This document shows positions 1-64,000 of a DNA stretch of 64,000 nucleotides, piece by piece. The stretch is from assembly GCF_022045235.1 (NCBI RefSeq), contig NW_027266279.1, positions 12,152,001-12,216,000 of the forward strand, written 5' to 3'. How positions within the stretch are numbered: the stretch's first letter is position 1; the number at the start of each line of letters is the position of its first letter. The notes under the pieces are model-generated. The model searched no databases. It saw nothing but the letters and a program-made list of their open reading frames with translations, and had not been told where the DNA came from. The translations under genes and the position numbers were made by a program. The stretch is from Haliotis cracherodii. Lineage: Eukaryota.

Positions 1-400
1 TGAACTTGGCCAGGCACTGCAAGAAGGGTGGGACAGACCTCCCTCAAGTCGCCATTGGGAGACTTATCGTGGTGGTATTACGCACTATTGTTCCAAAATA
101 CATTTCACATTTTCCATTTTACCCCTATCGTCCTTCGAGATCACTGGCGGTCATAACATCTACTGTCATACTTCATAATTTGTTCATTATTATCATACAA
201 CTATTACTGGAAACTAATATTTACAATTATGGAAATTTTAAGTATCCTCTACTTGTTTTGAAGAGTATATGTACTCATCGATCAGCTTGTTGACATTTCA
301 AAGTGGACCGGTTACTCGAAATTTTACCCTCTTGTATGTCTGGGCATAACAGTGCTCTTGCTTCTTTCAAACCAGGAAGTCATAAGCCACGTTCACAGTC

Positions 401-471
401 CATTCGCGACCAACTCGTGTGACAAGCCGTTACGGTTGCAGGTTACGGAAAGGTGAGAGTGGTGACGAATG
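401..471 (+). mobile_element. 71-bp internally deleted copy of the CATTCG...CGAATG non-autonomous DNA transposon
   Basis: Starts CATTCGCGACCAACTCGTG and ends GAGTGGTGACGAATG like the ~420-bp copies; flanked by the direct repeat GTTCACAGTC (391-400 / 472-481). Confidence 0.75.
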
Positions 472-678
472 GTTCACAGTCACGCTGTTGTTAACAGCTA
501 TTATGCGCCGCACCCCATACAATCTACCCGTATTGTGGTTTTACCTGAATGTCGGATAATTAGTGTCATGTGACTAATGTGAAATCACTGTCTCACGTTA
601 TCCTTTGTTTACCTAGTATAGAGTCCTCCTCCAACCCCCCCCCCCCCCCACACACACACACACACACTTCGCCCCCCC

Positions 679-711
<33 letters not shown>

Positions 712-1143
712 ATAATGTGAAATCGGTGACTCACGTTATCCTTTGTTTACCTCCTATAGAGTCCTCCTACTGTAAATATACACTCACTCATATTACTGAG
801 TTAGGCATCATATCACAGCATGTGAATGTGTCGACAACGTACAGACATAATACGTAACGTGCTCTAGGACGAGCTACTGTGGTGTCTCAGTGACACATAT
901 TGAAACACGCCGTGTCATAGCAACGCGGTTTTCATTGAACAACGTTTTGTTCACAGAAAATGGTCAGCGAAGCAACCAACTATACATATATGTCATAATG
1001 GCAACTGATTTTCGCGTATGACTTCCTGGTTGAATGACATATAGATGATGCCAGCAATGGATGAATATATGACAAGATACACAACGTGCATTGCTTTGAA
1101 GCTTGACATATTCAGGTTATACTTTAACCGGTAATGTTTTACT

Positions 1144-1388
1144 NNNNNNNNNNNNNNNNNNNNNNNNNNNNNNNNNNNNNNNNNNNNNNNNNNNNNNNNN
1201 NNNNNNNNNNNNNNNNNNNNNNNNNNNNNNNNNNNNNNNNNNNNNNNNNNNNNNNNNNNNNNNNNNNNNNNNNNNNNNNNNNNNNNNNNNNNNNNNNNNN
1301 NNNNNNNNNNNNNNNNNNNNNNNNNNNNNNNNNNNNNNNNNNNNNNNNNNNNNNNNNNNNNNNNNNNNNNNNNNNNNNNNNNNNNNNN
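1144..1388. other. Assembly gap (N run)
   Basis: Run of n characters. Confidence 0.99.
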
Positions 1389-1593
1389 ATAAGAAATATA
1401 ATTACACAATAATATAATAATATACGTGTTCATAACTTTCATCTCTATGTAAGGATTATCTCGTGTTTGGCAACGAGCCATAGTATAAGTATTTTATCTC
1501 GACTGAGCATGGAAACCTTAGATATATCTACCCGGATACAGCAACGTCGGTATAATTTATCCTAGGGCCTTGTTCAAATATACCGTCACGAAA

Positions 1594-2385
1594 GAATTTA
1601 GAATGGACAAATCCTTTTCAGAGAAGGCTTGTCGGACTACCGACAAACATAGGTCATGACAAATAGCCAAAGGTCAAATGGAAATTGGGTTTTCCTTCGT
1701 GGTTTTCCCTTTTTGCCTTCGACGTCTAATCGTAGTTCATTACACATCCACTGATCATGCTATAAATACACAAACGACGTGGTGAAGATATTATTCACGA
1801 ACACGAACAGGTTTATATACGACGTAATTCGATTTTGATCTTGATGACTTGATTAATTGTATGTCAAAGTGCCACAACGGCATGGGACTTTGTTCATTAT
1901 ATCAATCACTGGAATTTAGAATGGACAAATCCTTTACGGAGAAGGCTTGTCGGACTACCGACAAACGTAGGTCATGACAAATAGCCAAGGGTCAAATGGA
2001 AATTGGGTTTTCCTTCGTGATTTTCCCTTTTTGCCTTCGACGTCTAATCGTAGTTCATTACACATCCACTGATCATGCTATAAATACACAAACGACGTGG
2101 TGAAGATATTATTCACGAACACGAACAGGTTTATATACGACGTAATTCGATTTTGATCTTGATGACTTGATTAATTGTATGTCAAAGTGCCACAACGGCA
2201 TGGGACTTTGTTCATTATATCAATCACTGGAATTTAGAATGGACAAATCCTTTACGGAGAAGGCTTGTCGGACTACCGACAAACGTAGGTCATGACAAAT
2301 AGCCAAGGGTCAAATGGAAATTGGGTTTTCCTTCGTGATTTTCCCTTTTTGCCTTCGACATCTAATCGTCGTTCATTACACATCG
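1594..2385. repeat. Tandem repeat, 318-bp unit, ~2.5 copies
   Basis: GAATTTAGAATGGACAAATCC recurs at 1594, 1912 and 2230 with near-identical intervening sequence; part of the unit reappears at ~3382-3540. Confidence 0.9.
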
Positions 2386-2469
2386 CACCTGCAGCTAGCT
2401 TGTCAAGTATAATGAGTGGGTGAGTGAGTTAAGACTCAACTGAACTTTGAACATTTATTGTGATATCAC

Positions 2470-3356
2470 TATTTCGTCACACCCACAGTGGCCGGATTGC
2501 AAGATAACTAGTTCGTCACACCCGGAGTTGCTATGTTTCCTGACCACTAGTTTTGTCACATCCCGAGTGACTGGGTTGCTAGCTCACTAGTTCGTCACAT
2601 CCGGAGCAATTGGAGTTCTGACCCCCAGTTCATGACTAGGTCGTTATATCCAGAGCGGCTGGAGTGGCTGATGACCAGTTCGCCAGATCCAGAATGACTA
2701 GAAAGTCTGATGACCAGTTCGTCATATCCATACTGACTGGAATGTCTGATGACCAGTTCGTCATATCCAGAATGACTGGAATGTCTGATGACCAGTTCGT
2801 CATATCCAGAATGACTGGAATGTCTGATGACCAGTTCGTCATATCCAGAATGACTAGAATGTCTGATGACCAGTTCGTCATATCCAGAGCGGCTGGAGTG
2901 GCTGATGACCAGTTCGTCATATCCAGAATGACTGGAGTGTCTGATGACCAGTTCGTCATATCCAGAATGACTGGAGTGTCTGATGACCAGTTCGTCATAT
3001 CCAGAATGACTGGAATGTCTGATGACCAGTTCGTCATATCCAGAATTACTAAAATGTCTGATGACCAGTTCGTCATATCCAGAGCGGCTGGAGTGGCTGA
3101 TGACCAGTTCGTCATATCCAGAATTACTGGAATGTCTGATGACTAGGTGGTCATATCCAGAATGACTGGAGTGTCTGATGACCAGTTCGTCATATCCAGA
3201 ATTACTGGAATGTCTAATGACTAGGTGGTCATATCCAGAATGACTGGAATGTCTAATGACCAGTTCGTCATATCCAGAATGACTGGAATGTCTGATGACC
3301 AGTTCGTCATATCCAGAATGACTGGAATGTCTGATGATCAGTTCGTCATATCCAGT
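2470..3356. repeat. 39-bp minisatellite (TGATGACCAGTTCGTCATATCCAGAATGACTGGAATGTC)
   Basis: About 18 well-conserved units plus degenerate units towards 2470; accounts for the repetitive ORFs in several frames. Confidence 0.93.
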
Positions 3357-4334
3357 CTCACTTGATACGTCACTGGGGTCCATTGATCATGCTATAAATA
3401 CACAAACGACGTGGTGAAGATATTATTCACGAACACGAACAGGTTTATATACGACGTAATTCGATCTTGATCTTGATGACTTGGTTGATGGTATGTCAAA
3501 GTGCCCCAACGGCATGGAACATTGATCATTATATCAATCACTGGTTGGCATGGTCAAGATTCGATCATTTACCGCCACCATAAAGTGCTGGGTGCGGCGT
3601 TACACAACATTCACTCCCCCTGGTCAAAAGCTCTGCTTCAAGAGCAGGTTGTCACTGTTACGAGATTGCCGCTATGAAATTATGACAATCAGTTATTGCT
3701 AGACATAACTTGATTACTTAACTCGAGTTATTATTCGTACTGTGTTCTGGATAACCCGATCAATACTTGGTGCCTGCAAGTTTGCCCATTAAAGTATATC
3801 AGGTTAGCATTCATATTGCAGGTTAGCATTCATATTGTAAACTCATGTAGAAAAGTCCACAATTTTTATTAGCTGGTGACCTAGATTTTTCTCTTATCAG
3901 AAGTCCCATACAAAACTTTGAGGAAACTTCCCCGTACAAAACCGGGGACACAATGACAGCGAGTCACAGTCAGTGTCAGTTAGCAGTAATAAATATAGAC
4001 GTCCACGTTCAAACATTATTTCTGTTCGGTAATCCAGCGTTATAGTGAGGCCATGTATTGTATACTGTGATGTGCTCACAGACCGATGATAACACGGCCA
4101 GGTCAGTTTACAGGGAGCTGAACGTGAAAAGTGACACTAAACAATCTGTAGGCTGAGAGTGTTCAGACTTTATACCAATAATTCTATATCGAGTTATAAC
4201 ACCTGGGTAATATGTTCGGTTGTTTTGAAAAAATATTCGTAAAGTTGCTTCTATAACAGTGAAATGAGATTGTCACCGTTTATGAGGGGGATGCTTTACG
4301 TGCGTTTTGTCACACAATTCGTTCACAGTGGCAA

Positions 4335-4515
4335 NNNNNNNNNNNNNNNNNNNNNNNNNNNNNNNNNNNNNNNNNNNNNNNNNNNNNNNNNNNNNNNNNN
4401 NNNNNNNNNNNNNNNNNNNNNNNNNNNNNNNNNNNNNNNNNNNNNNNNNNNNNNNNNNNNNNNNNNNNNNNNNNNNNNNNNNNNNNNNNNNNNNNNNNNN
4501 NNNNNNNNNNNNNNN
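4335..4515. other. Assembly gap (N run)
   Basis: Run of n characters. Confidence 0.99.
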
Positions 4516-4978
4516 AATGGATCAGTGTGCACTCGATTTTCACTCTCAGCTCCATTGGGAGTATGGTTTCAAACTGCCTATTCAGGCTCTGGTAGGTAAA
4601 CAGTCACATTATCATTTCATCCTACCGGGTACCCTTTAACTGATGGTAAACAGACTGAGGCACATTTCGAACATTGTCACATATTTCGAGACACCACATG
4701 TAACGTGTGTTTCAGTTCGGGGCAGGATCGAAGGTCTGGAGACACTCAAGCTTACTGAACAAAACGGTGCGACTATATAAGAACACAAAATATAAAATAC
4801 ACAAGAAAGAAATTTGGTACATGATGTTAACGACTCGTCTCAACTTAACATACAGCGCATAACGATTAAAAGAGACGACTGTTGTTTAGATTGGTGTTTG
4901 TTATAAGGCGTGCGCTCAAGACAAATACAGGTGAGAGTTATAACACATATAATCAAAGAAGACACAAGATAAACTCAC

Positions 4979-5048
4979 ATGTGTAGTCAACAGAGACTGT
5001 CAAAACCACCACAGCGATACAAACAGGTAGGTAGAGCGAGCCAGCCAT
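4979..5048 (-). CDS. Possible first coding exon (signal peptide) of an unresolved secreted or membrane protein gene
   Basis: Minus strand: acceptor TTTCAG, then AAAATGG start context, MAGSLYLPVCIAVVVLTVSVDYT, then donor GTGAGT. Downstream exons not identified (gaps nearby). Confidence 0.4.
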
Positions 5049-5897
5049 TTTGTACACCTGAAACCTCTCGTGTTGAAATGCAAACAATATGCCTGTATTC
5101 AGACGGATCATCAAAATATAGAACGCAAGGCGCGGCTCGTCGTCTGTACTCGATAGCGTGCGTTTTGGCGCACGTTTATTTTGTAGTCTTTCGAAGCTAT
5201 TCATTCGTCACGAAACATGTTATCAGAACATAGTGGGCGTCATGACCGGTGTTTGATAGCGGATGTGCGTGAAGGAGTGGAGTTTGTGTTACTGTTTGGT
5301 GGCTTTACATAGAACGTTGTAAGCGATTGTTGTGATCAGGGTGGTACCTGTATTTAATTATAAGTTGAGGTTAAAACAAAGTTACGTGAACTTTAATGAT
5401 AGTTAGATAGACGCAATCAGAGCTCCAGATGGTGGTGTGGGTATTTTACCCATGCATTTTAAAATCATTGGGTATCAGTAATTCTATCTGGGTATTCAAA
5501 TTTTTACACATGTGGGTATTTAAGTTAAATATTTAAAAACACGATTCATCTAGTCCCTGCAAACTGGTGTCGTGTGGGTTCGAGAGCTTTATATGACTCA
5601 AAAATACCATGATACTTCCACAAGAAATTGTATTACTTACCTTACAACATTTGTGTGCAATTGTGTGATTCAATGAGTTGTGGCCAGTTTTTTACTTTTT
5701 TTTAGCAATAATATATTCAAATTGAAATCTACGCCTGGATTTGTGGAAGGCTGACCTCGCTTTCACTGATATCACAGCGGGGGTGCATGGTGTCTCCTGA
5801 TAACTGAATATAATACAATTTATGTTGAAACGCCACTCTATGTCTTTTAATTCAGTCATATAAATTTATAGAATTATATTTAAAAAATACAATACAA

Positions 5898-5900
<3 letters not shown>

Positions 5901-5971
<71 letters not shown>
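5901..5971. repeat. (GA)n microsatellite
   Basis: Pure GA dinucleotide run. Confidence 0.97.
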
Positions 5972-5973
<2 letters not shown>

Positions 5974-6605
5974 GGCCAACACACGCATACACACATATAT
6001 ATCCCCCATGTATATTCATGTATATTTTCTATATACACTTAAGAGACAGGCCCGAAGTGGTAAATGTCTGAGACCTGCATCACTTCGGGCTTTCCTCCCA
6101 CATTAAGCTGACACGCCGTGATATATGTGGAATAATGTTAAAAGCGGCGTTAAACCCAACTCACTCACTCACTCACAAAGAGACAGGCAGACAGATAGAT
6201 ATATGACCAACACACGCACACACACATATATATCCCCCATGTTTCTTCATGTATATTTTCTATATACACTTAAGAGACAGGCCCGAAGTGGTAAATGTCT
6301 GAGACCTGCATCACTTCGGGCTTTCCTCCCACATTAAGCTGACACGCCGTGATATAACTGGAATACTGTTAAAAGCGGCGTTAAACCCAACTCACTCATT
6401 TACTCACAAAGAGACAGACAGGCAGAGAGATAGATATATGACTAACACACGCACACACACATATATATCCCCCATGTTTCTTCATGTATATTTTCTATAT
6501 ACACTTAAGAGACAGACAGATATACGGCCAACACACCCACACACGCTGATACACATACATATCCCCCATGTTTCCACAGTCATATATATTTTCTATATAC
6601 ACAAA
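5972..6605. repeat. ~230-bp tandem duplication containing 3' halves of SINE family B
   Basis: ATCCCCCATG...AAGAGACAGGCCCGAAGTGGTAAATGTCT...GGCGTTAAACCCAACTCACTCA repeated twice, plus partial copies. Confidence 0.8.
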
Positions 6606-8970
6606 AGATTTGGGCGGTACACGTAACAGAACTGTTCTCAGTTTACATAATTAAAACTCAAGTAAAAACGTGTCTTCAAAACGCAACCAGTGTTTGCAGA
6701 CTCGAAGCTTATTATCATACTTGCATGGAGTCCTTCTTGCGTGAGTTATTCGTACCAGGAAGACGCATCACTGCTCATTGATAGCTACATGAAGTTTATT
6801 TGCCACAATCGTATTGTAAGTTCTCAACTATTTATAAATGAAAATGTTTGTTTGTGCAACGTGGGATGAGTTCTTAAAACGTCTGCAATAGTATGTCAAA
6901 TGATATGACGTCGTAAAATCCATGTAATATGTTTCGGATAGTTGTATTGGCATTGTACTTCTTGTATACACCGAGACTTTCTTTGGTGTCAGGCATTTCA
7001 CAACTTTTGGGGTACAATCGAGATGCTCCTTCTGTCAAGATTTCAAACAGCTTTAAACAACTCTTACTCAGCTGTTGTTGAATGAAGGCCTCAGTCAAGC
7101 CTTCAAAATGTTTTATGGTAGAAATGTGAAAACATTTCCAAATATGACGCATCAGTGACAATAATGATGTCCGATGCAATTACTATTTTCAATTGTCCCA
7201 CACAAATCTTGAAAATATAAAAAATATACTTCAAAATAAAAAAAAGTCTGCCACAAAAATAACATTGTTGCAAGGTGTTATTTTAAAAATAATATTCAGG
7301 CTCATAGCTTCAATTAAAAAAACATGTATGTTGTTTTTTAGCTGAAACTAAAAAATATCTTATCCTCAGACAAAATATCAGATATATGTTCCCCAAAATA
7401 TGAAATGGTCAATCCCTTACTGGTGTGTATACAAAGTTTCACGGTATGCCGCTGAAGCAAACCCTGCCTTTTTTACCTACTTTTCTTATCTCCTATATTT
7501 TAAATATACGCCGATTAAAACCAGCGCAACGAAGAGACATTGAGGAGCGACATTTGAATATAAATATAAAAACTTGATAAAAATTGATACCTTCCTCCAA
7601 AAAACGCTGGGTTGAAGGACTTTCCGATATACGGTTTATGTCCAAGTACGGGGGTAATGCCTGCGATTGCATCAGGACAGCACCAAAACTTTCCCAGTGT
7701 GACGTCAGAAGGACAGTGAGTGAGTGAGTGAGTGAGTGAGGGAGGGAGGGAGGTTTGACGCCTCCCCATTTTAGTGAGAGAAACACGCATTAAAGTGTCG
7801 CACATAACATCATATGAAATATTATTAAATGTCAATAAAAAAATAATATAATTAATGAAAATGTCTCCCATCATGATGTTGCGGGGATATTGCTAAAAGC
7901 GGCGTACAATCACGCACCAGCACTCGTTCCTTCCCGCTTTAATAGTCACTGAAGCGTGAGTAAAATATACTCTGGACAAGAGTTATACCCAACACGTGAA
8001 CGAACACAAGACACGTGCTCGTGTGGAAGGTAAATATTAATGAAGCTGTGGCACGAGGCAATTCTAGAGTTAAACATATTTGTGAAATATGTGACTAACA
8101 ACAGGCAATATGTTTTTGTCATAACATAGAGGGCCTCTGGAGTATGTAAATCCAGATATAGGTAAATATATACATGTTATTTTGGGGTTCCTTTATTAAA
8201 GTATTCTTGAATGACTAATGTTAATCTAAAGTAATTACTAAAAGTACTCACGGAAATGAAAAAAACCCCTGTTTTTTCGGTCTCAGATTTTAAATAAATG
8301 CAGTTAATATAAAAAATATATAAATATTCAAACAACTCAATTAGTACTAATTGGGCCTTGGCACAAATACAGCGTATCAAAGGTTTTATGTCTTTTTACA
8401 CGTAAAAGTGTGTAAAATTATGAACAAAACAGACTATTGTGAAACTGAGCATAACCAGGTGTTAGTAGATCAAGGTGAATGTCCATGACCTATGACACCT
8501 TGACGACATGTGAAAACAGGTGCTTGAAACCCATGTGCATGTGATTTGTCAGTGGTTAGTGATTTGTGAGTGGCATTGTGAGATAGTGAATCATGGTCAA
8601 AATATCAGAACGTAAAAGTAACATATTCACTTCTCAAACAACAACTTACATGTCATTATTATTATGTACATAAACATAGCTGTTATGTTTATTGTTGTTT
8701 TGATAAACTTTTTCCAGGCTTATTTGCATAAAGCCTATAGCGTGTTTCTGCCATGTCAATTTGGACTTAGTTTTATTTTTGAATATTGAAAGTGCCTACA
8801 AATTACCCCCTGGAAAGTACATTTTGTATTGAGCACTGAGATACAACTAGCAATTCCAGACTGGTACTTTTCCAGTTGTTTTGTTATTTCGTATTTACAG
8901 TTTTTGTCCATTTCCATGAGTACTTTAATGCAGCCAGTAATGTCAGATTCTGAGACACAACTTATTTTCC

Positions 8971-9400
8971 AGGTACTTGCACAAATCCTCGGGGTGCCTG
9001 TTATTTGAACCTGAAAAGTGCATACCGTATTTCATCTAATAGACGCCGGGCTTCTAATAGACGCCTATCCTCTAATAGACGCCGGGTCGATCAATTGATA
9101 CAACGGGACATTCGCGGTCAAAGTGAAATGGGGCTATTAATAGAAGCTGGTCCTCCAATAGACGCCGGGCCTCTAATTGACGACTGGTCAAAGGCGTCTA
9201 ATAGAGGAAATACGGTAGCTGTCATCACTGCATGTATGCAGCTTCACAACATGGTAGTAAGCCTAAGACTTCCAGTTCCCCATGACACGCCTGACACTGG
9301 TACAGGAGATGATGAGAACCACACAGCTCAACAGCAGGCCCCTTGTGATGATGGAAATCAAGTCAGGAGACTTCTCATCCAGTCTAGATTTTCAAGTATG
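8971..9400 (+). pseudogene. PIF/Harbinger transposase C-terminal relic, interrupted by a MITE
   Basis: Removing the MITE joins RYLHKSSGCLLFEPEKCI to AVITACMQLHNM...DGNQVRRLLIQSRF, matching the Harbinger/HARBI1 end (ACxxLHN ... GxxxRxxLI). Confidence 0.7.
9025..9215. mobile_element. Tc1/mariner-pogo type MITE (TA-flanked)
   Basis: TA-CCGTATTTCATCTAATAGACGCC ... GGCGTCTAATAGAGGAAATACGG-TA with internal TCTAATAGACGCC subrepeats. Confidence 0.8.
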
Positions 9401-9586
9401 ACAAATCACAGATTTTCAAGAATGAAAAAAACCATACTATCTATATATTACGATTAAAGCTGCTTTAATTATACACATTGATTTCAGTATTTATTTAGGT
9501 CCATGTATTTAATTCTTTATGATTGAAGACAGCAAGCTGTTACTGTCATGGTTTGTATGAACTGAATGTTTTCTCTTTCGAGATTG

Positions 9587-9865
9587 GACCCGTGAAGATT
9601 CCGGGGTAGAATAGGTCTTCAGCAACCCATGCTTGCCGTAAAAGGCGTCTATGCTTGTCGTAAAAGGCGACTAACGGGATCGGGTTGTCAGGCTCGCTGA
9701 CTTGGTTGATGGTTGACTTGGCATGTCATCGATCACAATTGCGTGGATCGATGCTCACGATATTAATCACTGAAATGTCTGGTCCAGACTCGATTATTTA
9801 CAGACCGCCGTCATATAGCTGGAATATTGCTGAGTGCGGCGTTATACAACTAACCAACCAAACAA
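9587..9865 (+). mobile_element. SINE-like family D (CCCGTGAAGA...GCTTGTCGTAAAAGGCGACTAACGGGATCGG...GCTGGAATATTGCTGAGTGCGGCGTT)
   Basis: Interspersed repeat; related copies at ~13087-13350, 25343-25596(-), 30295-30495(-), 31190-31365, 32367-32637, 61218-61482. Confidence 0.8.
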
Positions 9866-10545
9866 CACTTTCCAGATTGAGCCTCTGTTGCTGAATCTCT
9901 CTGAGGGACCTCAGCTCACACAGAATGCCCTCAAGCAGGTGACCCTTCCTGTCCTCATCCCCAGACTGGGTCTTCATATAGCCACCCCCTTCATCTGATA
10001 AACAGAGATTATTTATTCCATTCAGTATGACAAATTTGTTAATTGGGTCATTAACTATTGGACACCGGAAAACTATGTATGAAGGAGAAATTATATGAAC
10101 TATTTAAAGAATTATTCAAAATTATAATTCTTTCGTTGCGTGAAGGGTAATATTATTATTTACCTTGAATTGATTGTGATAATCTCTTTCTCTGATTTCC
10201 ACCAGCAGCTCTACATCTAAGGGATGGGGGGGCCTGATGCTGCTGTAACATAATTATACATTATGTATATTTACATTGAGATTATGACAAATAGAATGGT
10301 GAGTGGTGTTAAGGAATCACAACTTCCTGTCACTGATAACTGTGAATGAATATTTTCACATTAATATGACTGGTAAATGGTCTCTGAACTGATTGTTGGT
10401 TGGGATAACAGTAAATGCTGAGCCATTTAAAATTAATGTATTACAATAAATAAACAATGATTGTAAACAATTGCGATTTTTAGTTTCTTAAGAAATATTG
10501 AAACTTAAATGTTCGTACAAGCTCATTCTCTGTTCCTCTGTAAGA

Positions 10546-10847
10546 GGTGAGGTGAAATGGGGTTTAACGTCGCGTCCAAGATTATTGCACTTATATAGCG
10601 ACGTGCATGCAGGTGTATGTGTGTGGCTGCTTGTACTAGTCCGGACTGATGCCGATTTATAGCGCTAGCACACTGAGACACAGTATACTGACTCCGAGCC
10701 GACCAGTCCTTGTTTTAGCCCCTTAATGTCGAGCGCCAGACAGGGTAGCAACAAGTTCCATCTTTTGGTATGACACGGCCGGGGATCGAACCCCGGACCT
10801 TCCGCTGTCCGGGCGGACGCTCCACCACTAGACCACGGAGGCGGCCC
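10546..10847 (-). mobile_element. tRNA-derived SINE family C
   Basis: Minus-strand A box GGTCTAGTGG and B box GGTTCGATCCC; TSD CCTCTGTAAGA on both sides; homologous to 28216-28545 and ~31860-32164. Confidence 0.85.
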
Positions 10848-12190
10848 TCCTCTGTAAGATGTATTGGAGGGACTTACATGTAATTCATGTCCATCTTGCC
10901 AATGTGGAAATCCATTCATTGAAATGGTTAGTTCACGTTACATTTATGAAGAACACAAAGATATTTGCTTAATGAGACTAATAGATACATTTACCAATGC
11001 TAAATTTGAAAAGACAACGACAGCTGGCGTTTGGCTTGAAGGAAATTGTAAAATTGACTTGTTTGCAAAACAATTGTGTGCTAAAATATGTGTTATTTGA
11101 AAGGAAGTTTATATACATACTTGTTAATTGTGTGTGTTCACAAATCTCTTTCATGTTGTAATATTTTCCTGAGTATAATTTTGTATAGATGGAAAATATA
11201 AGGTATATTTCTCATGACTGAGTAACAGACTGAGTATTATGGATCAAAAGCAATACGATCGCACAGACGATATGAATGCAACAGGTGTATGCGAGGACTA
11301 ACGTATTCACAGGAAATGATCAATAAACCCCTGTGATCAATTGACATGTGTATATGTATTAAGTGTGGAAATGCCAACAGCTGAGTGAGTTGAACGTGGC
11401 CTCGGTAGTTCCTCAAAGATTAATTATGTTTACGAAATAAGTCGGGACAGATTTATTTGGCACTTTATGCCAACGTCCTCTGTGGATGAAGCTAAGTTAG
11501 ACAATGGTGCAAGTTATCTCTGTATTTCACTTCATTTCGGATTCCACAGCCTGTAACAAGGATAATTGCTCACACCTATGTGAGTGAGTGAGTGAGTATG
11601 GTTTTACGCCGCTTTAAGCAATATTCCAGCAATATCACGGCGGGGGACATCATAGGTACCCACACACCTATGTGAAATGCTCATTCGGGCTTATCAAAGT
11701 TGGTAGTGTGGCAAATGCCAACTTCAAGATAAAGCTTCTAAATTCTACAGTAAAGTCAAAGTTGTTGCCGAGCCAAAGGTTCGAGATAGCGCTATGTAAA
11801 TTTATTTCTCGAATTTGAGATTAGCAGTCTTTGGTTTTGGTTTGGTCATCGCATCCCAATTCCGTGGATCGATGCTTATGATGTCAATCAATGGATTGTC
11901 TGGTCCAGACTCGAATATTTTCAGACCACCGTCTTACAGCTGGAATATTGTTGAGTGCGGCGTTAAACAACAAAAACAACAGCAACAACAAATAACCTTT
12001 GTCAACTGCACTCACCCCAAAATACTTCAGGTAGACTTTGCTAGCCCAGAGATACAGTTATAGTGACATGATAGTGATGTACTACATCAGTACTACACTG
12101 ACGACGAAGTGAGGTTCATATGTCCGACTTTGTGAGGTGTAGACCGAGACAGATTCGTAATAATACCAAACCCGAATTGATAGTGACATT

Positions 12191-12466
12191 GGGGGCACGG
12201 GTGGCCCAGTCGTCTTAGGCGCCGCGATTCGCTGTGCAGAGCTGCGTCCCTTGGGCACGCCAGAAACCTGTGGGTTCGAATCCCGGTTCGCCCAGATTAT
12301 GTTTCTAGGTTTGTCAGCACCATACCCGTGCTCGTGGGTTTCACCGAAATGGTAAACATCTTAGACCTGCATCACTTCGGACTTTCCTCCCACATTAAGC
12401 TGACACGCTGTGATATAACTGGAATACTGTTAAAAGCGGCGTTAAACCCAACTCACTCACTCACTC
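12191..12466 (+). mobile_element. tRNA-derived SINE family B
   Basis: Head with TGGCCCAGTCG and GGTTCGAATCC, tail GGCGTTAAACCCAACTCACTCACTC; inverted copy at ~28808-29057. Confidence 0.82.
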
Positions 12467-12781
12467 GTAATAATATAGAGATTGGGGAAACCTAAGAAAC
12501 GGGCTATAAAAGTCTTTGAACATGTAGGGTATGTATATTTGTGAATATCTACCTTTTCAACGATGTATGTTTGTGTGTTTTATTCTTTATTTTCATGGAT
12601 GGTTTATGTCAGGCGATGTGCTGATGGGGTCCGCTCACAAAACCGAAAACGTTCTCGTATCGACCAACTGGGCTATCCTCACATTGCCCGAATGGGCTAT
12701 ATAGCCCGTCTCGTAGGTTTCCCCACCTTGATATATACACAGTTATGTAAATTCCAAATCTCAAATGACATACTGCATACG

Positions 12782-12956
12782 CAGTAAACTACGGTTAAAA
12801 CGAACTTAAAGGGACTACTAATTTTAGTTCGTTATAACCGTAGTTCGTTATAAGCACATATACAGCATAACTACTGCAAGTCGTCGGGACCAAAAAAGTA
12901 AGTTCGTTATATCCGTCAGTTAGTTATAAGCGTGTTCGTTATAACTGTAGTTACTG
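12782..12956. mobile_element. Tc1/mariner-type MITE
   Basis: CAGTAAACTACGGTTA...TAACTGTAGTTACTG-TA terminal inverted repeats; second copy at ~27176-27335. Confidence 0.75.
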
Positions 12957-13086
12957 TATTCACAACTTATTCGAGATGACATAATTCGTACAACCAATAT
13001 GATCAATAAGAGTATAACACTCACGCCACTAAAGCTAGGAACATCACTTAAACCCCAGGGTCAAACCACAACACACAGTCCAACCA

Positions 13087-13350
13087 CCCGTGAAGAATCC
13101 GTGGTTGAGTAGGTCTTCAGCAACCCATACTTGCCGTAAAAGGCGCCTTTGCTTGTCGTAAAAGGCGACTAACGGGATCGGGTGGTCAGGCTCGCTGACT
13201 TGGTTGATACAAGTCATAGATCCCAAATGCGTGGATCGAGACTCATGCTGTCAATCACTGGATTGTGTGGTCCAGACTCGATTATTAACAAACCGCCGTC
13301 ATATAGTTGGAATATTGCTGAGTGCGGCGTTAAACAACCAACCAACAACA
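13087..13350 (+). mobile_element. SINE-like family D copy
   Basis: High similarity to 9587-9865 and 61218-61482. Confidence 0.8.
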
Positions 13351-13805
13351 ACACAATCCAACCTGGTCAGCGTTTTGCATGATGGTTACATGAACAAATC
13401 AAGTAAATCCACTATCCAAAAGCCTATCCACTCACTTCAACCAGCTTACATAACTTCACTCTCATAATCACTTACAGTTCAACAACACTTGTCAGACCTC
13501 AAGCACACAACCCATACACACAGTCAAACCAAATTAAAATGTCATTGTGATCTTGACAGAGCCAATCGCCGCTTCCGTCGAGTGGCCTTGACCCATGAGC
13601 ATCAACGTTGAAGACGGCTCTAGGCAATGACAGCACAACGCTGTCAAATCCGTGACTGGCAGAGAGTGCATTTTTTTTGACGAAGGAAGAATCTGCTATT
13701 CCATAGTGATGGTCATGCTGGGGTTTATTGTCGTAGGGGGGGCCATTGGCGCAAGGCTGCAGTCATGAAGCGCATCCATGGTGTCGGTTTGGTAATGGTT
13801 TGTGG

Positions 13806-14221
13806 CATTCGTCAACACTCGCCCCTTTCCGTAACCTGCAAGAAGACTCGTCCCCCTATCGGTGAATGTTATGTGCGAAAATACGACAAACCAATCAGAA
13901 TGCGCGTATGATTTCAAGTTCTTCGTCAAAGAATCCGAATTTTTTATTATATATATGTCTTGCATCTTAAAATATACCCAAGACACAGTTAAATGTGTTC
14001 AATCATACTGTATAATTCCGCATGTCCCGATGTGCTGTAACTTGCATCTGAAATATATATAATATATGGGGAAATATATGTGAACCATTACGCAAAGAGT
14101 TGACAATTGTTTTAGGTATGCCCGTTTGCGCCAAGACGAAACCCGGTCGCAAAAATGACCATGAGAGGGGCACGAGTCGCTATTCGTCTTGTCCCGGAAT
14201 AACACGAGTTGGTCACGAATG
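13806..14221 (-). mobile_element. Non-autonomous DNA transposon with 9-bp TSD (Mutator-like)
   Basis: Ends CATTCGTCAACACTCG / CGAGTTGGTCACGAATG; TSD GGTTTGTGG on both sides; reverse complement of 32750-33173. Confidence 0.88.
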
Positions 14222-14342
14222 GGTTTGTGGAGGCATTTGTGGCAACCAACTCGACGGAACTTGTGATCATCCGTGGCAACCTCAACGACCATATCGACAG
14301 GGATGACGTTTTTCAACAAATGGGTTACACTTTCTTCTTTTT

Positions 14343-14497
14343 TGGGGGGTAGCCTAGTGGTAAAAGCGTTCGCTCGTCACGCCGAAGGCCCGGGTTCGAT
14401 TCCCGACATGGGTACAATATCTTAATATCTTGTCCCCCGTCGTGATATTGCTTGTATATTGCTAAAAGCGGAGTAAACCCATACTCGTTCACTCACT
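14343..14497 (+). mobile_element. tRNA-derived SINE family A copy
   Basis: TAGCCTAGTGG A box, GGTTCGATTCCC B box; matches 20616-20779. Confidence 0.8.
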
Positions 14498-14639
14498 TTC
14501 CTGTTTGTTCATTGTTTTTGCAACCATCAAACTTGGGTATATAATTTCTACCTTGGAGAAAGAGCGTTCTTGGAAGCATTACGCAAATGATAATGACGCC
14601 ATTCCTGGTGTTGAGGACTGTTTACGTTACTTAACTTGA

Positions 14640-15582
14640 TATTATGTTGACGATACAATACATTACGTTACGTATCCTGATACTATGTTGACGATAAAAA
14701 AACGTAACGTTACGTATCCTGATACTATGTTGACGATAAAATGCGTTAAGTATCCTGATACTGTGTTGACGATGAAATACGTTACGTATCCTGATACTAC
14801 GATGACGATGAAATACGTTACGTATCCTGATACTATGTTGACGATAAAAAAACGTAACGTTACGTATCCTGATACTATGTTGACGATAAAATGCGTTAAG
14901 TATCCTGATACTATGTTGACGATGAAATACGTTACGTATCCTGATACTATGTTTACGATGGAATACGTTACGTATCCTGATACTATGTTGACGATGAAAT
15001 ACGTTGCGTATCCTGATACTATGTTTACGACGAAATACGTTACGTATCCTGATACTATGTTTACGATGGAATACGTTACGTATCCTGATACTATGTTGAC
15101 AATGAAATACGTTACGTATCCTGATACTATGTTTACGATGAAATACGTTATGTATCATGATACTATGTTTACGATGAAATGCGTTACGTATCCTGATACT
15201 ATGTTTACGATGGAATACGTTACGTATCCTGATACTATGTTGACGATGAAATACGTTGCGTATCCTGATACTATGTTTACGACGAAATACGTTACGTATC
15301 CTGATACTATGTTTACGATGAAATACGTTACGTATCCTGATACTATGTTTACGATGGAATACGTTACGTATCCTGATACTATGTTGACAATGAAATACGT
15401 TACGTATCCTGATACTATGTTTACGATGAAATACGTTATGTATCATGATACTATGTTTACGATGACATACGTTACGTATCCTGATACTATGTTTACGATG
15501 AAATACGTTACGTATCCTGATACTATGTTGACGATGAAATACGTTTCGTATCCTGATATTATGTTCACAATGCAATACGTCC
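14640..15582. repeat. 33-bp minisatellite (ACGTATCCTGATACTATGTTTACGATGAAATACGTT-like)
   Basis: About 28 units; explains the repetitive ORFs on both strands. Confidence 0.95.
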
Positions 15583-17148
15583 AATACTGGCTGCTAAAGT
15601 TTTAGGGGCATTGAAACACTGTTGACACGCATGTTTAATCATGAGCAAGAATGAGGGACAAAGAAATATCGTGGCGCGCCAAAGGGCGGTAAATCATTGG
15701 AGTGGAACTTGTACGTACTATCATAGAAACTGAATTATTCACGCTTATTTCTTTAATATTATTTGCATTAATCACGATTGCCGGGATCGGAAATAAAAGT
15801 GTATTTATTTTATTAATGAATTTTGATCATATAAGAGGCTCTAGTAGAATTTTGTCATTTATCAAAGTAACTGGCTATTCTTTAGCCTTGTGCTTGAGTC
15901 GTTACAACCCCCCGAACTACCATGTCCCTTTCCGATAACACGAGTGGTCATTAATAGTCAATGTTGTTCATCCGGTTTTCATGATAATTGAGGAAACTGA
16001 TTGTTCTATCGCGACCCCGCTCGTAAAGTCAAACATATCTACTCATGTTCGACGCAGCTTGTGATAAACCTACTTCCTTGCTAGAAATATCACGTTTAGC
16101 TCACCATACACATAGTATACACAAAACCGCCGAATTAAATATCTGCTCTGTTGTAAACACGTTAGTGTTAGATTGTCTCCTATCCCAGCTTAGCAAGTGG
16201 AATCAAATGTAAATATGAAATGTAGATTATGTAATGAATTTAATCAGACTGTCCAACACATTGTCGGTGGATGCCTAGCTTTGGCATAAACACAGTATCT
16301 TAACGACATGATGGAGTTGTTCGATCATTCTTCGCCATGCTTGTGGTTTGACACAGGGGTCAATCCATGGTACGACCCGGAATATGTAAAGGGCGTCATG
16401 GAAAAATGACAAATACAAAATTCTTTGGAATAGGCCCGTTTACAGCCTCAGGCGCATCCAGGACAACAAACCTGGTCTTGTCCTTTTTGATAAATCCAAT
16501 GAAATCATTCACATCATTGAATTTTCTGTCGCCTTTGACACTGATGTTATTGACAAATATATATGGTAAATATGCGAACCTCGCATTCGAAATATCACGC
16601 TTGCATCCCAAGTACCAAGTTGTCCGACTACCCATTGTTCTCGGTGGGTTCGCCCCAGTCGCTATCTGGGCTGCGTGTAGAGGGGGCAAGAGCCCTGAGC
16701 TGAGCTGATGATGAGCCTATAACCAGCCTGACTGTGCCAGGATCACCGAAACCCTCTTTGCTGCATTTTATATTTTAATCTACTACTATATTTTCTCTAA
16801 CAGAAGCCGGGTCTGAACCCAGATTGGAAGAACAGAGACATGGTGCCCATTTAGAAACCTTTTAATGAATGGCCCCACACTTCCGGTGGAAACAACCCTT
16901 TTACAAAGTGATGGTAGCGCAAGGAGTTTGGTAAATCCGTGTTAAAAAATGAAAGTTACAATATTATTAGTGCTAAGATTGCTTCGAGGTAGTGGACCCG
17001 GTTTTCAAATAAACGCCAGGTTATAATTATGTCCGAACATTTATAAACGCCGGAGTGACCTGTTAAAGGAAATGGGATACTAATTAGGATGCAAGGTGAG
17101 CTAAACGTCTTACTTCTCCCAAGCAATGCTTTGACGACACATGAAAAT

Positions 17149-20100
17149 ATGGCGACTCGCTGGAAGGCCACTGTGTTGGCGTTGTGCGTTCTCTGCTGTG
17201 AAACGCAGCTTGGAACCTCCGTGCTTCACAGGGATAGAACGATTATTACCAAAGTGTCACTCCTAGAAGAGGAAATCACTGATATCAGAAGCCGCATGGA
17301 TCGAATCGATCGAAAACGGAAAACAGATTTACAGATATTCCGCAATGACTTAACCCTCCATCTTGAAAGTGTTGTCCCCGACGTGATGTCAAGGGTGATT
17401 GAGGAAATGGCGAAAGCTGGAACAATACAAGGACTAATAGAAGGGACCGTCCACACAAAGGTACAGTCCGTTGAACAACAACTACAACAACTGAAGACGT
17501 TGGCTTTGAATTCCATCAAAACAAAACCACCTGTTCCTGCGAAAGTAGGGACGTTGGATTCTAACAAACCTACTCGGAAAATGTTCGGAAAGCGTTTCAA
17601 ACGATACGATAAGATTATCAAAGAGCTTAAAGCTGATGGTGATAATCAGAAAGTGATGATAAACGAACTGCATTCGGCTCTGGCGGAACAGAGGATGTTG
17701 CTGGAGGTGCTGAGAATGGACATGGAGAAGATGACCTCAAGGTCAGGCAGCACGACCAAGCCGGGATCTGAAACTGTGACGTCATACAGTACTCTGACGC
17801 CTAAAGGTTTGATTTAGTTTAACCGTTCGCTGATAATGTTTCTCAGTCAGTTAGATTTTAAAGCCATCTTCAACTTACAGTATTTCTGCTATATTACGGC
17901 GTGTCGGGGGAATGCCAGGTGCATTGGTATGGTGCGGACACACAATGATCACAAACAGGGGGAATCTGGATTATATGAGCTGAAGATCATAGAATACTGG
18001 TTCGTCCTGACCTTTGGTGATAATTACGCCAGTCATGGTTTCATGGTATTTACCATAAATATAATGTCATATTATTCTACCATGTATTTGGAATTTACTC
18101 GATTCTGATTGGTCAATCAGAGGCTATAAAATCACAATAAACCCCCTCTGATTGAAACAGCTGGTTTGACGGCCGCATCACCGCGGAAGCTAATATTCAT
18201 AGAATAGTACAGTATACTTTGAGGATTTCTGTGACCAGTGGCGGACGTAATTCAAACTCCTTTCACACTGACACCGCATCAAATATATTTGTGTACCGAT
18301 TACATAACTATTATGGAAAGGGTGGGGTGGTAGTTCACTGGACGACACTGTGTATATTGGGCGGCTCCTTTGATATCTCCTCCAAACATACTTTTTTTGA
18401 ATGACCCCATTAAACGATGATACACATCTCGATGAATATTTCAAGGCACTAATTCATCTTTCATAAACATTTTTTCCTCTTTGTGCTTAATATATCTACA
18501 TATCAACGAAAATTTGCAAAACATGTATCCACAAAATAAATATACATTTTCAGGCTAGGTATTTGCCCACAGCAACACCTGCATAACTGTTTATTCACGC
18601 GTGGTGTGGTAGATCGTAATTGACCGAGAGCAGGTATTGTAGAATCACCTGTAAATAAGGCCGACACTATAATTAGATACAACGTCCTAATGAGAATATG
18701 AGAGTTATCATAAGAAGGCTGTTGTTTTTTCTTAACTGTTACCATTTTCATACCAAAAGTGACAATGCATTTAAAAGTTGCTTTAGTGTTATAATATTCA
18801 CTCAAGTTTTCCTCAATCGCCTGTAAACATAATTCCCATTGGTCAGTTCGACACCGCATATAATTAAATAATTATTTCGAGATTTCGTTAGAATGTGAGA
18901 TATTCAGCCAGACGTTATGCAATCAAAGACGAATCGTTTTTTGTTGCCATTAAAATACGCGCATGTGTACCTGTATATTGCATACTTAGTGTCACTTACT
19001 TTTCCAGTGTGATGTATCAACGAGACATAAAATGGGAAATGAAAAAGAAACTAACTAAACTTAAAAGCTTTAATGTGTTGGAAAATGTCGCTAATGAATT
19101 GGCGTATCGTTGCAATATGTAAAAAAGGTGAAATTTATAAAACTTCTGTAAAGGAAACATCCAACGAAGGGCCCTTTTTAAATAGTAATGTAATGATATA
19201 ATATAAAGTATATTTCACATGATACAATATACTCTGTACACAATTAGTTAATTATTTAAAGGGACTGACGAAAATATGGGCGAAATATTCTAATAGTTGA
19301 ATTAAGGTAAAATGAGTTGAATCATGTGTCATGCTTATAAAACCTTTATGTATTTGCGAAACTAAAACTGTTGAGCAAAGGAAAATATTCTCGCCAATGG
19401 GCGAAATATTTCAATATCGCTATAAAATCGTTGAATTAAGTTAAAATGGCCCATGGGCCACACTTCGCCCATGGACAGGCCCATGGGCGACATAGTGTAA
19501 ATATTGAGTTTTTGAAAAAAAAAAATTTCATTTTTTCTTCCTTGGTATGTTCCCATGAAAACAGCATGTTTAATTTTGTAAATACCTTTGAAGGAGAGTC
19601 GGCAAAGACCGTAGAGTTTCTGGACTTTTGGGTTTCCAGAATTAAAATGGGACGTGTTTACTATTTTCAGTCATTGTCGGTAGGCATATTCAAATAAATT
19701 ATTACATCTACAATTACAGGTTACAAAATGCACAGATGCGGTTACTACAATATTCAAAGGATGTGTGGCAATACATTTCGTGCAGAAAAACACGACATAA
19801 ATCAACAAAGGGAATGTATTTACGTTTTGGAGACAACAGAGAGCTTGGAATGTTGGCGCTTTTCTATATACGAATGTGATGTCATATCTTTTGCGTCACA
19901 ATGAGCGATATGACGTCATAATGGTGACGAGCGATGTGGAGCGAAAGCCTTGAAAGGTTGCTTTGTTTTCTTTAGGGATGCCCACCTCATGTTAGCTTAC
20001 CAAGTTGCCGTGCTTATATGCTTTCAATGCCTGTCATATGTTCGAGTGAAGTATTACGGTGTAAACAAACTGCTTGAGTAAATACAGCACCATATTTTGT

Positions 20101-23100
20101 TCGGTGATTCCGTCATTCAGATCGCTAACCCACTCAAAACACTGAACTCAACCCATGCCGCTTCACTCAATATATTTGCTAACACCAAAGAGTTCGCGTT
20201 TTATTTAGTCATGAAAGAATGGAGATAAACATACTGTGTTTTCAATGTAGAGCTAGGTTACCTGTAGATTTAACCGCGCTAAATTTAACATTTGAAACCT
20301 CACGCTGCGTGTTCGGTTCCAAATTTAGCGGGGTTAAATGTACAGGTAACCTAGCTCTACATTGTAAACACAGTATGTTTATCGCCTAATTATATGAGTA
20401 TTATATTTCAATTCTGTAATGAAAATATCGTCCTTCACCTTCGTCACTTTGCTAACCGAACAGGATATGAAGACCATGATGACAGTCATACAGCGTTTTG
20501 TGGTCTTAATGTATGATCGGGCCGGCATCGGTACAACAGTTGATTAGGCACGCAAAGACTTATTCACAAAGAAATCCCACATGGGCAATACATGTACCGT
20601 CCTCCATTGTATTATGGGGCGGTCGGGTAGCTTAGTGGTTAAAGCGTTCGCTCGTCACGCCGAAGACCCGGGTTCGAATCCCGACATGGGTACAATGTGT
20701 GAAGCCCAAATCTGGTTCCCCCGCCGTGATATTGCTGGAATATTGCTAAAAGCGGCGTAAAACCATACTCACTCACTCCATGGTATTATATCATCATTTA
20801 ATTATCATAACACTGTTTGGATACACTCAGTAAACATGGATGAGAGCAGGGATGAGGATTCTGATAAAGTTTCTGCACCAGTCTGGACGAGATTCATCCT
20901 CGATTGTCTGGTGTATATCTCCTCCCATTATAAACAATACCTTGCAGCCTTTTTGGAAAGTGGTGTCGCCATCTTCATCTTTCTGATCAGTGACGTCCTT
21001 CAGAGTGTCTGCCGCACCATGAGTGTAATCTGCTTTGAGTGAGTGAGTGAGTGAGTATGGTTTTACGCCGCTTTTAGCAATATTCCAGCAATATCACGGC
21101 GGGGGACACCAGAAATGGGCTTCACATATTGTACCCATGTCGGGAAACGAACCCGGGTCTTCGGCGTGATGAGCGAACGCTTTAACCACTAGGCTACCCG
21201 ACCGCCCCTAATCTGCTTTGACGATAATTCTAAGCGCCGTGTTATTCAAATAATAGCCAATGTATCAAGAGCATTTTACAGATGAGAGATGCATTACACT
21301 GGACAATCGATATTGAATGAGCGTATCACTGGAATCATTATGTTTCAGGGTTAAATACTGAACCCTCCATTAAAGTCGTCATAGCGAAAAGAGGGAGTAC
21401 CGCTATCCTGCCATGCTCTGTTGCCAGCCAAACGGATTCATATGTGAGTACTTTTGACAGGGCCCCGTCTTCAACAGCCAATACTTGTCGTAAGAAGTCA
21501 CCGTGATTAACGGGATCGGGTGGTCAGGCTTGCTCACTGGTCTAGACGTTGTATGTCCTGTACTGGTCTAGACGTTGTATGTCCTGCACTGGTCTAGACG
21601 TTGTATGTCCTGTACTGATCTAGACGTTGTATGTCCTGCACTGAGCTAGACGTTGTATGTCCTGCACTGGTCTAGACGTTGTATGTCCTGTACTGATCTA
21701 CACGATGTATGTCCTGCACCGAGCTAGACGTTGTATGTCCTGCACTGGTCTAGACGTTGTATGTCCTGCACTGGTCTAGTCGTTGTATGTCCTGTACTGA
21801 TCTACACGATGTATGTCCTGCACTGGTCTAGACGTTGTATGTCCTGTACTGATCTACACGATGTATGTCCTGCACCGAGCTAGACGTTGTATGTCCTGCA
21901 CTGGTCTAGACGTTGTATGTCCTGCACTGGTCTAGACGTTGTATGTCCTGTACTGATCTACACGTTGTATGTCCTGTACTGATCTAGACACCGTATGTCC
22001 TGCACTGAGCTAGACCTCGTATGTCCTGCACTGAGCTAGACGTTGTATGTCCTGCACTGGTCTAGACGGTGTATGTCCTGCACTGGTCTAGACGTTGTAT
22101 GTCCTGCACTGGTCTAGACGTTGTATGTCCTGCACTGGTCTAGACGTTGTATGTCCTGCACTGGTCTAGACGTATGTCCTGCACTGAGCTAGACGTTGTA
22201 TGTCCTGCACTGGTCTAGACGTAATATGTCCTGCACTGGTCTAGACATTGTATGTCCTGCACTGAGCTAGACGTTGTATGTCCTGCACTGGTCTAGACTT
22301 TGTATGTCCTGCACCGAGCTAGACGTTGTATGTCCTGCACAGACCTAGACGTTGTATGTCCTGCACTGAGCTAGACATTGTATGTCCTGCACAGAGCAAG
22401 ACGTTGTATGTCCTACACTGGTCAAGACGTTGTATGTCCTGCACTGAGCAAGACGTTGTATGTCCTGCACTGATCTAGACGTTGTATGTCCTGCACCGAG
22501 CTAGACGTTGTATGTCCTGCACTGAGATAGACGTTGTATGTCCTGCACTGAGATAGACGTTGTATGTCCTGCACCGAGCTAGACGTTGTATGTCCTGCAC
22601 CGAGCTAGACATTGTATATCCTGCACTGGTCTAGACGTTGTATGTCCTGCACTGAGATAGACGTTGTATGTCCTGCACTGAGATAGACGTTGTATGTCCA
22701 GCACTGGTCTAGACGTTGTATGTCCTGCACTGAGCTAGACGTTGTATGTCCTGCACTGAGATAGACATTGTATGTTCTGCACCGAGCTAGACATTGTATG
22801 TCCTGCACTGAGCTTGACGTTGTATGTCCTGTACTGGTCTAGACGGTGTATGTCCTGCACTGAGCTAGACGTTGTATGTCCTGCACTGAGCTAGACATTG
22901 TATGTCCTGCACTGGTCTAGACATTGTATTAAGTGTGTGAGACATTGTCTGTGTCATGAGCTTCTCCATTAACTGTTGACCAACACTGTGCTGTTTTCAA
23001 CGACCATTCTTGTAGTTATTTCAATATGTTTATGTCAAATCTTAGAGAATATCTGCTTGTTATCACTCAGTTGCAGATTGAAAGAATGAATGTATTGCAC

Positions 23101-24418
23101 CTTTAATACATGGTAACGCGTTGTTATGACGTCACGTTGCTATTGACCGCCTCCCAAGCAAACAATGAGAAAAATTGGCGTGAATTTTTCGGCAGAACGT
23201 AAGATTTGTATTATGACATTTTGGAATACTACATTTCACATTCCACGTGGAGACTCTACAGTCAATAAACACAGTGCGGTCCTCTCCATTCCATGACGAC
23301 AAACTTCAACGCTAACTGGCAACAGATTTTACACAGAAAACCCTCCTGGACCAACAACTAAATGCCTGTATTTCGAAATTCAGTGATAATTGAAAGGTGG
23401 GGGAACCTGTCCACTGAGATTAAGATGTGTACAAATTATTCATATTTGTAACCTCGAATTCCTTTCGGCGTTTTGCTAGTATCCGATTATCGTTTTTTCC
23501 GAGTCTATTTTTTAGGGGGAGGCCAAATGTTTCCACTTGAAGTTTTGTCTCTGCAGGGAATAACAGCGACAAAACCCGTTCTATATACATCCTGGGTTAC
23601 AATTCTCATCACAACTTTATCAGGGTTCTGATGACAATTGGTCCTTGGATATGGTCAGCTTCTGATCTGTCGTCGACAGTTTGGATACCCATCGTGTGGA
23701 CAGCGGACGTTGTGTGTGACAGTTAAGGTGGCCTGACCTGAACCAAAACGGATTCCAATAGTGTCGACGATATTGCTGAATTATAGCACGTTTGTCAGCA
23801 TAACTATGCCTAGACGGCATCCAGTTGCCTTCCAGGGTTTCCATCTTTAGGACGACCAGTGCTTGTCCTTACAGTCATCCCCAACGTGCTTTTCATCTCT
23901 TTTTGTATTTCCTTTGGTGACATGCCCTTTATATGCAGGTACATTGTACTCAATCACAGCTCGTTTCTCAGTATTCTCCTTGTTCGCATTTTCACTCAAC
24001 CTTGTCAAATTCTCTTGTTGACAGAAATCAGGTGTTGAAACGTCACACTTCACAAAACAATATCTATCAGGTCAAGAATTTTTAGATTTACCTCGTTCAT
24101 GGTGTGCCACAAATAATATACACATTTCTATCTCTATGGACACATAGTACATGTAGATGGATTGTTATTTTAAATTGCTAAAAATCCAATTGTTCCAATT
24201 TACAGAGATTGTGGAGTTTTAAAGCAACTACACTTTATACCTGGAACCGCTTCTCAAGCTTGGCACTTACATCTGACCGTCGCTTGTCCATCGACAGGGG
24301 CTATAGCAGTGAATGGAATCTGAAGATCCGAGACATCAGAATAAGTGATGATGGGATGTACCTCTGTAGCAACAATGACGGCGACAAGCAAGCTTTGAAG
24401 CTGCTAGTACAACAATGA
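17149..24418 (+). CDS. Secreted coiled-coil + single Ig (V/I-type) domain protein, 3 coding exons: 17149-17806, 21349-21443, 24206-24418 (~321 aa)
   Basis: Signal peptide MATRWKATVLALCVLCCETQLG, heptad-like helical region, Ser/Thr linker. GT-AG junctions join in frame (phase 1, phase 0) to VIAKRGSTAILPCSV...RLWS...EWNLKIRDIRISDDGMYLC, giving the Ig B-strand Cys, C-strand Trp and DxGxYxC. Confidence 0.82.
20222..20387. mobile_element. Foldback/MITE: near-perfect ~65-bp inverted repeat
   Basis: GATAAACATACTGTGTTTTCAATGTAGAGCTAGGTTACCTGTA... pairs with ...TACAGGTAACCTAGCTCTACATTGTAAACACAGTATGTTTATC. Confidence 0.8.
20616..20779 (+). mobile_element. tRNA-derived SINE family A, full length
   Basis: GGGTAGCTTAGTGGTTAAAGCG...GGGTTCGAATCCC head, (ACTC)n tail, TSD-like CCATTGTATTAT/CCATGGTATTAT. 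Confidence 0.88.
21039..21208 (-). mobile_element. tRNA-derived SINE family A, inverted copy
   Basis: Reverse complement of 20616-20779; TSD TAATCTGCTTTGA on both sides. Confidence 0.88.
21536..22928. repeat. 28-bp minisatellite (CACTGGTCTAGACGTTGTATGTCCTG-type) in intron 2 of the Ig gene
   Basis: About 50 tandem units, starting directly after a truncated family-D SINE. Confidence 0.95.
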
Positions 24419-25342
24419 TTCACGGTGGCAGAAATATGTGGACTTCGCCTCCATGTGCTCTGAGGCAAAATTAACATTTCTCAGAAGCACATTATTTTTA
24501 GGAAATTCTTTTATCATTTGTTTGTATAAAGTTCGGCCAAGTACATGTTGTGGGGAAAGGACAATTTGAGGTGTGAGGTGTTTTTTTCTCTTATACCCGA
24601 ATACCTATTTAAAGACATCTGTCTATCCAAGTCCGAATCTTGACCAGTAATGTGTAATGCAGTTTGACTATTGGTCGATCTTTAATGTCTTATAATATCT
24701 TTATTTTTATTTTCCAGTTATCAAAATCCATTTAATATGATCATAGTTAATATTGACTTCGGGAATGTATGGATATTTTGCAACTTTTTCATAACACTTA
24801 AATCATCATGCTGACGGAGGACTTAAATGATCTGGATGATAATTTTTTGAATTATACAGATTGCTTTGCATGAAAACCAAACAATGCCATCAAATCCTGT
24901 TAATCCAGCATAACTGGTCGGATTATAATAGATGGAGGTATATACAACGTTTACATATGTTCTGTAGTAGTCTTGGGTTATTATTAATTATCGTCTGATT
25001 ATAAGATGGGTGGAGTGAATATCTATTTTCTAGGTTTCATCCTATCCAATGTCCCTTAAAAGCAATGCTTCTATCTGACGGGACATGTGAACTTCCCCGT
25101 TTTCCGAGATGATGCGGTCTCGCGATTCACCAATCCCGTGTAAATGAATGGCTATCATGTTTCTATTCAATGAAAACACAACAACAGAGCTGATTCTGGT
25201 ACATTAACAAAAGCAGTCTGCTTGTTCTTGAAGTCAATTAACACGCCAAGTTAAATAGCCATTCATTGGTATCAGGCTCATCAAAATAAACGCTTTTTCG
25301 CATATGCGCTTTGCTTCTGTCATTCCAAGGTGTCATTTGCTG

Positions 25343-25596
25343 TTTGTTTGTTGTTTAACGCCGCATTCAGCAATAGTCCAGCTGTATGACGGCGGTTTGT
25401 ACGTTATCAAGTCTGGACCAGAAAATCCAGTGACTGACATCATGAGCATCGATCTACGCAATTTGGAAACGATGACATGTATCAACCATGTCAGCGATCC
25501 TGAACCCCGATCCCGTTGGTCGCTTTTTACAAGCAAAGTCGTCTTTTACGGCAAGTAGGGGTTGCTGAAGACCTATTCAACCCCGGAATCTTCACC
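25343..25596 (-). mobile_element. SINE-like family D copy
   Basis: Reverse complement of the family D consensus. Confidence 0.78.
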
Positions 25597-27175
25597 GAAT
25601 TTTGACAGAGACAACGTAACACAGTTACAATCATTGATCGATAATAAATAAACTGCCATATGATAACATAATAGTTTCTGGGTGGGTTCACATTCTAAAC
25701 ATGGTGTAAGTCTACAACAGCATTTAAAACAAATGTGAATAAAAGACCATCAAAGTAAATGAACACGAACACATTCTGAAGAATAAACTAACACATTTTA
25801 TTCATTCAAAACGAAACAAAAGACTCAACATATCATTTTATTCAAACATGTGCATGGCCTAGAGCTTCTGTCTCTTCATGTGACATCAGTAGCAATATAA
25901 CAATGACATTTCATTCAGTATTTCATGTTTTGCTTTAACATTTGCAACACTATTATAAGCGATCACAACAGCTGTTTTTTTTTATTATTTGGAACTTTTT
26001 CATTTCATCTTTACAAATATGAACTCACATGTTTATTTCAATCTTCACGTATTTACATGTTGTTATTTAACCTCCACAGATATCGTATTTATATAGAAAC
26101 AGTTATAAATGCAATTATTTTCCCTCAGTTAAAAACTTACCTTATTGATCACAAAATCTATTCGTAAATATTTCATGACCACACCATCTGGTAACATGGT
26201 GTCGAGTGAGCAGATGCAAAAAGTTCATTGTTTCGGGGGTGAACACATATAACGCTGCATAAAAGGATCAATTCACTGTTGACAGTTATAAACTGCCAGG
26301 GAAAAGAAAATGTCAAACATTCTCAAGCTGTCGCCGAAACACTGCCAACTTAAGACCAGAGGCGCGTGCAGCACTTACAAAATAACTAAACACCTTTTTC
26401 TGATATGCCTAAAAATGCAAGTGCAGAAATGGTATAAAATGCAATTGATCCTTGCGAAAAATTACAAATAAATAAATGAAAAAGCACAAACGAAAGCGAG
26501 GGCCATGGGAATGAGGCAAATGGGTGCTAACCACATCCAGATTGCAAGAAATGTGTGCAACCATCCTCACAGTACATTTTGTGTTAGATTTAGTGGCCCG
26601 ACTATTTCATTATCGTGTGATCTAATACTATGTATTGACTGGATGTATGTTATCTCTACTATGTTCGCTACCATAATCTTCTATTGAAAATGCTTTTGTA
26701 ATTATGATTTTTCAAACATTGGGGGAATTTATATGTACATTCAGATATGTCTCATGTATTTATGATCATTTTTGCCTCACCAATAATTGTACATAGCTTG
26801 GTATGTATCTGTATGATACGGTTGGAAAGCTTATGTTCAGCGCTTTATTTCGATACTTACAACCTCACACGCTGGCAAGTCGCCCCAGTCTGTTGAATTC
26901 CTCCGACATCCGCGCTGTATATTTAAAGGCTTCCTAGATTTTGTTTCTCCACCCTCCAGGAACCGTGAAATCGTTCATGATTGTCTCGCTACTGGGGTGG
27001 GCACGGTCGAAACTCAGGTTTCGTCAGTAAGTGGTTTTCGGGACTAGGTTCGATCTAGAATCTGACTGAACTAAACTTTGTTACTAGGATTAATAAAACT
27101 CAGTTTTTCTAGTAATCCGTGGATAACCAACATTCCCGAGATGGTCTAGGCACTAAGTAACTACTGTTTGAAGTA

Positions 27176-27335
27176 CAGTAAATTACGGTTATAACGAACT
27201 CAAATGGACCACTAATTTTAGTTCGAAATAACCGTAGTTCGTTATAAGCATATATACAGCATATTCACATCAAATGGCCGGGACTAAAAAATAAGTTCGT
27301 TATATCCGTCAGTTCGTTATAAACGTAGTTTACTG
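27176..27335. mobile_element. Tc1/mariner-type MITE (second copy)
   Basis: TA-CAGTAAATTACGGTTATAACGAAC ... GTTCGTTATAAACGTAGTTTACTG-TA. Confidence 0.78.
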
Positions 27336-28215
27336 TACTCCGTTTTTTTCTAGTAATCCGTAATTGTCCAGTTATTTGGGAATTTTGTGTTTCCTTGTTC
27401 AGTCAAAGTGACTGAATCTTTTGTCTATTAAGACTAGCTGATATTCAGACGTAATCGATTATTTTTTAGTCTAAGTGGCTTGTTTGTGCCCTCTGTGTTT
27501 ATTTCCCGTTATTTAACCCGACCGAGGTTATTCATTCGGTGTCGGCCGGGAAGTCGATAAAATTTACCAGTAGTACCGGAAAGGCGAATGGAGGGGTAAG
27601 GGACTGGGGACCGGGAAGGCGAATGAAAAGATCAGTGATGTGTACCCTCGTTATGTATACAACGGACACTTATACATTGAGGACACTGGGGTGTTGTGAG
27701 ACGGAAAAGTGAAGAAAGAGATAAAAAAAAATTGAACTCAGAGAATGTGATTACTAACTTCCATTGAACTCGTGAGACGGAAAAATAAAGAAAGAGATAA
27801 TCTGTGTTCGCAACTACACATACTAGAGGCTGCTTCTTTCACTTTACCCAGTGTATGTGGCGACGCGTACAGAAGGAAGGACTGGCAACAGAATACACTA
27901 GCGTTGAAGAAGTGAATTTTTGTGATGACCGGGAAGGCGAACGTAATTTCTAACTCTGAGGGAATTGATTTTCACCTTCCCAGGCCAGAACAATTCATTC
28001 CTTAGAGTGTTGAGTAAATTGACTCAGGTGTTAATTAGTCGCAGCCGACGTAATTGGCTGTCTACGCATCTGGTCGGTATCTTGTCACGGTGTTGTTTTA
28101 GCCTCTCATTGTAATACTGTAATTCAGTTGCTAAGTTCAGCCGCTGGTATATCTGCAGACCACGCGTGACGACGCCACAGGACGACCGGTACTCGTACAC
28201 TTAACCATTTGCCCA

Positions 28216-28545
28216 GACCGCTTCCGTGGTCTAGTGGTAGAGCGTCCGCCCGGAGAGCGGAAGGTCAGGGGTTCGATCCCCGACCGCGTCATACCAAAAG
28301 ACGTTAAAAGATGGTACTTGTTGTTACCCTGTCTGGCGCTCGGCATTAAGGGGCTAAAACAAGGACTGGTCGGCTCGGAGTCAGTATACTGTGTCTGAGT
28401 GGGATATTCATGTTAAACTGCGGCATGGTAGCTAGCACTATAAATCCGGACTAGTACAAGCAGCCACACAAACACACACACGTACATGCACGTCGCTATA
28501 TAAGTGCAATAATCTTGGACGTGACGTTAAACCCCATTTCACCTC
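28216..28545 (+). mobile_element. tRNA-derived SINE family C, full length
   Basis: GGTCTAGTGGTAGAGCG / GGTTCGATCCC boxes; 12-bp TSD ACCATTTGCCCA. Confidence 0.88.
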
Positions 28546-28807
28546 ACCATTTGCCCAACAAGTTCGTCACAGGGACGGAAACGGAAGCAACATGGACCGC
28601 CGCATCAGTCGACGTGTCCGTGTCGCTGGTAATCGAGCTCCTTCCGTTGAATGGCAATGGCCCATGAACCAACGGACGGGACTTGTCGTCATCCGTGGCA
28701 GCTTCAACGGCCAGATCACATGGATGACGTTCTTCAACCCCATGGTCTTCAACCATTCCTTCACCATACTTTGATGTTGGCCAGTGGACTCTCTTGCCTC
28801 GGGAAGA

Positions 28808-29055
28808 TGAGTGAGTGAGTTGGGTTTAACACTATTCGAGTAATATCGCGGGAGGAAAGCCCGAAGTGATGCAGGTCTAAGACGTTTACCACTTCGGTGA
28901 AACCCACGAGCACGGGTATGGTGCTGACAAACCTAGAAACATAATCGGGACGAACCGGGATTCGAACCCACAATCACAGGTTTCTGAGAGGCCCAAGGGA
29001 CGCAACTCTGCACAGCGAATCGCGAAGCCTTAGACGACTGGGCTACCCGTGCCAC

Positions 29056-29057
<2 letters not shown>
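28808..29057 (-). mobile_element. SINE family B, inverted copy
   Basis: Reverse complement of 12191-12466 with an internal deletion. Confidence 0.78.
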
Positions 29058-29090
<33 letters not shown>

Positions 29091-29453
29091 TCGGTAAGAT
29101 GAAGCTGACACTGCCTAAATGTATCTGAGTGGTGATCAACATATTTGGAATTTTAACACTAAAAAACATAGGCTTTGGTGAAAAAAGTTTTCAGGAGGCA
29201 CTTTTCTAATATTTGGATATGAGCATGGATTTTTTAAAGTATATTTGGCATGATCCTTATATATTTGATCATGTCGGAAGTCTAAATCTACCAGTATAAT
29301 TAAAGAATAGGGGCCAGTTGCCAGCGAAATGATCGTGTCCAATAATTTTCCTGCCAATTTCCGCAACGATAAAACGACATTAGAAGTGGGTTAAAACAGG
29401 GTCCTAATCATATTGTTTGATGTTTGATGTTTCACTGTATAAAACATGTACCT

Positions 29454-31856
29454 TTATAAGTTCTTTTCGATTTTCAAACTTTTTGACAAGTCTTTGAGTT
29501 CAGTTGCAGTATTTACTGGCAAATAACCTAACATCTGGTATACTGCTTTACAATTAGCGTCTATGACACGAGCTCTATTGAAGTCAAGTTCTTTTCGCCA
29601 CTGCAGAGCCGAACGTGATGAGTTTAGCCTCTGAGTGCACAAAACACAGTGTTCGTCCACTGAGCCGTTCGTCTTGGATTGAACGAATCGTTCCGTCTCA
29701 CGTGTATATGCCAGACCTACAAATGAAAACAGATCCTGCGCATTTCGAGAAGGGTGGACTACTAAATCCTCATACAAGAGCAATTTAGTTTTGTCAGGGT
29801 GAGATTTCATCAGTCGCTTGGTAACCTGCAGGTCTTTCTGTACCCTCAAGCAGTGCTCCTTGGAGTACGAATCAAGGTTGCTCCAAGTGTCACGCCCGAA
29901 TGATATCTGAGACTTGATGGTGGGCCGTGGGTCTCTGACCAAGTGTATGACTTTTAATGATGGATTTGATTTCATCATTGTCTCCACTGCTTCCATTGGG
30001 AAACGTATTGTTTTGATAACAGATACTTTTGAGTCCAAGCATTGCTTTTGAAGAATTGGTAAACAGTCTAACATTTTCATTACTCCGGGCTTTGACTTTA
30101 GACACATCTTGTAAGGTATCGTATCTTTGCTTTTTCCTAAGTGATGTTGACTTAGTGTTGCAATGTCTATCTTAGTTGGGTGACACCTCAAAAACCCGTC
30201 GGCAATGTCTTTTGCTGTTTTTGCAAAATCCGCTTCACTTGTGACTTCCCTGGAAAAAAATGGTTCACACATGAAATATCATTGTACACGAGTTGTTGGT
30301 TGGTTTGTTGTTTAACGCCGCACTCAGCAATATTCCAGTTTTATGACGGCGGTCTGTAAATAATCGAGTCTGGACCAGACAATCCAAGTCAGCGAGCCTG
30401 ACCAACCGATCCCGTTAGTCGCCTCCTACGACAAGCATAGGCGCCTTTTACGGCAAGAATGGGTTGCTGAAGACCTAGTCTATCCCGGATCTTCGCCCTG
30501 TATACAAATTCATATTTGATGTTTTTTTGTTTAACGCCGTACTACGCAATATTTCAGCTATAAGACAGCCACCTGCAAATAATCGAGCCCTGATAGTCCA
30601 GTGATTGATATTGTGAGCAATGATACGCACTCAACCAATTCCCAGAGTCTGACAACCCGATCCCTTAAGTCACGTATTTTGGGACCAATAACCCGCAATC
30701 ACCACAGGGGTTTCAAAACTGAGGTCTACATTCAAACTGAAGGTCGTCATTTCATGGTTGTTTTCTCCTGTTCCGAATACCTGTCATCAGCTCGCCGCGA
30801 GTAGCAACGCTGCAGTTATCAGCATATAAAGGGATTGCTGTTTTCAAGAACTACCATATACACATGTGCCTTTCCAAACAAAAGACAACACAATGACGAA
30901 AGTACAATAGATACCTTCAACGGCCAGGAAATATATGGTAGACATTCAGGGGAATTTACATAATATGACACGTCATATAGCTGGAATATTGCTGAGCGCG
31001 GCGTTAAACAACAAACGAACTTATACCTTAAACGAACTTCACATCATTTGTATCGCACTTTCGCCTGTTAAAATTATAATTAAACTAAATGAACATGTTA
31101 ACTGTCATACCTTGTTGACTTTTTATCTCTAGATGTGAACTCAGCTTGCCTCTTGAAAAGGTTGATTAATTTTGTTTGCAAGTTTGTTATTTAAATAAGC
31201 GCTCAGCAATATTCCAGCTGTGGTCTGTGAAGATTCCGGGGTAGAACAGGTCTTCATCAAACCATGCTTGCCGTAAAAGGTGACTATGCTTATCGTAAAA
31301 GCGGCTAACGGGATCGGGTGGTCAGGCTCGCAGACTTGGTTGATGCATGTCATAGATCCCAATCCCAATCATAGGTTACTGTTGACTTATATTTGTACCT
31401 GGAATCACCACGCGTCCGTCTAAAATATATAGGAAAAATTAAAACAATCATGATAGCAATTCGTACCTTGGAGGTTGATCAAAAAAGCTCAGGCGTGTTC
31501 TTTTAGACCACCATTCCCATTTCAAAGTATGCATTGGTTCAAAAACGTAGAATACATCCGGGTGCTGACCAAATATTTCTCCCGTTAGAGTCGAGCCGCT
31601 TCGCATGTACGTAAGTATAATCACGTTTGTACGGGGGAGCTGGTCATTCAAGGTGTGTAACTTTTGAAATTTGTCAACACATGATTCCGGGGGAGCCTCT
31701 GAAATTGTAGAAACGTTTTTTATCCTTCTTTGATTAAGCATGAAATAAGAAAATAAGAATGGGAATATACGAAATATGAAAAATGAAAATAAGTTGGTTG
31801 GTTGTTTAACGCCGCACTCAGCAATATTCCAGCGATATGACGGCGCACGTGTGTGT

Positions 31857-31892
<36 letters not shown>

Positions 31893-34800
31893 CTGGCTGC
31901 TTGTACTAGTCCGGACTGATGCCGATTTATAGTGCTAGCTCACTGAGATACCATGCCGCAGTTTAACATGAATACCCCACTTAGACACAGTATACTAACT
32001 CCGAGCCGACCAGTTGTTGTTTTAGCCCCTTAATGCCGAGCGCCAGACAGGGTAAGAACAAGTACCATCTTTTAACGTCTTTTGGTATGACGCGGTCGGG
32101 TATCGAACCCCGGGCCTTCCGCTCTCCGGGCGGACGCTCTACCACTAGACCACGGAGGCGGTCTCACAATTCAAGGAAGGGTCACTGGATAGTACTATCG
32201 GGACAACAGCCGGACACCCTCTGTTGTCCCGTTTTCTGGCGTGTGGGCCCAACGTGCTCAGGCCTAGCAGAACAAAATCCATAGAATGCCATGTCGAGCA
32301 GTGAACCAATACCTTTCCCTCACTGGACCCGCCTTATAGGGAGACGTGTGCGTCAACGTCATAGGGATCCGTGAAGATTCGGGTTAGAATAGGTCTTCAC
32401 CAACCCATGCTTGCCGTTTCAAGGCAACTACAATTTTCGTAAGAGGTGACAAACGGGATAGGGTGGTCAGGCTCGCTGACTTGGTTGGTGCATGTCATCG
32501 ATCCCAATTGCGTGGATTGATGCTCATGATGTCAATCACTCGATTGACTGGTACAGACTCGATTATTTTACGGACCGCCGTCATATAGCGGGAATATTGC
32601 TGAGTGCGGCGTTAAACAACAAATAAACAAACAAACAATGTTATAGGCCGCCAACCAGATTGGCTTAACTTGGCCAGGCGCTGCAAGAGAAGTGGGGCCG
32701 ATTCCCTCAAATCGCCACTGGGAGACTCATACGCAGTATGCCTCGTCAACATTCGTGACCAACTAGTGTTATTCCGGGACAAGCCGAATAGCGACTCGTG
32801 CCCCTCTCATGGCCATTTTTGCGACCGGGTTCCGTCTTAGCGCAAACGGGCATACCTAAAACAACTGTCAAGTCGTTGCGTAATGGTTAACATATATTTC
32901 CCCATATATTATATATATTTCAGATGCAATTTTAAGCACATCGGGACATGCGGAATTATACAGTATTATTGAACACATGTAACTGTGTATTGTGTATATT
33001 TTTGGATGCAAGACATATGTAAAATCAAAAATTATTTCTGAGGGATTCTTTGACGAAGAATTTGAAACCATGCGCGCATTCTGATTGGTTTGTCGTATTT
33101 TCGCACATAACATTCATCGATAGGGGGACGAGTCTTCTTGCAGGTTACGGAAAGGGGCGAGTGGTGACGAATGCCTCGTCAAGAGCATGAATGTTTGACA
33201 AATCGTTGCGGTATTACGCGCTACTTCTGATCCAAATACGTCAACAAACACGTCAATTTCCCATCTGACGCCTGTCGTCCTTCAAGATCGATCGTCATAA
33301 CAACTACTTCACTTCCGGTTGTAGTGTGTTCCCACTTCGTTCCTTATTATCAGACAACTATAACTAGAAACTAATATCTCTAACACATTGGACATTTGGC
33401 GTTATTTTCGAGTATCCCTTACTTTTTTAAAAGAGTTTATTTATAAAATATTTTTATCCATGCATAATAAGCATATACATCATTTCTTTCCATACACAAA
33501 TTCTGTGTTTAAAACATTATTCATAACAAGTGCTAAGGCACTGCTAGTACTGTATACGAGAAACTTATGGTATGTACCGAATCATTTTTAAAGAACCCAA
33601 ATATATTGGTATCAGAAACAGATTTGCACTCTTAAATACGTTTTTGAAAAAAGAGGGAAAACGAAAAAACCAAACTTAAAAACTTAAACGTGTGTTTAAG
33701 GGAGGAATATAGAAGTATGTTTGTTATTTCTTTTTTTATAAATCGAAGCCAGGTACATTATTAAACTTTTTAAAATATACTTTATGTAGTCATACTACCG
33801 TTACATTATTTACTGTTATTTCATGTACTGATAGAGTATGTGCATTATTGTCATTTATGTAATAAAGCAGATCTATTGCAGACAGAAAATCTTTGCTTTG
33901 TTATGAAAAGCGTTCTAAATTGTTATCGACCTCATTTGTTTTCTGTTTGTATGCTGGAATATCCCGTTAAGATGTCTACATAAGATACACCAATCTAATG
34001 ATTTTACAATATATCTTAATGGGCTTTGTAATTCAAGGATGTTTGTGGTATACTTACATTTAACACATATTTAACAAGGACAGGTATCAATAAGGGCTGG
34101 GATTTAAGAAAATCCCGATGATGGAAAGACATAATTTGTTCTCCGGTTTTACCTCCAAACTAGATTGCTCGATGGGTGCAAAACATATTTGTGATGTTTT
34201 AGTATCGTTCTGCTCTATGACTTGCTTTCACAGAAAGCAGTTGAGTGCAAGGGTGTAAGGGCCGAAAGAAAATATCTTATCGCTGACAGAAATCCTATCC
34301 CACCCCGTCCCAGAATATTAAATGGTTGGTCCCGGCGCATTAAGTGGATATTTTAGGTTTGTCTTTTTAGGAAAACATGTATGTCATGAAATGATGTTGA
34401 TACCATGCTACTGTAAATACTGAAGGATCGTTATTTTTATCATTTATTCATTTTCTTTAAGGCTTAAAGAACTTCGTCATACATTTATCCTCCTTCTATG
34501 GCTTCAGTGATAATTTATGAGCAACAAACAAAAAGCTACCGGTAGAGCAGGGCATGCTTACCTTTTTTCAAACACCTGTTTTTATATCACTGTTTTCATT
34601 GATCTATTTATGTAATTTTCACCGTTTTTACCTTTTCCGCTTTGTGGAGACTGATAATTCTCTGGCGTTGATGTTTTTTTTTATATTTATGGAAAAGTTC
34701 CCATAATTGGAAAGTACCTAAAAGTCGAAATAAACTTTGTAGAACTATATAAATCAATTAATCGCTGGATTGTCTGGTCAAGACTCGATTATTTACAGAC

Positions 34801-37730
34801 AGCGTTTATATAGCTGGAATATCGCTGAGTGCGGCGTTAAACAACCAAACAACCAACTTAATAAATCGAAGAGCAAATATTCGCCATTTTCTCATGATAT
34901 TGTCGTTGATTATTGTGAGCACTATTCAAATTAACATTTTCATATTATCATTATGATTGTTCGTTTAATCGGTGATATTAACATTGATTGTTCCTGCCAG
35001 GTCTGTACGACCGTTTAGTGTTTGAGCTGTTTCACTCTTTGCCTCTTCTGTGATATTCGATTATTCTAATGTTTTAGCTCGACTTGAACGTAAAGTTTAT
35101 AGTTATAACGCTGTAAGCGTCGCTATCTTCCTTCGGGTACGTTGTGCTGGTTACTGAATAAAATGAATTTGTGGTTTAACTTACCTTCGTGACGATTTGA
35201 CTCCAAGTCTGAGACACTTTTTTCTACCTTGGAGGTTGGATTGAAAACGATCCTATCTGCAATATCAACATATGTGTATAATTACTATCATTTTACACTT
35301 GTTGATAAATCATTATCTCTTTAAAAATGAGCACAAAATGTTATTCTGCGATCTAAAGAAAATCACATTGTAGCAATCATGCAAAGCGTAACAGGCGACA
35401 AAAGGGATTGGGCAGTCAGGCTGGCTGACATGGTTAAATCACATATTATCGTATCCCAATCCCGTGGATCAATGCCCATGATGTCAATCACTGAATTGCC
35501 CATATTCCCGAGGCAAGAGAGTTAACTGACTATAAAAGTCCAGTTTTCACCCTTGCCGAACTAGGCTGGTATTATGGAGTTACATTTTGGCTGGACTAAC
35601 GAGTCTGTGCATAGTCCAATCAAAATAGCGCAACGAAATCGAAATTCGGTTAGGAAATTCTGGTGCAGATTTAAGTCGATTGCAGGATTTGAACAGCATG
35701 TGCACCGCCAACTCGTTGTCAACAGATATTGTCCAAGTCTTTTCATGTTTGTGATCAAGGTGCCCATGTGATTTGATGCACTTCACGATGTAAGACCCGT
35801 TTTATCACAATATATATCTTGATTATCGATCAGATCGTCTTGACTGGCCGCCGCAATTTTGTTTGAAACAAATGCAAGTGCTACGAGTGGTTGAATCTGA
35901 TTGGTCCCTAGGAGAGGCTTAGAAGTGACAAAACTCGTAACAGCCACTGGTGGCGCTACGATCGAGCCCAGGAATTCCAGTCTAGTTCGGCAAGGGTGGA
36001 AACTGGACATTTAAAGTCAGTTAGTTAACTCCTTTGCCTCGGGAAGATGTGGATTGCTTGGTTCCAGACTCGATTATTTACAGAGCACAACTGTATGGCT
36101 GGGATAACCCGCCTGGCGCTTGGCAGGACTTGGCATGGTATCTCAGTGTGCAAGCACAATAAAAGCGGCACAAGTCCGGACTAGTACATGCAAACACACA
36201 CGCACATGCCCGTCGCTTAATAAGTGCATAATCTCGAAACCCCAGCTCTTCAAGTTTATGAAGAGGTAGAAATCTGACCTTGCAAAATCTGGTGAATTTC
36301 GGATGTTCAAGGTCAGTGTGATGCATTGTATCCCTAACAACAACAAGGCGACATGTGCACTGGTGCATTGCGCTGGCACTTTGGTGAGTTGTCCACGACC
36401 TTGCCTTGAGATTTGCTTACTATTGGTCCACCAGAAGCAATCACCTTGCAAGCTGATGGGACATTCGAGTTCATTCTTCCTCTTATACCGTAGAGACCAA
36501 AACTCATTCATAGTCACTAATAGGTCAACAAAATCAGTTAGCATTGCATCAAATCGACATGAGAGACGATGAAACTGAAGCGTTTCTGATCAGGAGTCAG
36601 AAGCCTTCGTACACCTTTGTCATCCACAGTTCAGAATACTCTCATGCGAGATACCTCTGTACTGACCATGTGACGTGTGGTGAGTCGTCGGTCATCAATA
36701 ATAACACCCCCAACCCCTGTCCGCAGGGTTGGCTGTCAGAGTTCACCCTTTCAGTTGGATGCACTTGTTGGATAGCCAATTTATCCATCTTCGTCAACCC
36801 TTATGAATCTAGAGATACCTAGGCAATTTGATTCCTGCAATAATAGGCTGTCTGCTTGTATATTTGGTAAGTGTGGAATTAGTTTACTCAATACATGCAA
36901 ACTGTTAAGGGTTCACCGTACATGCTGCGCATATGGGTTCAGAAGGTTTCAGCCAAGGTTTTCCTTTCAAACCCATTTTATTCTGTTTCGGCGGATAACT
37001 CTATGGCGTTGGAATTTATATTTCATACAATGTTAATTTTGGTAATAGTGTTGAGGCAATTTGTAGATTTGCAGGTTTACGACAAAACGATGTGTGACTA
37101 TATATGTTACGCCATGGTCTGGAACTAAATTTGTTGTTATGGGCTTTAATTAGTTCAGTCATTACAAGGACAGTCTTTCAAACGTTTTCATCACAGATGA
37201 GTGTGTGGATTGAAACATTTGCATTTCTGTAGTCTGTGATTATCAATTCTGGCCACATGCCACGTTGGTCTGCCAACCTTTAAGTTATCTATTAGGTTAT
37301 TGTGAAACATGATTGCATCATCCATTGAGAGCTATTTATTCACGTTTACTTGCACAATCCTTTGAGTTGGTACTTGTTGGACTTAGGAAAGTGTCTTGGA
37401 ACACCTTGAAATGGTTATTAAGATCATAGTGGCTCCGAAGGAATGTCGAAGAAGGGCTACTTGTGTTTTTAAAGTTGCTAACACCTCCTGTACTTAATAG
37501 CTTATGTTAGGAGAACATATTTTCTTCTGCGATTGGTATTTTTTAAATCTAAAATTTAGAAAAAATAGTATTCTACTGCACAAGGCGCACATGTTAACTT
37601 CCAGGCCAAAGTCAAATTAAGATGAGTGTTGAGAGCGACTTATTAACTTACCAAATCCAAGAAGAAGCAATGATGTTCCCACGCATGCCGCAAAGAGCGC
37701 ACACTGCAGAAAGACTTTGATCTTTGCCAT
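29454..37730 (-). CDS. Golgi carbohydrate sulfotransferase (CHST1/3/4/5-like, Sulfotransfer_1), 4 coding exons: 37730-37652, 35256-35185, 31698-31467, 30249-29454 (~392 aa)
   Basis: N-terminal type II membrane anchor (VFLQCALFAACVGTSLLLLGF), 5'-PSB motif TYMRSGSTLTGEIF, YVFEP, 3'-PB motif LKVIHLVRDPR, LLYEDLV. All four exons join in frame at GT-AG sites (phases 1,1,2). Confidence 0.9.
31860..32164 (-). mobile_element. SINE family C copy with (TG)n
   Basis: Reverse complement of 28216-28545. Confidence 0.82.
32367..32637 (+). mobile_element. SINE-like family D copy
   Basis: Matches 9587-9865. Confidence 0.78.
32750..33173 (+). mobile_element. Non-autonomous DNA transposon with 9-bp TSD (Mutator-like)
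   Basis: CATTCGTGACCA...TGGTGACGAATG ends; perfect TSD CCTCGTCAA; inserted into an older repeat that also occurs at ~1-240. Confidence 0.9.
35501..36049. mobile_element. Non-autonomous DNA transposon/MITE (TIR CATCTTCCCGAGGCAAG)
   Basis: TIRs CATATTCCCGAGGCAAGAGAGTTAACTGACT / AGTTAACTCCTTTGCCTCGGGAAGATG; opposite-orientation copy at 58695-59203; splits a family-D SINE. Confidence 0.8.
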
Positions 37731-37759
37731 GTTGAATCTGCTGAAATTTGAAATAAAAT

Positions 37760-38155
37760 ATGTATGAACAATGCATGAACGGAACATGAACAGTGTATGG
37801 ACATAGTTAGAACAGTTTATGGGCAGGGCAAGAACAGTGTATGAATAGTGTATGAACAGTAGGTATGAAGGTTGCACTAACAGGGCAAGAACAGTGTATG
37901 AATAGTGTAAGAACAGTATGTATGTAGGTTGCACTGACAGGGCAAGAACAGTGTATGAATAGTGTGTAAAAAGCTATGAACAGTGTATGGACATTGCAAG
38001 AACAGTGTATGAATTGTATATAAACAGTACGTATGAAGGTTGCACTAACAGGGCAAGAACAGTGTATGAATAGTGTGTAAAAAGCTATGAACAGTGTATG
38101 GACAGTGCAAGAACAGTGTATGAAAAGGGTACGAAGGTTGCACGAACAGTGTATT
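37760..38155. repeat. Degenerate tandem repeat (GCAAGAACAGTGTATGAATAGTG)
   Basis: Motif repeated many times upstream of the sulfotransferase first coding exon. Confidence 0.85.
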
Positions 38156-38158
38156 TAA

Positions 38159-41100
38159 CCCTCTGGATGCCGAGTTTTTTTTTCTGACGCACATTTTCAT
38201 AAGATCGGAAAAGTGAAGGTTGTGCGAGAATTGCGCTCACGCGGCACCCGATCTACCTCTGGCTATAAAATTATGCAGAGGTGGATAATATTAAATTTCC
38301 TATTTGATGGCGTAAAGTTAACTGCAAATATTGAACCGGTTTTAAAAAAAACACTTCTAAGTGTTGCCCGAGAATTTTTTCTATCTTGAAAAACAGTAAA
38401 TTTCTCCGCTTTTTATCGTACACCGATAAAAGTACTGTGCGACGATTTTTTTTATTTACAAGCTTCACGGAATCTGTGAGCGAACAAAATACTGCCTAAT
38501 ATCTGAACGACATAACTATATACCAAATGCAGTTATATGCGTATGTCAAACATGCAATGCCAAAAATAGCTTGCCGTAAATGACGAAAACTGATTTTTCT
38601 CTATGACATCAAAAGGCGACAGAGAGGCTACACACGCACAAAGAAAAGGGGGCATAACTCCGCTAAGCTTAGCACTAGTTTATTGTAACTCAGGTCACTT
38701 GGTGAGCATTAGCTGTGGGTAAGGATAATATATTTTCGTGGTGTTTTGTTCACGAGGAACCAAACTATTCCAACACAAATATCGATAAAGAAACTGTATA
38801 CGTTTAGTTGTAAAAAAAACGAAAATCGTGCTTGATAAAAAACTGGTAAAAGAGAAATGGATGGCGCTATCTAACCTATAACTTAGTCCTTAGATTCCAA
38901 CATTCTCCTGAATGTATAAGTGTAATTTGACTAATGTTGCACCATTATTAATGGAGCACTAGCCTTATCATCAATTGTAATGAAATACCCAAAAGAATAA
39001 CACCGTTCTATTTGACGTCATGGATGTTTTTATGTCTTTGATAACGTCGGAGAAAGATGACTCTGGTATTTTGATTAATATATATCTCCCCTAATTTTCG
39101 TTCATGATATGGAAAATCTCGATGTGTAAAACGGAATTTGGCGCTTTTTCGACACAACATAAAATGACTGCTTTTACCAATTAAATAATGTTTTGAATAT
39201 GTAAACAATTAGCTAGTTTATCGTGTGTCTTAATTTGACAAGACACGCACCTGTTTGGCATCAATTTACGTAATGAAATACACAAAATAATATTTCAAAA
39301 CAACCAAATTATATTCAATATTGGACAGACATTGTTATTATTTCTCTTCATCTTGTCTCAGAATTACACACTGAAAGATGCGAAGAAAGCTCTATTGGTA
39401 TAGACTTATCAGGATAATCGTATCCGGTTGAACCAACAGCTAGAGTACTTGGCATGGGTTTAATTTTATACATTTTACAATTCCTGGAGAAATAAAGTGA
39501 ACAGTTTAATATCCTGTGATCACAATATTGAAAAAAGAATGAACCCATTAATTATATAATGCAAAACAAGAGGAATAATTCGTAAATTGTTTGTGGCTAA
39601 CACGCACCTGGCGAATCGTTAGCTATCACGGCTCTGTGTATCAAACGACAAATTTATTTTTTTTAAATTCCAAGACCAAGACAATTTCAGAAATGTGTGC
39701 ATATCTTTTTACGAAAAATATTATCCATTTTGTCAAAGTAACATAGAACTATTCATTTTTAGTTATAAAATAAAATGAAACAGCTATTCAAAGACATTGG
39801 TTTTATGAACTTATGATATTGACTATTACACATCCCAAGAAATACGTACATGCTGCAGTTACCTTTACGCTTCATCTTGTAACACTTGTCCAAAGGAAAG
39901 AAATATCGTATTCGACACTAAAAACCTATCAATTGTTATGTAAACAATGTTCAAACAAACAGGAGATTATCAAAGATTCGTTCATACATGTTGTGGCTTA
40001 TATTTGCGTATGATATCATTTTGAACATTGACAAATGATCGTGTGCACTCTCATTCAAGGACCATCACCTCAAAGAAATTACCAAATATGTACAACAGTG
40101 TTGACGTATGACATAACTACCTGTGACCGACTTAACAAAATGACGTGTTCACTGTCAACAGTACGCGGGATTTTACGAGGGGACTTTCGTTGATTCAGGG
40201 ATCGCATATACATAAATGTGCCATAAATGTGACATGTAAGTAGTCAGAAACATTCTGACAATCTATGTACTGTTATTTGTTCTTATAATCTTCATCGAAA
40301 AGAACCGAAATAGGCAGAAATTCCGATAAATACCGTTGTCGTTGTGCGTGATTTTGGGTCAGTCATAGCATCACACAGGACGGTAACTTTGACAACTTCT
40401 GTTGAAAATATCAAATCATTGCAATGTATCTATTTTAAATACCCTAATTTTTCCTACTATTCTCTTCCCGTGCATATTCTGAAAATGTTGAGCCAATGTC
40501 TTGAAAGATTAGACGAATGGATAGCTCTAAATTGGAGAAAATGCTACACGGTGTAAAATCTGTATTTTGCTTTGTTTACATTTCAAACAAGTGCAGTTTT
40601 TCGAGCACAACGTTCGTTTTCACACCTGACATATTTTGCTTGATTTCATCCAGCCACTTTGTACTGGTAACAAAGACCATTGGTCATTTGATTCTAAAAT
40701 GTATGAGGAATTCAAGGATGTGTGTATGGCAGCTAAGTTTGAAATATACGCGATGTTACAGGCGCCCAAAACAGGCGCCCAAAACCGGTAAACACTAGCC
40801 AATATGGCGGAAAGTTCACTTCGGCGTTCGTGTTTGCGTATTTTCCAAAACATTCGAAACGATTCTCGGGTTATCGGAGACGTTTTGGAATGATCATTGG
40901 TGATTTCATAAAATACAGATACCCGTGATCACTAATATACTATTTTTGAAATTCATTTCTCCGAGTAAATATCCTCAATTTAGATTTCAAAACATGCTGT
41001 AAATAACGCCCTGAGTGGTGATTTAGTAATGTGTAAAAATTGGCGACATTTACGATGTACCTAATTTTCAGAGGTCATTTTCAATAATTTTGCTTGGACT

Positions 41101-41255
41101 AAAATGGCAGTGGATGATATCACAGAACAGGGAATTTCCCACCTTATTCAAAACTGTGAAGTGTATTTGTGTGGGTGATGTATTTTGAATTTTATTCGAC
41201 TTCAAAGCGAGGGTTGTAGAGGAAGGACATATATGTCCCCCTGGCATCCAGGGGG
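38159..41255. mobile_element. Probable non-autonomous piggyBac-like element (~3.1 kb, no transposase ORF)
   Basis: TTAA-CCCTCTGGATGCC at the left end and GGCATCCAGGGGG-TAAA at the right end (1 mismatch in the TIR, imperfect TTAA). Confidence 0.5.
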
Positions 41256-43369
41256 TAAAGAAGCGTATCCTACCCCAGCAGTGGCACCCTTCAGCTACCG
41301 GTGTCTCTGTATAAACACTCCCCCGTACAAATTCTCCCCCCGGAGATTATATACCGGTACAGATTCTCCCCCGGAGAATCTGTTCTGAAATATAATCTCC
41401 TCCGGGCCGATATATTTCGCGCCCCCCTCAGTATAAAGTCTCCCCCTGATTATTCGGTTTGTTGCAATGTCTTTAAGTACTATATTCTTTAAATAGTTAT
41501 CTTTAATGTAAGGAGGGTTAATTTAAAAAATAGATTATGAAATGTGGTCATAATGAATTGATATTTCGTTCGGATTCCGACCAAAATTTTTAACTTTCAT
41601 CGCGTCGTATTTTTTTAGACACTATTACGGTTCAACTTCATTCCGTTTTCTTTCCACATATTAATTAAATGCTTACCTTTCGTACTACAGTGTGTGTCCG
41701 ATTCTGTGTTACTGGAAGACCGAACAGTGTTGCCGTAGAATGTGTTTGTGAGAATGCACACGTCAAAGGACGAATCTGTTCATAATCATCACTTTATTGA
41801 GTAACGTAAACGATCGTTTCATGAGCAGACGTCATGCTGGTTTGTCGATCGGAACGCCATCTCGTGTGAAAAATTACTTATTGATTTCGCATTGGCTCAA
41901 TATTAATCAATGTACTTTTGTCATATTCTCAAACTGGGCCGCAGAGGAATGTACATGTGTTTTAATGCTTTGCATATTTTATAAATTGCAATGTTTTTTC
42001 CAACTGTAATCGCGACATTCGGATGACCAGCATGTGAAAAGTTAGTGACAGGTAGCCAATAAGAAATAGTTGTGTGGCACAAAACATATTTCATACTTTT
42101 ACCACAACTGATAAACATTCAAATCTCGAATGAATAAAACCATCTGTGGAATTATTATGACATAGGTTTTATGGGATTGTTTGTTTTGTGAAATATAAAA
42201 AAATATGTGACATTTATCAGTTTGTGGTAAAGCTTATGCCAACACATAGTCACAATTTAGCCAAATGAATATAAAATTGAACGTATCAAAACGTTTATTA
42301 ACCTTTCATTAATTGGAGGAGTTAATCATGTGTAAATGTACATGACCACTCACTGGAATATTCATTTTATAATAAATAACATTATATGTTGAATACGTGT
42401 ACTTTTCTTTCTTATTATGTATTTTCTTAAATAAATAGAAAACTATATCTATGTATTATCTCATGATTAGGTAAGTATTATTTTATTTTACTGTTGTATC
42501 TGCAGCTGGTTAGTTGTCATGGACATTGTCATGTGTGTTCATCTTTTGTTTAACGCTGCACTCAGCATAATTCACGGCACCCGCTCCTTTTAATCGCATC
42601 GCACGACACGCATGGGTTGCTGGGGACCTATTCTCGCCTGGGACTTCACCGATTTATTTTTGTGTTGTTACAAGTACGAGAGTACAACATGAATTATGGA
42701 TTTCCGTACCGCTGGGTCTGTTTATTTTCCCCTGAAATACGCGGAAAAAAACACGATATTTTTAATGGTAAAGACAGTGGCTTACCAAGGGGAAATCAAG
42801 ATGTAAGCAAATATGTTAGAGAACATACTTTCTTCAATCATTATAACGACAACTTGGTACTTGGGATGCAAGCGTGATATTTCGAAAGCGAGCCATGTTT
42901 TTCCTGAATCTTGTCAATCACATTGGTGTCAAAGGGAACAGAAAATTCAATAATATAAATGATTTCATTGGATTTATCTAAAAGGACAAGATCGGGTTTG
43001 TTGGTCTGGATAGGTCTGAGGCTGTATAAGGGCCTATTCCAAACGCCGTCTACATATTCTGGGTCGTACCATCGATGGACCTCTGTGTCAAAACCTCAAG
43101 CATTGTGATGATAATTGCAGTAATAAAATGATCGAGCCACTCCATCATGTCGATTATTATTATTATTATTATTACTATTATTAAACAACGTTTTATTTAT
43201 TTATTTTTTTAAACATTTTTGTAACGATTTCAAAGTGCAAGCAAAGTGATATACAGAAACCAGGTAACAGAAGTGGCGAAGGTGGAAAGGTAGAAACATA
43301 CTTCGCTCATACAGAAATCTAAAATCTATGATTAATGCTCAGAAATATATAAGTAACAATCTGGCTTGG

Positions 43370-43520
43370 AGTCAAAGACAATGTGGGGTAGCCCCTGTAT
43401 ATGTAGAAACAAGAAGACCTGTCGAGGAAAGAACTTGTTTTAAATGTCAAGATTCAGTTGAGGATGATTTTCTTTATTGCCCACTGTATCTTGACATCCG
43501 TAATTTTGAATCGAGAACAT
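43370..43520 (+). pseudogene. Non-LTR retrotransposon ORF2 C-terminal relic
   Basis: PVEERTCFKCQDSVEDDFLYCPLYLDIR resembles the R-x-C-x2-C...VED-x-HF...CP-x-Y end of LINE ORF2. Confidence 0.55.
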
Positions 43521-43949
43521 TCTCAAAATATGTTTCAAAGCCCAGTCTGGAATGGAAGTCGCCATTTCTAAAACAGCACCGTAAAGCTCGAGAAAGTTGC
43601 TGTCTGACTGGCTAATGTCGACTTCCTGTTAGTCATTTCATTGGTCGGTCAAAGCTCGCGAAATATCGTCCTGTAATGAGATGTCCTAAGATCTGTATGT
43701 AACGGTGGAGAAATCAGATTTAAAAGGAGAACTAGACGCTTGCTTCTTCCCGGCTGTCTGAGGCTGCCCCCCGGTACTTGTGAAATGCAGTGAGTCGATT
43801 TGCTGGCGTGACAAACGCATCGACTACCGTCTGTAGGGACAGCGGGAAGAATTTCTGAGGCAATTTACGCATTTCTGAACTGTGATTGGTTATCCGTGAT
43901 CAAAGTAATATTTCGATATTCAAAGGGCGGATTAATTTCTTCAACTAAA

Positions 43950-44260
43950 ACGGAAAAAAAGAACGGTGGAAGCTTTGTTTCTTGGCAAAGTCAAAAACAA
44001 GGTAATTTGGCCAAGAAGTTTAACTTCACCTTCAGGTATATCGGAGATATGATATCGTTCAATAACCATCAAAAAGCTTATTCCTTTCGCTAGCAATATT
44101 AATATTCCTGCAGCCCCAACCCTAGGTGTGTACATTGGACATATTTTGAGGTACATCGAGCATGCTCTTTCTACCAAAATATTAAAGAGCATCATACGAC
44201 ACTTGCTCAGAAGTTGTTTGATCAAGGTTTCAACATCCAATGCCCCAGTAAAGCTTTCAG
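43950..44260 (+). pseudogene. Penelope-like reverse transcriptase relic
   Basis: LAKKFNFTFRYIGDMISFNN resembles the FRYIDD catalytic motif (decayed); a frameshifted continuation follows. Confidence 0.5.
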
Positions 44261-44755
44261 AAAATTTTATGGCAGACATGTGGAGGAAATGTGTAAATTT
44301 GACGCATCATGGACAAATAATGATGTCCGATGCAGTTCCTATTTTGACATTTTCCATTGGTTTAAGTAGGGAACATTCATTTTGAGAATGAGGAGTGAAC
44401 AATATTGTAATGCATTATGGAACATACTCAATAGAAATTGTGTTTATACAGTAGCATGTCAAATTTCCATTTCAAGAAAGGGAACTGAAAGTTTAACAAA
44501 GCCAAGGAAAACGACAAATGATTGCAACCATGATAGCACTCACATTGACAATATCAGGTGTTTGTGAAAGTGGACACATAAAAAACTATCAATACTGCAT
44601 GTATTCGCGTAACATCCGGTTCATAAGGTCAAACGTGTAGCTTGTCCACTATAGCATATGTGAATATGAGAGGAATAACATTTCAGAGTAAGTTAGTTAT
44701 TTCCAGATGGATGTTCACATTATTCAGTATTGCTTGGCAACGGTATAAAAATCTA

Positions 44756-45304
44756 AGTAGTTAAGTACTGTGGTATGGAACACCTCAGGATTATGGAACC
44801 ACTCAGGATTATGGAACCGGAAGTGACGTCACATCCTCTGTGACGTCACTTCCGGTCACGTGACCTGCGCAGTGCATGATGGGACTCTGCGCGTGCGCCT
44901 CCAAGATGGCGTCGCTTCCGTTTCCGGTGGCGTGCGCCTCCAAGAGGGCGTGGCTTCCGTGTCCGGTGGCGTGCGCCTCCAAGAGGGGCGTCGCTTCCGT
45001 GTCCGGAGTCGCGCGCCTCCAAGAGGGGCGTCGCTTCCGTGTCCGGAGGCGCGCGCCTCCAAGAGGGGTGGCGCTTCCGTGTCCGGTGGCGCGCGCCTCC
45101 AGGGGGTGGCGGTGGTGGAGGGAGGGAGGGAGGGAGGGAGGGAGGGAGGGTGGTGGTGGTGAAGGGAGGGAGGGAGGGAGGAAAGGAAGGAAAGGAGGAG
45201 GAGACGGGTTCATGGTGTGGGTGGGTGGGTGGGTGGGAGGGTCGTCAAAGCAAAGGAGGAAAGTTGTCTTTCGGGAGAGATGGGTGGCCCTGAAAAGGGC
45301 CGTT
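44756..45304 (+). repeat. Left terminal inverted repeat (549 bp)
   Basis: Reverse complement of 56077-56647; contains TATGGAAC repeats, a 41-bp palindrome, 39-40 bp GC-rich tandem units, (GGGA)n and a histone-type stem-loop. Confidence 0.96.
44816..44856. promoter_or_regulatory. Palindrome of two ETS-CRE composite sites in the left TIR
   Basis: ACCGGAAGTGACGTCACA-TCCTC-TGTGACGTCACTTCCGGT: 18-bp perfect stem, followed by E-box GTCACGTGAC. Confidence 0.75.
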
Positions 45305-45307
45305 TTG
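45264..45307 (-). terminator. Histone-type 3' stem-loop and downstream element (copy 1)
   Basis: Minus strand CAAAAC-GGCCCTTTTCAGGGCC-ACCCA-TCTCTCCCGAAAGACAA; stem-loop 45286-45301, 10 nt after the stop of ORF 45312-45650. Confidence 0.88.
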
Positions 45308-45311
45308 ATAT

Positions 45312-45650
45312 TTACATGCATGTGCACGCCATGGTGCAAAGGCACGGGTGGACTTTCATTTGACGTCTGACAGGACACCTACTGGTGTGCGTTAACCGAC
45401 GCACGTAGGTGTCCTTGAGGATGGTCTTACAGTACACACATTCGAAAGTCCCATCCCGTGCCCTTGTGCCAAGGGCGTACACAGGCAGGCCCCCTTGGCA
45501 TCTGTCGCATTGCCATGCTGGAGACCATGGTGGTGGTGGTGGTGATGCTTCTTTCCACCCGGGCAAAGGTTGTTTCACTGTGGCGATTTCTAAATCCCAG
45601 TTTTCTTTCATGTGGTAGTTGTTGCTGTTGCTGTTGCTGCTGCTCATCAT
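45312..45650 (-). CDS. Small Cys-rich putative zinc-binding protein (112 aa)
   Basis: CDRC...CVYC pair and terminal CLCTMACTC; ATG ~50 nt downstream of the TATAAAA of promoter copy A; stop next to the histone stem-loop. Confidence 0.68.
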   Translation of the reverse strand: MMSSSNSNSNNYHMKENWDLEIATVKQPLPGWKEASPPPPPWSPAWQCDRCQGGLPVYALGTRARDGTFECVYCKTILKDTYVRRLTHTSRCPVRRQMKVHPCLCTMACTCM

Positions 45651-45659
45651 GATGAATCA

Positions 45660-45962
45660 ATTTTACAAGTGACACTGACCCACTCGAATCCACTGTTGTT
45701 TTATAGGAGAGGTACTGACACCCACCCTCCTGGTTGGTTCGCCAGACCGCAGCTCCGATTGGTTCGTTCCGGGGCCTGGTCAGCACCTCGGTTTTCCAAA
45801 ACGGACCGACCCCTGTGTTTCTTTTCCATAGGAAATGGATTTTACCATGGGAGAGAAAGCACAACCCCGGTTCGGCCAATCAGAGCCCCACCTGGTCCGA
45901 GCACCGCTTCTGATTGGTCGACAACCCAGGCTTCGGATTGGTCCCATTTCGATCCGGTTTTT
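45660..45962 (-). promoter_or_regulatory. Repeated multi-CCAAT/TATA promoter module, copy A
   Basis: Homologous to 47332-47630, 52040-52275 and 55030-55300; TATAAAA on the minus strand at 45705-45699. Confidence 0.8.
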
Positions 45963-46503
45963 TCTTCTTGGGTAGCCTTGGTATTTTTTTTTGAGGTAGA
46001 CGGTCGTCTGAATGCTAAAGGAAGGTGGACCTTCATCGGTAGACATGAACGTGGGAATGCCTACGTGATGTACGTGTGTGTCACTCCCATGCCAATCGGA
46101 ATGTCATGTGTGCATGTGTGTGTGTGGGTATGTGTGTATGTCTTCAAACAGACGTTGACGTTGATGTATAGAATAGCGTGTGGTCAGGCAAAACGTAGTG
46201 TCGCGATGTGAACGTCATGTACACGTGGTGTCCTGTGTGTGTGTGTGTGTGTCTTCAAATTAGTATTATTATGATTATTTAAGGATACCGAGGTGTTGAC
46301 ACCCGTGTAAGTCGACAGACGTACTGTGACACGTGTTTTCATGCACACGTGATGTTTGACGTGGTGTACCACGTGTCTCTATTGATCTATTTATATTTAT
46401 ATCTATTTATTTTATTTTTAGACGTGTGCCTCCAAGAGGCCTAGGGGAGGGTGTGGGTTCTTTGTTTTGGATTGTCATTGTTTGGCAAAGCAAAGGTAGA
46501 AAG

Positions 46504-46549
46504 TTGTCTTTTGGGTGAGATGGGTGGCCCTGAAAAGGGCCGTTTTGGG
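46504..46549 (-). terminator. Histone-type 3' stem-loop and downstream element (copy 2)
   Basis: Minus strand CCAAAAC-GGCCCTTTTCAGGGCC-ACCCA-TCTCACCCAAAAGACAA; stem-loop 46526-46541, ~310 nt downstream of the BIR gene stop. Confidence 0.86.
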
Positions 46550-46854
46550 AAAGAAGAAAACTTTTCTGCTGCTGTCCAAGAAGAATGATCATGTCCAAGC
46601 TTATTGACAAGACAAGGATCGTCGAAGGGGTACTTGCTGCCATCTGGGTATGTCATCGGGGTGACCACCGTGACACCACTTGTGGGTCCAACAAAGAAAA
46701 GTTTGTTGGAAACAGGAAGCGGAAACAGATTGAACCATTCACAACAACAACTGTAGACAAACGGGAACTTGAACGGGAACTGGAACGGGAACTTGAACGG
46801 GGAACTGGAACGGGAACTTGAACGGGAACGCAGGACACGAGAAACGTCGTCCTC

Positions 46855-47331
46855 CTAGGCAGCCGGCTCTGCTACGTCATTCGTGTACCTCTGTTTCTCT
46901 TCGCAGAGATAGTGTAGTTGTAGTTGCTTCTGGTGTTTCACCAGCCCGGTTAGCTTGAGGTAATCGCAGTCTGGGGACCACTTGTGATGTGCCGCCCAAG
47001 GATTGTCGTGGGGTGCCCATTGTCTCAGCCGCACACCACATTGGAAACAGCACACACCATCGGCACCCTGAGTGTAGACAAAGCCCGCATGAGCCATCTC
47101 CTCAGCAGTCTGATACATTTGCGTGGGCCACGTCTCAAACGAAGCGAGCCTTCTTTCAAAGCGCAGATAATAGTGCGATGGTGTTTGACTGAGCAGTGAC
47201 ACCGCCTCCTCGGCATGACTCTTACTCCAACATGCACGAGTATCTGTACCCTCCATTCCCACATCTTCGCTACGCGTCGTCGTCGTACCACTCCTCTTTG
47301 TTTCAGCCATTCTTGATTTTATCACATCCAT
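46855..47331 (-). CDS. Single-BIR-domain inhibitor-of-apoptosis-like protein 1 (158 aa)
   Basis: RRLASFETWP...MAHAGFVY...DGVCCFQCGVRLRQW...DNPWAAHHKWSPDCDYL: complete BIR with CxxC...H...C zinc ligands. Confidence 0.93.
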   Translation of the reverse strand: MDVIKSRMAETKRSGTTTTRSEDVGMEGTDTRACWSKSHAEEAVSLLSQTPSHYYLRFERRLASFETWPTQMYQTAEEMAHAGFVYTQGADGVCCFQCGVRLRQWAPHDNPWAAHHKWSPDCDYLKLTGLVKHQKQLQLHYLCEEKQRYTNDVAEPAA

Positions 47332-47630
47332 TTTACAAGTGACACTGACCCATTCGAATCCACTCTTGTTTTATGGGGGAAGAACCGGATCGAAATGGGG
47401 TGCTTCCTGGTTGGTCCAAAACGCAACGCACCGATTGGTTCGTTTCGGGGCCTGGCCTGCACCTCGGTTTTCCAAAACGACCCGACCCCTGTGTTTCTTT
47501 TCCATAGGAAATGGATTTTACCATGGGAGAGAAAGCACAACTCGGGTCGGGTGCTGCCTTCTGATTGGTCGAGGCTGTCTTCTGATTGGTCGACAATCCA
47601 GGCTTCGGATTGGTCCGATTTCGATCCTGT
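47332..47630 (-). promoter_or_regulatory. Promoter module copy B, between the divergent BIR1 and pPolB genes
   Basis: Four ATTGG boxes, CATAAAA at 47375-47369, and the same 5' leader (GTGGATTCGA.TGGGTCAGTGTCACTTGTAAAA) as copy A. Confidence 0.8.
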
Positions 47631-47708
47631 TTTGGGGAAGGGTTGTCCATCCATCAGACGTTCAGACCCTCTTAGAGTACAGGCGTTCATCAGACACACA
47701 TCGTTATC

Positions 47709-50700
47709 ATGACGAGCAACCAAAGTACGCCCTATCGTTTGGAGAGGAAAGATACCACCCGCTCCAGACGGTTAAGAACTGCTAATCATACCTATCGTTT
47801 GACTTTCAACCCAGACTACTTGGACACCGTACCACCGGAACGCGTCCCCCTGGAACTGCCAGCTTTATTTGACAGGGTGATCGATGACTTTTATGAACAG
47901 ATGTCAGGTCAGAAGGGAGATCGTATTGGTCTAGGTATCGATCATCCCGCTTTGAACACCCCCATACGGATTCCCTTTCGACGTTTTGAAGATCTCCATG
48001 GGCCAGATATTTTGCAGGCCGTGGAAAAAGTCCAACAGTCCAACAAAGACCTGAACATCGATGACACCATGGATGTGACTTTAGTACACGTCGCAGATCC
48101 CGACAGGCTAGGATCGGGCAGTGGTGCTCCCCGGGTGAAAAACGTGATTGGACTCGAAGCTTTTTTAACACGCAAAAGGTGCATCGTACGGATCAAGAAC
48201 GAAGATCAATCCTGTTTGGCACGGGCCCTGGTGGTGGCACAGCATTATGCCCACAAACCCCATCCTTTGACCCCAGCATGGAAAGCCCAGTTAGTGAGAC
48301 TGATGAGAACGAATCGCGTCGACGTTCAAGGCCTACGGGCACGGGCCTTGTTTCGACGCCTTGGCCTGCCTGAAGGTCCCTGTCGGGGGCTGGACGACCT
48401 CGCACGCGTGGGACGGGCCTTGACCCACCTGCATTATCAACTGAAAGTCTACAGTCAAGAGGTGGGTCAGAGACTGTTGTACAAGTGTGATGAGGCTCCA
48501 CCTCACGCCACGGTGCTGCATCTATACCATCATGATCAGCACTACGATGTCATCACTTCCATGTCCGCTTTTTACGGGTCTGACCATTACTGCGAACGTT
48601 GCGACAAACGTTACGACCATCCCGAAAAACATCCCTGCACCAAGGAATACCGCTGTCACCGCTGCTTCTACTCTAGCTATTGTGGACCCCAGGAAGAGCT
48701 CGGGATCCCTTGCTTGACATGTCAAGGTTGGTTCCCCAATCCAACGTGTTACACCCGACATCTCCAGTCACCGTCAGAGGGAAAACCCAGCGCCTGTCAA
48801 TCGATTCACAGGTGCCCGAACTGTTTTCAGCTGGTCCGCGTCTTGGAGACCCCCATGGTTCACCACGAGTGCTTCGACGAAGAACATCCCTGCTTGGTGT
48901 GCCGAGAACCCATGACCCCAGACCATCGCTGTTACATGACGCCTCTCCGTGAAGAAAACGAGGAGGGGGAGGAGGGGGAGGAGGGGGAGGGGGAGGGGGG
49001 AGAGGAAACGGAGAAGGAGGGGGAAGAGGAACAACATCACGTACGAGACGACGTCCAATACGTCTTCTACGATTTTGAATGCATGCAAGACACGGGGGAA
49101 CACATTCCAAATTTGTGCGTGGTGCAACTAGGATGTGGACGATGCATCAGTGAAGTGAGCAAGAACTTGTGCGAACACTGCCCATGGAGAGAAGAAGGGT
49201 ATGGTCCCAGCCGTGAGATCGTGTTTCGAGGGCCCACCACGCGACATGATGTGTGTGTGTGGTTGACCACGTTGTGTGAAATACCCAAGAAGAAGAAGCC
49301 CAACCCGGAGGAAGAGGAGGACAGCACACGCAAGGGCACAACAGCCCCCCTGGGGAAAAAAAGAAAACGGGATGGCACCCCCTCAAGAAAGGACGCTACC
49401 AAACGTCAACGGCATGCATCACCCCAGCAGGAGGCGGAGGAGACGGAAGAGGTGGAGGAGGTGGAAGAGGTCATGGAAGTGGAGAAAACAAAGAAGCCAA
49501 AGAACAAGAACACCTCCTGCCATACAGTCCCGAAGGAGGATCGCATTTATGTGATGGCCCACAATGCACGATCCTATGATTTACACTTAATCCTGAAGGG
49601 CCTGTCCCCCCTCCTGGTGACGCTCCCCACCAAGATTCGACATGGCCAACACATTTTGCAGATGACCCTGGGACGGCTGTGTTTCGAAGACAGCTTAAAT
49701 TTCATCCCTTACCCCCTGAAAGCCTTTCCCAAGAGCTTTGGGCTGAAAGAAATGAAGAAAGGGTACTTTCCACACTTTTTCAATACGAGAGTCAACCAGA
49801 CCTACAGAGGTCCCTATCCACCAGCCGTCACGTACGATCCCGATGGCATGTCTCCCGCGGAACGCTCAGCCTTCCTCCAGTGGCATACCCAAAAAGTGCA
49901 AGAAGGAGCCTTGTTCGACTTACAAGAAGAACTTTTAGCTTACTGCCAGAGCGATGTGGACATTTTGAGACGGGGATGCGCCGACTTCCGACAGAACGCC
50001 ATCCACTCGGTGGGCATGGATCCCTTTGTGGAAGTGATGACAGCTGCTGCGTTCACCATGAAATCCTTCCGAAAACACGACCTGAAACCCAATACCATCG
50101 CCATTCTTCCACCTCAAGGCTACCAACCCAAGAGAAACTATTCCCAGGCCTGTATGCACTGGCTCCACTCTCTGATGGAAAGGGACCCCCATCTGCACCT
50201 CCAGCACGCCAGGAATGGCGGTGAAAAAGAGTTCACCTGTGGAGAGGGTCAACATCGGTACAGCGTGGATGGGTACGATCCAGCGACAGGCACCGTCTAC
50301 GAATTCCTGGGCTGTTTCTGGCATGGGTGCAACACCTGTCACAAGACCCGACGTGGAGAACCGCATCCCGTCCTGGGCACGTCGTTGGGAGCCCGTTACA
50401 CCGACACCCACTACCGCTTGAGTCTCTTGAGTCAACACCCTGAGGTGAAACGGGTCGTCGCCCTGTGGGAGCACGAATTTACGAAAATGCAACGGGAGGA
50501 CTCCGCTCTACGTGCTTTCTTGCAGGGACCCCACTGTCGTCACGTCCCCGGGCCACTCAACCCTCGCGACGCCTTCTATGGAGGACGCACCAATGCCACG
50601 CGATTATGCTACGAAGCCCAAGAAGGTGAAACCATCAAGTACATCGATATTTGTTCCCTTTATCCCTACATTTGTAAGACCGGAGCGTTTCCCACGGGAC

Positions 50701-51971
50701 ACCCGACCCTTCTCCATCAACCCCCTGTGGACACGTTGTTTGAACTGAAAGGCCTGATCCAATGCCGTGTCCTACCCCCGAAACGACTCTACCATCCGCT
50801 ACTGCCTTACAGATTGGGCGGCAAACTGCTCTGTCCTTTGTGCCGTACGTGTGCCGATACCCGGTCAGACTCCCCCTGCGAGCACACGGACGAAGAGAGG
50901 TCATGGGTGGGGACGTACGCCACCGTAGAACTCCAGGAAGCCGTGAAGAAGTATGACTACCGGGTGCTTCAGATCTACGACGTTTGGCATTTTGACACCT
51001 TTGCACAGCATGACCCCGACACCCAGCAAGTGGGACTCTTTGACACTTACATCGATCGACATTTCAAGGAGAAGCTCGAAGCCAGCGGATACCCCGAAGG
51101 ATGTACGGATCACGACGCTTACATCCAGGAGATCTACGACAAAGAAGGCATTCGGTTGGACAAGGACCGCATCGAAAAAAATCCAGGACGCCGCACGATT
51201 GCCAAGATGCAACTGAATTCGCTCTGGGGCAAGTTTGGGCAACGGGTAGACTACAGTCAGAACGTCTATATGAACGATCCTGCACAGTACTTTGCCTTGT
51301 GGAGGGATGACCGCAATACCATCGAGGATGTGACCGTTGTCAACGAACACATGGTGGATGTGACCTATACCCAGCGGAAAGAATTCCAAACCCCTCATTC
51401 TCATTTCAATGTCGCCATCGCTGCTTGGGTCACCGCCCAAGCACGTCTCAAGCTGTACGAGACCCTTGCCCTGGTGGGCCGCAGGGTCTTGTACTTTGAC
51501 ACGGACAGCGTCATTTACATTCATCGACCCCACGACGCGAATCCAGAGCTGGGTCATTCGTTGGGTGAGTTTACGGATGAACTGGACGGAAACACCATCA
51601 AGACGTTTGTGTCAGGAGGTCCCAAAAACTATGGCTATGAGTTAATGAACCCCAGACCCGATGGAACGCGCACGACCTGCAAAGTGCGAGGGTTCACTTT
51701 GAATTACCGAAACCAACGCCATCTCAACTTTGACACCATGAAAGGACTGATACTGGGACAACGGTCTGGGAAAGAGGAGGAAGAGAAAATCAGTTTGGAT
51801 TACCCTCATCAGATCATTCGAAAAGGACCTCGGCACGAAAACGCACTCGTGACCCGCCCCACCCGAAAAGACTATCGTACCGTGTACGACAAGCGACGTG
51901 TGGTCTACGACGACACCACAGGCCTACCTGTAGACACGCTACCCTTTGGGTACAGAGACGACTTTCTATAA
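47709..51971 (+). CDS. polB: Protein-primed family B DNA polymerase (Polinton pPolB), 1420 aa
   Basis: ExoI VFYDFEC, ExoII AHNARSYD, ExoIII YCQSDVDIL, FYGGRT, motif A YIDICSLYP, motif B KMQLNSLWGKFGQ, motif C YFDTDS, GPKNY, KVRGF; uninterrupted ORF. Confidence 0.97.
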   Translation: MTSNQSTPYRLERKDTTRSRRLRTANHTYRLTFNPDYLDTVPPERVPLELPALFDRVIDDFYEQMSGQKGDRIGLGIDHPALNTPIRIPFRRFEDLHGPDILQAVEKVQQSNKDLNIDDTMDVTLVHVADPDRLGSGSGAPRVKNVIGLEAFLTRKRCIVRIKNEDQSCLARALVVAQHYAHKPHPLTPAWKAQLVRLMRTNRVDVQGLRARALFRRLGLPEGPCRGLDDLARVGRALTHLHYQLKVYSQEVGQRLLYKCDEAPPHATVLHLYHHDQHYDVITSMSAFYGSDHYCERCDKRYDHPEKHPCTKEYRCHRCFYSSYCGPQEELGIPCLTCQGWFPNPTCYTRHLQSPSEGKPSACQSIHRCPNCFQLVRVLETPMVHHECFDEEHPCLVCREPMTPDHRCYMTPLREENEEGEEGEEGEGEGGEETEKEGEEEQHHVRDDVQYVFYDFECMQDTGEHIPNLCVVQLGCGRCISEVSKNLCEHCPWREEGYGPSREIVFRGPTTRHDVCVWLTTLCEIPKKKKPNPEEEEDSTRKGTTAPLGKKRKRDGTPSRKDATKRQRHASPQQEAEETEEVEEVEEVMEVEKTKKPKNKNTSCHTVPKEDRIYVMAHNARSYDLHLILKGLSPLLVTLPTKIRHGQHILQMTLGRLCFEDSLNFIPYPLKAFPKSFGLKEMKKGYFPHFFNTRVNQTYRGPYPPAVTYDPDGMSPAERSAFLQWHTQKVQEGALFDLQEELLAYCQSDVDILRRGCADFRQNAIHSVGMDPFVEVMTAAAFTMKSFRKHDLKPNTIAILPPQGYQPKRNYSQACMHWLHSLMERDPHLHLQHARNGGEKEFTCGEGQHRYSVDGYDPATGTVYEFLGCFWHGCNTCHKTRRGEPHPVLGTSLGARYTDTHYRLSLLSQHPEVKRVVALWEHEFTKMQREDSALRAFLQGPHCRHVPGPLNPRDAFYGGRTNATRLCYEAQEGETIKYIDICSLYPYICKTGAFPTGHPTLLHQPPVDTLFELKGLIQCRVLPPKRLYHPLLPYRLGGKLLCPLCRTCADTRSDSPCEHTDEERSWVGTYATVELQEAVKKYDYRVLQIYDVWHFDTFAQHDPDTQQVGLFDTYIDRHFKEKLEASGYPEGCTDHDAYIQEIYDKEGIRLDKDRIEKNPGRRTIAKMQLNSLWGKFGQRVDYSQNVYMNDPAQYFALWRDDRNTIEDVTVVNEHMVDVTYTQRKEFQTPHSHFNVAIAAWVTAQARLKLYETLALVGRRVLYFDTDSVIYIHRPHDANPELGHSLGEFTDELDGNTIKTFVSGGPKNYGYELMNPRPDGTRTTCKVRGFTLNYRNQRHLNFDTMKGLILGQRSGKEEEEKISLDYPHQIIRKGPRHENALVTRPTRKDYRTVYDKRRVVYDDTTGLPVDTLPFGYRDDFL

Positions 51972-52039
51972 CTTTTTTTTTTGCATGACAAGGGGATCGA
52001 AACTGAATCGACATGAACCCCTTACAGAAAAAAAAAAAA

Positions 52040-52275
52040 AAAAACGGATCGAAATCGGACCAATCCGAAGCCTGGGTTGTCGACCAATCAGAGACCGTGC
52101 TCGAGCCATGGTGGGCTCTGATTGGTCGAACCGAGGTTGTGCTTTCTCTCTCACGCTACAAGCCTAACCCTATGGAAAAGAAACACAAGGGTCGGTCCAG
52201 TTTGGAAAAATGGAGACTCAGACCAGACACCGGAACGGACCAATCAGAAAGCAGGACCTCCGTGGCTTTTAATAC
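52040..52275 (+). promoter_or_regulatory. Promoter module copy C (most diverged)
   Basis: GGATCGAAATCGGACCAATCCGAAGCCTGGGTTGTCGACCAATCAG... shared with the other copies; TTTTAATA in the TATA position; upstream of the gene at 52481. Confidence 0.75.
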
Positions 52276-52480
52276 GCCCGATGCTCTCCGGTCATCACTT
52301 TTCACTGAACCGACCAAGCAACCACATCGCCCCCCTCTGATTGATGTTCCTCACGTTGTGTTGGTTGTTGGCGTTTTATCTGGAAGAAACACGTGTTTGG
52401 AGAGAGTACCATCAAGTGTTGACGCACCTCCGTGAAGACTTGAAAAGAAACAACAACGAACAGAACATCCGGACAACATC

Positions 52481-53565
52481 ATGTCGAAACGGTTGAATGA
52501 CAAGACACGAAGCGACATGAGTGGCCAAGGAAGCAGTGGAGATGGGAACGGTGACATGACTGCTGAACTGTGGGGTGAAGTGTACGACTTGCTGTGTTTA
52601 AAGATGAAGACCGACGACGCGTACGCCAAGTTACGTGCGAAGGGCGACAACCTGATGTGCGAACAGATACGTTCAAAGATGAGGAAGCTGACTGAACCCG
52701 AGAAAGGCACATCGAAGAAGACGATAAAGAAGATCCAGAAGAAAAAGACAAGCAAGCCCACAGTCGTTGTGATCCCCACAGCAGCAGCAACACCCACCAC
52801 CACCACCACCACATCAGCAACAGCAACAACGGCTGCAGCGACCACAGACATCGAAACGATGGGGACATCCTTTTTGAAACCTGCAACGCCTGCAAAAAGA
52901 CGATCACGGAAGAAATTATCTCTGAAGATCTCTCCTCAAGAACAGCTGTAAGTACCCTTGCTCTTCTTTGTCTCAGTCATTCTTGATGTGATTCATATTC
53001 ATGACCTATTCCTATGATAAATGGACTCTGTCCTATGATTGACAGGACCCCTGATGTCAGTTCAGCCCAGGCCGTGCTAGAACAGTGGTGGGAACAAACC
53101 CCTCGGGAGCCCACCTATTCACCGAATGCCCCTGCTGTGACGATGGCGACGGGTGACCGTGAGGATCATGAAGCGCTCAAGCTGGCCACTCTCCCTTCCA
53201 TGGATCTGGACACGCTCCCCCTGCTTGAGGCTTCTTGGTCACCAACATCCCCGGAAGATGTTCATGTCTACTCCTCAGGTACGCCCCTGGTTTGCGACGA
53301 TAATGAAGATGATGATGATGTGGATGACAACGACGTTGACCTGGATCCTTATGGAGAAGCTCAACTCACTCCCCTACAACGCGGATGTCGTATTTGCCGA
53401 CACAACAACATGTTAAGATACATCAGTTGCAACAGCGGGCAAGTGATGTGTCATACCTGTGGTCTGGAGCTCATAGACTGTACTTGTAGTATGTTGACCT
53501 ATGACCGCATAATGACACATGATGACATGCCTATCACATCTGCTGAGGATCACATCTTATGGTGA
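52481..53565 (+). CDS. Spliced ~328-aa protein with LxCxD, acidic tract and C4 zinc finger (E1A/E7-like layout); exons 52481-52947 and 53046-53565
   Basis: Donor CT|GTAAGT at 52948 and acceptor TTGACAG|G at 53045 join the two ORFs in frame; C-terminal LVCDDNEDDDDVDD...GCRICRH...MCHTC; AATAAA at ~54005. Confidence 0.72.
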
Positions 53566-54303
53566 TCCTCCTCTTCACTCGAAGAACTTGTCAACACGTA
53601 TGCTGCAACCGTGATCAAGTGATGTGTCATGTCTGTTTCAGGGAGACCATAGACTGTACGTGTTGAACGGATGGACCTCTCACAGGGTTGAGGGAGGACC
53701 ACCTCTTATGGGCTTGAAGATGGAAGAGGAAAACGTTGTCGCGTTATTGTTGTTGTTGTAGGGACATGCAAAGCACTCCCTCCTCCATTGACTTTTCGTA
53801 TTTCCGTTGTATCTGGTTGTGATTGGTTTTTTTTCATGATTAAACAGTGATTGATTGAACTGACTCTTTGTGTCTTGATTGATCTCAACTCCAATAGAGT
53901 GCCGAACCGAGGGTAGAGGTTGAGTTGAGATGTCGTTGACGTTGTCTGTCCGTCTGTCTGTCTGTGCATCTGTCATGTCAGTGCACACCCAAGTGTAAAA
54001 TTAAAATAAAAAATAGATAAAAGAGAAAGGCCATGCTTGAAAGATCAGCTGCCTGGTGTCGGTCATTCCAGTACGCATCGATCCCCACACCCCCTCCCCG
54101 TGTACCATGTCATGTCATGGATCGTGTCACGAATCATGCCGTGTGTCCGTCAACCCAAACACAGGATGACGTCACGTGATGAGGTGAAGGAGGTGGAGGA
54201 GGTGGAAGCTAAGGTCATGACCTTCCGTGGAAGGGAGTAGGGTGGAGAGTTTCATAAAAGCAGGCGAACCCTCAGACCTTCTTTCAGTGAAGTCACCGTC
54301 ATC

Positions 54304-54816
54304 ATGGAGCAAAGACGTTCTATGAATGCCATGTCATCCTCCCGAGATGTCGTCACCGATTCCGAGTGGGTGTCTGAAAAGGCGAGAGAACAAGAAGCGA
54401 GAAAACATTCCCTCTTTAGGGACGACACGTGGCGACTCAGTGACATTCTGGAGGGACCTTTTCCTTCTTACACCCTGTGTCATCCTTCTCATCCCCACTA
54501 TGATTCATTTCAAGAACGTCTGAGATCTTTTAAAACGTGGCCTCAACAGATGACCCAGACCCCGTATGACATGGCCATGGCTGGCTATTTCTATCCAGGA
54601 CAAGGTGATTGTGTGACCTGTTATTGCTGCGGTGTGGCACTCCGCCAATGGGAAGCCACAGACCAACCCTGGAAAGAACATCTGAAGCACGCCAAAGTCC
54701 CCTGCGAATACTTGTGTGTGTTTTGTCCTGATGGAGAAGTGAACGAAAAATACAGACGTTTGGTGTCCCAAGAAGCACGGAAGAGAAGAGTCGAGTGTCT
54801 TGTTCACCCCAAGTGA
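54304..54816 (+). CDS. Single-BIR-domain inhibitor-of-apoptosis-like protein 2 (170 aa)
   Basis: ERLRSFKTWP...MAMAGYFY...DCVTCYCCGVALRQWEATDQPWKEHLKHAKVPCEYL; CATAAAA ~50 nt upstream and TGACGTCACGTGA at ~54167. Confidence 0.93.
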   Translation: MEQRRSMNAMSSSRDVVTDSEWVSEKAREQEARKHSLFRDDTWRLSDILEGPFPSYTLCHPSHPHYDSFQERLRSFKTWPQQMTQTPYDMAMAGYFYPGQGDCVTCYCCGVALRQWEATDQPWKEHLKHAKVPCEYLCVFCPDGEVNEKYRRLVSQEARKRRVECLVHPK

Positions 54817-55029
54817 CAACGTTTCTTTTTTCAAAGTGTACAGACGTTCATACCCCCAGTGTTCACAAAAGTCACAGGGACGGTCCCCCCTCATCCTGTG
54901 ACTTTTTGTTTTGTGGTGTTGGTTCATGTGAGCGAGGGGATTAAATTTTTTTTAAAAACTCATAGTGGTGTTCTGTGGTCTGTAGGATGAAGAAAAACAA
55001 AACAGGATCGAAATGCACACCCCGATAAA

Positions 55030-55300
55030 AAAAACCGGATCGAAATTGGACCAATCCGAAGCCTGGGTTGTCGACCAATCAGAGACCGTGCTCGGGTCAT
55101 GCGGGGCTCTGAATGGTCGAACCGGGGTTGTGCTTTCTCTCCCATGGTAAAATCCATTTCCTATGGAAAAGAAACACAGGGGTCGGTCCGTTTTGGAAAA
55201 CCGAGGTGCAGACCAGGCCCCGAAACGAACCAATCGGGGGCGCGGCCTGGGGAACCAATCAGGAGGGTGGGTGTCAGTGACTCTCCTATAAAAACAAAAC
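55030..55300 (+). promoter_or_regulatory. Promoter module copy D
   Basis: CCAAT at 55051, 55075, 55230, 55255 and TATAAAA at 55287; upstream of the zinc-knuckle ORF. Confidence 0.82.
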
Positions 55301-55342
55301 AAGAGCGAAGCCACTCACACACACACACACACACTGCATTCT

Positions 55343-55945
55343 ATGAAACCCATCATGCCAGCTCGATACAGTTGTATGAAGTGCCAGACCGACAGTCACA
55401 GTTACCTGTACTGCCCTGAAGTGACATGCCTCGAGTGTGGCACTCAAGGTCACCGTCACTATGTCTGTCCGAAGATGAACAGTCAAGAGAAGCAGGAGAA
55501 TCGGAACCTGGACCGCTGTTACAACTGTGAAGCCCTGGGTCATTTCGCTGCAGATTGCCCAGAACCCAGTCGAAAGAAGACTCCCCATCGCCTGGACCAC
55601 TGTTACAACTGTCAAGCCCTGGGTCATTTCGCTGCAGATTGCCCAGAACCCAGTCGAAAGAAAACGTCAGCAACACCGTCCACGTCGACACCCGTGGCAC
55701 CCGTGACACCCGTGACACCCGTGACACAAGTGGTTCATCTCATCGAAGACGTGCACGTCGATGTCCTCGACCTAAAAGAATACCTCGCACAACTCCGGGC
55801 GGACATCACACCTCTTGTAGAGAAAAGAAAACGGGTCAGAAGCCTCTCAAGAAAGCACGCTTCAAAGCGCCGACGACACCTTCAGTCCGAGGATGAGATG
55901 GAAGTAGAGGGTGAAGAAGAGAGATCATCTGAACAAAGTGACTAA
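55343..55945 (+). CDS. Four-CCHC zinc-knuckle nucleic-acid-binding protein (200 aa)
   Basis: CMKCQTDSHSYLYC, CLECGTQGHRHYVC, CYNCEALGHFAADC, CYNCQALGHFAADC (all C-x2-C-x4-H-x4-C); basic NLS-like and acidic tail. Confidence 0.88.
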   Translation: MKPIMPARYSCMKCQTDSHSYLYCPEVTCLECGTQGHRHYVCPKMNSQEKQENRNLDRCYNCEALGHFAADCPEPSRKKTPHRLDHCYNCQALGHFAADCPEPSRKKTSATPSTSTPVAPVTPVTPVTQVVHLIEDVHVDVLDLKEYLAQLRADITPLVEKRKRVRSLSRKHASKRRRHLQSEDEMEVEGEEERSSEQSD

Positions 55946-56074
55946 CGCATGGGGCCATGCTACCCCACTGTTTTTTTACCAGTGTCCCATCGTTTGCAGT
56001 TTTTCCAGTGTTCCAGTGTTCCAGTGTTCCTGACGTTTCCTGTCGTTTCCAGTTTCCAGTTTCCAGTTTGTTTT

Positions 56075-56117
56075 CCAACGGCCCTTTTCAGGGCCACCCA
56101 TCTCTCCCGAAAGACAA
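56075..56117 (+). terminator. Histone-type 3' stem-loop and downstream element (copy 3)
   Basis: CCAAC-GGCCCTTTTCAGGGCC-ACCCA-TCTCTCCCGAAAGACAA; stem-loop 56080-56095, ~135 nt after the zinc-knuckle stop. Confidence 0.88.
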
Positions 56118-56647
56118 CTTTCCTCCTTTGCTTTGACGACCCTCCCACCCACACCATGAACCCGTCTCCTCCTCCTTTCCTCCCTCCCTCCCTCCCTCAA
56201 TTCACCACCACCACCCTCCCTCCCTCCCTCCCTCCCTCCCTCCCTCCACCACCGCCACCCCCTGGAGGCGCGCGCCACCGGACACGGAAGCGCCACCCCT
56301 CTTGGAGGCGCGCACCTCCGGACACGGAAGCGACGCCCCTCTTGGAGGCGCGCGCCTCCGGACACGGAAGCGACGCCCCTCTTGGAGGCGCACGCCACCG
56401 GACACGGAAGCCACGCCCTCTTGGAGGCGCACGCCACCGGACACGGAAGCCACGCCCTCTTGGAGGCGCACGCCACCGGAAACGGAAGCGACGCCATCTT
56501 GGAGGCGCACGCGCAGAGTCCCATCATGCACTGCGCAGGTCACGTGACCGGAAGTGACGTCACAGAGGATGTGACGTCACTTCCGGTTCCATAATCCTGA
56601 GTGGTTCCATAATCCTGAGGTGTTCCATACCACAGTACTTAACTACT
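56077..56647 (-). repeat. Right terminal inverted repeat (571 bp)
   Basis: Reverse complement of the left TIR with one extra 39-bp unit and small indels in the (GGGA)/(GGGT) tracts. Confidence 0.96.
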
Positions 56648-56846
56648 AATCTACACCCAAACGTCGCTATTAAATTATAAGAAAGCCGTTGTTATCGGTA
56701 AACGGTATCTACTTTAGATTTGTAAAGACTAAAGGACAGGAGGAAAACGCTAACATGCACTGACCGAGGGGCCTTCTTCAAGTCCGAACGCTTCGGGAGT
56801 CACTGTCGCCTCGTTGATCACCCCCGTCGCCCTGTCCGTGCAGCCC

Positions 56847-57684
56847 CCGCTTGACCAGTCCAGATGCCTGCCTGGTGATCGCTCTACCGCTTGACCAGTC
56901 CAGATGCCTGCCTGGTGATCTCCCTACCGCTTGACCAGTCCAGATGCCTGCCTGGTGATCTCCCTACCGCTTGACCAGTCCAGATGCCTGCCTGGTGATC
57001 TCTCTACCGCTTGACCAGTCCAGATGCCTGCCTGGTGATCTCCCTACCGCTTGACCAGTCCAGATGCCTGCCTGGTGATCTCTCTACCGCTTGACCAGTC
57101 CAGATGCCTGCCTGGTGATCTCCCTACCGCTTGACCAGTCCAGATGCCTGCCTGGTGATCTCTCTACCGCTTGACCAGTCCAGATGCCTGCCTGGTGATC
57201 TCCCTACCGCTTGACCAGTCCAGATGCCTGCCTGGTGATCTCTCTACCGCTTGACCAGTCCAGATGCCTGCCTGGTGATCTCTCTACCGCTTGACCAGTC
57301 CAGATGCCTGCCTGGTGATCTCTCTACCGCTTGACCAGTCCAGATGCCTGCCTGGTGATCTCTCTACCGCTTGACCAGTCCAGATGCCTGCCTGGTGATC
57401 TCCCTACCGCTTGACCAGTCCAGATGCCTGCCTGGCGATCTCTCTACCGCTTGACCAGTCCAGATGCCTGCCTGGCGATCTCCCTACCGCTTGACCAGTC
57501 CAGATGCCTGTCTGGTGATCTCTCTACCGCTTGACCAGTCCAGATGCCTGCCTGGTGATCTCTCTACCGCTTGACCAGTCCAGATGCCTGTCTGGTGATC
57601 TCCCTACCGCTTGACCAGTCCAGATGCCTGCCTGGTGATCTCTCTACCGCTTGACCAGTCCAGATGCCTGCCTGGTGATCTCCC
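56847..57684. repeat. 40-bp minisatellite (CCGCTTGACCAGTCCAGATGCCTGCCTGGTGATCTCYCTA)
   Basis: About 21 almost identical units. Confidence 0.96.
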
Positions 57685-58312
57685 TTTCGAAACCTACTGG
57701 CAGATGTGGCATTTGGTTGCTTGACACAAACGTATGCATCTCTAATAATCTGTAATCTCTAGAAACATGTTAAAAGTACGTCATGTATATGCTGACAATG
57801 ACACAACATGATTAAATACATAGTAAATACTCCTATTATTCCGGTAAAAACAATACGTAAAAACATGATCTTAATGTTATTTAAAACCTACCTATCATCA
57901 CACTGAACGTTTGTGCCAGTAGGTTCTGATCACTTTGTCAGTAAACAATGCTCTTGGCAACATGAAAGAATTAATTGTAACTCTTATCCTAAGTGAAATA
58001 GTTTGATGTGGAGGTTTTTGTTTTATCGATGCTGAAACTAAACAAATATATAAAGAGTAATATATTCCAAGTCAGTGACTAGAAAACTGATGGTGCGAAG
58101 CGAGACATGTGGGTTCGGCGATATCAGAGCCGAGCGACAATATTATCATTGGATTATACTAATATTATACCAACGGAAAATATACAGTGGCGCAAAATGT
58201 TGTTATTAAGAATGTTATTGAAAATAACAACTAGACATATGGTCACCTGTTTGATCAATGTTGCCTCAAATCAAATTTATTGACAAAACCGAAGCTTGGT
58301 AACGGGAGAAAG

Positions 58313-58661
58313 CATTCGTGACCAACTCGTGTTATTCCGGGACAAGCCGAATAGCGACTCGTGCTCCTCTCATGGCCATTTTTGCGACCGGGTTCCGTCT
58401 TAGCGCAAACGGGCATACCTAAAACAACTGTCAAGTCGTTGCGTAATGGTTAACATATATTTCCCCACATATTATAAATATTTCAGATGCAATTCTAAGC
58501 ACATATGTAAAATCAAAAATTATTTCTGAGGGATTCTTTGACGAAGAATTTGAAACCATGCGCGCATTCTGATTGGTTTGTCGTATTTTTGCACATAACA
58601 TTCATCGATAGGGGGACTAGTCTTCTTGCAGGTTACGGAAAGAGGCGAGTGGTGACGAATG
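58313..58661 (+). mobile_element. Non-autonomous DNA transposon with 9-bp TSD (internally deleted copy)
   Basis: CATTCGTGACC...GTGACGAATG ends; TSD GGGAGAAAG. Confidence 0.88.
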
Positions 58662-58694
58662 GGGAGAAAGGTGGTGTGAAAGCTCAATTGACAC

Positions 58695-59203
58695 CATCTT
58701 CCCGAGGCAAGTGAGTTAACTGACTAAAAGTCCAGTTTCCACCCTTGTCGAACTGGGCTGGAATTTCTGGGCTCGATCGTAGCGCCACCAAAGACTATTA
58801 CGCGTTATGTCGCTTCGATGCCCCTCCTTTTGACCAATCAGATTCCCCCTCTCATTTCACTTGCATTTGCTTCAAATAAAATGGGGTCGACCAGTGAAGA
58901 CGATGTTATCAAGATCTTGATTGTAGTAAAAAGGGTCTTAGTACGCGAAGTGAGGCACCTTGATTAAAATCATGAAAAGATTTGGAATATATCTGTTGAT
59001 GCAAAGTGGTCCTTACACATGTTTTGCAAATCCTGCAATCCACCGAAAACTGCACGGCAGTTTACGAACCAGATATCGATTTTGATTCTGATTTTACTAT
59101 GCATAGGCTCGTTAGTCCAGCCAAGATATAACTCCATAATTGCAGCCAAGTTCGGCAAGGGTGGACTTTTATAGTCAGCTAACATCCTTGCCTCGGGAAG
59201 ATG
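58695..59203. mobile_element. MITE with TIR CATCTTCCCGAGGCAAG (second copy)
   Basis: CATCTTCCCGAGGCAAG ... CTTGCCTCGGGAAGATG; body homologous to 35501-36049, inverted. Confidence 0.82.
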
Positions 59204-59861
59204 CTAAACCACTTATCCTGTCCATGTTAAAGATAACGGGACGTTTACAATAAGTCTTCTTATAGTAATGGTAACTGCCACAAAATATCAGTTAATCTCC
59301 TCCTAAATATAATGGACACCACCTTGACCCGGAGGAAAAAACTCACGGTACAGTGATTTTTGGACAGGGCGCAGACTAGCGACCCCTTTGACAACCAAAT
59401 GTGCAACCATTAACACTAAAATGCAACATAGGTATACAAGTGCCAGTGGTAGATTTTTGTGTGTTTGTCAGTCACCTCGCATTACATTTCACGTCGTCAC
59501 GATTGTAACACTTCCAGTGGCCAGAGGCTGTGCAGGCAGGTGACGTGCTAATAGTCGCATATAAAGTAAAGGTAAATAATATTTTGTTTTGTTTAGTTTA
59601 AGCGGAGAGGTAGCCGATGGTCATTAAGATTATCTTTGTTCTGGTCAGGCTTTTGACCTGGCAACTTGAGAATACAGAGTAAATAGAGGTGCAAACACTT
59701 GTACAGTAATTTGCAGCTTGTTTGTCAAATGGACAAGGGGATCTCTGGGTCGCCAGGGTAAAAGGGCGATACAAAACAGATAAGAGGGATACAGACAGAC
59801 AGCGAACACGAGCAGGGCAGCACAGATGAACAGCCTAAGAAGACAAACAACCAAGAGTAAA

Positions 59862-60605
59862 TAGCCAGACTAGCACCAAGAAGGCCAGAACTCCAGGACA
59901 AGATCAGAACATGCCTGTAAAGCCACCAGTCTCTCACAGCCAGACTAGCAGCAAGAAGGCCAGAACTCCAGGACACGTTCAGGGCACGCCTGTAAAGCCA
60001 CCAGTCTCTCACAGCCAGACTAGCAGCAAGAAGGCAAGAACTCCAGGACACGTTCAGGGCACGCCTGTAAAGCCACCAGTCTCTCACAGCCAGACTAGCA
60101 GCAAGAAGGAGTACTCCAGGACACGTTCAAGGCACGCCTGTTAAGCCACCAGTCTCTCACAGCCAGACTAGCAGCAAGAAGTCCAGAACTCCAGGACACG
60201 TTCAGGGCACGCCTGTAAAGCCACCAGTCTCTCACAGCCAGACTAGCACCAAGAAGGCCAGTACTCCAGGACACGTTCAGGGCACGCCTGTAAAGCCACC
60301 AGTCTCTCACAGCAAGACTAGCACCAAGAAGGCCAGTACTCCAGGACACGTTCAGGGCACGCCTGTAAAGCCACCAGTCTCTCACAGCCAGACTAGCAGC
60401 AAGAAGGAGTACTCCAGGACACGTTCAAGGCACGCCTGTTAAGCCACCAGTCTCTCACAGCCAGACTAGCAGCAAGAAGGCTAGCACGTCAGGACACATT
60501 CAGGGCACGCCTGTAAAGTCACCAGTCCCTCACAGCCAGACTAGCAGCAAGAAGGCCAGTACTCCAGGACACGTTCAGAGCACGCCTGTAAAGCCACCAG
60601 TCTCT
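59862..60605. repeat. ~75-bp minisatellite (AGCCAGACTAGCAGCAAGAAGGCCAGAACTCCAGGACACGTTCAGGGCACGCCTGTAAAGCCACCAGTCTCTCAC)
   Basis: About 10 tandem units. Confidence 0.93.
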
Positions 60606-61217
60606 GCTACGTTTTATGATCCATGTGTGTGTGGAACTAGACGTATTAAGATGTACTGGAAAACCAAGAAGCAGTTGTAATGATTTATTCTAATTGTCAT
60701 GTCATGAGAGTTTCTTTTGAAACATTTATCTATTCGGAAAAAAGAATTGAACGTTTCTAAGATGATTCTTTGGTAGTATCTGGTACATCTATAAAAAGAC
60801 GACAACTTTCCTGAATCAAAACCAGATTTATTCGTAAATGTACCATCGTCTTGTTTCTCCTTTGATACGCACGTAAAATCCCTATATCTCTGCACACTTC
60901 CGACTTGTGAATCAAGTCGGGCGACACAAAATTATCGGATTTCTAAATTGTTTCGGTGGTAACACATTCAATGCTACATTCATGTACCATACATGTCAGT
61001 TAGCCTTTTACATTATGTGCTCAAATTATACATGTGCTAAACATGGACAACCATGACAATATTCTGAGATTGAACTTTGGTATTTAAGCATCATGACGAT
61101 GAGATCGGTCCAGCTTCTGATAATGATCCCTTGTGGATTCAAGGTTAGATACGCCACCAGCAACTTATCCTTGTTGTGGAAACCTTTGCAAGGTGTCTCA
61201 TGCTGATGCGACTAAAG

Positions 61218-61482
61218 ACCCGTGAAAATCCGGGTTAGAATAGGTCTTCAGCAACCCATACTTGTCGTAAAAGGCGACTCTGCTTGTCGTGAGAGGCGAT
61301 TAACGGGATCGGGTGGTCAGGCTCGCTGACTTGGTTGATGCATGTCATCGTATCCCAATTGTGTGGATCGATGCTCATGATATCAATCACTGGGTCTGGT
61401 CCAGACTCAATTATTTACAGACCGCCGTCATATAGCTGGAATATTGCTGAGTGCGGCGTTAAACAACAAACCAACCAACCAA
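61218..61482 (+). mobile_element. SINE-like family D copy
   Basis: Matches 9587-9865, with a (CAAC)n tail. Confidence 0.8.
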
Positions 61483-61894
61483 CGTTGACATGAAATTTAT
61501 TATTTCCTAAATATTCAACTAGTTATTGCACCTGACCTTAAGTCACATATGTCGTTTCTTGAAGTTGAATCTTAATTTGTTAACATTTGTCAGGAATTAT
61601 TTGACATTTGGACTCATTAAAGAATTTGAATGTCTGTATATCTATTATTGGTAGGATTCAGATCCTCTGCAAAAGTAAACATACGGCGGCTGATAATCAC
61701 GCATGATAAAGAGGCAGTAAAATATTCCACTAAGGTTTTTTAGAGGCTGTGACATAAGTGACAAAAGGTAACAGCACCAATAGCCTATCCAGAGAAAGAA
61801 ATCTCTTACAGTCAGAGTCGGTTGTGCGATTCATCCTAAGCATGTGTATTAGAATCACTAACACATACTGATGATGCCACGTGTTCGCGAATAG

Positions 61895-62318
61895 CATTCG
61901 TGACCAAGTCGTGTTATTCCGGGACAAGCCGAATAGCGACTCGTGCCCCTCTCGTGGCCATTTTTGCGACCGGGTTTTGTCATAGCGCAAAGGGGCATAC
62001 CTAAAACAATTGTCAACTCGTTGCGTAATGGTTCACATATATATCCCCATATATTATATATATTTCAGATGCAATTTTAAGCACATCGGGACATGCGAAA
62101 TTATACAGTATGATTGAACACATTTAACTGTGTCTTGGGTATATTTTTAGATGCAAGCCATATATAAAATAAAAAAATATTTCTGAGGGATTCTTTGACG
62201 AAAAACTTGAAATCATACGCGTATTCTGATTGGTTTGTCGTATTTTCGCACGTAACATTCATCGATTGGGGGACGAGTCTTCTTGTAGGTTACGGAAAGG
62301 GGCGAGTGGTGACGAATG
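61895..62318 (+). mobile_element. Non-autonomous DNA transposon with 9-bp TSD (Mutator-like)
   Basis: Same ends as 32750-33173; TSD CGCGAATAG / CGCGTATAG (one mismatch). Confidence 0.87.
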
Positions 62319-62764
62319 CGCGTATAGGTGAGCTTAACCTGCCCTACAAGAGGCATCCGTCACAAACACATATATAGCCATGTCATATGTTCACCTGAAC
62401 ATCTTTCTTGTCACTGATCCGTCAAATTTGGAAAAAATCCTCCACATGACTACCATACAAAAAATGCTTTACTATGGCCTTGAATGTTGTCACCCTGATC
62501 AATCAATTTGTTAGCAAGAATCGTATGACGCTCTTTGAAATCACTGTGGAAAAAGCATGCTCGATTGTTCCTCAAAATTTGTAAAATGCTGAAACAAAAA
62601 GCTGCAGCTGTTTGAATAATGATTGATATAAGGTTATATATACAACTGATTATTTGAGAGCTGAAGTCATCCTTCTGGGTATACAGTCTTGCCGGTAGTT
62701 TCAGGTTTCACTGGTCTCTGTTACCCAGCCAACCAGAGTGTCCAGTGCACACGGTGTTCTTCTG

Positions 62765-63557
62765 CTAGGCATGCGTAATGATACGTAGTGGGTGTGATAC
62801 ATTACGCAGGATGTCAACATTCTCCACTGGAAGGTACCCAAGTTTCTTGTAGACGTCGCGGCAATTCCTGTCAATAATCTTAACGTGCCGCATACTTATG
62901 TGTCCCCGCCATTTTTCTGACGCCTTTCTTGAGCTTTTCCGAACTGTACAAATTAGACATCTTCCATCTTTTGACGCTGAGGTTAATTTTCTCACACTTC
63001 TCTCCGTGTGTTTAGTGTAATTCAGACCCACAAACTTATATAATTCTTTTACCTCTGTTGAAGGATTCTGGCACAGATCTTCATAAAACAATATTTTGAT
63101 ACTCTTTGGAGACGTCATAAACCATTGTCTTGTCTCTCGAAGGTCTTCTGATAGTTTGTTACAATGCTTTAACGATTCCTCATCAATCTTTTCCCATGGG
63201 AAGCGGCCGTGTACAATTTGCGAAAGTAATGTTGCTCTTGGGTCTCGAATGAGATGTAGCACCTTTAGGGATTTGTCTTTGGTAGCAAGGTACTTGGCAG
63301 AAGTTATGGGAAATTCAATAGTTTTTATGACTCCGACCTTAGCGGCCATACACTGCTTGTTGATAATTGGAATGCACTTGAACAGATTAAGGGCTCCAGG
63401 GTATCTTAGCAAGCAATTGTGGTAGGATTTAGTGCTGGCACTTGATTGCATGTGATATTGGGTCAGAGTAGCAATATCGAGTTCCAGAAAATTACAACGG
63501 AAAACGTTCCGAATGGTTTTCTCTGCAATCCTGGCGTATTTAGATCCCGTCATGATA
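62765..63557 (-). CDS. Terminal coding exon of a second carbohydrate sulfotransferase paralogue (upstream exons outside the window)
   Basis: VIKTIEF, LKVLHLIRDPR, LFYEDL, IDRNCRDVYKKLGY align with the 30249-29454 exon; acceptor TATTTCAG at 63558 in the same phase. Confidence 0.88.
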
Positions 63558-63571
63558 CTGAAATAGAAGAA

Positions 63572-63743
63572 TGGGTGAGTGAGTGAGTTAATTTTACGCC
63601 ACTTTGGTTTGTTATATTCTTGCAATATCATGACCTGGGACATCGGAAATGGAGTTCACACACTGCACCCATGTGGGGTATCGAACACGGGCCTTCTGTG
63701 TGATGAGCAAATGCTTTAACCACACGACTATCCCACCGCCCCG
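63572..63743 (-). mobile_element. SINE family A, diverged inverted copy
   Basis: Similar to 21039-21208. Confidence 0.75.
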
Positions 63744-64000
63744 AAACAGAAGAATGAAGAACACTTGTCAGGAATATACATGTAATGTTAACTCACCATT
63801 TATCTTTCGGGTTTTTCTTTCACAAAACGAGCAAAGGTATTTGACAATTCAAAAAAGACCCAAAGGCACCTCCTTCAACACAATTCACAGGGTTGTTCAG
63901 AGTTGTGTCCCTTGGGCTTGACATAAACCTATGATCGTGGTTTGAAATTCAAGAATCGCCATTTTGTTTGTCAGTGCCTGGTTCGTGGGTTTCACAACAC

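Follow-up and report, generated by a model that had tools for sequence, protein, structure and literature searches.

An intact Polinton-like element in a 64,000-nucleotide stretch of the Haliotis cracherodii genome (the window) encodes a protein-primed DNA polymerase (pPolB) and raises the question of whether it is a helper-dependent satellite or one half of a divided element, two readings that an earlier note on this DNA had left side by side. On the evidence, a bipartite element is preferred to a plain satellite. We conclude that the element, here called segment A, probably belongs to a bipartite group-1 Polinton whose halves, A and B, are predicted to complement each other in trans.

Segment A spans 11,892 bp (44756-56647), opens with AGTAGTT and closes with AACTACT. 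The perfect AGTAGT/ACTACT ends and the 6-bp target site duplication (TSD) described earlier were borne out, the TSD flanking the element on both sides. The same is true of the near-identical terminal inverted repeats (TIRs) of ~550 bp, in which 528 of 532 aligned bases agree when indels are set aside (a single 39-bp repeat unit, plus short ones inside the G-rich tract). The TIR likely serves as both origin of replication and integrase end. The pPolB gene is, as claimed, a single unbroken frame, and its homologues are Polinton pPolBs. The small accessory genes were also recovered, but as six candidate ORFs rather than five (two BIR proteins, a zinc-knuckle protein and ORFs of 156, 183 and 112 aa), with clear Pfam support for the BIR and zinc-knuckle proteins only. 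A CCAAT-rich promoter-like repeat is present in four copies in segment A and one related copy in segment B. A possible Rb-binding motif in the 183-aa ORF was rejected as not conserved, since its LxCxD is recent and older copies have MVC.

Table 1. Predicted features of segment A and its flanking duplications, in window coordinates
Feature	Position	Strand	Remarks
Left TSD AATCTA	44750..44755	+	
Left TIR, 549 bp	44756..45304	+	AGTAGT terminus, 39/40-bp GC-rich repeats, G-rich tract
112-aa ORF	45312..45650	-	No family; weakly supported; region differs among A subtypes
CCAAT-rich promoter-like repeat	45699..45963	-	
BIR (IAP-type) protein 1, 158 aa	46855..47331	-	Pfam BIR E 1e-22
Promoter-like repeat between BIR protein 1 and pPolB	47326..47633	.	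Strand not assigned
pPolB, 1420 aa	47709..51971	+	Pfam DNA_pol_B_2 (PF03175) E 3.6e-35
Promoter-like repeat	52032..52245	+	
156-aa ORF, basic, Thr-rich	52481..52951	+	No confident family
183-aa acidic ORF	53014..53565	+	Paired CxxC at C-terminus, 'oncoid'-like layout
ATPase-locus vestiges	54005..54317	+	Stretches 54005-54065, 54137-54194, 54245-54317
BIR (IAP-type) protein 2, 170 aa	54304..54816	+	Pfam BIR E 2e-20
Vestige	54836..55010	+	83% to region downstream of segment B protease gene
Promoter-like repeat, TATA-like end	55029..55293	+	
Zinc-knuckle (CCHC) protein, 200 aa	55343..55945	+	Pfam zf-CCHC E 1.5e-12
Right TIR, 571 bp	56077..56647	-	
Right TSD AATCTA	56648..56653	+	

Pfam, tblastn and major capsid protein (MCP) profile searches of segment A detected no integrase (INT), ATPase, protease or capsid frame, in line with the earlier reading of its ORFs; INT or capsid ORFs hidden from that reading were looked for and none was found. 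When 10 segment-B and 12 canonical-Polinton proteins were compared with segment A by tblastn, the two BIR genes matched, and the sole other match (26 residues, E 0.08) is at chance level. An MCP profile of 80 sequences had no match in the six frames of segment A (control, E 2e-176). A search with the Pfam profile PF21738 gave no match in the genome and none in any control, so that this null result is uninformative. Taken alone, segment A has the AGT-type TIRs, 6-bp TSD and protein-primed PolB of a Polinton/Maverick and lacks the integrase, ATPase, protease and major and minor capsid genes. We infer that it depends on trans-acting functions.

Copies of the same structure at different TSDs were found, as the note had anticipated, making segment A a multi-copy family. 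The census covers one assembly and scored the best 137 of 358 pPolB, 99 of 2050 INT and 94 of 339 MCP candidates. It yielded 39 paired termini of this TIR, which enclose segment A (26), a second gene-bearing element, segment B (7), or non-coding DNA (6). None of the 39 pairs holds both modules, and the longest measures 11,955 bp; an intact segment A without deletions is ~11-12 kb. Full 15-25 kb relatives, of which the element in the window might be a single deletion derivative, did not turn up (no same-TIR copy exceeds 12 kb), and that origin was rejected because colinearity at 97-99% extends to five sister copies, and additional copies show it too. Segments A and B are separate families with their own 6-bp TSDs and intact genes. 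TSDs match in 15/15 A, 7/9 B and 6/6 non-coding copies scored, and 21 pPolB frames are 1426-1433 aa long. Among the matches listed, none of 76 pPolB loci (at least 90% aa identity) has a B-type INT or MCP 20 kb or less away; this count used 130 of 147 pPolB, 67 of 114 INT and 43 of 103 MCP rows, after second fragments and most other-family rows were dropped. The INT located 3.9 kb from one A copy on C1 belongs to an unrelated insertion nested there (37% identity). Three TIR elements of 8-9 kb, considered at first as a third segment, proved to be a B copy with a deletion and two palindromes that lack genes.

Segment B is the partner that had been predicted, an element with the same TIR that carries INT, ATPase, protease and MCP genes and no pPolB. 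It is 10.2-10.6 kb long and encodes an ATPase (Pox_A32, E 2e-6), an integrase (rve, E 8e-12; Chromo, E 9e-9; DDE triad read by eye), a candidate penton, a double-jelly-roll (DJR) capsid protein and a protease. The protease scores weakly against Peptidase_C5 (E 0.037, vs E 1e-6 for the protease of P1, a canonical Polinton in the same genome) and shares 36% identity with the P1 protein. The AlphaFold model of the MCP (pLDDT 91) has Sputnik, PBCV-1 and mavirus capsids as its top Foldseek matches (E 4.5e-18), which identifies the predicted fold as a double jelly roll. The candidate penton gene lies one gene upstream of the MCP, a position described in PMC4028283, and its product has 33% identity to that of the equivalently placed P1 gene. 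Altogether, eight segment B genes are homologous to P1 genes and follow the same order. All five core genes are stop-free in five of nine copies tested and in the reference. An abundant ATPase family (444 candidates) was rejected as the partner, because it is a complete group-2 Polinton that carries pPolB and INT itself and ends in a different TIR.

The proteins of A and B do not match each other in either direction, indicating complementary gene sets. Together, the two segments encode an integrase with DDE and chromodomain, a DJR capsid, an A32-like ATPase and an adenain protease. Group-1 Polintons/Mavericks (beta adintoviruses) such as P1 (G000:C4:10.27-10.29 Mb) have the same AGTAGT ends, TIRs and 6-bp TSD, and P1 and the A/B set alike comprise pPolB, BIR, rve-chromo integrase, DJR capsid, A32-type ATPase and adenain protease genes, together with a penton that is a candidate in B. 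P1 is one element, whereas the A/B set is divided over two elements that insert separately and share a TIR. Polintons by definition all encode pPolB and integrase, according to the portion of the source available (PMC5499653); unlike group-1 Polintons, the A/B family has no intact member with both in the assembly searched.

Decayed copies appear to preserve the history of this division. At five decayed loci, pPolB is linked to and co-oriented with B genes, INT included at four. In P1-rooted pPolB and integrase trees, these unsplit copies branch first, with copies of the A lineage (UFBoot 97) and of the B lineage (82) in derived positions; support for the root (89) and ingroup (69) is moderate, and recombination between A and B could therefore account for some of the 'unsplit' loci. 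Four A-like fossils (pPolB) and three rows (INT) had too little cover to be included. The A pPolB is sister to the P1 group, as is the B MCP. The unsplit copies found are all old, with pPolB 15-19% from modern A and INT 9-11% from modern B, whereas the age ladders of A and B run continuously to <1% divergence. Older A-like copies keep the ATPase at the site of the three segment A vestiges, which match the flanks and start of the segment B ATPase at 79-89%. As read from these sequences, the decayed unsplit and ATPase-bearing A-like copies are a stepwise record of the split. On the trees and vestiges, an unsplit ancestor would have given rise to an A-like derivative with pPolB and, temporarily, the ATPase, and to a B derivative after pPolB loss; the unsplit form would have become extinct and the redundant ATPase would then have been lost from A. 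Canonical P1 was rejected as the direct parent (pPolB 41-56% aa identity; the TIR match ends at AGTAGT).

Both segments bear marks of selection. The pN/pS of shared variants is 0.27 for pPolB, 0.20 for INT, 0.18 for penton, 0.24 for MCP, 0.19 for the protease and 0.15 for BIR protein 2. It is lower for shared variants than for singletons in the pooled B core genes (Fisher p 4e-5), and the corresponding difference in pPolB is not significant (Fisher p 0.20). These ratios indicate that A and B are under purifying selection, and retention of INT and capsid genes by B and of pPolB by A fits mutual supply.

From known Polinton biology, which underlies the steps of excision, priming, re-integration and packaging, linear A and B, once excised, would be copied from the shared TIR through terminal-protein priming, both by the protein-primed A polymerase. 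The B integrase would insert both segments. The packaging ATPase, protease and capsid proteins of B would package A and B, perhaps one segment per particle, and BIR proteins from A would hold back host apoptosis. The non-overlapping, complementary gene sets and matching terminal cis-signals are traits of segmented viruses. We tentatively suggest, at somewhat short of even confidence, that A and B constitute a multipartite dsDNA virus of the DJR lineage, an animal polintovirus with separately packaged, obligately complementing halves for replication and for virion formation and integration. Its unsplit ancestor, ATPase-bearing intermediate and gene-free 'full cheats' would then be preserved in a single host genome as copies of differing age, recording how multipartitism grew out of defective genomes that complement one another.

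The split may instead be purely transpositional, A and B cooperating in germline cells with capsid genes kept by inertia and no particle formed. This reading agrees with the bipartite genome organisation and differs only on particles; Polinton virions were unobserved as of the survey text available (PMC10748475). We consider it unlikely, though the best of the alternatives, as the shared variants of MCP and penton comprise 16 N and 22 S, fewer amino-acid changes than site proportions predict (p 3e-6). Moreover, A, B and gene-free elements are mostly 8-12 kb and tandem repeats pad the gene-free ones, as a packaging size window predicts. Purifying selection on a capsid segment that has no polymerase lends indirect support to a Polinton particle stage.

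A less probable alternative treats A and B as independent non-autonomous satellites, alike in TIR by chance and helped mainly by other Polintons. Complete Polintons (INT, MCP, ATPase, pPolB) of other families do coexist in the genome, namely P1, the high-copy P2 (hundreds of candidate copies) and at least two more; P1 and P2 also start with AGTAGT and could provide integrase or capsid. A precedent comes from the butterfly Pieris mannii, in which polB-lacking Polintons with integrase and capsid, like segment B, have amplified beside highly similar complete relatives, and the available text describes no reciprocal polymerase-only family (bioRxiv 10.1101/2025.02.07.637071). In the abalone, by contrast with that account, each half forms a family of its own, and complete copies survive only in a decayed state. 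The left TIR of segment A is common to segment B and the non-coding elements, whereas only AGTAGT is common to this TIR and the termini of other families, which diverge past those 6 bp. B and A TIRs are 93-95% identical across ~530 bp and share terminal variants, the outer 135 bp being identical in two A, one B and one non-coding element. A and B intermingle in the TIR tree with four label changes (several old B rows were misaligned and excluded). The insertion of gene-free elements with this TIR and TSDs implies that the integrase acts on it in trans. The genes of A and B also trace to one unsplit lineage, and their purifying selection fits reciprocal supply.

Least probable by a small step is that an unsplit autonomous member persists, whether as an exogenous virus or within other individuals, with A and B as its defective genomes: unsplit copies once existed, and an active one could occur in other individuals because the search took in one assembly and its best candidates, but no intact single-molecule form with this TIR was found among these, none of the 39 paired termini encloses a young unsplit copy, all such copies are old beside the A and B ladders, and a deep, near-identical contig in a second organism's DNA run leads from a B-type promoter into the start of the ATPase, as expected of the split arrangement.

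Two-segment systems known elsewhere offer partial parallels. The segmented densovirus of Acheta domesticus replicates by a rolling-hairpin mechanism, and the maize mitochondrial plasmids S1 and S2 have identical TIRs, one of the two carrying a DNA polymerase. The literature searched contained no bipartite Polinton. In the parts of the sources available, the closest cases are bidnaviruses (Bombyx mori bidensovirus), with two linear segments in separate capsids, matching termini and a Polinton-derived pPolB on one (PMC4061559); Acheta domesticus segmented densovirus, which belongs to a normally monopartite type of DNA virus but has its replication cassette on one segment and its capsid cassette on another (PMC10267136); and maize S1/S2, paired protein-bound linear DNAs with TIRs (PMC3152571). 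By these accounts, bidnaviruses are ssDNA viruses with a parvovirus-type capsid and no integrase, whereas the abalone capsid is a double jelly roll, and their second segment is thought to reflect gene replacement rather than division of one Polinton gene set (PMC4061559). Unlike A/B, the densovirus is a non-integrating ssDNA parvovirus, and S1/S2 are organellar plasmids described without integrase or capsid. As of 2016, recognised animal multipartite viruses were, in the text available, ssDNA bidensoviruses and one RNA virus (PMC5094692).

The origin of multipartite genomes is an open question, and intermediates are seldom preserved. Theory predicts that multipartitism arises out of cheats that complement one another, given genes that act in trans (PMC10159356). 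Because both abalone segments integrate, the genome keeps a graded series of ages that includes unsplit, intermediate, split and gene-free forms. This makes it possible to measure gene-loss order, terminal co-evolution and the ratio of segments, which among paired termini is 26:7:6 for A, B and non-coding copies. Polinton surveys, as the available text has it, retain only pPolB loci with linked core genes (PMC10748475), so a split family would be thrown out as fragments.

Contigs from a presumed-RNA run cover the A pPolB region and not the B genes, which is no evidence either way. A metagenome scan returned six loci, one a 72% MCP relative on a 2-kb contig whose organisation is not readable. 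Among the matches listed for H. asinina, no A-type pPolB exceeds 60%, and a B-like MCP is present at 74%.

The genome of Haliotis cracherodii holds a Polinton lineage that is divided into two co-existing segments and has left its own fossil record there, a surprising arrangement. The member in the window, segment A, encodes a pPolB of 1420 aa in an unbroken frame. Its GC content is 47-59%, compared with ~40% in the flanks. The termini are AGTAGT, and terminal inverted repeats (TIRs) of 549 and 571 bp match at 528 of 532 aligned bases, in agreement with the earlier note, which had reported these ends, near-identical TIRs, an AATCTA target site duplication (TSD) and an intact polymerase. That note also listed five small accessory genes; six candidates are counted here: two BIR proteins, one zinc-knuckle protein and three ORFs without an assigned family. 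A CCAAT-rich promoter-like repeat occurs four times. The most similar proteins in databases, 98-100% identical, bear Haliotis (abalone) names. In line with the earlier note, no virion or integration genes were found: integrase (INT), ATPase, protease, penton and capsid proteins from segment B and from P1, the canonical complete group-1 Polinton of this genome, gave one chance-level 26-residue match, and a major capsid protein (MCP) profile found nothing in the six frames.

The pPolB possesses the cysteine and histidine expected of a vOTU domain, described in PMC11161782, and may by analogy carry this domain. It is also likely to have the VSR insert that PMC10748475 describes from Polintons of molluscs. 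A candidate Rb motif in the 183-aa ORF proved not to be conserved in a partial check. The cysteine-rich end of this ORF has a second copy just downstream (window 53604-53663 vs 53428-53487). A 40-bp tandem array (56847-57500) starts 200 bp to the right of segment A; beyond it lies an interspersed repeat of very high copy number (58313-59200).

Segment A belongs to a multi-copy family. A TIR search of the genome returned pairs 8-12 kb apart (best 40 of 193 candidates scored), and a pPolB search at least 147 matches, including 21 open frames of 1426-1433 aa. The further copies of the same structure that had been looked for are thus present: 16 fetched copies diverge from the window copy by 0.6-3.5%, with matching TSDs in all 15 scored.

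A partner with the same TIRs and INT, ATPase, protease and MCP genes, lacking PolB, had been predicted and was found. When the genome was searched with the P1 capsid protein, two "orphan" loci with A-type TIRs turned out to contain a second family of capsid genes. These loci are segment B (10.2-10.6 kb, TIRs 93-95% identical to those of A), which lacks pPolB and encodes an ATPase, INT, penton, MCP and protease. Eight of its genes match P1 genes in conserved order. The MCP is predicted to adopt a double jelly roll (model pLDDT 91) that best matches the Sputnik, PBCV-1 and mavirus capsids. Eleven copies differ from the B reference by 0.2-3.2%, and all five core genes are free of stops in the reference and in 5/9 copies tested. 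B sequence was also detected in a further sample of this organism and in a second organism, in which a deep contig shows the B-type promoter-ATPase junction. Segment A alone falls outside the Polinton definition because integrase is absent; A and B together fit it except for the penton, which is a candidate by sequence.

Over the outer 135 bp of the TIR, two A copies, one B copy and one non-coding element have exactly the same sequence, and a TIR tree mixes A with B termini. Outside help from other Polinton families of the genome is one of two main rival explanations; P1 and the high-copy group-2 family have only AGTAGT in common with the A termini. Gene-free elements with the A/B TIR have TSDs in 6/6 cases, so an integrase acts on the shared TIR in trans. 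Four of them are 8.7-9.9 kb long with tandem-repeat padding, and the two that were checked consist of halves that are inverted copies of each other (99.3-99.9% identical). They look like snap-back defective genomes whose replication and insertion depended entirely on functions supplied in trans. Subterminal bases at TIR positions 8-22 change much more rapidly than the inside of the element, with identical variants turning up again on A, B and non-coding copies, a pattern suggestive of recurrent exchange or of selection on the origin.

Segment A and gene-free elements sharing the A/B TIR (G000, H. cracherodii assembly)
Feature	Position	Length	Target duplication
Segment A	window 44756-56647	11,892 bp	AATCTA on both sides
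Gene-free element, A/B TIR	G000:C14:15722908-15731876		own TSD
Gene-free element, A/B TIR	G000:C6:36132476-36141174		own TSD
Gene-free element, A/B TIR	G000:C7:14789655-14799356		own TSD
Gene-free element, A/B TIR	G000:C9:377243-387161		own TSD

The other main rival is an unsplit virus, with pPolB and B genes together, surviving elsewhere. Within the genome, a degenerate terminal pattern found 90 ends (0 in its control), 78 of which could be joined into 39 pairs, enclosing A in 26 cases, B in 7 and non-coding DNA in 6. The longest spans 11,955 bp, contradicting the alternative that other copies are full 15-25 kb Polintons. Those of the 12 unpaired ends that were fetched are A, B or non-coding remnants, and the others adjoin listed pPolB or INT matches. 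Among the matches listed, none of 76 pPolB loci of at least 90% identity has a B-type INT or MCP within 20 kb. No B genes lie within a 10-kb stretch at 20 older pPolB loci. Of 10 older B loci, nine lack pPolB within 20 kb, and one is ambiguous, having a pPolB fragment ~4 kb off and beyond a TIR.

In pPolB (pN/pS 0.27) and in the INT, penton, MCP, protease and ATPase of B (0.18-0.29), the variants that several copies share show a deficit of amino-acid changes. The shared class lies significantly below singletons in B (p 4e-5); in pPolB the classes do not differ significantly (p 0.20), both being well below site proportions. The zinc-knuckle gene lacks this purifying signal (pN/pS 1.36); in the small ORFs, variants are too scarce for a selection estimate.

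The genome thus contains two complementary families with common ends, trans-mobilised gene-free elements and selection on both halves. From established Polinton biology, the terminal-protein-primed polymerase of A would copy any molecule bearing the shared TIR, the B integrase would insert such molecules, and the B ATPase, protease and capsid proteins would package them. Most A, B and gene-free elements cluster at 8-12 kb, only a hint of packaging into putative particles.

Five decayed loci carry pPolB directly upstream of co-oriented B genes (INT in four, MCP pieces in three), one with inner-TIR remnants on both sides. Five more are A-like but possess an ATPase just before BIR2, and modern A retains short vestiges of the ATPase flanks at exactly this position. 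The pPolB phylogeny called for earlier was run alongside an INT tree; rooted on P1, both place unsplit copies first, with derived ladders down to the present copies of A (support 97) and B (support 82). With ingroup support of just 89 and 69, individual "unsplit" loci may be A-B fusions. At the protein level, A-pPolB is sister to the P1 group, as is B-MCP. The simplest order is an unsplit ancestor, an A-like form with ATPase, a B without pPolB, disappearance of the unsplit form and finally loss of the ATPase from A. Two other loci are small decayed chimeras of A-like and B parts (TIR remnants, BIR2, ATPase and a penton piece).

The A/B pair would work like a bidnavirus-type bipartite replicon, yet is none. 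The nearest precedent, in bioRxiv 2025.02.07.637071, is butterfly Polintons that lack polB beside complete ones. The literature searched held no report of a bipartite Polinton; supplements, subscription journals and Repbase were outside its scope and may hold one.

The genome also contains three or more other unsplit Polinton families: P1 (16.5 kb, with PC4 and BIR) and two with distant MCPs. The group-2 Polinton is complete and high-copy (~14.5 kb, AGTAGTATAGG ends, 444 ATPase candidates), with partial copies in tandem arrays at C67:50.68 Mb and C1:88.43 Mb. Inserted into an A copy (G000:C1:41.919-41.924 Mb) is a 4.9-kb element that has inverted arms of 900 bp and carries an integrase and an ATPase-like ORF. 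Similar integrases are found at several other loci (393-396-aa frames, 37-38% to B INT), and the element possibly represents another reduced Polinton-derived family. Among the matches listed, those from H. asinina include a B-like MCP (74%, 18 members), but its closest pPolBs reach just 47-60% identity; from H. rufescens, a B-like MCP and an A-type pPolB are both listed at 89-90%.

Follow-up and report, generated by a model that had tools for sequence, protein, structure and literature searches.

Histone-type 3′-end signals behind non-histone genes of a Polinton in the abalone Haliotis cracherodii and in other Polinton lineages

A 64,000-nucleotide stretch of the Haliotis cracherodii genome (the window) contains a Polinton/Maverick copy in which three non-histone genes are followed by the 3′ signal that replication-dependent histone genes carry in metazoans, i.e., a hairpin, an ACCCA tail and a purine-rich downstream element. 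The sequence, orientation, spacing and copy number of this cassette are directly established, as is the fact that it turns up again behind unrelated genes and in further Polinton lineages. The presence of a histone-type hairpin and downstream signal on Polinton genes suggests that their messages are likely cut and timed by the host histone pathway, and on these sequence features we favour, with some confidence, the view that Polintons borrow SLBP/U7 3′-end formation for accessory genes.

The copy spans 44756..56647 (11,892 bp, unstranded, termini AGTAG...CTACT) and is flanked by the target-site duplication AATCTA at 44750..44755 (+) and 56648..56653 (+). Its unstranded terminal inverted repeats (TIRs), at 44756..45304 and 56077..56647, are 88% alike, and their inner ends are formed by stem-loop 1 and stem-loop 3, respectively, each with its downstream element. 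The hairpin of the Cys-rich gene lies within a TIR, which can be homogenised. A 6-bp target-site duplication is a Polinton trait; this hallmark, the TIRs and a PF03175-type DNA polymerase B (PolB) support the sequence-only reading of a Polinton-like element, and other copies in the genome likewise possess TIRs and a target-site duplication. Among the ORFs of the window copy, Pfam detects no rve integrase, packaging ATPase, adenain-like protease or capsid protein, and the copy is classed as capsid-less and non-autonomous. Copy L107/L108 contains an integrase and a packaging ATPase, which may belong to a nested insert, and related families contain capsid-like and protease-like ORFs. Relative to adintoviruses with PF03175-type (Alpha) PolB (PMC8502044), the window element shares PolB, TIRs, the 6-bp target duplication and inhibitor-of-apoptosis (IAP) homologues, but is without integrase, ATPase, protease and capsid; an OTU-like N-terminal domain of PolB and IAP homologues are named as an adintovirus feature and as accessory genes in sections 3.1 and 3.2 of that paper, respectively.

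The 16-mer GGCCCTTTTCAGGGCC occurs at exactly 45286..45301 (-), 46526..46541 (-) and 56080..56095 (+), as had been read from the letters alone. Allowing up to three mismatches adds no further match in the window, and shuffled controls hold 0.18 matches on average, reaching three in 0 of 100. While the count of three exact copies stands, they represent just two independent placements in the window, since stem-loops 1 and 3 form the inner end of one TIR each. Each copy is in sense orientation past the stop codon of an ORF, in keeping with the earlier claim: stem-loop 1 is 10 nt past the Cys-rich ORF (ACCCA at 45281-45285), the internal stem-loop 2 is 313 nt past BIR1 (ACCCA at 46521-46525), and stem-loop 3 is 134 nt past the zinc-knuckle ORF (ACCCA at 56096-56100). 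The corresponding purine-rich elements are GAAAGA (45267..45272, -), AAAAGA (46507..46512, -) and GAAAGA (56109..56114, +), which begin 8 nt past ACCCA, at nt 14 counted from the stem, rather than the roughly 9-10 nt first proposed. All three hairpins score above the gathering threshold of Rfam Histone3 (RF00032; 35.6-36.8 bits vs 34), upholding their identification as metazoan histone-type 3′ ends with hairpin, ACCCA and purine element. They are predicted to fold into a 6-bp stem with a 4-nt loop (z -2.7 to -2.8) and are accompanied by A/C-rich flanks and an ACCCA-like cleavage tail. The UUUC loop keeps U at positions 1 and 3, the positions described as contacted by SLBP in PMC4604434, and the same hairpin with ACCC appears as the wild-type competitor for human SLBP in PMC1635294. 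About 110 nt downstream of stem-loop 2, two overlapping AATAAA hexamers (46416 and 46411; 46406..46416, -) mark a possible second, polyadenylated BIR1 end; within the element, neither AATAAA nor ATTAAA occurs downstream of the Cys-rich or zinc-knuckle hairpins.

The genes bearing these ends are the Cys-rich ORF (112 aa; 45312..45650, -; without a Pfam match, with 150 related loci genome-wide), BIR1, a single-BIR IAP-like ORF (158 aa; 46855..47331, -; PF00653, E 1e-22), and the zinc-knuckle ORF (200 aa; 55343..55945, +; PF00098, E 2e-12). In the window copy, no hairpin lies behind the protein-primed-type PolB (1420 aa; 47709..51971, +; PF03175, E 4e-35), ORF156 (52481..52951, +; no Pfam match over cut-off), ORF183 (53014..53565, +; LVCDD, an acidic run and CxxC pairs, AATAAA at 54005) or the single-BIR ORF BIR2 (170 aa; 54304..54816, +; PF00653, E 2e-20, ATTAAA at 54940), whereas at locus L014 a stem-loop is present behind BIR2. 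No histone ORF is found among the ORFs of the element, as previously noted. A repeated CCAAT/TATA promoter module precedes the Cys-rich ORF (45656..45963, -), BIR1 (47326..47633, -), ORF156 (52032..52248, +) and the zinc-knuckle ORF (55029..55297, +).

Measured against the replication-dependent histone 3′ end (RF00032, SLBP, U7 snRNP) and the genes that carry it, the element likewise displays a 6-bp stem, UUUC loop, ACCCA and a purine element at host spacing, together with intronless ORFs and CCAAT/TATA promoters; it differs in that its ORFs are non-histone and reside in mobile DNA, and its 3′ UTRs of 134 and 313 nt are long. In the promoter module of the Cys-rich ORF, the proximal part can be aligned in colinear order with the promoter and 5′ UTR of host H3; GATCGAAA, a word in common with the H2A/H2B promoter, did not reach significance. 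The host H1 array terminates in the identical 16-mer (47 nt, 83%, E 3e-6), and one host H1 variant (L314) ends in a 21-mer identical to that of the element, plus GAAAGAAC. The purine element of the Polinton begins at nt 14, compared with nt 13 in the four host core histones and nt 14 in H1 (host range 13-15); the comparison with host downstream elements proposed in the sequence-only reading thus places it at host spacing. At the DNA level, sister-family locus L021 has a match to the host gene for H3 (85%, E 5e-13; 84% and E 7e-7 for the start region), and its family has TIR and promoter pieces in common with the window element at 80-85%. Because the hairpin equals that of host H1 and the sister family keeps a decayed H3 gene, the 3′ signal was likely captured from host histone genes, with the decayed H3 gene as a plausible source of the cassette.

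Exact copies of the 16-mer number 319 in the whole genome, and the cassette stands behind at least eight ORF types: Cys, BIR1, BIR2, zinc knuckle, a serpin remnant (PF00079), an H3-derived ORF, an 87-aa orphan and SET, the protein of the last having no homologue at E 0.001. ORF-less derivatives (L124) retain promoter and hairpin at both ends. Among 40 diverged Cys copies, selected by protein match, 29 keep the hairpin at three or fewer mismatches, another seven retain a decayed hairpin or the downstream element, and four have lost the hairpin alone. Conservation over 25 scored Cys copies is 0.96 for ACCCA and 0.97 for GAAAGA vs 0.61 for third codon positions; the spacer (0.96) and the following 20 nt (0.86) are also conserved. 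Of the 21 changes seen in the stems of old copies, 14 disrupt a base pair, and the internal BIR1 hairpin shows no excess conservation (0.90, vs 0.83 for third positions and 0.90 for the UTR; eight rows, one a false match). In the window and in 7/7 other true copies, a poly(A) hexamer is found downstream of the BIR1 hairpin, at a distance of 110-153 nt. Synonymous sites are about 39% diverged between lineages, yet the hairpin is fully identical to that of host H1.

Related signals are found in other Polintons. Capsid-type copies of the same PolB clade (PolB 51-54% identical) carry, in 3/3 cases, a different but still paired hairpin after the BIR (IAP) gene, with the purine element at spacing; these hairpins were detected by Rfam at an E-value threshold, a regex scan having missed them. 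The hairpin of loci L305 and L308, with A as its third loop nucleotide and a score of 24-25 bits, below the Rfam cut-off, is the last feature before the TIR and is followed by AATAAA after about 50 nt. A third hairpin sequence occurs eight times in 4 of 91 public loci (three distinct elements, likely from coral records), always on the sense strand, vs 0-1 in shuffles, and lies behind kinase and orphan genes. In L366 and L355, AATAAA either overlaps the purine element or comes after it; L366 has a PLA2-like gene and, like the genome relatives, an integrase, packaging ATPase, protease and capsid-like ORF. Across 13 chosen ends, 78/78 stem cells are paired and two-sided changes are seen at four of the six pairs, and a model based on six host histone ends (R1) placed the hairpins of L366, L359 and L360 at the top, at E values of only 0.07-0.6. 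The hairpin was absent from 14 of 15 metagenome contigs of at least 10 kb and from a distant full Polinton of the abalone genome, pattern scans of viral contigs gave 0 matches, and a PolB scan with a single protein gave 0 loci. One L346 hairpin, which falls within the PolB ORF, was dropped, as were two from L365/L369, which failed a second scan. Absence or random orientation in relatives, which the sequence-only reading had named as speaking against it, is not what we observed: the motif is sense-oriented in many copies, in other families and in other records.

A gene for SLBP is present in the host genome, its PF15247 match spanning two exons (E 8e-12). An Rfam search did not find U7 snRNA in the host, and a pattern combining an Sm-site motif with the complement of the downstream element gave five matches vs nine in the control, none convincing; U7 homology searches fail outside four known groups (PMC5054213). 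In our preferred reading, SLBP and the U7 snRNP of the host would bind element transcripts, and U7/CPSF73 cleavage just after ACCCA would yield non-polyadenylated mRNAs from the Cys-rich, IAP-like and zinc-knuckle accessory genes. SLBP binding, this cleavage, a missing poly(A) tail and restriction to S phase or the oocyte are all inferred from sequence. Anti-apoptotic and other host-manipulating proteins could thereby be made in an S-phase or oocyte burst followed by fast decay, at the time when host replication factors and histone-type translation are at hand, and the two outward-pointing genes would be sharply terminated before the terminal repeats. BIR1 may have a dual end, hairpin or poly(A), like human H2A.X, and the polymerase and the spliced central gene would use other kinds of end. 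Hybrid histone genes with stem-loop plus poly(A) resemble BIR1 and the L305/L308 BIR genes, which likewise combine a hairpin with a downstream AATAAA; however, the known examples, human H2A.X (both ends described in PMC7807067) and the Mytilus H1 orphons (hybrid ends, as cited in PMC6210712), are host histone genes.

An unlikely alternative is that the SLBP-bound hairpin acts as a translation or stability element on messages polyadenylated further on. The AATAAA signals 110-153 nt past the BIR1 hairpin, about 50 nt past that of L305/L308 and overlapping the purine element in L366/L355 would fit it, as would the dual ends of H2A.X (PMC7807067) and the fact that some assembled contigs extend past the hairpins (eight runs, all contigs, RNA type guessed). 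However, the Cys and zinc-knuckle hairpins have no AATAAA or ATTAAA after them within the element, and the purine element, at histone spacing, is conserved as much as the hairpin, which argues against a hairpin-only role because SLBP binding alone would not need it. U7-directed cleavage might instead serve as a mere strong terminator that shields terminal repeats and flanks from RNA polymerase II, with cell-cycle timing a side effect. We regard this as decidedly unlikely: two of the three hairpins do point outward at the inner TIR border, the ORF-less L124 keeps promoter and hairpin at both ends and the L305/L308 hairpin comes last before the TIR, but hairpins behind BIR1, serpin, kinase and orphan genes are internal, far from the termini, an ordinary poly(A) site would do as terminator, and the CCAAT/TATA promoters, resembling that of H3, suggest control of a histone-like kind.

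It is improbable, too, that the cassette is an inert relic of a captured histone gene, spread by duplication of promoter/UTR blocks and TIR homogenisation. The decayed H3 gene in the sister family, the plainly duplicated promoter and UTR blocks, the null conservation test for the BIR1 hairpin, decay that ignores pairing in old copies and the 4/40 Cys copies missing the hairpin alone are all compatible with such a history. Yet a relic would sit poorly with complete identity to the host H1 hairpin despite about 39% synonymous divergence, with three hairpin sequences and compensated stems in separate PolB lineages, and with hairpins that always lie on the sense strand past a stop. That the palindrome acts on DNA, serving replication, resolution or protein binding close to the TIR, its likeness to a histone end being incidental, is highly improbable; the hairpin is present in both TIRs, but it lies about 530 bp from the termini, is accompanied by ACCCA and a purine element in a strand-specific arrangement with the spacing of the host, agrees with host H1 and is also found in internal positions behind genes.

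According to PMC4604434, no cellular mRNAs other than those of histones are known to lack poly(A), and no non-histone SLBP target was found in human cells. Our search for literature on histone-type 3′ ends in Polintons found no paper, and 'stem-loop' has no occurrence in the main text of the adintovirus paper (PMC8502044). If borrowing of the SLBP/U7 pathway is real, virus-like elements using the signal would break the histone-only status of non-poly(A) messages, DNA parasites would have a route to couple expression to host S phase or germ line, and poly(A) RNA-seq would under-report the activity of such elements. More tentatively, animal Polintons/adintoviruses may have captured the histone cassette (CCAAT promoter plus SLBP/U7 end) repeatedly, in different phyla, expressing host-manipulating genes (IAPs, a serpin, a kinase and an H3-derived ORF) as S-phase- or oocyte-gated non-polyadenylated mRNAs; in these elements the histone pathway might then have its first viral clients, which poly(A) sequencing would under-detect and from which non-histone SLBP targets, the SET-domain gene for example, might be seeded into host genomes. 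The conserved downstream element would also predict the 5′ end of the mollusc U7 snRNA that homology does not find.

Two further observations come from assembled contigs. One contig stops at 45278 and another, from a different study, at 45279, both beside the predicted cut at 45281; we rejected them as evidence for a 3′ end because a 31-letter assembly graph would branch there, 30 nt into sequence common to all hairpin copies. In ORF183, a GT..AG joint at about 53279-53641 is seen in 4/4 runs, the RNA type being guessed.

The three 16-mers reported in the sequence-only reading lie within a single Polinton element (44756-56647), which starts with AGTAG, is flanked on both sides by AATCTA, and carries terminal inverted repeats (TIRs) of ~550-570 bp with 88% identity. 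The 16-mer is present at 45286-45301(-), 46526-46541(-) and 56080-56095(+), the window has no further match when up to three mismatches are allowed, and none of 100 shuffles gives three matches; the first and third copies mark the inner ends of the TIRs. All three adopt the canonical hairpin fold and exceed the cut-off of the Rfam Histone3 model, the scan which that reading had proposed, and an E-value scan of the whole element found no fourth hairpin. As had been claimed, each is located 3' of a stop codon on the same strand, 10 nt behind the Cys-rich ORF, 313 nt behind BIR1 and 134 nt behind the zinc-knuckle ORF, respectively. The element encodes a PF03175 polymerase (PolB), whose nearest named relatives are Haliotis proteins, two single-BIR proteins, a zinc-knuckle protein and three ORFs that have no Pfam hit above the cut-off, and contains four repeats of a CCAAT/TATA promoter block. 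It lacks ORFs for integrase, ATPase, protease and capsid and is therefore a non-autonomous Polinton.

PolB, ORF156/183 and BIR2 have no hairpin; the ORF183 region is followed by AATAAA and contains a GT..AG joint seen in 4/4 runs (assembled contigs of guessed RNA type). The element thus has two kinds of 3' signal, of which the histone type serves the outer, intronless accessory genes. ORF183 (53014-53641) contains LVCDD (MVCDD in some copies), an acidic run and CxxC pairs, loosely resembling the Rb-binding "Oncoid" layout in the available text of PMC8502044 but without a canonical LxCxE; its LVCDD/CxxC part would be spliced out by the GT..AG joint.

In the abalone genome, the 21-mer including ACCCA occurs 319 times without mismatch, and its reversed control never. 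Of 30 loci examined among 100 listed matches, none has an intact histone ORF among its two nearest upstream ORFs. PolB is present in 10 of the 11 neighbourhoods inspected, with the hairpins on the sense strand behind the same genes. Variant hairpin patterns occur at 25 and 18 places, a few overlapping the earlier matches, and follow BIR, Cys and zinc-knuckle relatives, an 87-aa orphan, a serpin remnant (PF00079), an H3-derived ORF and a SET-domain ORF (PF00856). The last, at L145:6892-7850, is an intronless ORF of ~300 aa with a CCAAT/TATA promoter and a histone-type hairpin 14 nt past its stop; it is intact on three contigs (also at L130 and L183) and broken in a 2.7-kb tandem array (L176-L182), and two copies have >4 kb of downstream DNA in common; no TIR was seen, and database searches gave no homologue at E 0.001. 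The family of the window element looks recently active, since 25 of 46 rows in a PolB search have a stop-free open frame of at least 1348 aa, 16 further copies match the window at 98.9-99.6% identity across 2.5 kb, and distinct 6-bp target duplications flank other copies. One family copy has integrase and ATPase ORFs, possibly in a nested insert. These ORFs, at L107/L108 (G000:C1:41919256-41924196), are flanked by a 903-bp, 99% inverted duplication, and the segment could represent either a helper module or a nested element.

Histone-type ends recur in other Polintons. In three copies from two families, with PolB 51-54% identical and with capsid-like, protease-like, integrase and ATPase ORFs, a sub-threshold Histone3 match (24-28 bits, E 0.001-0.02) lies right behind the BIR gene; their hairpins, GGTCCT-TATA-AGGACC and GGTTCC-TTAT-GGAACC, are each followed by an A/C-rich tail and a purine element. 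A more distant full Polinton of the abalone genome has a BIR gene with AATAAA only. Among 91 public loci (80 metagenome loci, the best 80 of 529, and 11 viral loci), four contain a total of eight hairpins of the type GGCTCT-TTTA-GGAGCC, where shuffles give 0-1; L359 and L360 are the same element at 99.5%, leaving three distinct elements. Seven of the eight lie 10-304 nt behind a same-strand stop, after a protein kinase and orphan ORFs, and the remaining one behind a second copy of this 3' end; half (4/8) exceed the Rfam cut-off, and 14 of 15 contigs of at least 10 kb have no hairpin. We infer a coral host for one of these elements (L366), because the only named relatives of its capsid-like protein (2 of 120 rows, 51-54%) are from a coral. 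A quick PolB tree (60 segments, contigs of at least 6 kb) places the hairpin-bearing rows from abalone in a clade of 7 rows (support 99), separate from a 23-row clade (95) holding the other hairpin-bearing rows, which may point to separate captures. Among 13 ends picked by hand, every stem cell is paired and 4/6 pairs show two-sided changes, a descriptive result since the rows were selected as hairpins. tRNA genes are found at L366:4844-5365 (Trp, His, Val), L355:245-426 (Ala, Met) and L362:5604-5677 (His), adjoining hairpin-bearing genes in L366 and L355. The hairpin-ended kinase at L366:2860-3567, which Pfam assigns only as a protein kinase, presumably resembles the oocyte kinase Mos.

The four core histones of the host end in GGTCCT-TTTC-AGGACC, and the 3' end of the host H1 array carries the exact 16-mer of the element. 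Of five further, dispersed H1 genes, one has the exact 21-mer at its 3' end and four have no hairpin in the 150 nt inspected. The former, a divergent Arg/Lys-rich H1 variant (L314:~1000-1640), provides the closest host match to the element cassette. Comparison of the downstream element with host histone genes, as proposed earlier, shows host-like spacing, the purine element starting, counted from the stem, at nt 14 in the Polinton and nt 13-15 in host genes; many element copies have RAAAGA-ACG/ATG-CTT, as in host H3 and H2A. Colinear alignments of the promoter and 5' UTR of host H3 with the promoters of Cys and BIR1 have scores reached by 1 and 4 of 4000 shuffles and by 2 of 778 host-DNA windows; this evidence is moderate, because the Cys and BIR1 promoters are paralogues of each other and the comparison ran over 50 pairs. 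Locus L021, which has the hairpin at its end, matches the host H3 gene in DNA over two stretches, the start region (84%, E 7e-7) and the part coding for the tail (85%, E 5e-13), and the L021 family has TIR and promoter pieces in common with the window element. Taken together, the cassette likely derives from captured histone gene parts, i.e., an H3 promoter and an H1-type end. In this sister family (L021:841-1560; L140:1865-4330), hairpins terminate both a serpin remnant and the decayed H3 gene, whose tail region is duplicated and whose frame is altered.

In the known pathway, the hairpin is recognised by SLBP and the downstream element by pairing with U7, and CPSF73 cleaves the RNA between the two (available parts of PMC1635294 and PMC5011920), and a hairpin identical to that of the element serves as the wild-type competitor for human SLBP (PMC1635294, same part). 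Given this biochemistry, the accessory transcripts would probably be bound by SLBP and cut via U7/CPSF73 into non-polyadenylated mRNAs, timed to S phase or stored in oocytes, so that anti-apoptotic and other host-directed proteins would be made when the element replicates. The host genome contains an SLBP gene; Rfam and pattern searches of the genome did not find U7, and the accessible text of PMC5054213 leads one to expect such homology searches to fail here. Dual ends with hairpin and poly(A) are treated in PMC6210712 and PMC7807067, as far as their available text goes, and it is unlikely that the hairpin is protein-bound on mRNAs that are still polyadenylated, AATAAA being noted in the window element about 110 nt past the BIR1 hairpin. 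Somewhat less probable is a hairpin acting as a terminator only.

Conservation bears on whether the cassette is an inert relic, a reading we rank lower again. From 150 Cys gene places found by protein hit, 40 diverged places with C-terminal coverage were chosen, ignoring the hairpin. The hairpin lies within 200 nt (at most three mismatches) in 25 and at 222-309 nt in four more; of the others, three have a decayed hairpin, four have lost the hairpin and kept the downstream element, and four are truncated. Compared with the window, the 25 copies have an identity of 0.96 in ACCCA, 0.96 in the spacer and 0.97 in GAAAGA, as against 0.61 for third codon positions and 0.67 from stop to stem; that of the hairpin, 0.94, is inflated by the mismatch filter. 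Against selection, however, the Cys hairpin sits in the TIR and 14 of 21 stem changes disrupt a pair, and the internal BIR1 hairpin shows no excess conservation (20 regions, 12 BIR hits, 8 scored, one false). That the palindrome works as a DNA-level site would fit its place at the inner TIR ends, less so the internal BIR1 copy, and is very improbable. Five old copies (L265, L273, L292, L294, L422) have the hairpin alone deleted and the downstream element left, possibly through instability of the palindrome or through selection by the host once the element had inserted.

Histone-type ends in this Polinton are thus real, recurrent and built from two known systems, and apparently undescribed, their function being predicted from sequence. 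The literature covered, mainly titles and abstract starts, has nothing on Polintons with histone stem-loops; Repbase reports and subscription papers may mention them. In their available parts, PMC8502044 (adintoviruses) names IAP accessory genes without the term "stem-loop", a 2026 preprint (10.64898/2026.10.14.759114) reports no SLBP from viral genomes and describes a scan of sequence 3' of histone genes, and PMC4604434 reports no SLBP target outside histones in human cells.

Elsewhere in the window, a tandem array with a 40-bp unit (56850-57680) lies ~200 bp right of the element, and others are found at 21395-23400 (26-bp unit), 14600-15700 (36-bp) and 2515-3480 (39-bp). tRNA-like heads at 14349-14407 and 20621-20692 probably belong to a SINE family repeated through the window.

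Follow-up and report, generated by a model that had tools for sequence, protein, structure and literature searches.

A polymerase-bearing Maverick element of Haliotis cracherodii and a separately inserted partner with integrase and capsid genes

Ends and genes of the 11.9-kb element

We analysed a window of 64,000 nucleotides from Haliotis cracherodii, which belongs to a farmed and threatened mollusc genus. The window contains an 11.9-kb element, here called A, with ends at 44756 and 56647 (AGTAGT...ACTACT) that are directly flanked by the 6-bp TSD AATCTA (44750-44755 and 56648-56653). The TIRs are about 550 bp each. The left one (44756-45304, plus strand) begins with the AGTAGT end, contains 18-bp and 39/40-bp repeat arrays and is common to a partner element, B, and to palindromic satellites, while the right one occupies 56077-56647 on the minus strand; the outermost 232 nt of the two ends are 100% complementary, bearing out the TIR-bounded element that an earlier note on this DNA had described. 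The 20 TIR-bounded elements fetched comprised 16 A copies, three of B and one palindrome, and 6-bp TSDs were present in all 17 A copies checked. The A/B family is young and multi-copy in this genome. Element A has the (AGT)2 ends, TIRs and 6-bp TSD of a Maverick/Polinton; an ORF and Pfam scan inside its own TIR pair revealed no rve integrase, ATPase, protease or capsids.

The left-arm ORFs lie on the minus strand and the right-arm ORFs on the plus strand. Outermost on the left is zf112 (45312-45650, minus), a 112-aa paired-CxxC protein that is under purifying selection relative to older copies (an omega of 0.16 from 24 shared changes) and for which a match to zf-BED is a weak lead only (0.88). 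It is followed by BIR1 (46855-47331, minus; 158 aa) and, on the plus strand, by pPolB, a gene for DNA polymerase B of the protein-primed type (47709-51971; 1420 aa; PF03175, E 4e-35), a spliced "oncoid-like" gene (52481-53652) that joins ORFs of 156 and 183 aa across an intron at 52948-53045, BIR2 (54304-54816; 170 aa) and a 200-aa zinc-knuckle protein (55343-55945). The two BIR-only proteins and the zinc-knuckle protein were identified by Pfam profile matches; the polymerase and the BIR pair had been recognised earlier. In its gene content element A looks like an "early" module. The polymerase is full length in 14 of the 16 other A copies, with an omega of 0.39 on shared changes; for BIR2 the value was 0.14, from seven shared changes, and a selection signal was absent from the zinc-knuckle gene. 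Among 7979 scored sequences, 2345 were homologues of pPolB at E<=1e-30, and no relative was found in the viral contigs searched. P0018, considered as a second polymerase family (65%), was rejected, being a gene model of the same element-A polymerase. Two other Maverick families in this genome carry BIR genes as ordinary cargo, both without a stem-loop of the kind described below. Sequencing runs X8 and X14, whose RNA nature is only guessed, cover the element unevenly, a pattern given no weight here with regard to expression or copy number.

The arms diverge at 47326-47633 (minus), between the BIR1 and pPolB starts, where the earlier note had placed a single promoter serving both. The divergence holds, but one promoter does not serve all of the genes: the promoter-like module occurs four times, the other instances lying at 45656-45961 (minus; with CCAAT boxes, GGATCGAAA and TATA), 52032-52260 (plus) and 55029-55293 (plus). 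CCAATC occurs 21 times in the 11.9-kb element versus 23 times in the remaining 52 kb of the window. The words GGATCGAAA and GACCAATCAG are common to the element modules and host histone promoters, at counts that 12-32 of 200 shuffles also reach; a histone origin of the promoters, as proposed previously, is a possibility.

Histone-type 3' ends and the oncoid-like gene

Three matches to the Rfam Histone3 model (RF00032) were found in element A, each sense-oriented after an ORF. Two lie where they had been predicted, at the inner edges of the TIRs behind the outermost genes: one with a downstream AAAGA at 45261-45306 (minus), its stem 10 nt past the zf112 stop, and one at 56075-56120 (plus), 134 nt past the zinc-knuckle stop. 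The third (46501-46546, minus) follows the BIR1 stop by 313 nt, with an AATAAA beyond it at 46411-46416, and its stretch has no alignment in 8 of the 16 other A copies. Like the 3' ends of replication-dependent histone mRNAs (RF00032 and the host cluster), these have a 6-bp stem, a 4-nt loop, AAC/ACC flanks and AAAGA about 15 nt downstream; they are 83-85% identical to host histone 3' ends over 39-41 nt, AAAGA included, and the downstream element stands at host-like spacing. Unlike host histone 3' ends, they sit after non-histone genes, at 10-313 nt from the stop rather than 28-33 nt, and one compensatory stem pair differs from host core histones. The viral contigs searched contained no exact match to the stem-loop, and the U7 snRNA model RF00066 matched neither here nor in controls.

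The Rfam scan of element A detected no stem-loop behind pPolB, the oncoid-like gene or BIR2; the histone-type 3' ends are found behind small accessory genes only. We suggest that they were captured from host histone genes and that the transcripts of the small accessory genes likely end at them without poly(A); any S-phase coupling would be restricted to those genes. If so, a mobile element that places such 3' ends on genes other than histone genes would be turning host RNA processing to an unusual purpose.

The oncoid-like gene had been interpreted as encoding an E1A-like protein, an identity that was not confirmed: there was no match in Pfam, NCBIfam, PDB or Atlas. Like adenovirus E1A/"Oncoid", as described in the portions of PMC8502044 available, the protein has paired CxxC motifs adjoining an acidic tract and alternative splicing by which the zinc region is either retained or lost: an optional intron (53279-53641) takes out LVCDD and both CxxC pairs. 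Unlike E1A, it has LxCxD or MxCxD for LxCxE, lacks CR1 and shows no detected sequence similarity; neither the LxCxE Rb motif nor CR1 occurred in any of 18 oncoid-like sequences tested. The Leu position is Met or Val in three older copies and Met in four of the five annotated proteins that keep the motif exon, an exon missing from 10 of the 15 annotated relatives. The homologues found number 15, all Haliotis proteins. The case for E1A from these sequences is thus weak.

A partner element and decayed joint layouts

Element B is about 10.4 kb long (10.3-10.6 kb), with TIRs near-identical to those of A and its own TSDs. It encodes an A32 ATPase, an rve integrase with chromodomain, a double jelly-roll capsid, a minor capsid and a protease, and has no pPolB; the capsid model (pLDDT 92.6) matches the capsids of Sputnik, iridovirus, PBCV-1 and mavirus. 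Element A alone is a Maverick-derived half, and the A and B pair holds the complete core set. As in bipartite viruses, complementary essential genes thus lie on separate molecules with shared ends. The B TIR is 99% identical to the A TIRs across 260 nt, two A ends are matched exactly by one B end, and the TIR tree does not place A and B on separate sides; only one branch of this tree is well supported, and the A/B labels still cluster more than in shuffles. TSDs flank 8 of the 9 independent insertions of B in which the two ends could be resolved, as well as four of four gene-poor palindromic satellites, which bear the same ends as A and B. The left arm proper to element B was present in 17 of 40 scored matches (87-100% identity). 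Among the scored candidates, young loci (at least 95% identity) numbered 36 for A versus 15 for B.

Substitutions common to B-layout copies reveal purifying selection, with an omega of 0.16 for integrase (p 0.005) and of 0.23 for capsid (p 0.02), and the four genes pooled gave an omega of 0.27 (p 0.0002), whereas changes private to single B-layout copies gave an omega of about 1; these values come from few changes (10-11 per gene) and many tests. Selection in B-layout copies was not significant for minor capsid, protease or ATPase individually. Both halves are covered by sequencing runs labelled organisms B and C, on contigs too short for layout. A metagenome search yielded six capsid loci among 63 candidates, the sole close one (72%) being 2 kb and likewise too short for layout.

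No current undivided form was found among the scored candidates of the one assembly. At 90% identity or above, none of 51 polB loci and none of 25 ATPase loci had the two genes within 12 kb, and none of 48 E-gene loci and none of 20 integrase loci had that pair within 10 kb. Only the best candidates were scored (such as 131 of 340 and 150 of 513), so the layout counts are lower bounds; a copy with the undivided layout could lie among the unscored candidates, be missing from the assembly or be present in other individuals. Older layouts were recovered. In five loci, A and B genes stand together on one strand, and the junction is the same in three of these; all five are decayed, with segments 69-91% identical. 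Some of these fossil joints may be A-B recombinants, and one locus, L128, is clearly shuffled. Nine further loci have an intermediate layout, A plus the ATPase only, and A itself retains an ATPase deletion scar (54004-54316, plus), in which the ATPase 5' flank and first codons are followed by the 3' flank, 79-89% like partner B. The suggestion that a "late" region had been removed is therefore correct for the window copy, with the amendment that the late genes live on B, a distinct element whose TIRs are the same.

A putative bipartite Maverick and its alternatives

Because complementary gene sets occupy separate insertions with the same ends, A and B likely represent one virus with a split genome. 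From the sequences we consider it probable that the element in the window makes up the polymerase half of a bipartite Maverick/Polinton whose integrase/capsid half is the separately inserted B, the two having formed by complementary deletions and likely complementing each other in trans. The pPolB of A would copy both linear molecules from the common TIR origin, the integrase of B would insert both, and its capsid, ATPase and protease would package molecules of about 9-12 kb. An undivided ancestor would have given rise to complementary deletion derivatives, an intermediate A still carrying the ATPase would have spread, and the undivided form would have died out, with gene-poor palindromes riding along as full cheats. 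Selection on the genes of A and B supports mutual dependence indirectly. We give roughly even weight to the fuller proposal of a naturally bipartite, integrating, double jelly-roll animal DNA virus whose halves (10-12 kb) would be packaged and spread separately, having arisen via complementing deletions that ousted the undivided ancestor, with palindromic full cheats, captured histone 3' signals on accessory mRNAs and the transition kept as dated fossils in one genome.

Could A and B instead be deletion derivatives, both non-autonomous, that each owe their mobility to a full-length parent missing from the assembly (on another haplotype, at an unassembled locus or as an exogenous virus)? Undivided layouts did exist, our searches were incomplete by design, and non-autonomous derivatives are described as common among transposons in the accessible text of PMC6431247. 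Yet the joined loci are all decayed and none is young, B has had its own left arm over the whole 87-100% identity range, and passenger genes should drift, whereas the pPolB of A and the B-layout integrase and capsid are under purifying selection; we regard such a parent as unlikely. That selection on the B integrase, together with a whole TIR common to A and B, also makes it very unlikely that A copies itself while other Maverick families lend it integrase and possibly capsids, B being a one-way satellite that needs A and is not needed by it. Such borrowing would fit the excess of young A loci and the intact families with open integrase frames (36-46% identity) elsewhere in the genome; one 16.5-kb sister element likewise starts with AGTAGT and has a 6-bp TSD, but its TIR is unrelated past the terminal bases (best E 0.02).

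The earlier note had favoured a stand-alone early-region replicon combining E1A-like S-phase drive, a block on apoptosis and histone-signal timing of all its genes. The pPolB, two BIRs, CCAAT-rich modules and genuine histone-type 3' ends agree with such a replicon, and adintoviruses carry Oncoid and IAP genes, according to the available part of PMC8502044. Element A cannot be a stand-alone replicon, however, because it has TSDs yet no integrase and the missing genes are located on B. Timing of the whole gene set is at odds with pPolB and a spliced gene that have no stem-loop behind them, and with BIRs that other families carry without one; the Rb-type motif is neither canonical nor conserved, and is spliceable. 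We judge this model highly improbable.

We therefore return to the split Maverick. Our literature search, which covered neither Repbase, the 2006-2007 founding papers nor supplements, brought up no description of a bipartite Maverick, nor of any Maverick with histone stem-loops. As far as the available text of two Maverick surveys indicates (10.1101/2023.08.22.554363; 10.1101/2024.01.15.575659), pPolB and integrase are demanded within 20 kb; split elements would therefore be scored as decayed remnants, and further split Mavericks may be hidden from the usual surveys. It has long been asked how viral genomes come to be split, and for what reasons. Since undivided fossils, an intermediate, the two present halves and gene-poor parasites all occur in this genome, the complementing-cheats model is testable on dated copies.

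A and B together resemble Mavericks/Polintons (adintoviruses, Polintoviricetes), as characterised in the accessible sections of PMC8097293 and PMC8502044, in their (AGT)2 ends, TIRs, 6-bp TSD, pPolB, rve integrase with chromodomain, ATPase, protease, major and minor capsid, and Oncoid-like/IAP cargo. Intact Mavericks in those sections have all core genes, as intronless ORFs, in one unit of 12.7-24.6 kb; unlike them, the abalone family has its core genes on two separately integrated molecules and adds histone-type 3' ends and a spliced accessory gene. With bidnaviruses, as presented in parts of PMC8502044 and PMC8363768, the pair shares a Polinton-type pPolB, a split genome and segments with matching termini; it differs in its double jelly-roll capsid, integrase and TSDs, and no Pfam match to the parvovirus-type NS1 or the single jelly-roll capsid of Bidnaviridae was detected among the A and B ORFs scanned. 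The replicase half and capsid half, the replaced undivided form and the gene-less "full cheats" parallel the multipartite viruses derived from complementing cheats in the available portion of Leeks et al. (PMC10159356). Unlike those viruses, the abalone pair is integrated dsDNA with a genomic fossil record, and the co-occurrence of A and B would be ensured by host-genome inheritance, not by co-infection.

Two elements with common ends

The pPolB-bearing element A (window copy, 44756-56647) starts with AGTAGT, ends with ACTACT, has AATCTA on either side as a target-site duplication (TSD), and carries terminal inverted repeats (TIRs) of ~550 bp, the outer 232 nt of which are perfectly complementary. 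Among the 10 of 55 listed ORFs scanned, Pfam identified pPolB, two BIR-only proteins (BIR1 and BIR2), and a zinc-knuckle protein, but neither integrase nor capsid. Each transcription unit is preceded by a copy of a ~300-bp module that contains several CCAAT boxes; there are four copies in all. Haliotis cracherodii and H. rufescens supply the closest annotated proteins, which makes the host an abalone. The segment at 46140-46800, which includes the second stem-loop along with a 12-bp repeat, has no alignment in 8 of the 16 other A copies. Beyond the TSD, the right flank contains tandem arrays at 56847-57682 and 59863-60605 (40 bp, 21 copies; 75 bp, 10 copies), and Rfam tRNA-like matches elsewhere in the window (14349-14407 and 20621-20692) are probably SINE heads.

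We searched this genome with the TIR (40 end matches scored of 415 candidates) and retrieved 20 elements. Of these, 16 match the window copy at ~95-99% along most of their own length, three have a different interior (element B, one copy of which is internally deleted), and one is a palindrome. In B, a small minus-strand gene is followed by the ATPase, three ORFs lacking a firm Pfam match, and the integrase; then come four ORFs (one small and hydrophobic, one of 348 aa, one basic and 128 aa long, one of 442 aa) and the protease. B lacks pPolB. Pfam backs the A32 ATPase and the rve-plus-chromodomain integrase, and its matches for protease and capsid are weak (E 0.04 and 0.005). The predicted fold of the 442-aa protein (pLDDT 92.6) matches the double jelly-roll capsids of virophages, iridoviruses, and PBCV-1 (best E 2e-17), and the 348-aa ORF is called a putative minor capsid by its position and its likeness to an undivided sister family. 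Taken alone, A is not an intact Maverick; A and B together hold the full gene set. At L044:5297 the right TIR of B breaks off within the stem-loop unit, so the full signal is present only at B's left end. A metagenome contig (L135:653-1129) encodes a capsid 72% like that of B, with a BIR gene between core and capsid genes.

The first 260 nt of B are 99% identical to the ends of A. In a tree built from 28 left ends, which had low support and in which A and B labels still clustered, one B end matched two A ends exactly, and in none of 200 bootstraps did A or B form one side of a branch. All 17 of the 17 A copies and all four palindromes sit between perfect 6-bp TSDs, as do eight of nine independent B insertions with both ends resolved (the ninth deviates by 3 nt; another B locus, with unresolved ends, is outside this count). 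Flanks common to three B loci (L070, L072, and L074) mark one insertion within a triplicated host segment. Because such TSDs are a Maverick hallmark (PMC8097293) and A has no integrase, A must be inserted in trans. One A copy (L027/L028) has a clean TSD and two unlike TIR variants, with 8 differences over 215 nt, a mismatch that suggests recombination between replicating molecules. Contigs from the runs labelled organisms B and C cover both halves (30 and 26 of the 30 bins along the element B stretch), evidence of presence but not of layout.

Probable history of the division, and selection

Our search for joints used hit tables deep enough to reach other Maverick families; locus lists omit hits of those families and any second fragment from a locus already listed, and all counts cover scored candidates. 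At a minimum of 90% identity, none of 51 polB loci had the family ATPase within 12 kb, nor did any of 25 ATPase loci have polB; likewise, no integrase lay within 10 kb of any of 48 loci of the spliced "oncoid-like" gene (E gene), nor was the E gene found at any of 20 integrase loci. Three of 57 capsid loci were 25 kb or less from a polB: two were 18 kb off, beside a separate TIR-bounded A copy, and the third was a decayed joint.

At 54004-54316, the window copy of A retains an ATPase remnant (5' flank, first codons, and 3' flank; 79-89% like B). In nine older loci (L120, L122, L124, L128, L143, L145, L147, L149, and L153), polB or the E gene is followed by the ATPase and then BIR2, and neither integrase nor major capsid lies downstream of the ATPase. 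Five decayed loci (L053, L086/87, L126, L141/142, and L155) have A and B genes head to tail; all are heavily deleted, their segments are 69-91% identical to present copies, and three have a common junction of E-gene flank, ATPase, and next B gene. Of 40 scored hits to B's own left arm, 17 span the whole query (87-100%), three of these being one triplicated insertion. The simplest reading is that an undivided ancestor would have given rise to an intermediate A retaining the ATPase, and later to the present pair; some decayed joints could be A-B recombinants.

Omega was estimated by counting non-CpG changes against a base-matched expectation, using for B those changes common to at least two B-layout copies. 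Integrase came out at 0.16 (10 changes, p 0.005), capsid at 0.23 (11 changes, p 0.02), and four B-layout genes pooled at 0.27 (33 changes, p 0.0002); minor capsid, protease, and ATPase were each not significant alone, and single-copy changes gave about 1. For A, omega was 0.39 for pPolB (58 changes, p 0.0004) and 0.14 for BIR2 (7 changes, p 0.02), and no signal was found for the E gene, BIR1, or zinc knuckle among young copies. Frames are full length for pPolB in 14 of 16 A copies, and for integrase and capsid in 8 and 7 of 10 B copies. Judged from these substitutions, both halves are under selection. Capsid-gene selection is used as an argument for a particle stage in vertebrate Mavericks (PMC8097293).

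The E gene, BIR proteins, and histone-type signals

The earlier note had proposed a stand-alone element combining an E1A-like protein, two BIR proteins, pPolB, and histone-type expression. The 156-aa and 183-aa ORFs are one E gene, as the exon junction is present in 13 of 15 annotated relatives. The motif exon is missing from 10 of the 15, with nine ending as the second splice predicts, and both GT-AG introns are retained in 15 of 15 young copies. The motif is LVCDD, opened by Met or Val in older copies, and neither LxCxE nor CR1 was found in 18 sequences, which speaks against an E1A-like identity. Pfam bore out pPolB and both BIR proteins. BIR genes are also carried by other Maverick families of this genome, and PMC8502044 describes Oncoid and IAP genes from adintoviruses. 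The supposed removal of a late region holds only for the window copy; integrase, ATPase, capsid, and protease reside on B.

The stem-loops are the strongest part of that model. Of the three Histone3 stem-loops that Rfam reports in the window copy, two, as predicted, mark the inner TIR borders and read in sense with the outermost ORFs. The stem-loops resemble the 3' ends of host histone genes (83-85% over ~40 nt, AAAGA element included), persist in older copies, and were not found in eight stretches of other Maverick families. Histone-type 3' ends are nonetheless confined to four genes: on A, those of the 112-aa paired-CxxC protein (zf112), BIR1, and the zinc knuckle, and on B, its small gene. 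pPolB, the E gene, and BIR2 lack them, and there are poly(A)-like hexamers at 53839, 54005, and 54940. The promoter module and host histone promoters have GGATCGAAA and GACCAATCAG in common, to an extent that 12-32 of 200 shuffles also reach.

A probable bipartite Maverick and its relatives

The best reading, and a probable one, is a bipartite Maverick whose anatomy is observed directly and in which, we infer, A and B complement each other, with B supplying the insertion function to A in trans. The molecules are alike in size (A 11.9 kb, B 10.4 kb, palindromes 9-10 kb), which would fit an inferred packaging of each as a separate molecule. A full-length helper, unseen here, is an unlikely source of the missing functions. 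It is still less probable that A borrows them from other Maverick families, as their TIRs are unrelated beyond the tip. The stand-alone S-phase replicon is the least credible, given an E gene without LxCxE or CR1 and the absence of stem-loops behind pPolB, the E gene, and BIR2.

Four palindromes (L036, L088, L090, and L091/L092) have the A/B TIRs and, mirrored, a TIR, ~2.5 kb of repeat-like filler, a stem-loop, and B's small gene with the module; L088 is self-complementary at 99.8% end to end. The sister Maverick (L049:7017 to L051:4514) is undivided, 16.5 kb long, and has GTCGTC as its TSD; its pPolB is 45-57% and its capsid 51% identical, and it carries a PC4-domain gene and a BIR gene, with no histone stem-loop found. 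More distant families (L096-L100; capsid about 30%) are present in numerous open-frame copies and have a BIR gene behind the ATPase; pPolB was not found in the fetched stretches.

In the literature searched, including text of Maverick/adintovirus papers, we found no bipartite Maverick, and literature searches likewise gave no histone stem-loop in a Maverick. A nematode study lists 10 loci with pPolB and TIR, without integrase or partner (10.1101/2024.01.15.575659). Bidnaviruses, as described in PMC8502044 and PMC8363768, resemble the A/B pair in having split genomes with matching ends, but have another type of capsid and no such integrase. The pair and its palindromes match the complementing-cheats model, full cheats included, as outlined in PMC10159356.

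Follow-up and report, generated by a model that had tools for sequence, protein, structure and literature searches.

A Polinton-type element of Haliotis cracherodii carrying a polymerase gene and repeated promoter-like blocks, probably complemented by a capsid-and-integrase element with the same ends

Results

Gene content of the element

The window, a 64-kb stretch of the H. cracherodii genome, contains a Polinton/Maverick-type element of 11.9 kb at positions 44756-56647, which is bounded by TIRs and a 6-bp TSD (Table 1). Its assignment to Polintons/Mavericks is based on the (AGT)2//(ACT)2 TIR ends together with the 6-bp TSD, and on a PF03175 profile match identifying a pPolB gene. Neither Pfam domains nor ORFs revealed the integrase, ATPase, capsid, and protease genes of an intact Polinton in the element. 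The left TIR is also found on a second element, referred to below as the partner.

Table 1. Features of the element and its flanks, in window positions.
Feature	Position	Strand	Remark
TSD AATCTA, 6 bp	44750..44755	.	second copy 56648-56653
Left TIR, AGTAGT end	44756..45304	+	stem-loop of gene A in inner end
Stem-loop and downstream element, gene A	45261..45306	-	10 nt past stop; RF00032 35.6 bits
Gene A, 112-aa Cys-rich ORF	45312..45650	-	two CxxC-type motifs; open in 11/11 young copies
Module A with leader	45660..45963	-	TATA 45699-45706
Stem-loop and downstream element, BIR1	46501..46546	-	313 nt past stop; RF00032 36.8 bits
BIR1, single BIR-domain ORF	46855..47331	-	PF00653 E 1e-22
Module B	47331..47633	-	back end 76 nt upstream of polB ATG
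pPolB gene	47709..51971	+	PF03175 E 4e-35
Module C, most diverged copy	52036..52300	+	TATA-like TTTAATA at 52268
Gene C, acidic/Cys-rich exon	52481..54010	+	no stem-loop; AATAAA 54005
Relic of ATPase upstream region and 24-codon ATPase stub	54005..54240	+	ATG 54166; 79-89% to partner
BIR2 (54304-54816)	54245..55010	+	no module; PF00653 E 2e-20
Module D	55029..55293	+	TATA at 55286
Gene D, 200-aa zinc-knuckle (CCHC) ORF	55343..55945	+	PF00098 E 1.5e-12; open in 11/11
Stem-loop and downstream element, gene D	56075..56120	+	134 nt past stop; RF00032 36.4 bits
Right TIR, ACTACT end	56077..56647	-	

Among the best 108 of 416 polB candidates in the genome, 21 matches have open frames of 1426-1433 aa. 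The polB variants common to at least two copies comprise 27 synonymous and 15 non-synonymous changes (dN/dS 0.15-0.22), above the neutral synonymous share, showing that polB is under purifying selection. No such signal was found for genes A and D (3/16 and 0/10 shared synonymous/non-synonymous variants, respectively). The search for a family of gene A gave no Pfam match and Atlas values of 0.87-0.88; a weak resemblance to zf-BED was noted as a lead only. Gene C has a first splice donor, GTAAGT, at 52948 and a GT-AG intron at 53279-53641. The splice joint was present in 4/4 runs from 3 studies (assembled contigs, presumed RNA), and the intron is retained in all 28 genomic copies. Such contigs break at the repeats, and their depth and ends serve neither to rank genes nor to mark transcription starts.

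Two stretches link the element to its partner. The relic listed in Table 1 matches both the upstream region and the start of the partner's ATPase gene. BIR2 occupies a former late-gene block site; its TATA-only promoter and initial codons match the second gene of the partner, and its 3' region (ATTAAA at 54940) that of the partner's protease gene, each at 82-83%.

The repeated CCAAT/TATA module

The initial annotation described a multi-CCAAT/TATA block occurring four times, and BLASTN recovered all four copies (A, excluding its leader, at 45699-45963; C ending near 52300; B and D as in Table 1). Identity is 92% between A and D over 265 nt (E 6e-109), 81% between A and B, 86% between C and D, and 77% between B and C, and no fifth copy was found in the rest of the 64-kb window. 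CCAATC/GATTGG occurs 16 times in 1,098 module bases versus 0.5 expected from the remaining window. The TATAAAA attributed to every copy is replaced by TTTAATA in C and CATAAAA in B. A leader common to A and B was also reported; they do share about 46 nt from the TATA box into the leader, of which only about 19 nt lie downstream of the predicted start. Two further ideas were rejected: the module core is an imperfect palindrome but not a special DNA hairpin (z = -0.66), and modules A and D are not homogenized element by element (0.918 in the same element versus 0.915 in different ones).

The CCAAT boxes are more conserved than the spacers (0.95 versus 0.80 in 56 non-redundant copies), in agreement with a promoter-like role, and the TATA-to-Inr spacing is 29 nt in modules A, B, and C. 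The CCAAT, TATA, and Inr motifs were taken in their general definitions. The block likely acts as a common RNA polymerase II promoter for the accessory genes in this polB half. No separate TATA box precedes the polB ATG, and module B, whose back side faces polB, would work in both directions. A derivation from host histone promoters found no backing, as the module could not be aligned to any of the five upstream regions (H1, H2A, H2B, H3, and H4); 17-145 of 200 shuffles scored equally high, and only short words are common to both, GGATCGAAA in H2A/H2B and AAAGCACA in H1.

An independent MITE or host repeat inserted four times could also give such copies, and the 19-nt module core does have 406 exact matches in the genome. 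However, the 20 top matches and 20 isolated-looking sites examined all lie within copies of the element family, and the module has neither a TIR nor a TSD of its own. In addition, module copies cluster by position (identity 0.97-0.996 within and 0.65-0.92 between classes) and always face an ORF. An origin as a MITE is hence very improbable.

The ORFs behind modules A, B, and D are open in 11/11 young elements, which supports the suggested cassette of promoter, ORF, and stem-loop. Its cargo is not freely swappable, since 117 of the 135 scored module contexts are five standard pairings. Recombination at the block does occur: a young integrated recombinant (L211/L189) of 8,087 bp, with a TSD, has its crossover inside module C and its cargo exchanged. 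Loss of a virion module at the repeats, which had been envisaged, is contradicted by the window half, whose two deletion breakpoints both fall outside the blocks, and the virion genes were found on the partner with the same TIRs. Overall, the earlier interpretation as a cassette system is partly supported, with co-regulation and cell-cycle timing as its putative parts.

Histone-type stem-loop 3' ends

All three stem-loops in the window exceed the gathering threshold of Rfam RF00032. The count of three stem-loop genes among four holds for A, BIR1, and D, with gene C lacking the signal; those of A and D are each the innermost part of a TIR and therefore represent one duplicated signal. The stem-loop of gene D matches the 3' end of host H1 (83% over 47 nt, E 3e-8). 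The 16-nt stem-loop is identical to that of H1, and the purine-rich downstream element resembles those of host H1 and the core histones. The stem-loop is exact in 71 of 88 matches, and a downstream AAAGA is invariant in all 88, while adjoining bases vary in 25-35. The BIR1 signal persists across three different 3' UTRs.

In histone mRNA, according to the available text of a recent report, the stop codon lies 25-60 nt before a conserved 26-nt sequence, a distance critical for stability control (10.64898/2026.10.14.759114). ORF86, an 86-aa ORF of the partner, and BIR1 in 7/11 copies (60-63 nt) show this spacing; genes A and D and the BIR1 of the window do not. The atypical distances of A and D, and the location of two of the three stem-loops within TIRs, would suit a second explanation, in which the block is a promoter and the stem-loop a non-functional passenger of the TIR, with transcripts processed normally or read through. 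An AATAAA 125 nt beyond the BIR1 stem-loop of the window points the same way, as does the search for U7 snRNA, which yielded none (Rfam below the cut-off; 4 pattern matches versus 6 in the control). On the other hand, the internal BIR1 and partner ORF86 stem-loops stand at fixed places behind open ORFs, and the AAAGA is invariant. Moreover, a search over 500 nt gave no poly(A) signal for A, D, or ORF86, and gene C, the sole spliced gene, is the one without the stem-loop. Taken together, a passenger stem-loop appears improbable.

The stem-loop pattern had 0 matches in viral contigs and was absent from four metagenome polB relatives (28-43%), all of them short contigs. In the openly accessible main texts searched, neither repeated CCAAT blocks nor a histone stem-loop was found in a Polinton.

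A partner element with the virion genes

The TIRs of the window element also bound a second family, about 10.4 kb long, whose genes include those for ATPase (PF04665), integrase (rve and chromo), capsid, and protease; no polB was found between its TIRs. The capsid protein had no match among PDB sequences and was identified by fold only, a double jelly-roll predicted with pLDDT 92.7 (Sputnik MCP E 2e-15). The protease-like ORF has 36% identity to a Peptidase_C5 match, and no family was found for ORF86. The partner labels PZ, PW, penton, pVII-like, and TM are presumed from position and motifs. Variants of the partner genes common to at least two copies number 29 synonymous and 34 non-synonymous (about 0.3), above the neutral synonymous share; the partner genes also show purifying selection, although the counts per gene are small (2-14 shared variants).

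A TSD was present in 10/10 fetched polB halves and, by script, in 8/12 partner pairs, with one more recognized by eye and another in further analysis. A tree in which the partner TIR ends form one clade was rejected (p-AU 2e-112), and end variants are mixed between the halves. Related proteins occur in other abalones: polB has 92% identity in H. rufescens and 50% in H. asinina, and the integrase and capsid have 65 and 73%, respectively, in H. asinina.

The two halves have complementary gene sets, the same TIRs, 6-bp TSDs, and young copies each; matching termini and complementary genes on two elements are features of a bipartite or segmented DNA virus with bidnavirus-like organization. No one-piece young copy was found among 41 fetched polB loci at at least 95% identity, and no polB place out of 49 (at least 95%) has one of the 65 capsid places within 30 kb. 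Five fetched loci have both gene sets, and all are old (74-93% identity). Our results suggest that the window element is probably a polymerase-only Polinton half with promoter blocks, complemented by a same-ended capsid-and-integrase half elsewhere in the genome.

Alternatively, both families might be ordinary non-autonomous deletion derivatives mobilized by an intact master, either a missing one-piece element or another Polinton family, with no mutual need. The genome contains many more deletion derivatives and also complete Polintons of other families, one of which, with polB, integrase, ATPase, and protease, is a possible helper. Similarly, polB-less polintons exist beside more complete relatives in insects, as far as the available text describes (10.1101/2025.02.07.637071). 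The analysis covered one assembly and scored the best 108 of 416 polB, 131 of 300 capsid, and 131 of 1938 integrase candidates, so an intact one-piece master could escape notice or live in other individuals. However, neither the 41 polB loci nor co-location gave a young one-piece copy, and the genes of each half that are missing from the other are under purifying selection. Both arrangements range from old to young copies, and the single other-family end inspected has only AGTAGT in common with the TIR. We therefore consider deletion derivatives of an intact master unlikely, and prefer the complementary halves.

Discussion

The preferred reading of two complementary halves can tentatively be extended to an animal dsDNA virus of the double jelly-roll lineage that is bipartite and integrates into the genome. 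It would be a Polinton split into a replication and a virion/integration segment, with the one-piece ancestor, the two partial forms, and gene-poor parasites kept in a single genome, and might express its early genes through a reusable promoter cassette and host histone-mRNA processing. Under the preferred reading itself, host NF-Y and TBP would start transcription about 29 nt past the TATA box, and polB may use the back side of module B as its promoter. The host SLBP/U7 pathway would cut the intronless transcripts of A, BIR1, D, and the partner's ORF86 at a 3' signal acquired from a histone gene, probably that of H1, whereas the late transcripts and that of the spliced gene C would be polyadenylated. 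Starting at the common ends, the pPolB of the window half would replicate its own half and the partner as linear DNA, and the partner would supply integrase, and probably capsids, in trans. Recombination between ends and between promoter blocks may take place while the DNA replicates freely, occasionally relocating a cassette.

Polintons have been described as one-piece elements, and no split Polinton was found in the openly accessible main texts searched. If one genome retains the ancestor along with its two complementary halves and parasites that have few genes, it would offer a rare fossil record on which ideas about the origin of multipartite viruses can be tested. The capsid genes are under selection in an element unable to copy itself, which also bears on particle formation by Polintons. 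Histone mRNAs are called the sole non-polyadenylated mRNAs in the available text of two sources (PMC12305476; PMC8108526). If a virus-like element does use the SLBP/U7 signal, this pathway would have been hijacked, possibly timing expression to DNA synthesis.

The abalone system resembles Polintons/Mavericks (adintoviruses), whose TIRs, (AGT)2//(ACT)2 ends, 6-bp TSD, pPolB, integrase, ATPase, double jelly-roll capsid, and protease are listed in the parts available of two studies, which also report IAP-like and Cys-rich accessory genes in adintoviruses (PMC8097293; PMC8502044). Unlike in Polintons, however, the core genes of this system are split between two elements that share their TIRs. Seven other-family Polinton loci of the same genome also differ, as no CCAAT blocks or histone-type 3' signals were found in their fetched stretches, whereas the abalone element has both. 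Like metazoan replication-dependent histone genes, as outlined in the available text (10.64898/2026.10.14.759114), it has a stem-loop followed, at similar spacing, by a purine-rich downstream element; its genes are single ORFs, and CCAAT and TATA boxes lie upstream. In contrast to them, its genes are non-histone genes of a mobile element, its promoter is not alignable to those of the host histone genes, and the stop distances of A and D are outside 25-60 nt.

Bidnaviruses (Bombyx mori bidensovirus) and Drosophila Vesanto virus are likewise PolB-encoding and segmented, with matching segment termini in bidnaviruses, but they are described, in the portions available, as parvovirus-like ssDNA viruses (10.1101/697771; PMC8363768), whereas the abalone system combines a double jelly-roll capsid with an integrase, and its two halves both sit in the genome between TSDs. 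The polB-lacking polintons of insects, TIR-flanked and mobile in spite of the loss of polB, are also similar (10.1101/2025.02.07.637071, available text). In that case polB is present in more complete relatives, whereas the only young polB source found in the abalone has no integrase or capsid, so dependence appears mutual. Finally, in terms of the cheat-driven model of multipartite viruses, as far as its available text goes (PMC10159356), the one-piece relics correspond to the cooperator, the two complementary forms to partial cheats, and the core-less mini-elements to near-full cheats. That model is theory, whereas the abalone system, with its putative complementation, is a genomic fossil record.

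Results

Copies and make-up of the CCAAT/TATA block

The four-copy block described in the initial annotation was recovered, its copies (modules A-D) aligning at 77-92% identity, and a fifth copy is absent from the remainder of the 64-kb window. All four lie inside a Polinton/Maverick-type element of 11,892 bp with TIRs of ~550 bp, AGTAGT ends and the TSD AATCTA. Such ends and TSDs are named as defining marks of Mavericks in PMC8097293. In order, each block comprises GGATCGAAA, a pair of CCAAT boxes with 24-nt spacing, a CCAAT in reverse orientation (forward in module B), an imperfect palindrome, one or two more CCAAT-type boxes and a TATA; an Inr-like motif lies 29 nt past the TATA in modules A, B and C. 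CCAATC words numbered 16 against 0.5 expected. Over 56 non-redundant copies, conservation was 0.95 in the CCAAT boxes versus 0.80 in the spacers (p 3e-7, although alignment columns are not independent), which is the main evidence for the predicted promoter function of the block. The right half of the palindrome was likewise conserved, but it had served as a criterion for picking loci. The late genes carry TATA-like boxes and at most one CCAAT, suggesting a putative early/late promoter split.

Locations of features in the window and of related loci in the genome
Feature	Location	Strand
Element (polB half)	44756-56647	
Module A	45699-45963	-
Module B	47331-47633	-
Module C	52036-~52300	+
Module D	55029-55293	+
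Gene C intron	53279-53641	
Gene C AATAAA	54005	
Region at polB end	51972-52045	
14-bp inverted repeat	54864-54905	
Hypervariable TIR ends	44756-44800, 56603-56647	
TIR stretch with presumed promoter-type motifs and 39-40-bp tandem repeat	44815-45110	
Minisatellite arrays (39, 36, 26, 40 bp units)	2500-3480, 14600-15700, 21400-22900, 56840-57690	
Host ORFs presumed to be sulfotransferase-like	29454-31741, 62765-63643	-
Palindromic mini-element L163	C2:54.23M	
Palindromic mini-element L164	C7:3.60M	
Palindromic mini-element L165	C6:5.82M	
Palindromic mini-element L166	C6:36.13M	

The element is flanked by host ORFs that presumably resemble sulfotransferase exons, and the window also contains long minisatellite arrays and a repeated ~150-bp SINE-like family.

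Two other origins of the block were considered. An independent MITE spread across the host genome, the alternative named initially, was rejected for the sites examined: 20/20 top module matches sit inside this element family, as do 20/20 isolated-looking sites hand-picked among 100 listed of the 406 exact genomic matches of the module core. A captured host histone promoter was also rejected, as the block aligns to none of the upstream regions of host H1, H2A, H2B, H3 and H4. Block identity was 0.97-0.996 within position classes, 0.915 for A-D, 0.79 for A-B and 0.76 for C-D; copies cluster by position, indicating that the block duplications are older than the recent spread.

Cassettes with a histone-type 3' signal

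Three stem-loops in the window pass Rfam RF00032, in agreement with the claim that three of the four downstream genes end in this signal; those behind genes A and D are the TIR inner ends. The proposed promoter-ORF-stem-loop cassette holds for A, BIR1 (the gene behind module B) and D, in which TATA, ATG (41-69 nt on), open ORF and stem-loop are intact in 11/11 young elements. The stem-loop is identical to that of host H1, and the surrounding 44-47 nt are 82-84% identical to the H1 3' end (E 3e-8); host core histone stem-loops differ by one compensated pair. BIR1 retains the signal across three distinct 3' UTRs. Among 88 matches, whose collection by similarity biases them toward conservation, 71 had the exact stem-loop and all 88 the downstream AAAGA, with bases next to the latter variable in 25-35. 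Stop-to-signal distance falls within the 25-60 nt said to be critical for histone mRNA stability control solely in ORF86 (an 86-aa ORF of the partner family described below) and 7/11 BIR1 alleles, a search for U7 snRNA found none, and purifying selection was not detected on genes A and D; these points count against strict histone-like control. At seven loci from other Polinton families of the same genome, the surrounding stretches contain neither module nor stem-loop.

Gene C has an AATAAA and no stem-loop. Its intron is retained in 28/28 genomic copies, and its GT-AG joint was seen in 4/4 runs from 3 studies, whose contigs are guessed to be RNA. Neither poly(A) signal nor stem-loop lies within 500 nt of polB; its transcript may continue across module C and terminate together with that of gene C.

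The host core histone genes are arranged in a 4.25-kb tandem unit that lacks H1; H1 occupies a separate 3-kb tandem array, and the upstream motif TCTYCTC..GTCCGCGC is common to host H1, H4 and H2B (L021-L032, C37; L053-L066, C23).

Two complementary element families

Besides a protein-primed PolB, the window element encodes two BIR proteins and a zinc-knuckle protein, and it has a small Cys-rich ORF and a spliced gene; integrase, ATPase, capsid and protease genes are absent from it. Its nearest named protein relatives come from Haliotis, which identifies the host as an abalone. The family is large, with 406 exact genomic matches to the module core and at least 21 polB matches whose open frames span 1426-1433 aa. 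Ten fetched young copies (11.1-11.9 kb) keep the layout, with TSDs in 10/10, and in 19 additional right arms the stretch between polB and the TIR has no late genes (3/19 rearranged). The element retains the ATPase upstream region with a 24-codon ATPase stub, and BIR2, which lacks a module, now uses the remaining late promoter and protease 3' region. These remnants indicate that the ancestor was one piece. A 14-bp inverted repeat (ACAAAAGTCACAGG) lies upstream of an ATTAAA, and the partner keeps a copy behind its protease gene.

The partner family was located where stem-loop matches fell close to capsid matches. Its elements (9.9-10.6 kb; TIRs 72-97% identical to those of the window element in BLAST pieces) code for an A32-type ATPase, an rve+chromo integrase, a double jelly-roll capsid and a protease-like ORF, together with ORFs that we take to be PZ, PW, TM, penton and pVII-like; no polB lies between the TIRs. 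TSDs were found by script in 8/12 pairs (two of the 8 being a single duplicated insertion), by eye in one more and in one further copy, and three had none. All six tested ORFs were full length in 3/11 copies. Co-location was examined for the best candidates, 108 polB and 65 capsid places (118 and 77 rows minus second fragments of the same locus). Three polB-capsid pairs lay within 30 kb: one belongs to a different family, one is an old relic and one consists of two separate decayed elements. None of the three involved copies of at least 95% identity (49 polB, 10 capsid places). Seven additional integrase loci were partner-type, one of them having a decayed copy of polB beyond its TIR. In the old relics L037, L045, L050 and L078, polB stands beside ATPase, integrase or capsid.

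The genome also holds a distinct family with polB, a PC4-like gene, ATPase, integrase, capsid-like ORFs and protease (L068/L069, C4:10.273-10.288M), and several additional Polinton families whose capsids are 434-450 aa long and which also have BIR genes. One polB half (L159/L160, C1:41.91-41.93M) contains an insert whose integrase and ATPase fragments share only 32-37% identity with those of the partner; the insert probably derives from another Polinton family.

Signs of mutual dependence

Variants common to at least two copies were taken to reflect the active lineage. In polB, synonymous/non-synonymous counts were 27/15 for these versus 16/46 for private variants (Fisher p 1e-4). For seven partner genes they were 29/34 versus 87/184 (p 0.04), and testing 29/34 against a neutral synonymous share assumed to be 0.23 gave p 5e-5. 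Copies differ in the outermost 135 nt of their TIRs, and the two ends of one copy mostly match. End variants are mixed across the halves: partner ends do not form one clade (p-AU 2e-112, a tree being an imperfect model for recombining ends), and 180/500 label shuffles were as clustered as observed. The ends clearly do not segregate by half, and replication of both halves as free linear DNA by one polymerase would fit.

The first ~40 TIR nt are hypervariable among copies and usually matched within a copy (also at the L087-L132 ends), and surround a small GGT-N5-ACC hairpin. In two copies one end bears an additional AGT triplet, which is what jump-back initiation would produce. A 39-40-bp tandem repeat whose copy number varies lies inside the TIR, a stretch dense in motifs that we assume to be of housekeeping-promoter type (GGAAGTGACGTCA, CACGTG, CAAGATGGCG).

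Recombination at the block

Freely swappable cargo was not supported: 117 of 135 module contexts (loci partly overlapping) keep the five standard pairings, 2 have the polB end joined to gene A, and the remaining 16 are ambiguous. A young 8,087-bp copy with TSD (L211/L189) passes from module C into module A within their common 5' part and continues with gene A, stem-loop and TIR. L048 is an older exchange, and L134 has a module, BIR and stem-loop behind the protease. The partner bears a fifth cassette, with a truncated module, ORF86 (86 aa in 8/11 ends examined) with a gene D-like start, and a stem-loop 47 nt on, and its cassette-ATPase junction falls inside the module core. Gene A has a B-type leader and start in 3/11 copies. 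The block is thus a genuine yet infrequent recombination point, as initially proposed. Loss of the virion module through these repeats was not supported: both deletion breakpoints of the polB half lie outside the blocks.

Four loci contain elements that are for the most part palindromic, their arms measuring 2.2-3.4 kb. They hold tandem-repeat filler and the ORF86 cassette and lack core genes; one (7.65 kb) has TIRs and a TSD. We liken them to defective copy-back genomes, and their padding might reflect a size constraint.

Discussion

The initial observation is confirmed, and its interpretation holds in part. Our literature search found neither a split Polinton nor histone-type ends in a Polinton. 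Each half alone falls short of the definition of an intact Maverick, and both together appear to satisfy it. Known polB-less polintons have more complete relatives alongside (10.1101/2025.02.07.637071). The cheat model of multipartite origins (PMC10159356) predicts forms of such kinds. In its mode of working the abalone pair would resemble segmented PolB viruses such as the bidnaviruses (10.1101/697771; PMC8363768), but it is made of Polinton parts.

Follow-up and report, generated by a model that had tools for sequence, protein, structure and literature searches.

Polintons (Mavericks) are recognised by a protein-primed family B DNA polymerase (pPolB), TIRs, (AGT)2//(ACT)2 termini and a 6-bp target-site duplication (TSD), and intact vertebrate Mavericks are described as intronless, both according to the available part of Barreat and Katzourakis 2021 (PMC8097293). 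Accessory genes termed 'Oncoids' have been described in adintoviruses and Polintons, with short motifs as the only basis for calling them (Starrett et al. 2021, PMC8502044, sections accessible). A further relevant precedent is adenovirus E1A, some of whose isoforms drop the zinc finger by alternative splicing (PMC5930299, in the part available). An alignment in the available portion of bioRxiv 2023.08.22.554363 includes pPolB2 of the abalone H. rufescens.

The window analysed here, 64,000 nucleotides of the Haliotis cracherodii genome (contig NW_027266279.1, positions 12,152,001 to 12,216,000 of the forward strand), contains a Polinton derivative with a spliced gene (Table 1), which a preliminary description had read as an E1A/E7-like Rb antagonist. 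On balance we favour the reading that an abalone Polinton without integrase and capsid carries here a spliced accessory gene, that this gene gives rise to two proteins by alternative splicing and that the longer one carries a captured, degenerate SIAH-type RING. Neither this abalone family nor any Polinton with a SIAH-like RING or an alternatively spliced gene appeared in the literature covered, which was read at listing level apart from the papers cited and from which subscription titles are largely missing; Figs S1 and S2 of PMC8502044 may list mollusc Oncoids.

Table 1. Features of the element and of its spliced gene (positions within the window)
Feature	Position	Strand	Remarks
Polinton/Maverick derivative	44756..56647	.	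11,892 bp; termini AGTAGT//ACTACT
TSD, 6 bp	44750-44755, 56648-56653
TIRs	44756-45304, 56077-56647		about 550 bp
Histone 3' stem-loops, three	45261-45306 (-), 46501-46546 (-), 56075-56120 (+)		RF00032
Cys-rich ORF, 112 aa	45312-45650	-	two CxxC pairs and Cys-rich tail
Second BIR-only gene	46855..47331	-	PF00653, E 1.1e-22
pPolB	47709..51971	+	1420 aa, open frame; PF03175, E 3.6e-35; upstream neighbour of spliced gene
Putative promoter	52060..52274	+	CCAAT boxes and TATA-like TTTAATA; consensus matches only
Exon 1, coding part	52481..52947	+	467 nt (phase 2); N-terminal region, two Lys/Arg-rich NLS-like tracts, length-variable Thr/Ala repeat
Intron 1	52948..53045	+	98 nt, GT-AG; starts GTAAGT, ends CAG
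Exon 2a	53046..53278	+	common to both isoforms; acidic, Ser/Pro/Thr-rich, Trp patches
Alternative intron 2	53279..53641	+	363 nt, GT-AG; retained in long (328 aa), removed in short (236 aa) isoform
LVCDD	53287..53301	+	LxCxD look-alike, specific to the young subfamily
Cys7 finger	53386..53487	+	C-x2-C-x10-C-x6-C-x2-C-x6-C-x-C; conserved block from 53344 (DPY) to terminal HIL
Stop codon, long isoform	53563..53565	+
Non-coding tandem duplicate of the finger's second half	53604..53685	+	contains intron 2 acceptor
Exon 3, coding part, short isoform	53642..53652	+	three residues, then stop; RefSeq short models end alike
AATAAA, candidate poly(A) signal	54005..54010	+	only one on the element's + strand
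BIR-only (IAP-like) gene	54304..54816	+	PF00653, E 1.6e-20; downstream neighbour of spliced gene
Zinc-knuckle (zf-CCHC) protein gene	55343-55945	+	basic C-terminal tract; Pfam scan

The Polinton derivative and its gene content

The element shares pPolB, TIRs, (AGT)2//(ACT)2 ends and a 6-bp TSD with Polintons/Mavericks as characterised in the available part of PMC8097293, and the TSD was present in all three element copies examined. It differs from them in its gene content: no integrase, packaging ATPase, protease or capsid was detected among its ORFs in the Pfam scan or in 10 further copies, which were read as separate 10-kb flanks, were collinear or internally deleted and had no extra module inside. 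It also differs in having three histone stem-loop cassettes and, compared with the intact vertebrate Mavericks, in having an intron-bearing gene. The 112-aa Cys-rich ORF gave no Pfam match at E<=10.

For the exon-2 protein at least 155 matches were found in the H. cracherodii genome, and 21 of the 150 pPolB matches listed lie within open frames of at least 1426 aa, which indicates that the element family is young. The element thus has an open pPolB and none of the four other genes, yet it shows perfect 6-bp TSDs and many near-identical copies, which implies mobilisation in trans; we infer that the integrase is supplied by an autonomous family. A32-like ATPases are present elsewhere in the genome (at least 150 scored matches). 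TIR ends vary within the young subfamily, the terminal 25 bp of the window copy differing from those of two other young copies beyond base 13. A 40-bp tandem array (56687-57826) starts 40 bp past the right end of the element.

The putative promoter of the spliced gene belongs to a repeat cassette (family D15; inverted pairs I5, I20 and I21) that is also found before other element genes. CCAAT-rich copies of 120-270 bp lie ahead of several of them (45699-45963, 47431-47633, 52032-52209 and 55027-55293), and this arrangement looks like a shared promoter. At the 3' side, the preliminary description had assigned an AATAAA rather than a stem-loop to the spliced gene, and this holds: the histone stem-loops sit in three other cassettes, where they follow the Cys-rich ORF, the BIR gene on the minus strand and the zinc-knuckle gene. 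All three exceed the Rfam gathering score (35.6-36.8 bits against 34), and two of them lie at the inner TIR ends. Among the papers listed by a literature search there was no case of a histone stem-loop in a Polinton, and these structures are possibly more striking than the spliced gene itself.

Two introns and two isoforms

The 98-nt GT-AG intron across which the preliminary description had joined two ORFs is confirmed. Position 53046 is the third codon base in the frame of the ORF 53014-53565, so both ORFs join in frame and the product has, by arithmetic, 328 aa. The GC content of intron 1 is 38%, compared with 50-52% in the exons. Its sites are kept in nearly all copies: among 69 other copies the donor GTAAGT was found in 61 (6 unaligned, 2 changed) and the acceptor CAG in 62 (5 unaligned, 2 changed). 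Exon 1 varies between 377 and 527 nt and still keeps its phase (length 2 mod 3) in 47 of the 60 copies that aligned, and intron 1 measures 97-146 nt in 63 aligned copies, never zero. A less clean point is that 12 of the 19 distinct intron 1 lengths are themselves 2 mod 3, a bias that we put down to triplet-repeat expansion.

Splice joints were also read from four runs of three studies, which consist of contigs of guessed RNA status, with a likeness of 88 and 20-30 letters on the short side of the joint. The exact joint 52947>53046, at which the preliminary description had proposed a check by RNA-seq reads, occurs in one of the four, run X1, where a single contig shows it with 20 letters on its short side. 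In run X2 a joint lies 9 nt upstream, consistent with a tandem acceptor of older copies that RefSeq models use too, and contigs of the runs also cover intron 1. These joints support, and do not prove, the splicing of intron 1. The junction 52947/53046 itself is read across by RefSeq Haliotis models, which are computational and which we take to rest on RNA evidence; such models are also the closest named proteins, at 80-96% identity apart from two at 66% and 71%. We conclude that intron 1 is real.

Two other lines of reasoning were rejected. Genomic copies that appeared intronless are no proof of splicing, as their open frames of about 300 aa are stop-free read-through of intron 1 in the frame of exon 2; the intron is kept in all 50 copies inspected for intronless forms. 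Nor do the joints appear to reflect DNA deletions, as no aligned copy lacks intron 1 (63 copies) or intron 2 (50 copies); one intron 2 value of 163 nt was read as an unduplicated copy. Run X1 contains a further joint that skips 131 nt (52948-53080; depth 32, ends TA..TA as listed), which may represent another acceptor or a deletion in another copy.

The second intron had been missed in the preliminary gene model. Its joint (53278/53642) was found in all four runs of the three studies, with 21-30 letters on the short side and RNA status again guessed, and RefSeq holds both forms, including pairs labelled X1/X2 at single loci. With intron 2 spliced out, the protein loses LVCDD, the acidic run and the finger and ends three residues further on. 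The donor GT is present in 61 of the 69 copies (7 unaligned, 1 changed). Older copies have the acceptor within the coding sequence of the finger. In the young subfamily the second half of the finger is duplicated, and the AG has been lost from the coding unit and kept in the downstream non-coding duplicate. This pattern was seen in 39 of the 62 copies with an aligned donor; the others showed one unit with AG (14), one unit without AG (6) or none (3), in a survey that detected just one unit in several duplicated copies, and in 7 more copies the donor was unaligned. Some intermediate copies carry acceptor-type sequence in both units. That the acceptor was kept through the duplication suggests that both isoforms matter, and we hold the two-isoform structure of the gene with high confidence.

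The LVCDD motif and selection along the protein

The basic NLS-like tracts, LVCDD, the acidic run and the Cys cluster on which the preliminary description had built are all present. Its formula GCRIC-x17-MCHTC needs amendment, however: the spacer comprises 16 residues and holds a further conserved Cys, and the cluster has seven Cys rather than four. On the Rb-antagonist reading, LVCDD would bind the Rb pocket, the finger would act like that of E1A CR3, and S phase would be driven for the benefit of pPolB and the histone-type cassettes. The order of motif, acidic run and Cys finger speaks for such a function, as do the Oncoid genes of adintoviruses (PMC8502044, accessible sections), a functional LxCxD in HCMV pp71 (PMC7080695, in the part available), the finger-dropping splicing that parallels the E1A isoforms and the three histone stem-loops, which suggest S-phase coupling of the element.

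The motif site was surveyed in 70 loci, 30 of which were picked as most window-like, so that the sample is biased towards the window; 61 copies were readable and 9 unreadable. Among the readable copies LVCDD occurred in 33 and LVSDD in 1 (34 with Leu in total), 23 had Met first and 4 another form. The central Cys is kept in 58 of the 61 (lost in LVSDD, EVRDD and VVRDD), which may be counted in favour of Rb binding; Glu at position 5, on the other hand, was found in none of them, and Leu is confined to the young subfamily. The H. rufescens models read have Met at position 1, except one with Thr. In 17 distant homologues (H. rubra, H. asinina and further records) there was neither an LxCxE nor an equivalent site before the finger, and one of them has [LIM]xCx[DE] far upstream. 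The Gly of 'GCR' is a young-subfamily state too.

The window motif lacks the acidic residues at -1 to -3 and the hydrophobic residues at +2/+3 that are tied to affinity in the available part of bioRxiv 2022.06.10.495386; some older copies carry Val at +3. A regex scan with the definitions given in the accessible sections of PMC8502044 revealed no CR1 motif, and its CK2 matches, at exon-2 residues 18, 67, 157 and 164, include none close behind the motif at residue 81. LxCx[DE] arose in 13.5% of 10,000 shuffles of the exon-2 protein, so that the motif alone is within chance. Pfam scans with cut-offs of E<=1 and E<=10 returned nothing for E1A (PF02703), and neither did a genome search, whose control likewise gave no match; patterns for CtBP, BS69 and SIAH-degron motifs were not found.

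When selection was estimated from single-base codon variants common to at least 2 of the 69 copies, which are related so that p values are indicative, the finger gave an omega of 0.16 (20 synonymous, 12 nonsynonymous, p 3e-7). The value for exon 2a was 0.53 (p 0.013), or 0.43 (p 0.004) when variants had to be shared by at least three copies. The motif plus acidic run gave 0.86 (4 synonymous, 13 nonsynonymous; small n), i.e. no purifying selection, two exon-1 segments gave 0.77 and 0.67 (not significant) and the tail 1.16. Singletons ranged from 0.68 to 1.21 (0.97 in the finger), as expected for decay after insertion. As controls, the other frames of the finger gave 1.0-1.1; for the motif segment, a value of 0.28 (p 0.04) came from one control frame. 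Distant, H. rubra-type homologues conserve only the block that starts at DPY, includes the finger and ends with the terminal HIL. On these data, the finger is under purifying selection and the LxCxD is young and unselected.

The gene resembles Oncoids, as far as the accessible sections of PMC8502044 describe them, in being a small accessory gene beside pPolB with adjacent paired CxxC, as in the Oncoid definition, and with IAP-like neighbours. It differs from them in having no LxCxE, CR1 or CK2 site just downstream of the motif, in lying downstream rather than upstream of pPolB, in being spliced and in its RING-like finger. With adenovirus E1A and papillomavirus E7 it has in common a spliced, largely low-complexity viral-type protein with isoforms that contain or lack the zinc finger. 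Unlike these proteins, it shows no sequence match and no conserved Rb motif, and its second splice shifts the frame and ends the protein. The preliminary description had itself named lack of conservation at the LxCxD position as grounds for dropping its reading, and because this position is not conserved the E1A/E7-like interpretation is not supported. LVCDD is likely a chance look-alike of an Rb-binding motif, and we regard a role of the gene as an Oncoid-like Rb antagonist as very improbable.

Affinities and possible roles of the cysteine finger

In E1A, the CR3 finger has four Cys and a spacer of 13 residues; the abalone finger appears to fit a SIAH-type RING better. Its Cys spacing of 2,10,6,2,6,1 compares with 2,10,6,2,6,2 in the host SIAH RING, a locus that matches PDB 9g0l with E 6.5e-26; the spacing of ligands 1-3 and 5-7 is thus shared with SIAH-type RING-HC domains, as is the segment C-x-SG-x-x-x-C-x-x-C. 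With hhalign, 22 copies aligned to host SIAH with a probability of 88.8 and E 2.5e-6 over 35 ungapped columns, an E-value that becomes about 0.06 when multiplied by 24,736 families. The finger profile scored 22.1 bits on SIAH, compared with 6.9+/-3.7 bits for Cys-fixed shuffles, of which 2 of 1000 reached that score. A wider profile scored 22.5 bits (12 of 3000 shuffles), and SIAH was the best of 49 host zinc domains, which were kept out of 68 loci, the others being without two CxxC or containing a stop. IAP-type RINGs followed with 16-17 bits. Separately, a large cluster of IAP-type C-terminal RING exons was observed in the host genome (C23:19.36-19.93 Mb).

In Pfam, Sina_RING (PF21362) was the most frequent match (9 of 22 members), at a level far below the family cut-off (8 bits against 29.3; best E 0.52) and picked post hoc; better best E-values were obtained for Cript (E 0.0085, 4 of 22) and A2L_zn_ribbon (E 0.097, 6 of 22). 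A profile search of the PDB did not retrieve the SIAH1 RING 9g0l at E<=10, though it is in the library, and PDB sequence searches gave matches at E>=0.15 only. AlphaFold models were of low confidence (pLDDT 43.2 and 48.5), both placing a beta hairpin at CxxC; fold searches with Foldseek PDB and VIA-align wide returned no match, an uninformative outcome, and the best ESM Atlas score of 0.79 was to unnamed clusters (a lead only). Homologues were found in Haliotis and in no other genus among records carrying a genus name, none had 551-2000 aa, and the viral_contigs search gave no relative. P0040 was rejected as a spurious homologue, being a repeat protein. None of 122 matches was a host paralogue outside the element, as judged by overlap with element-family loci.

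Taken at the sequence level, the finger is probably RING-derived. It is not a canonical SIAH RING: the ligand-4 His is replaced by a nearly invariant Gln, the last pair is CxC and not C-P-x-C, Pro and the linchpin Arg are missing and the score stays under the family cut-off. In contrast to SIAH, moreover, the finger is C-terminal and is accompanied by neither the SIAH zinc fingers nor a substrate-binding domain. Extra invariant His at positions 22 and 39 (alignment A3), together with a near-invariant terminal His, might supply a zinc ligand. If one of them served as the fourth ligand, the long isoform could be an active, atypical RING E3 ligase that ubiquitinates host or element proteins. The strong selection on the finger would agree with such an activity, and RINGs with a non-Arg linchpin can be active with selected E2s, according to the part of PMC13769585 available, which also covers the role of the linchpin in RINGs. 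We give this possibility little credence, since the finger departs from RINGs at the His, Pro and linchpin Arg positions and in its CxC last pair, and since the protein has no recognisable substrate-binding domain.

An alternative is that the protein is a transcriptional regulator of the CCAAT cassettes of the element. Its acidic/Trp patches would then form an activation domain, its Cys domain would be either an A2L/TFIIB-like zinc ribbon or a novel fold, and the short isoform would be a competitor. NLS-like tracts and acidic-aromatic patches occur in both lineages, and the weak A2L_zn_ribbon match, the beta hairpin of both models and the repetition of the promoter cassettes would fit this role. 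A TFIIB ribbon was nevertheless rejected, the host TFIIB-search hits scoring 0.1-3.3 bits with the finger profile, within the shuffle range, and a ribbon needs four Cys, which would leave three conserved Cys over. A regulator of this kind, which we consider unlikely, need not conflict with a RING origin, as there are viral transactivators that bear a RING.

On the favoured reading of a captured SIAH-type RING, the protein would be nuclear, judging from its basic tracts, and the finger would bind zinc in a RING-like manner. As the finger lacks the His of the fourth ligand, the Pro and also the linchpin Arg, its part in the ubiquitin pathway of the host may be that of a decoy or binding module and not of a full E3 ligase. 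The long isoform, together with the two BIR-only proteins, could then dampen apoptosis or surveillance during replication of the element, with intron 2 as an on/off switch and the short isoform as the off state. This decoy or anti-apoptotic role is put forward tentatively. Somewhat more speculative still is the full scenario, in which a satellite-like Polinton captured a host SIAH RING and turned it into a catalytically dead ubiquitin decoy, splice-switched via the acceptor preserved by duplication, which would form, with the BIR and stem-loop genes, an S-phase-coupled anti-apoptotic programme of host control.

With its two introns and two isoforms, this Polinton gene contrasts with the intronless intact vertebrate Mavericks of the available part of PMC8097293. 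The locus also illustrates how a call from a short motif can mislead: the LxCxD is young and unselected, and the part under selection resembles a host-derived RING. The hosts of this family belong to a group of farmed and endangered molluscs. If both the RING origin and the decoy role are true, a mobile element would have acquired a ubiquitin-ligase module from its host and would control cell death with it in these animals, a proposition that is testable.
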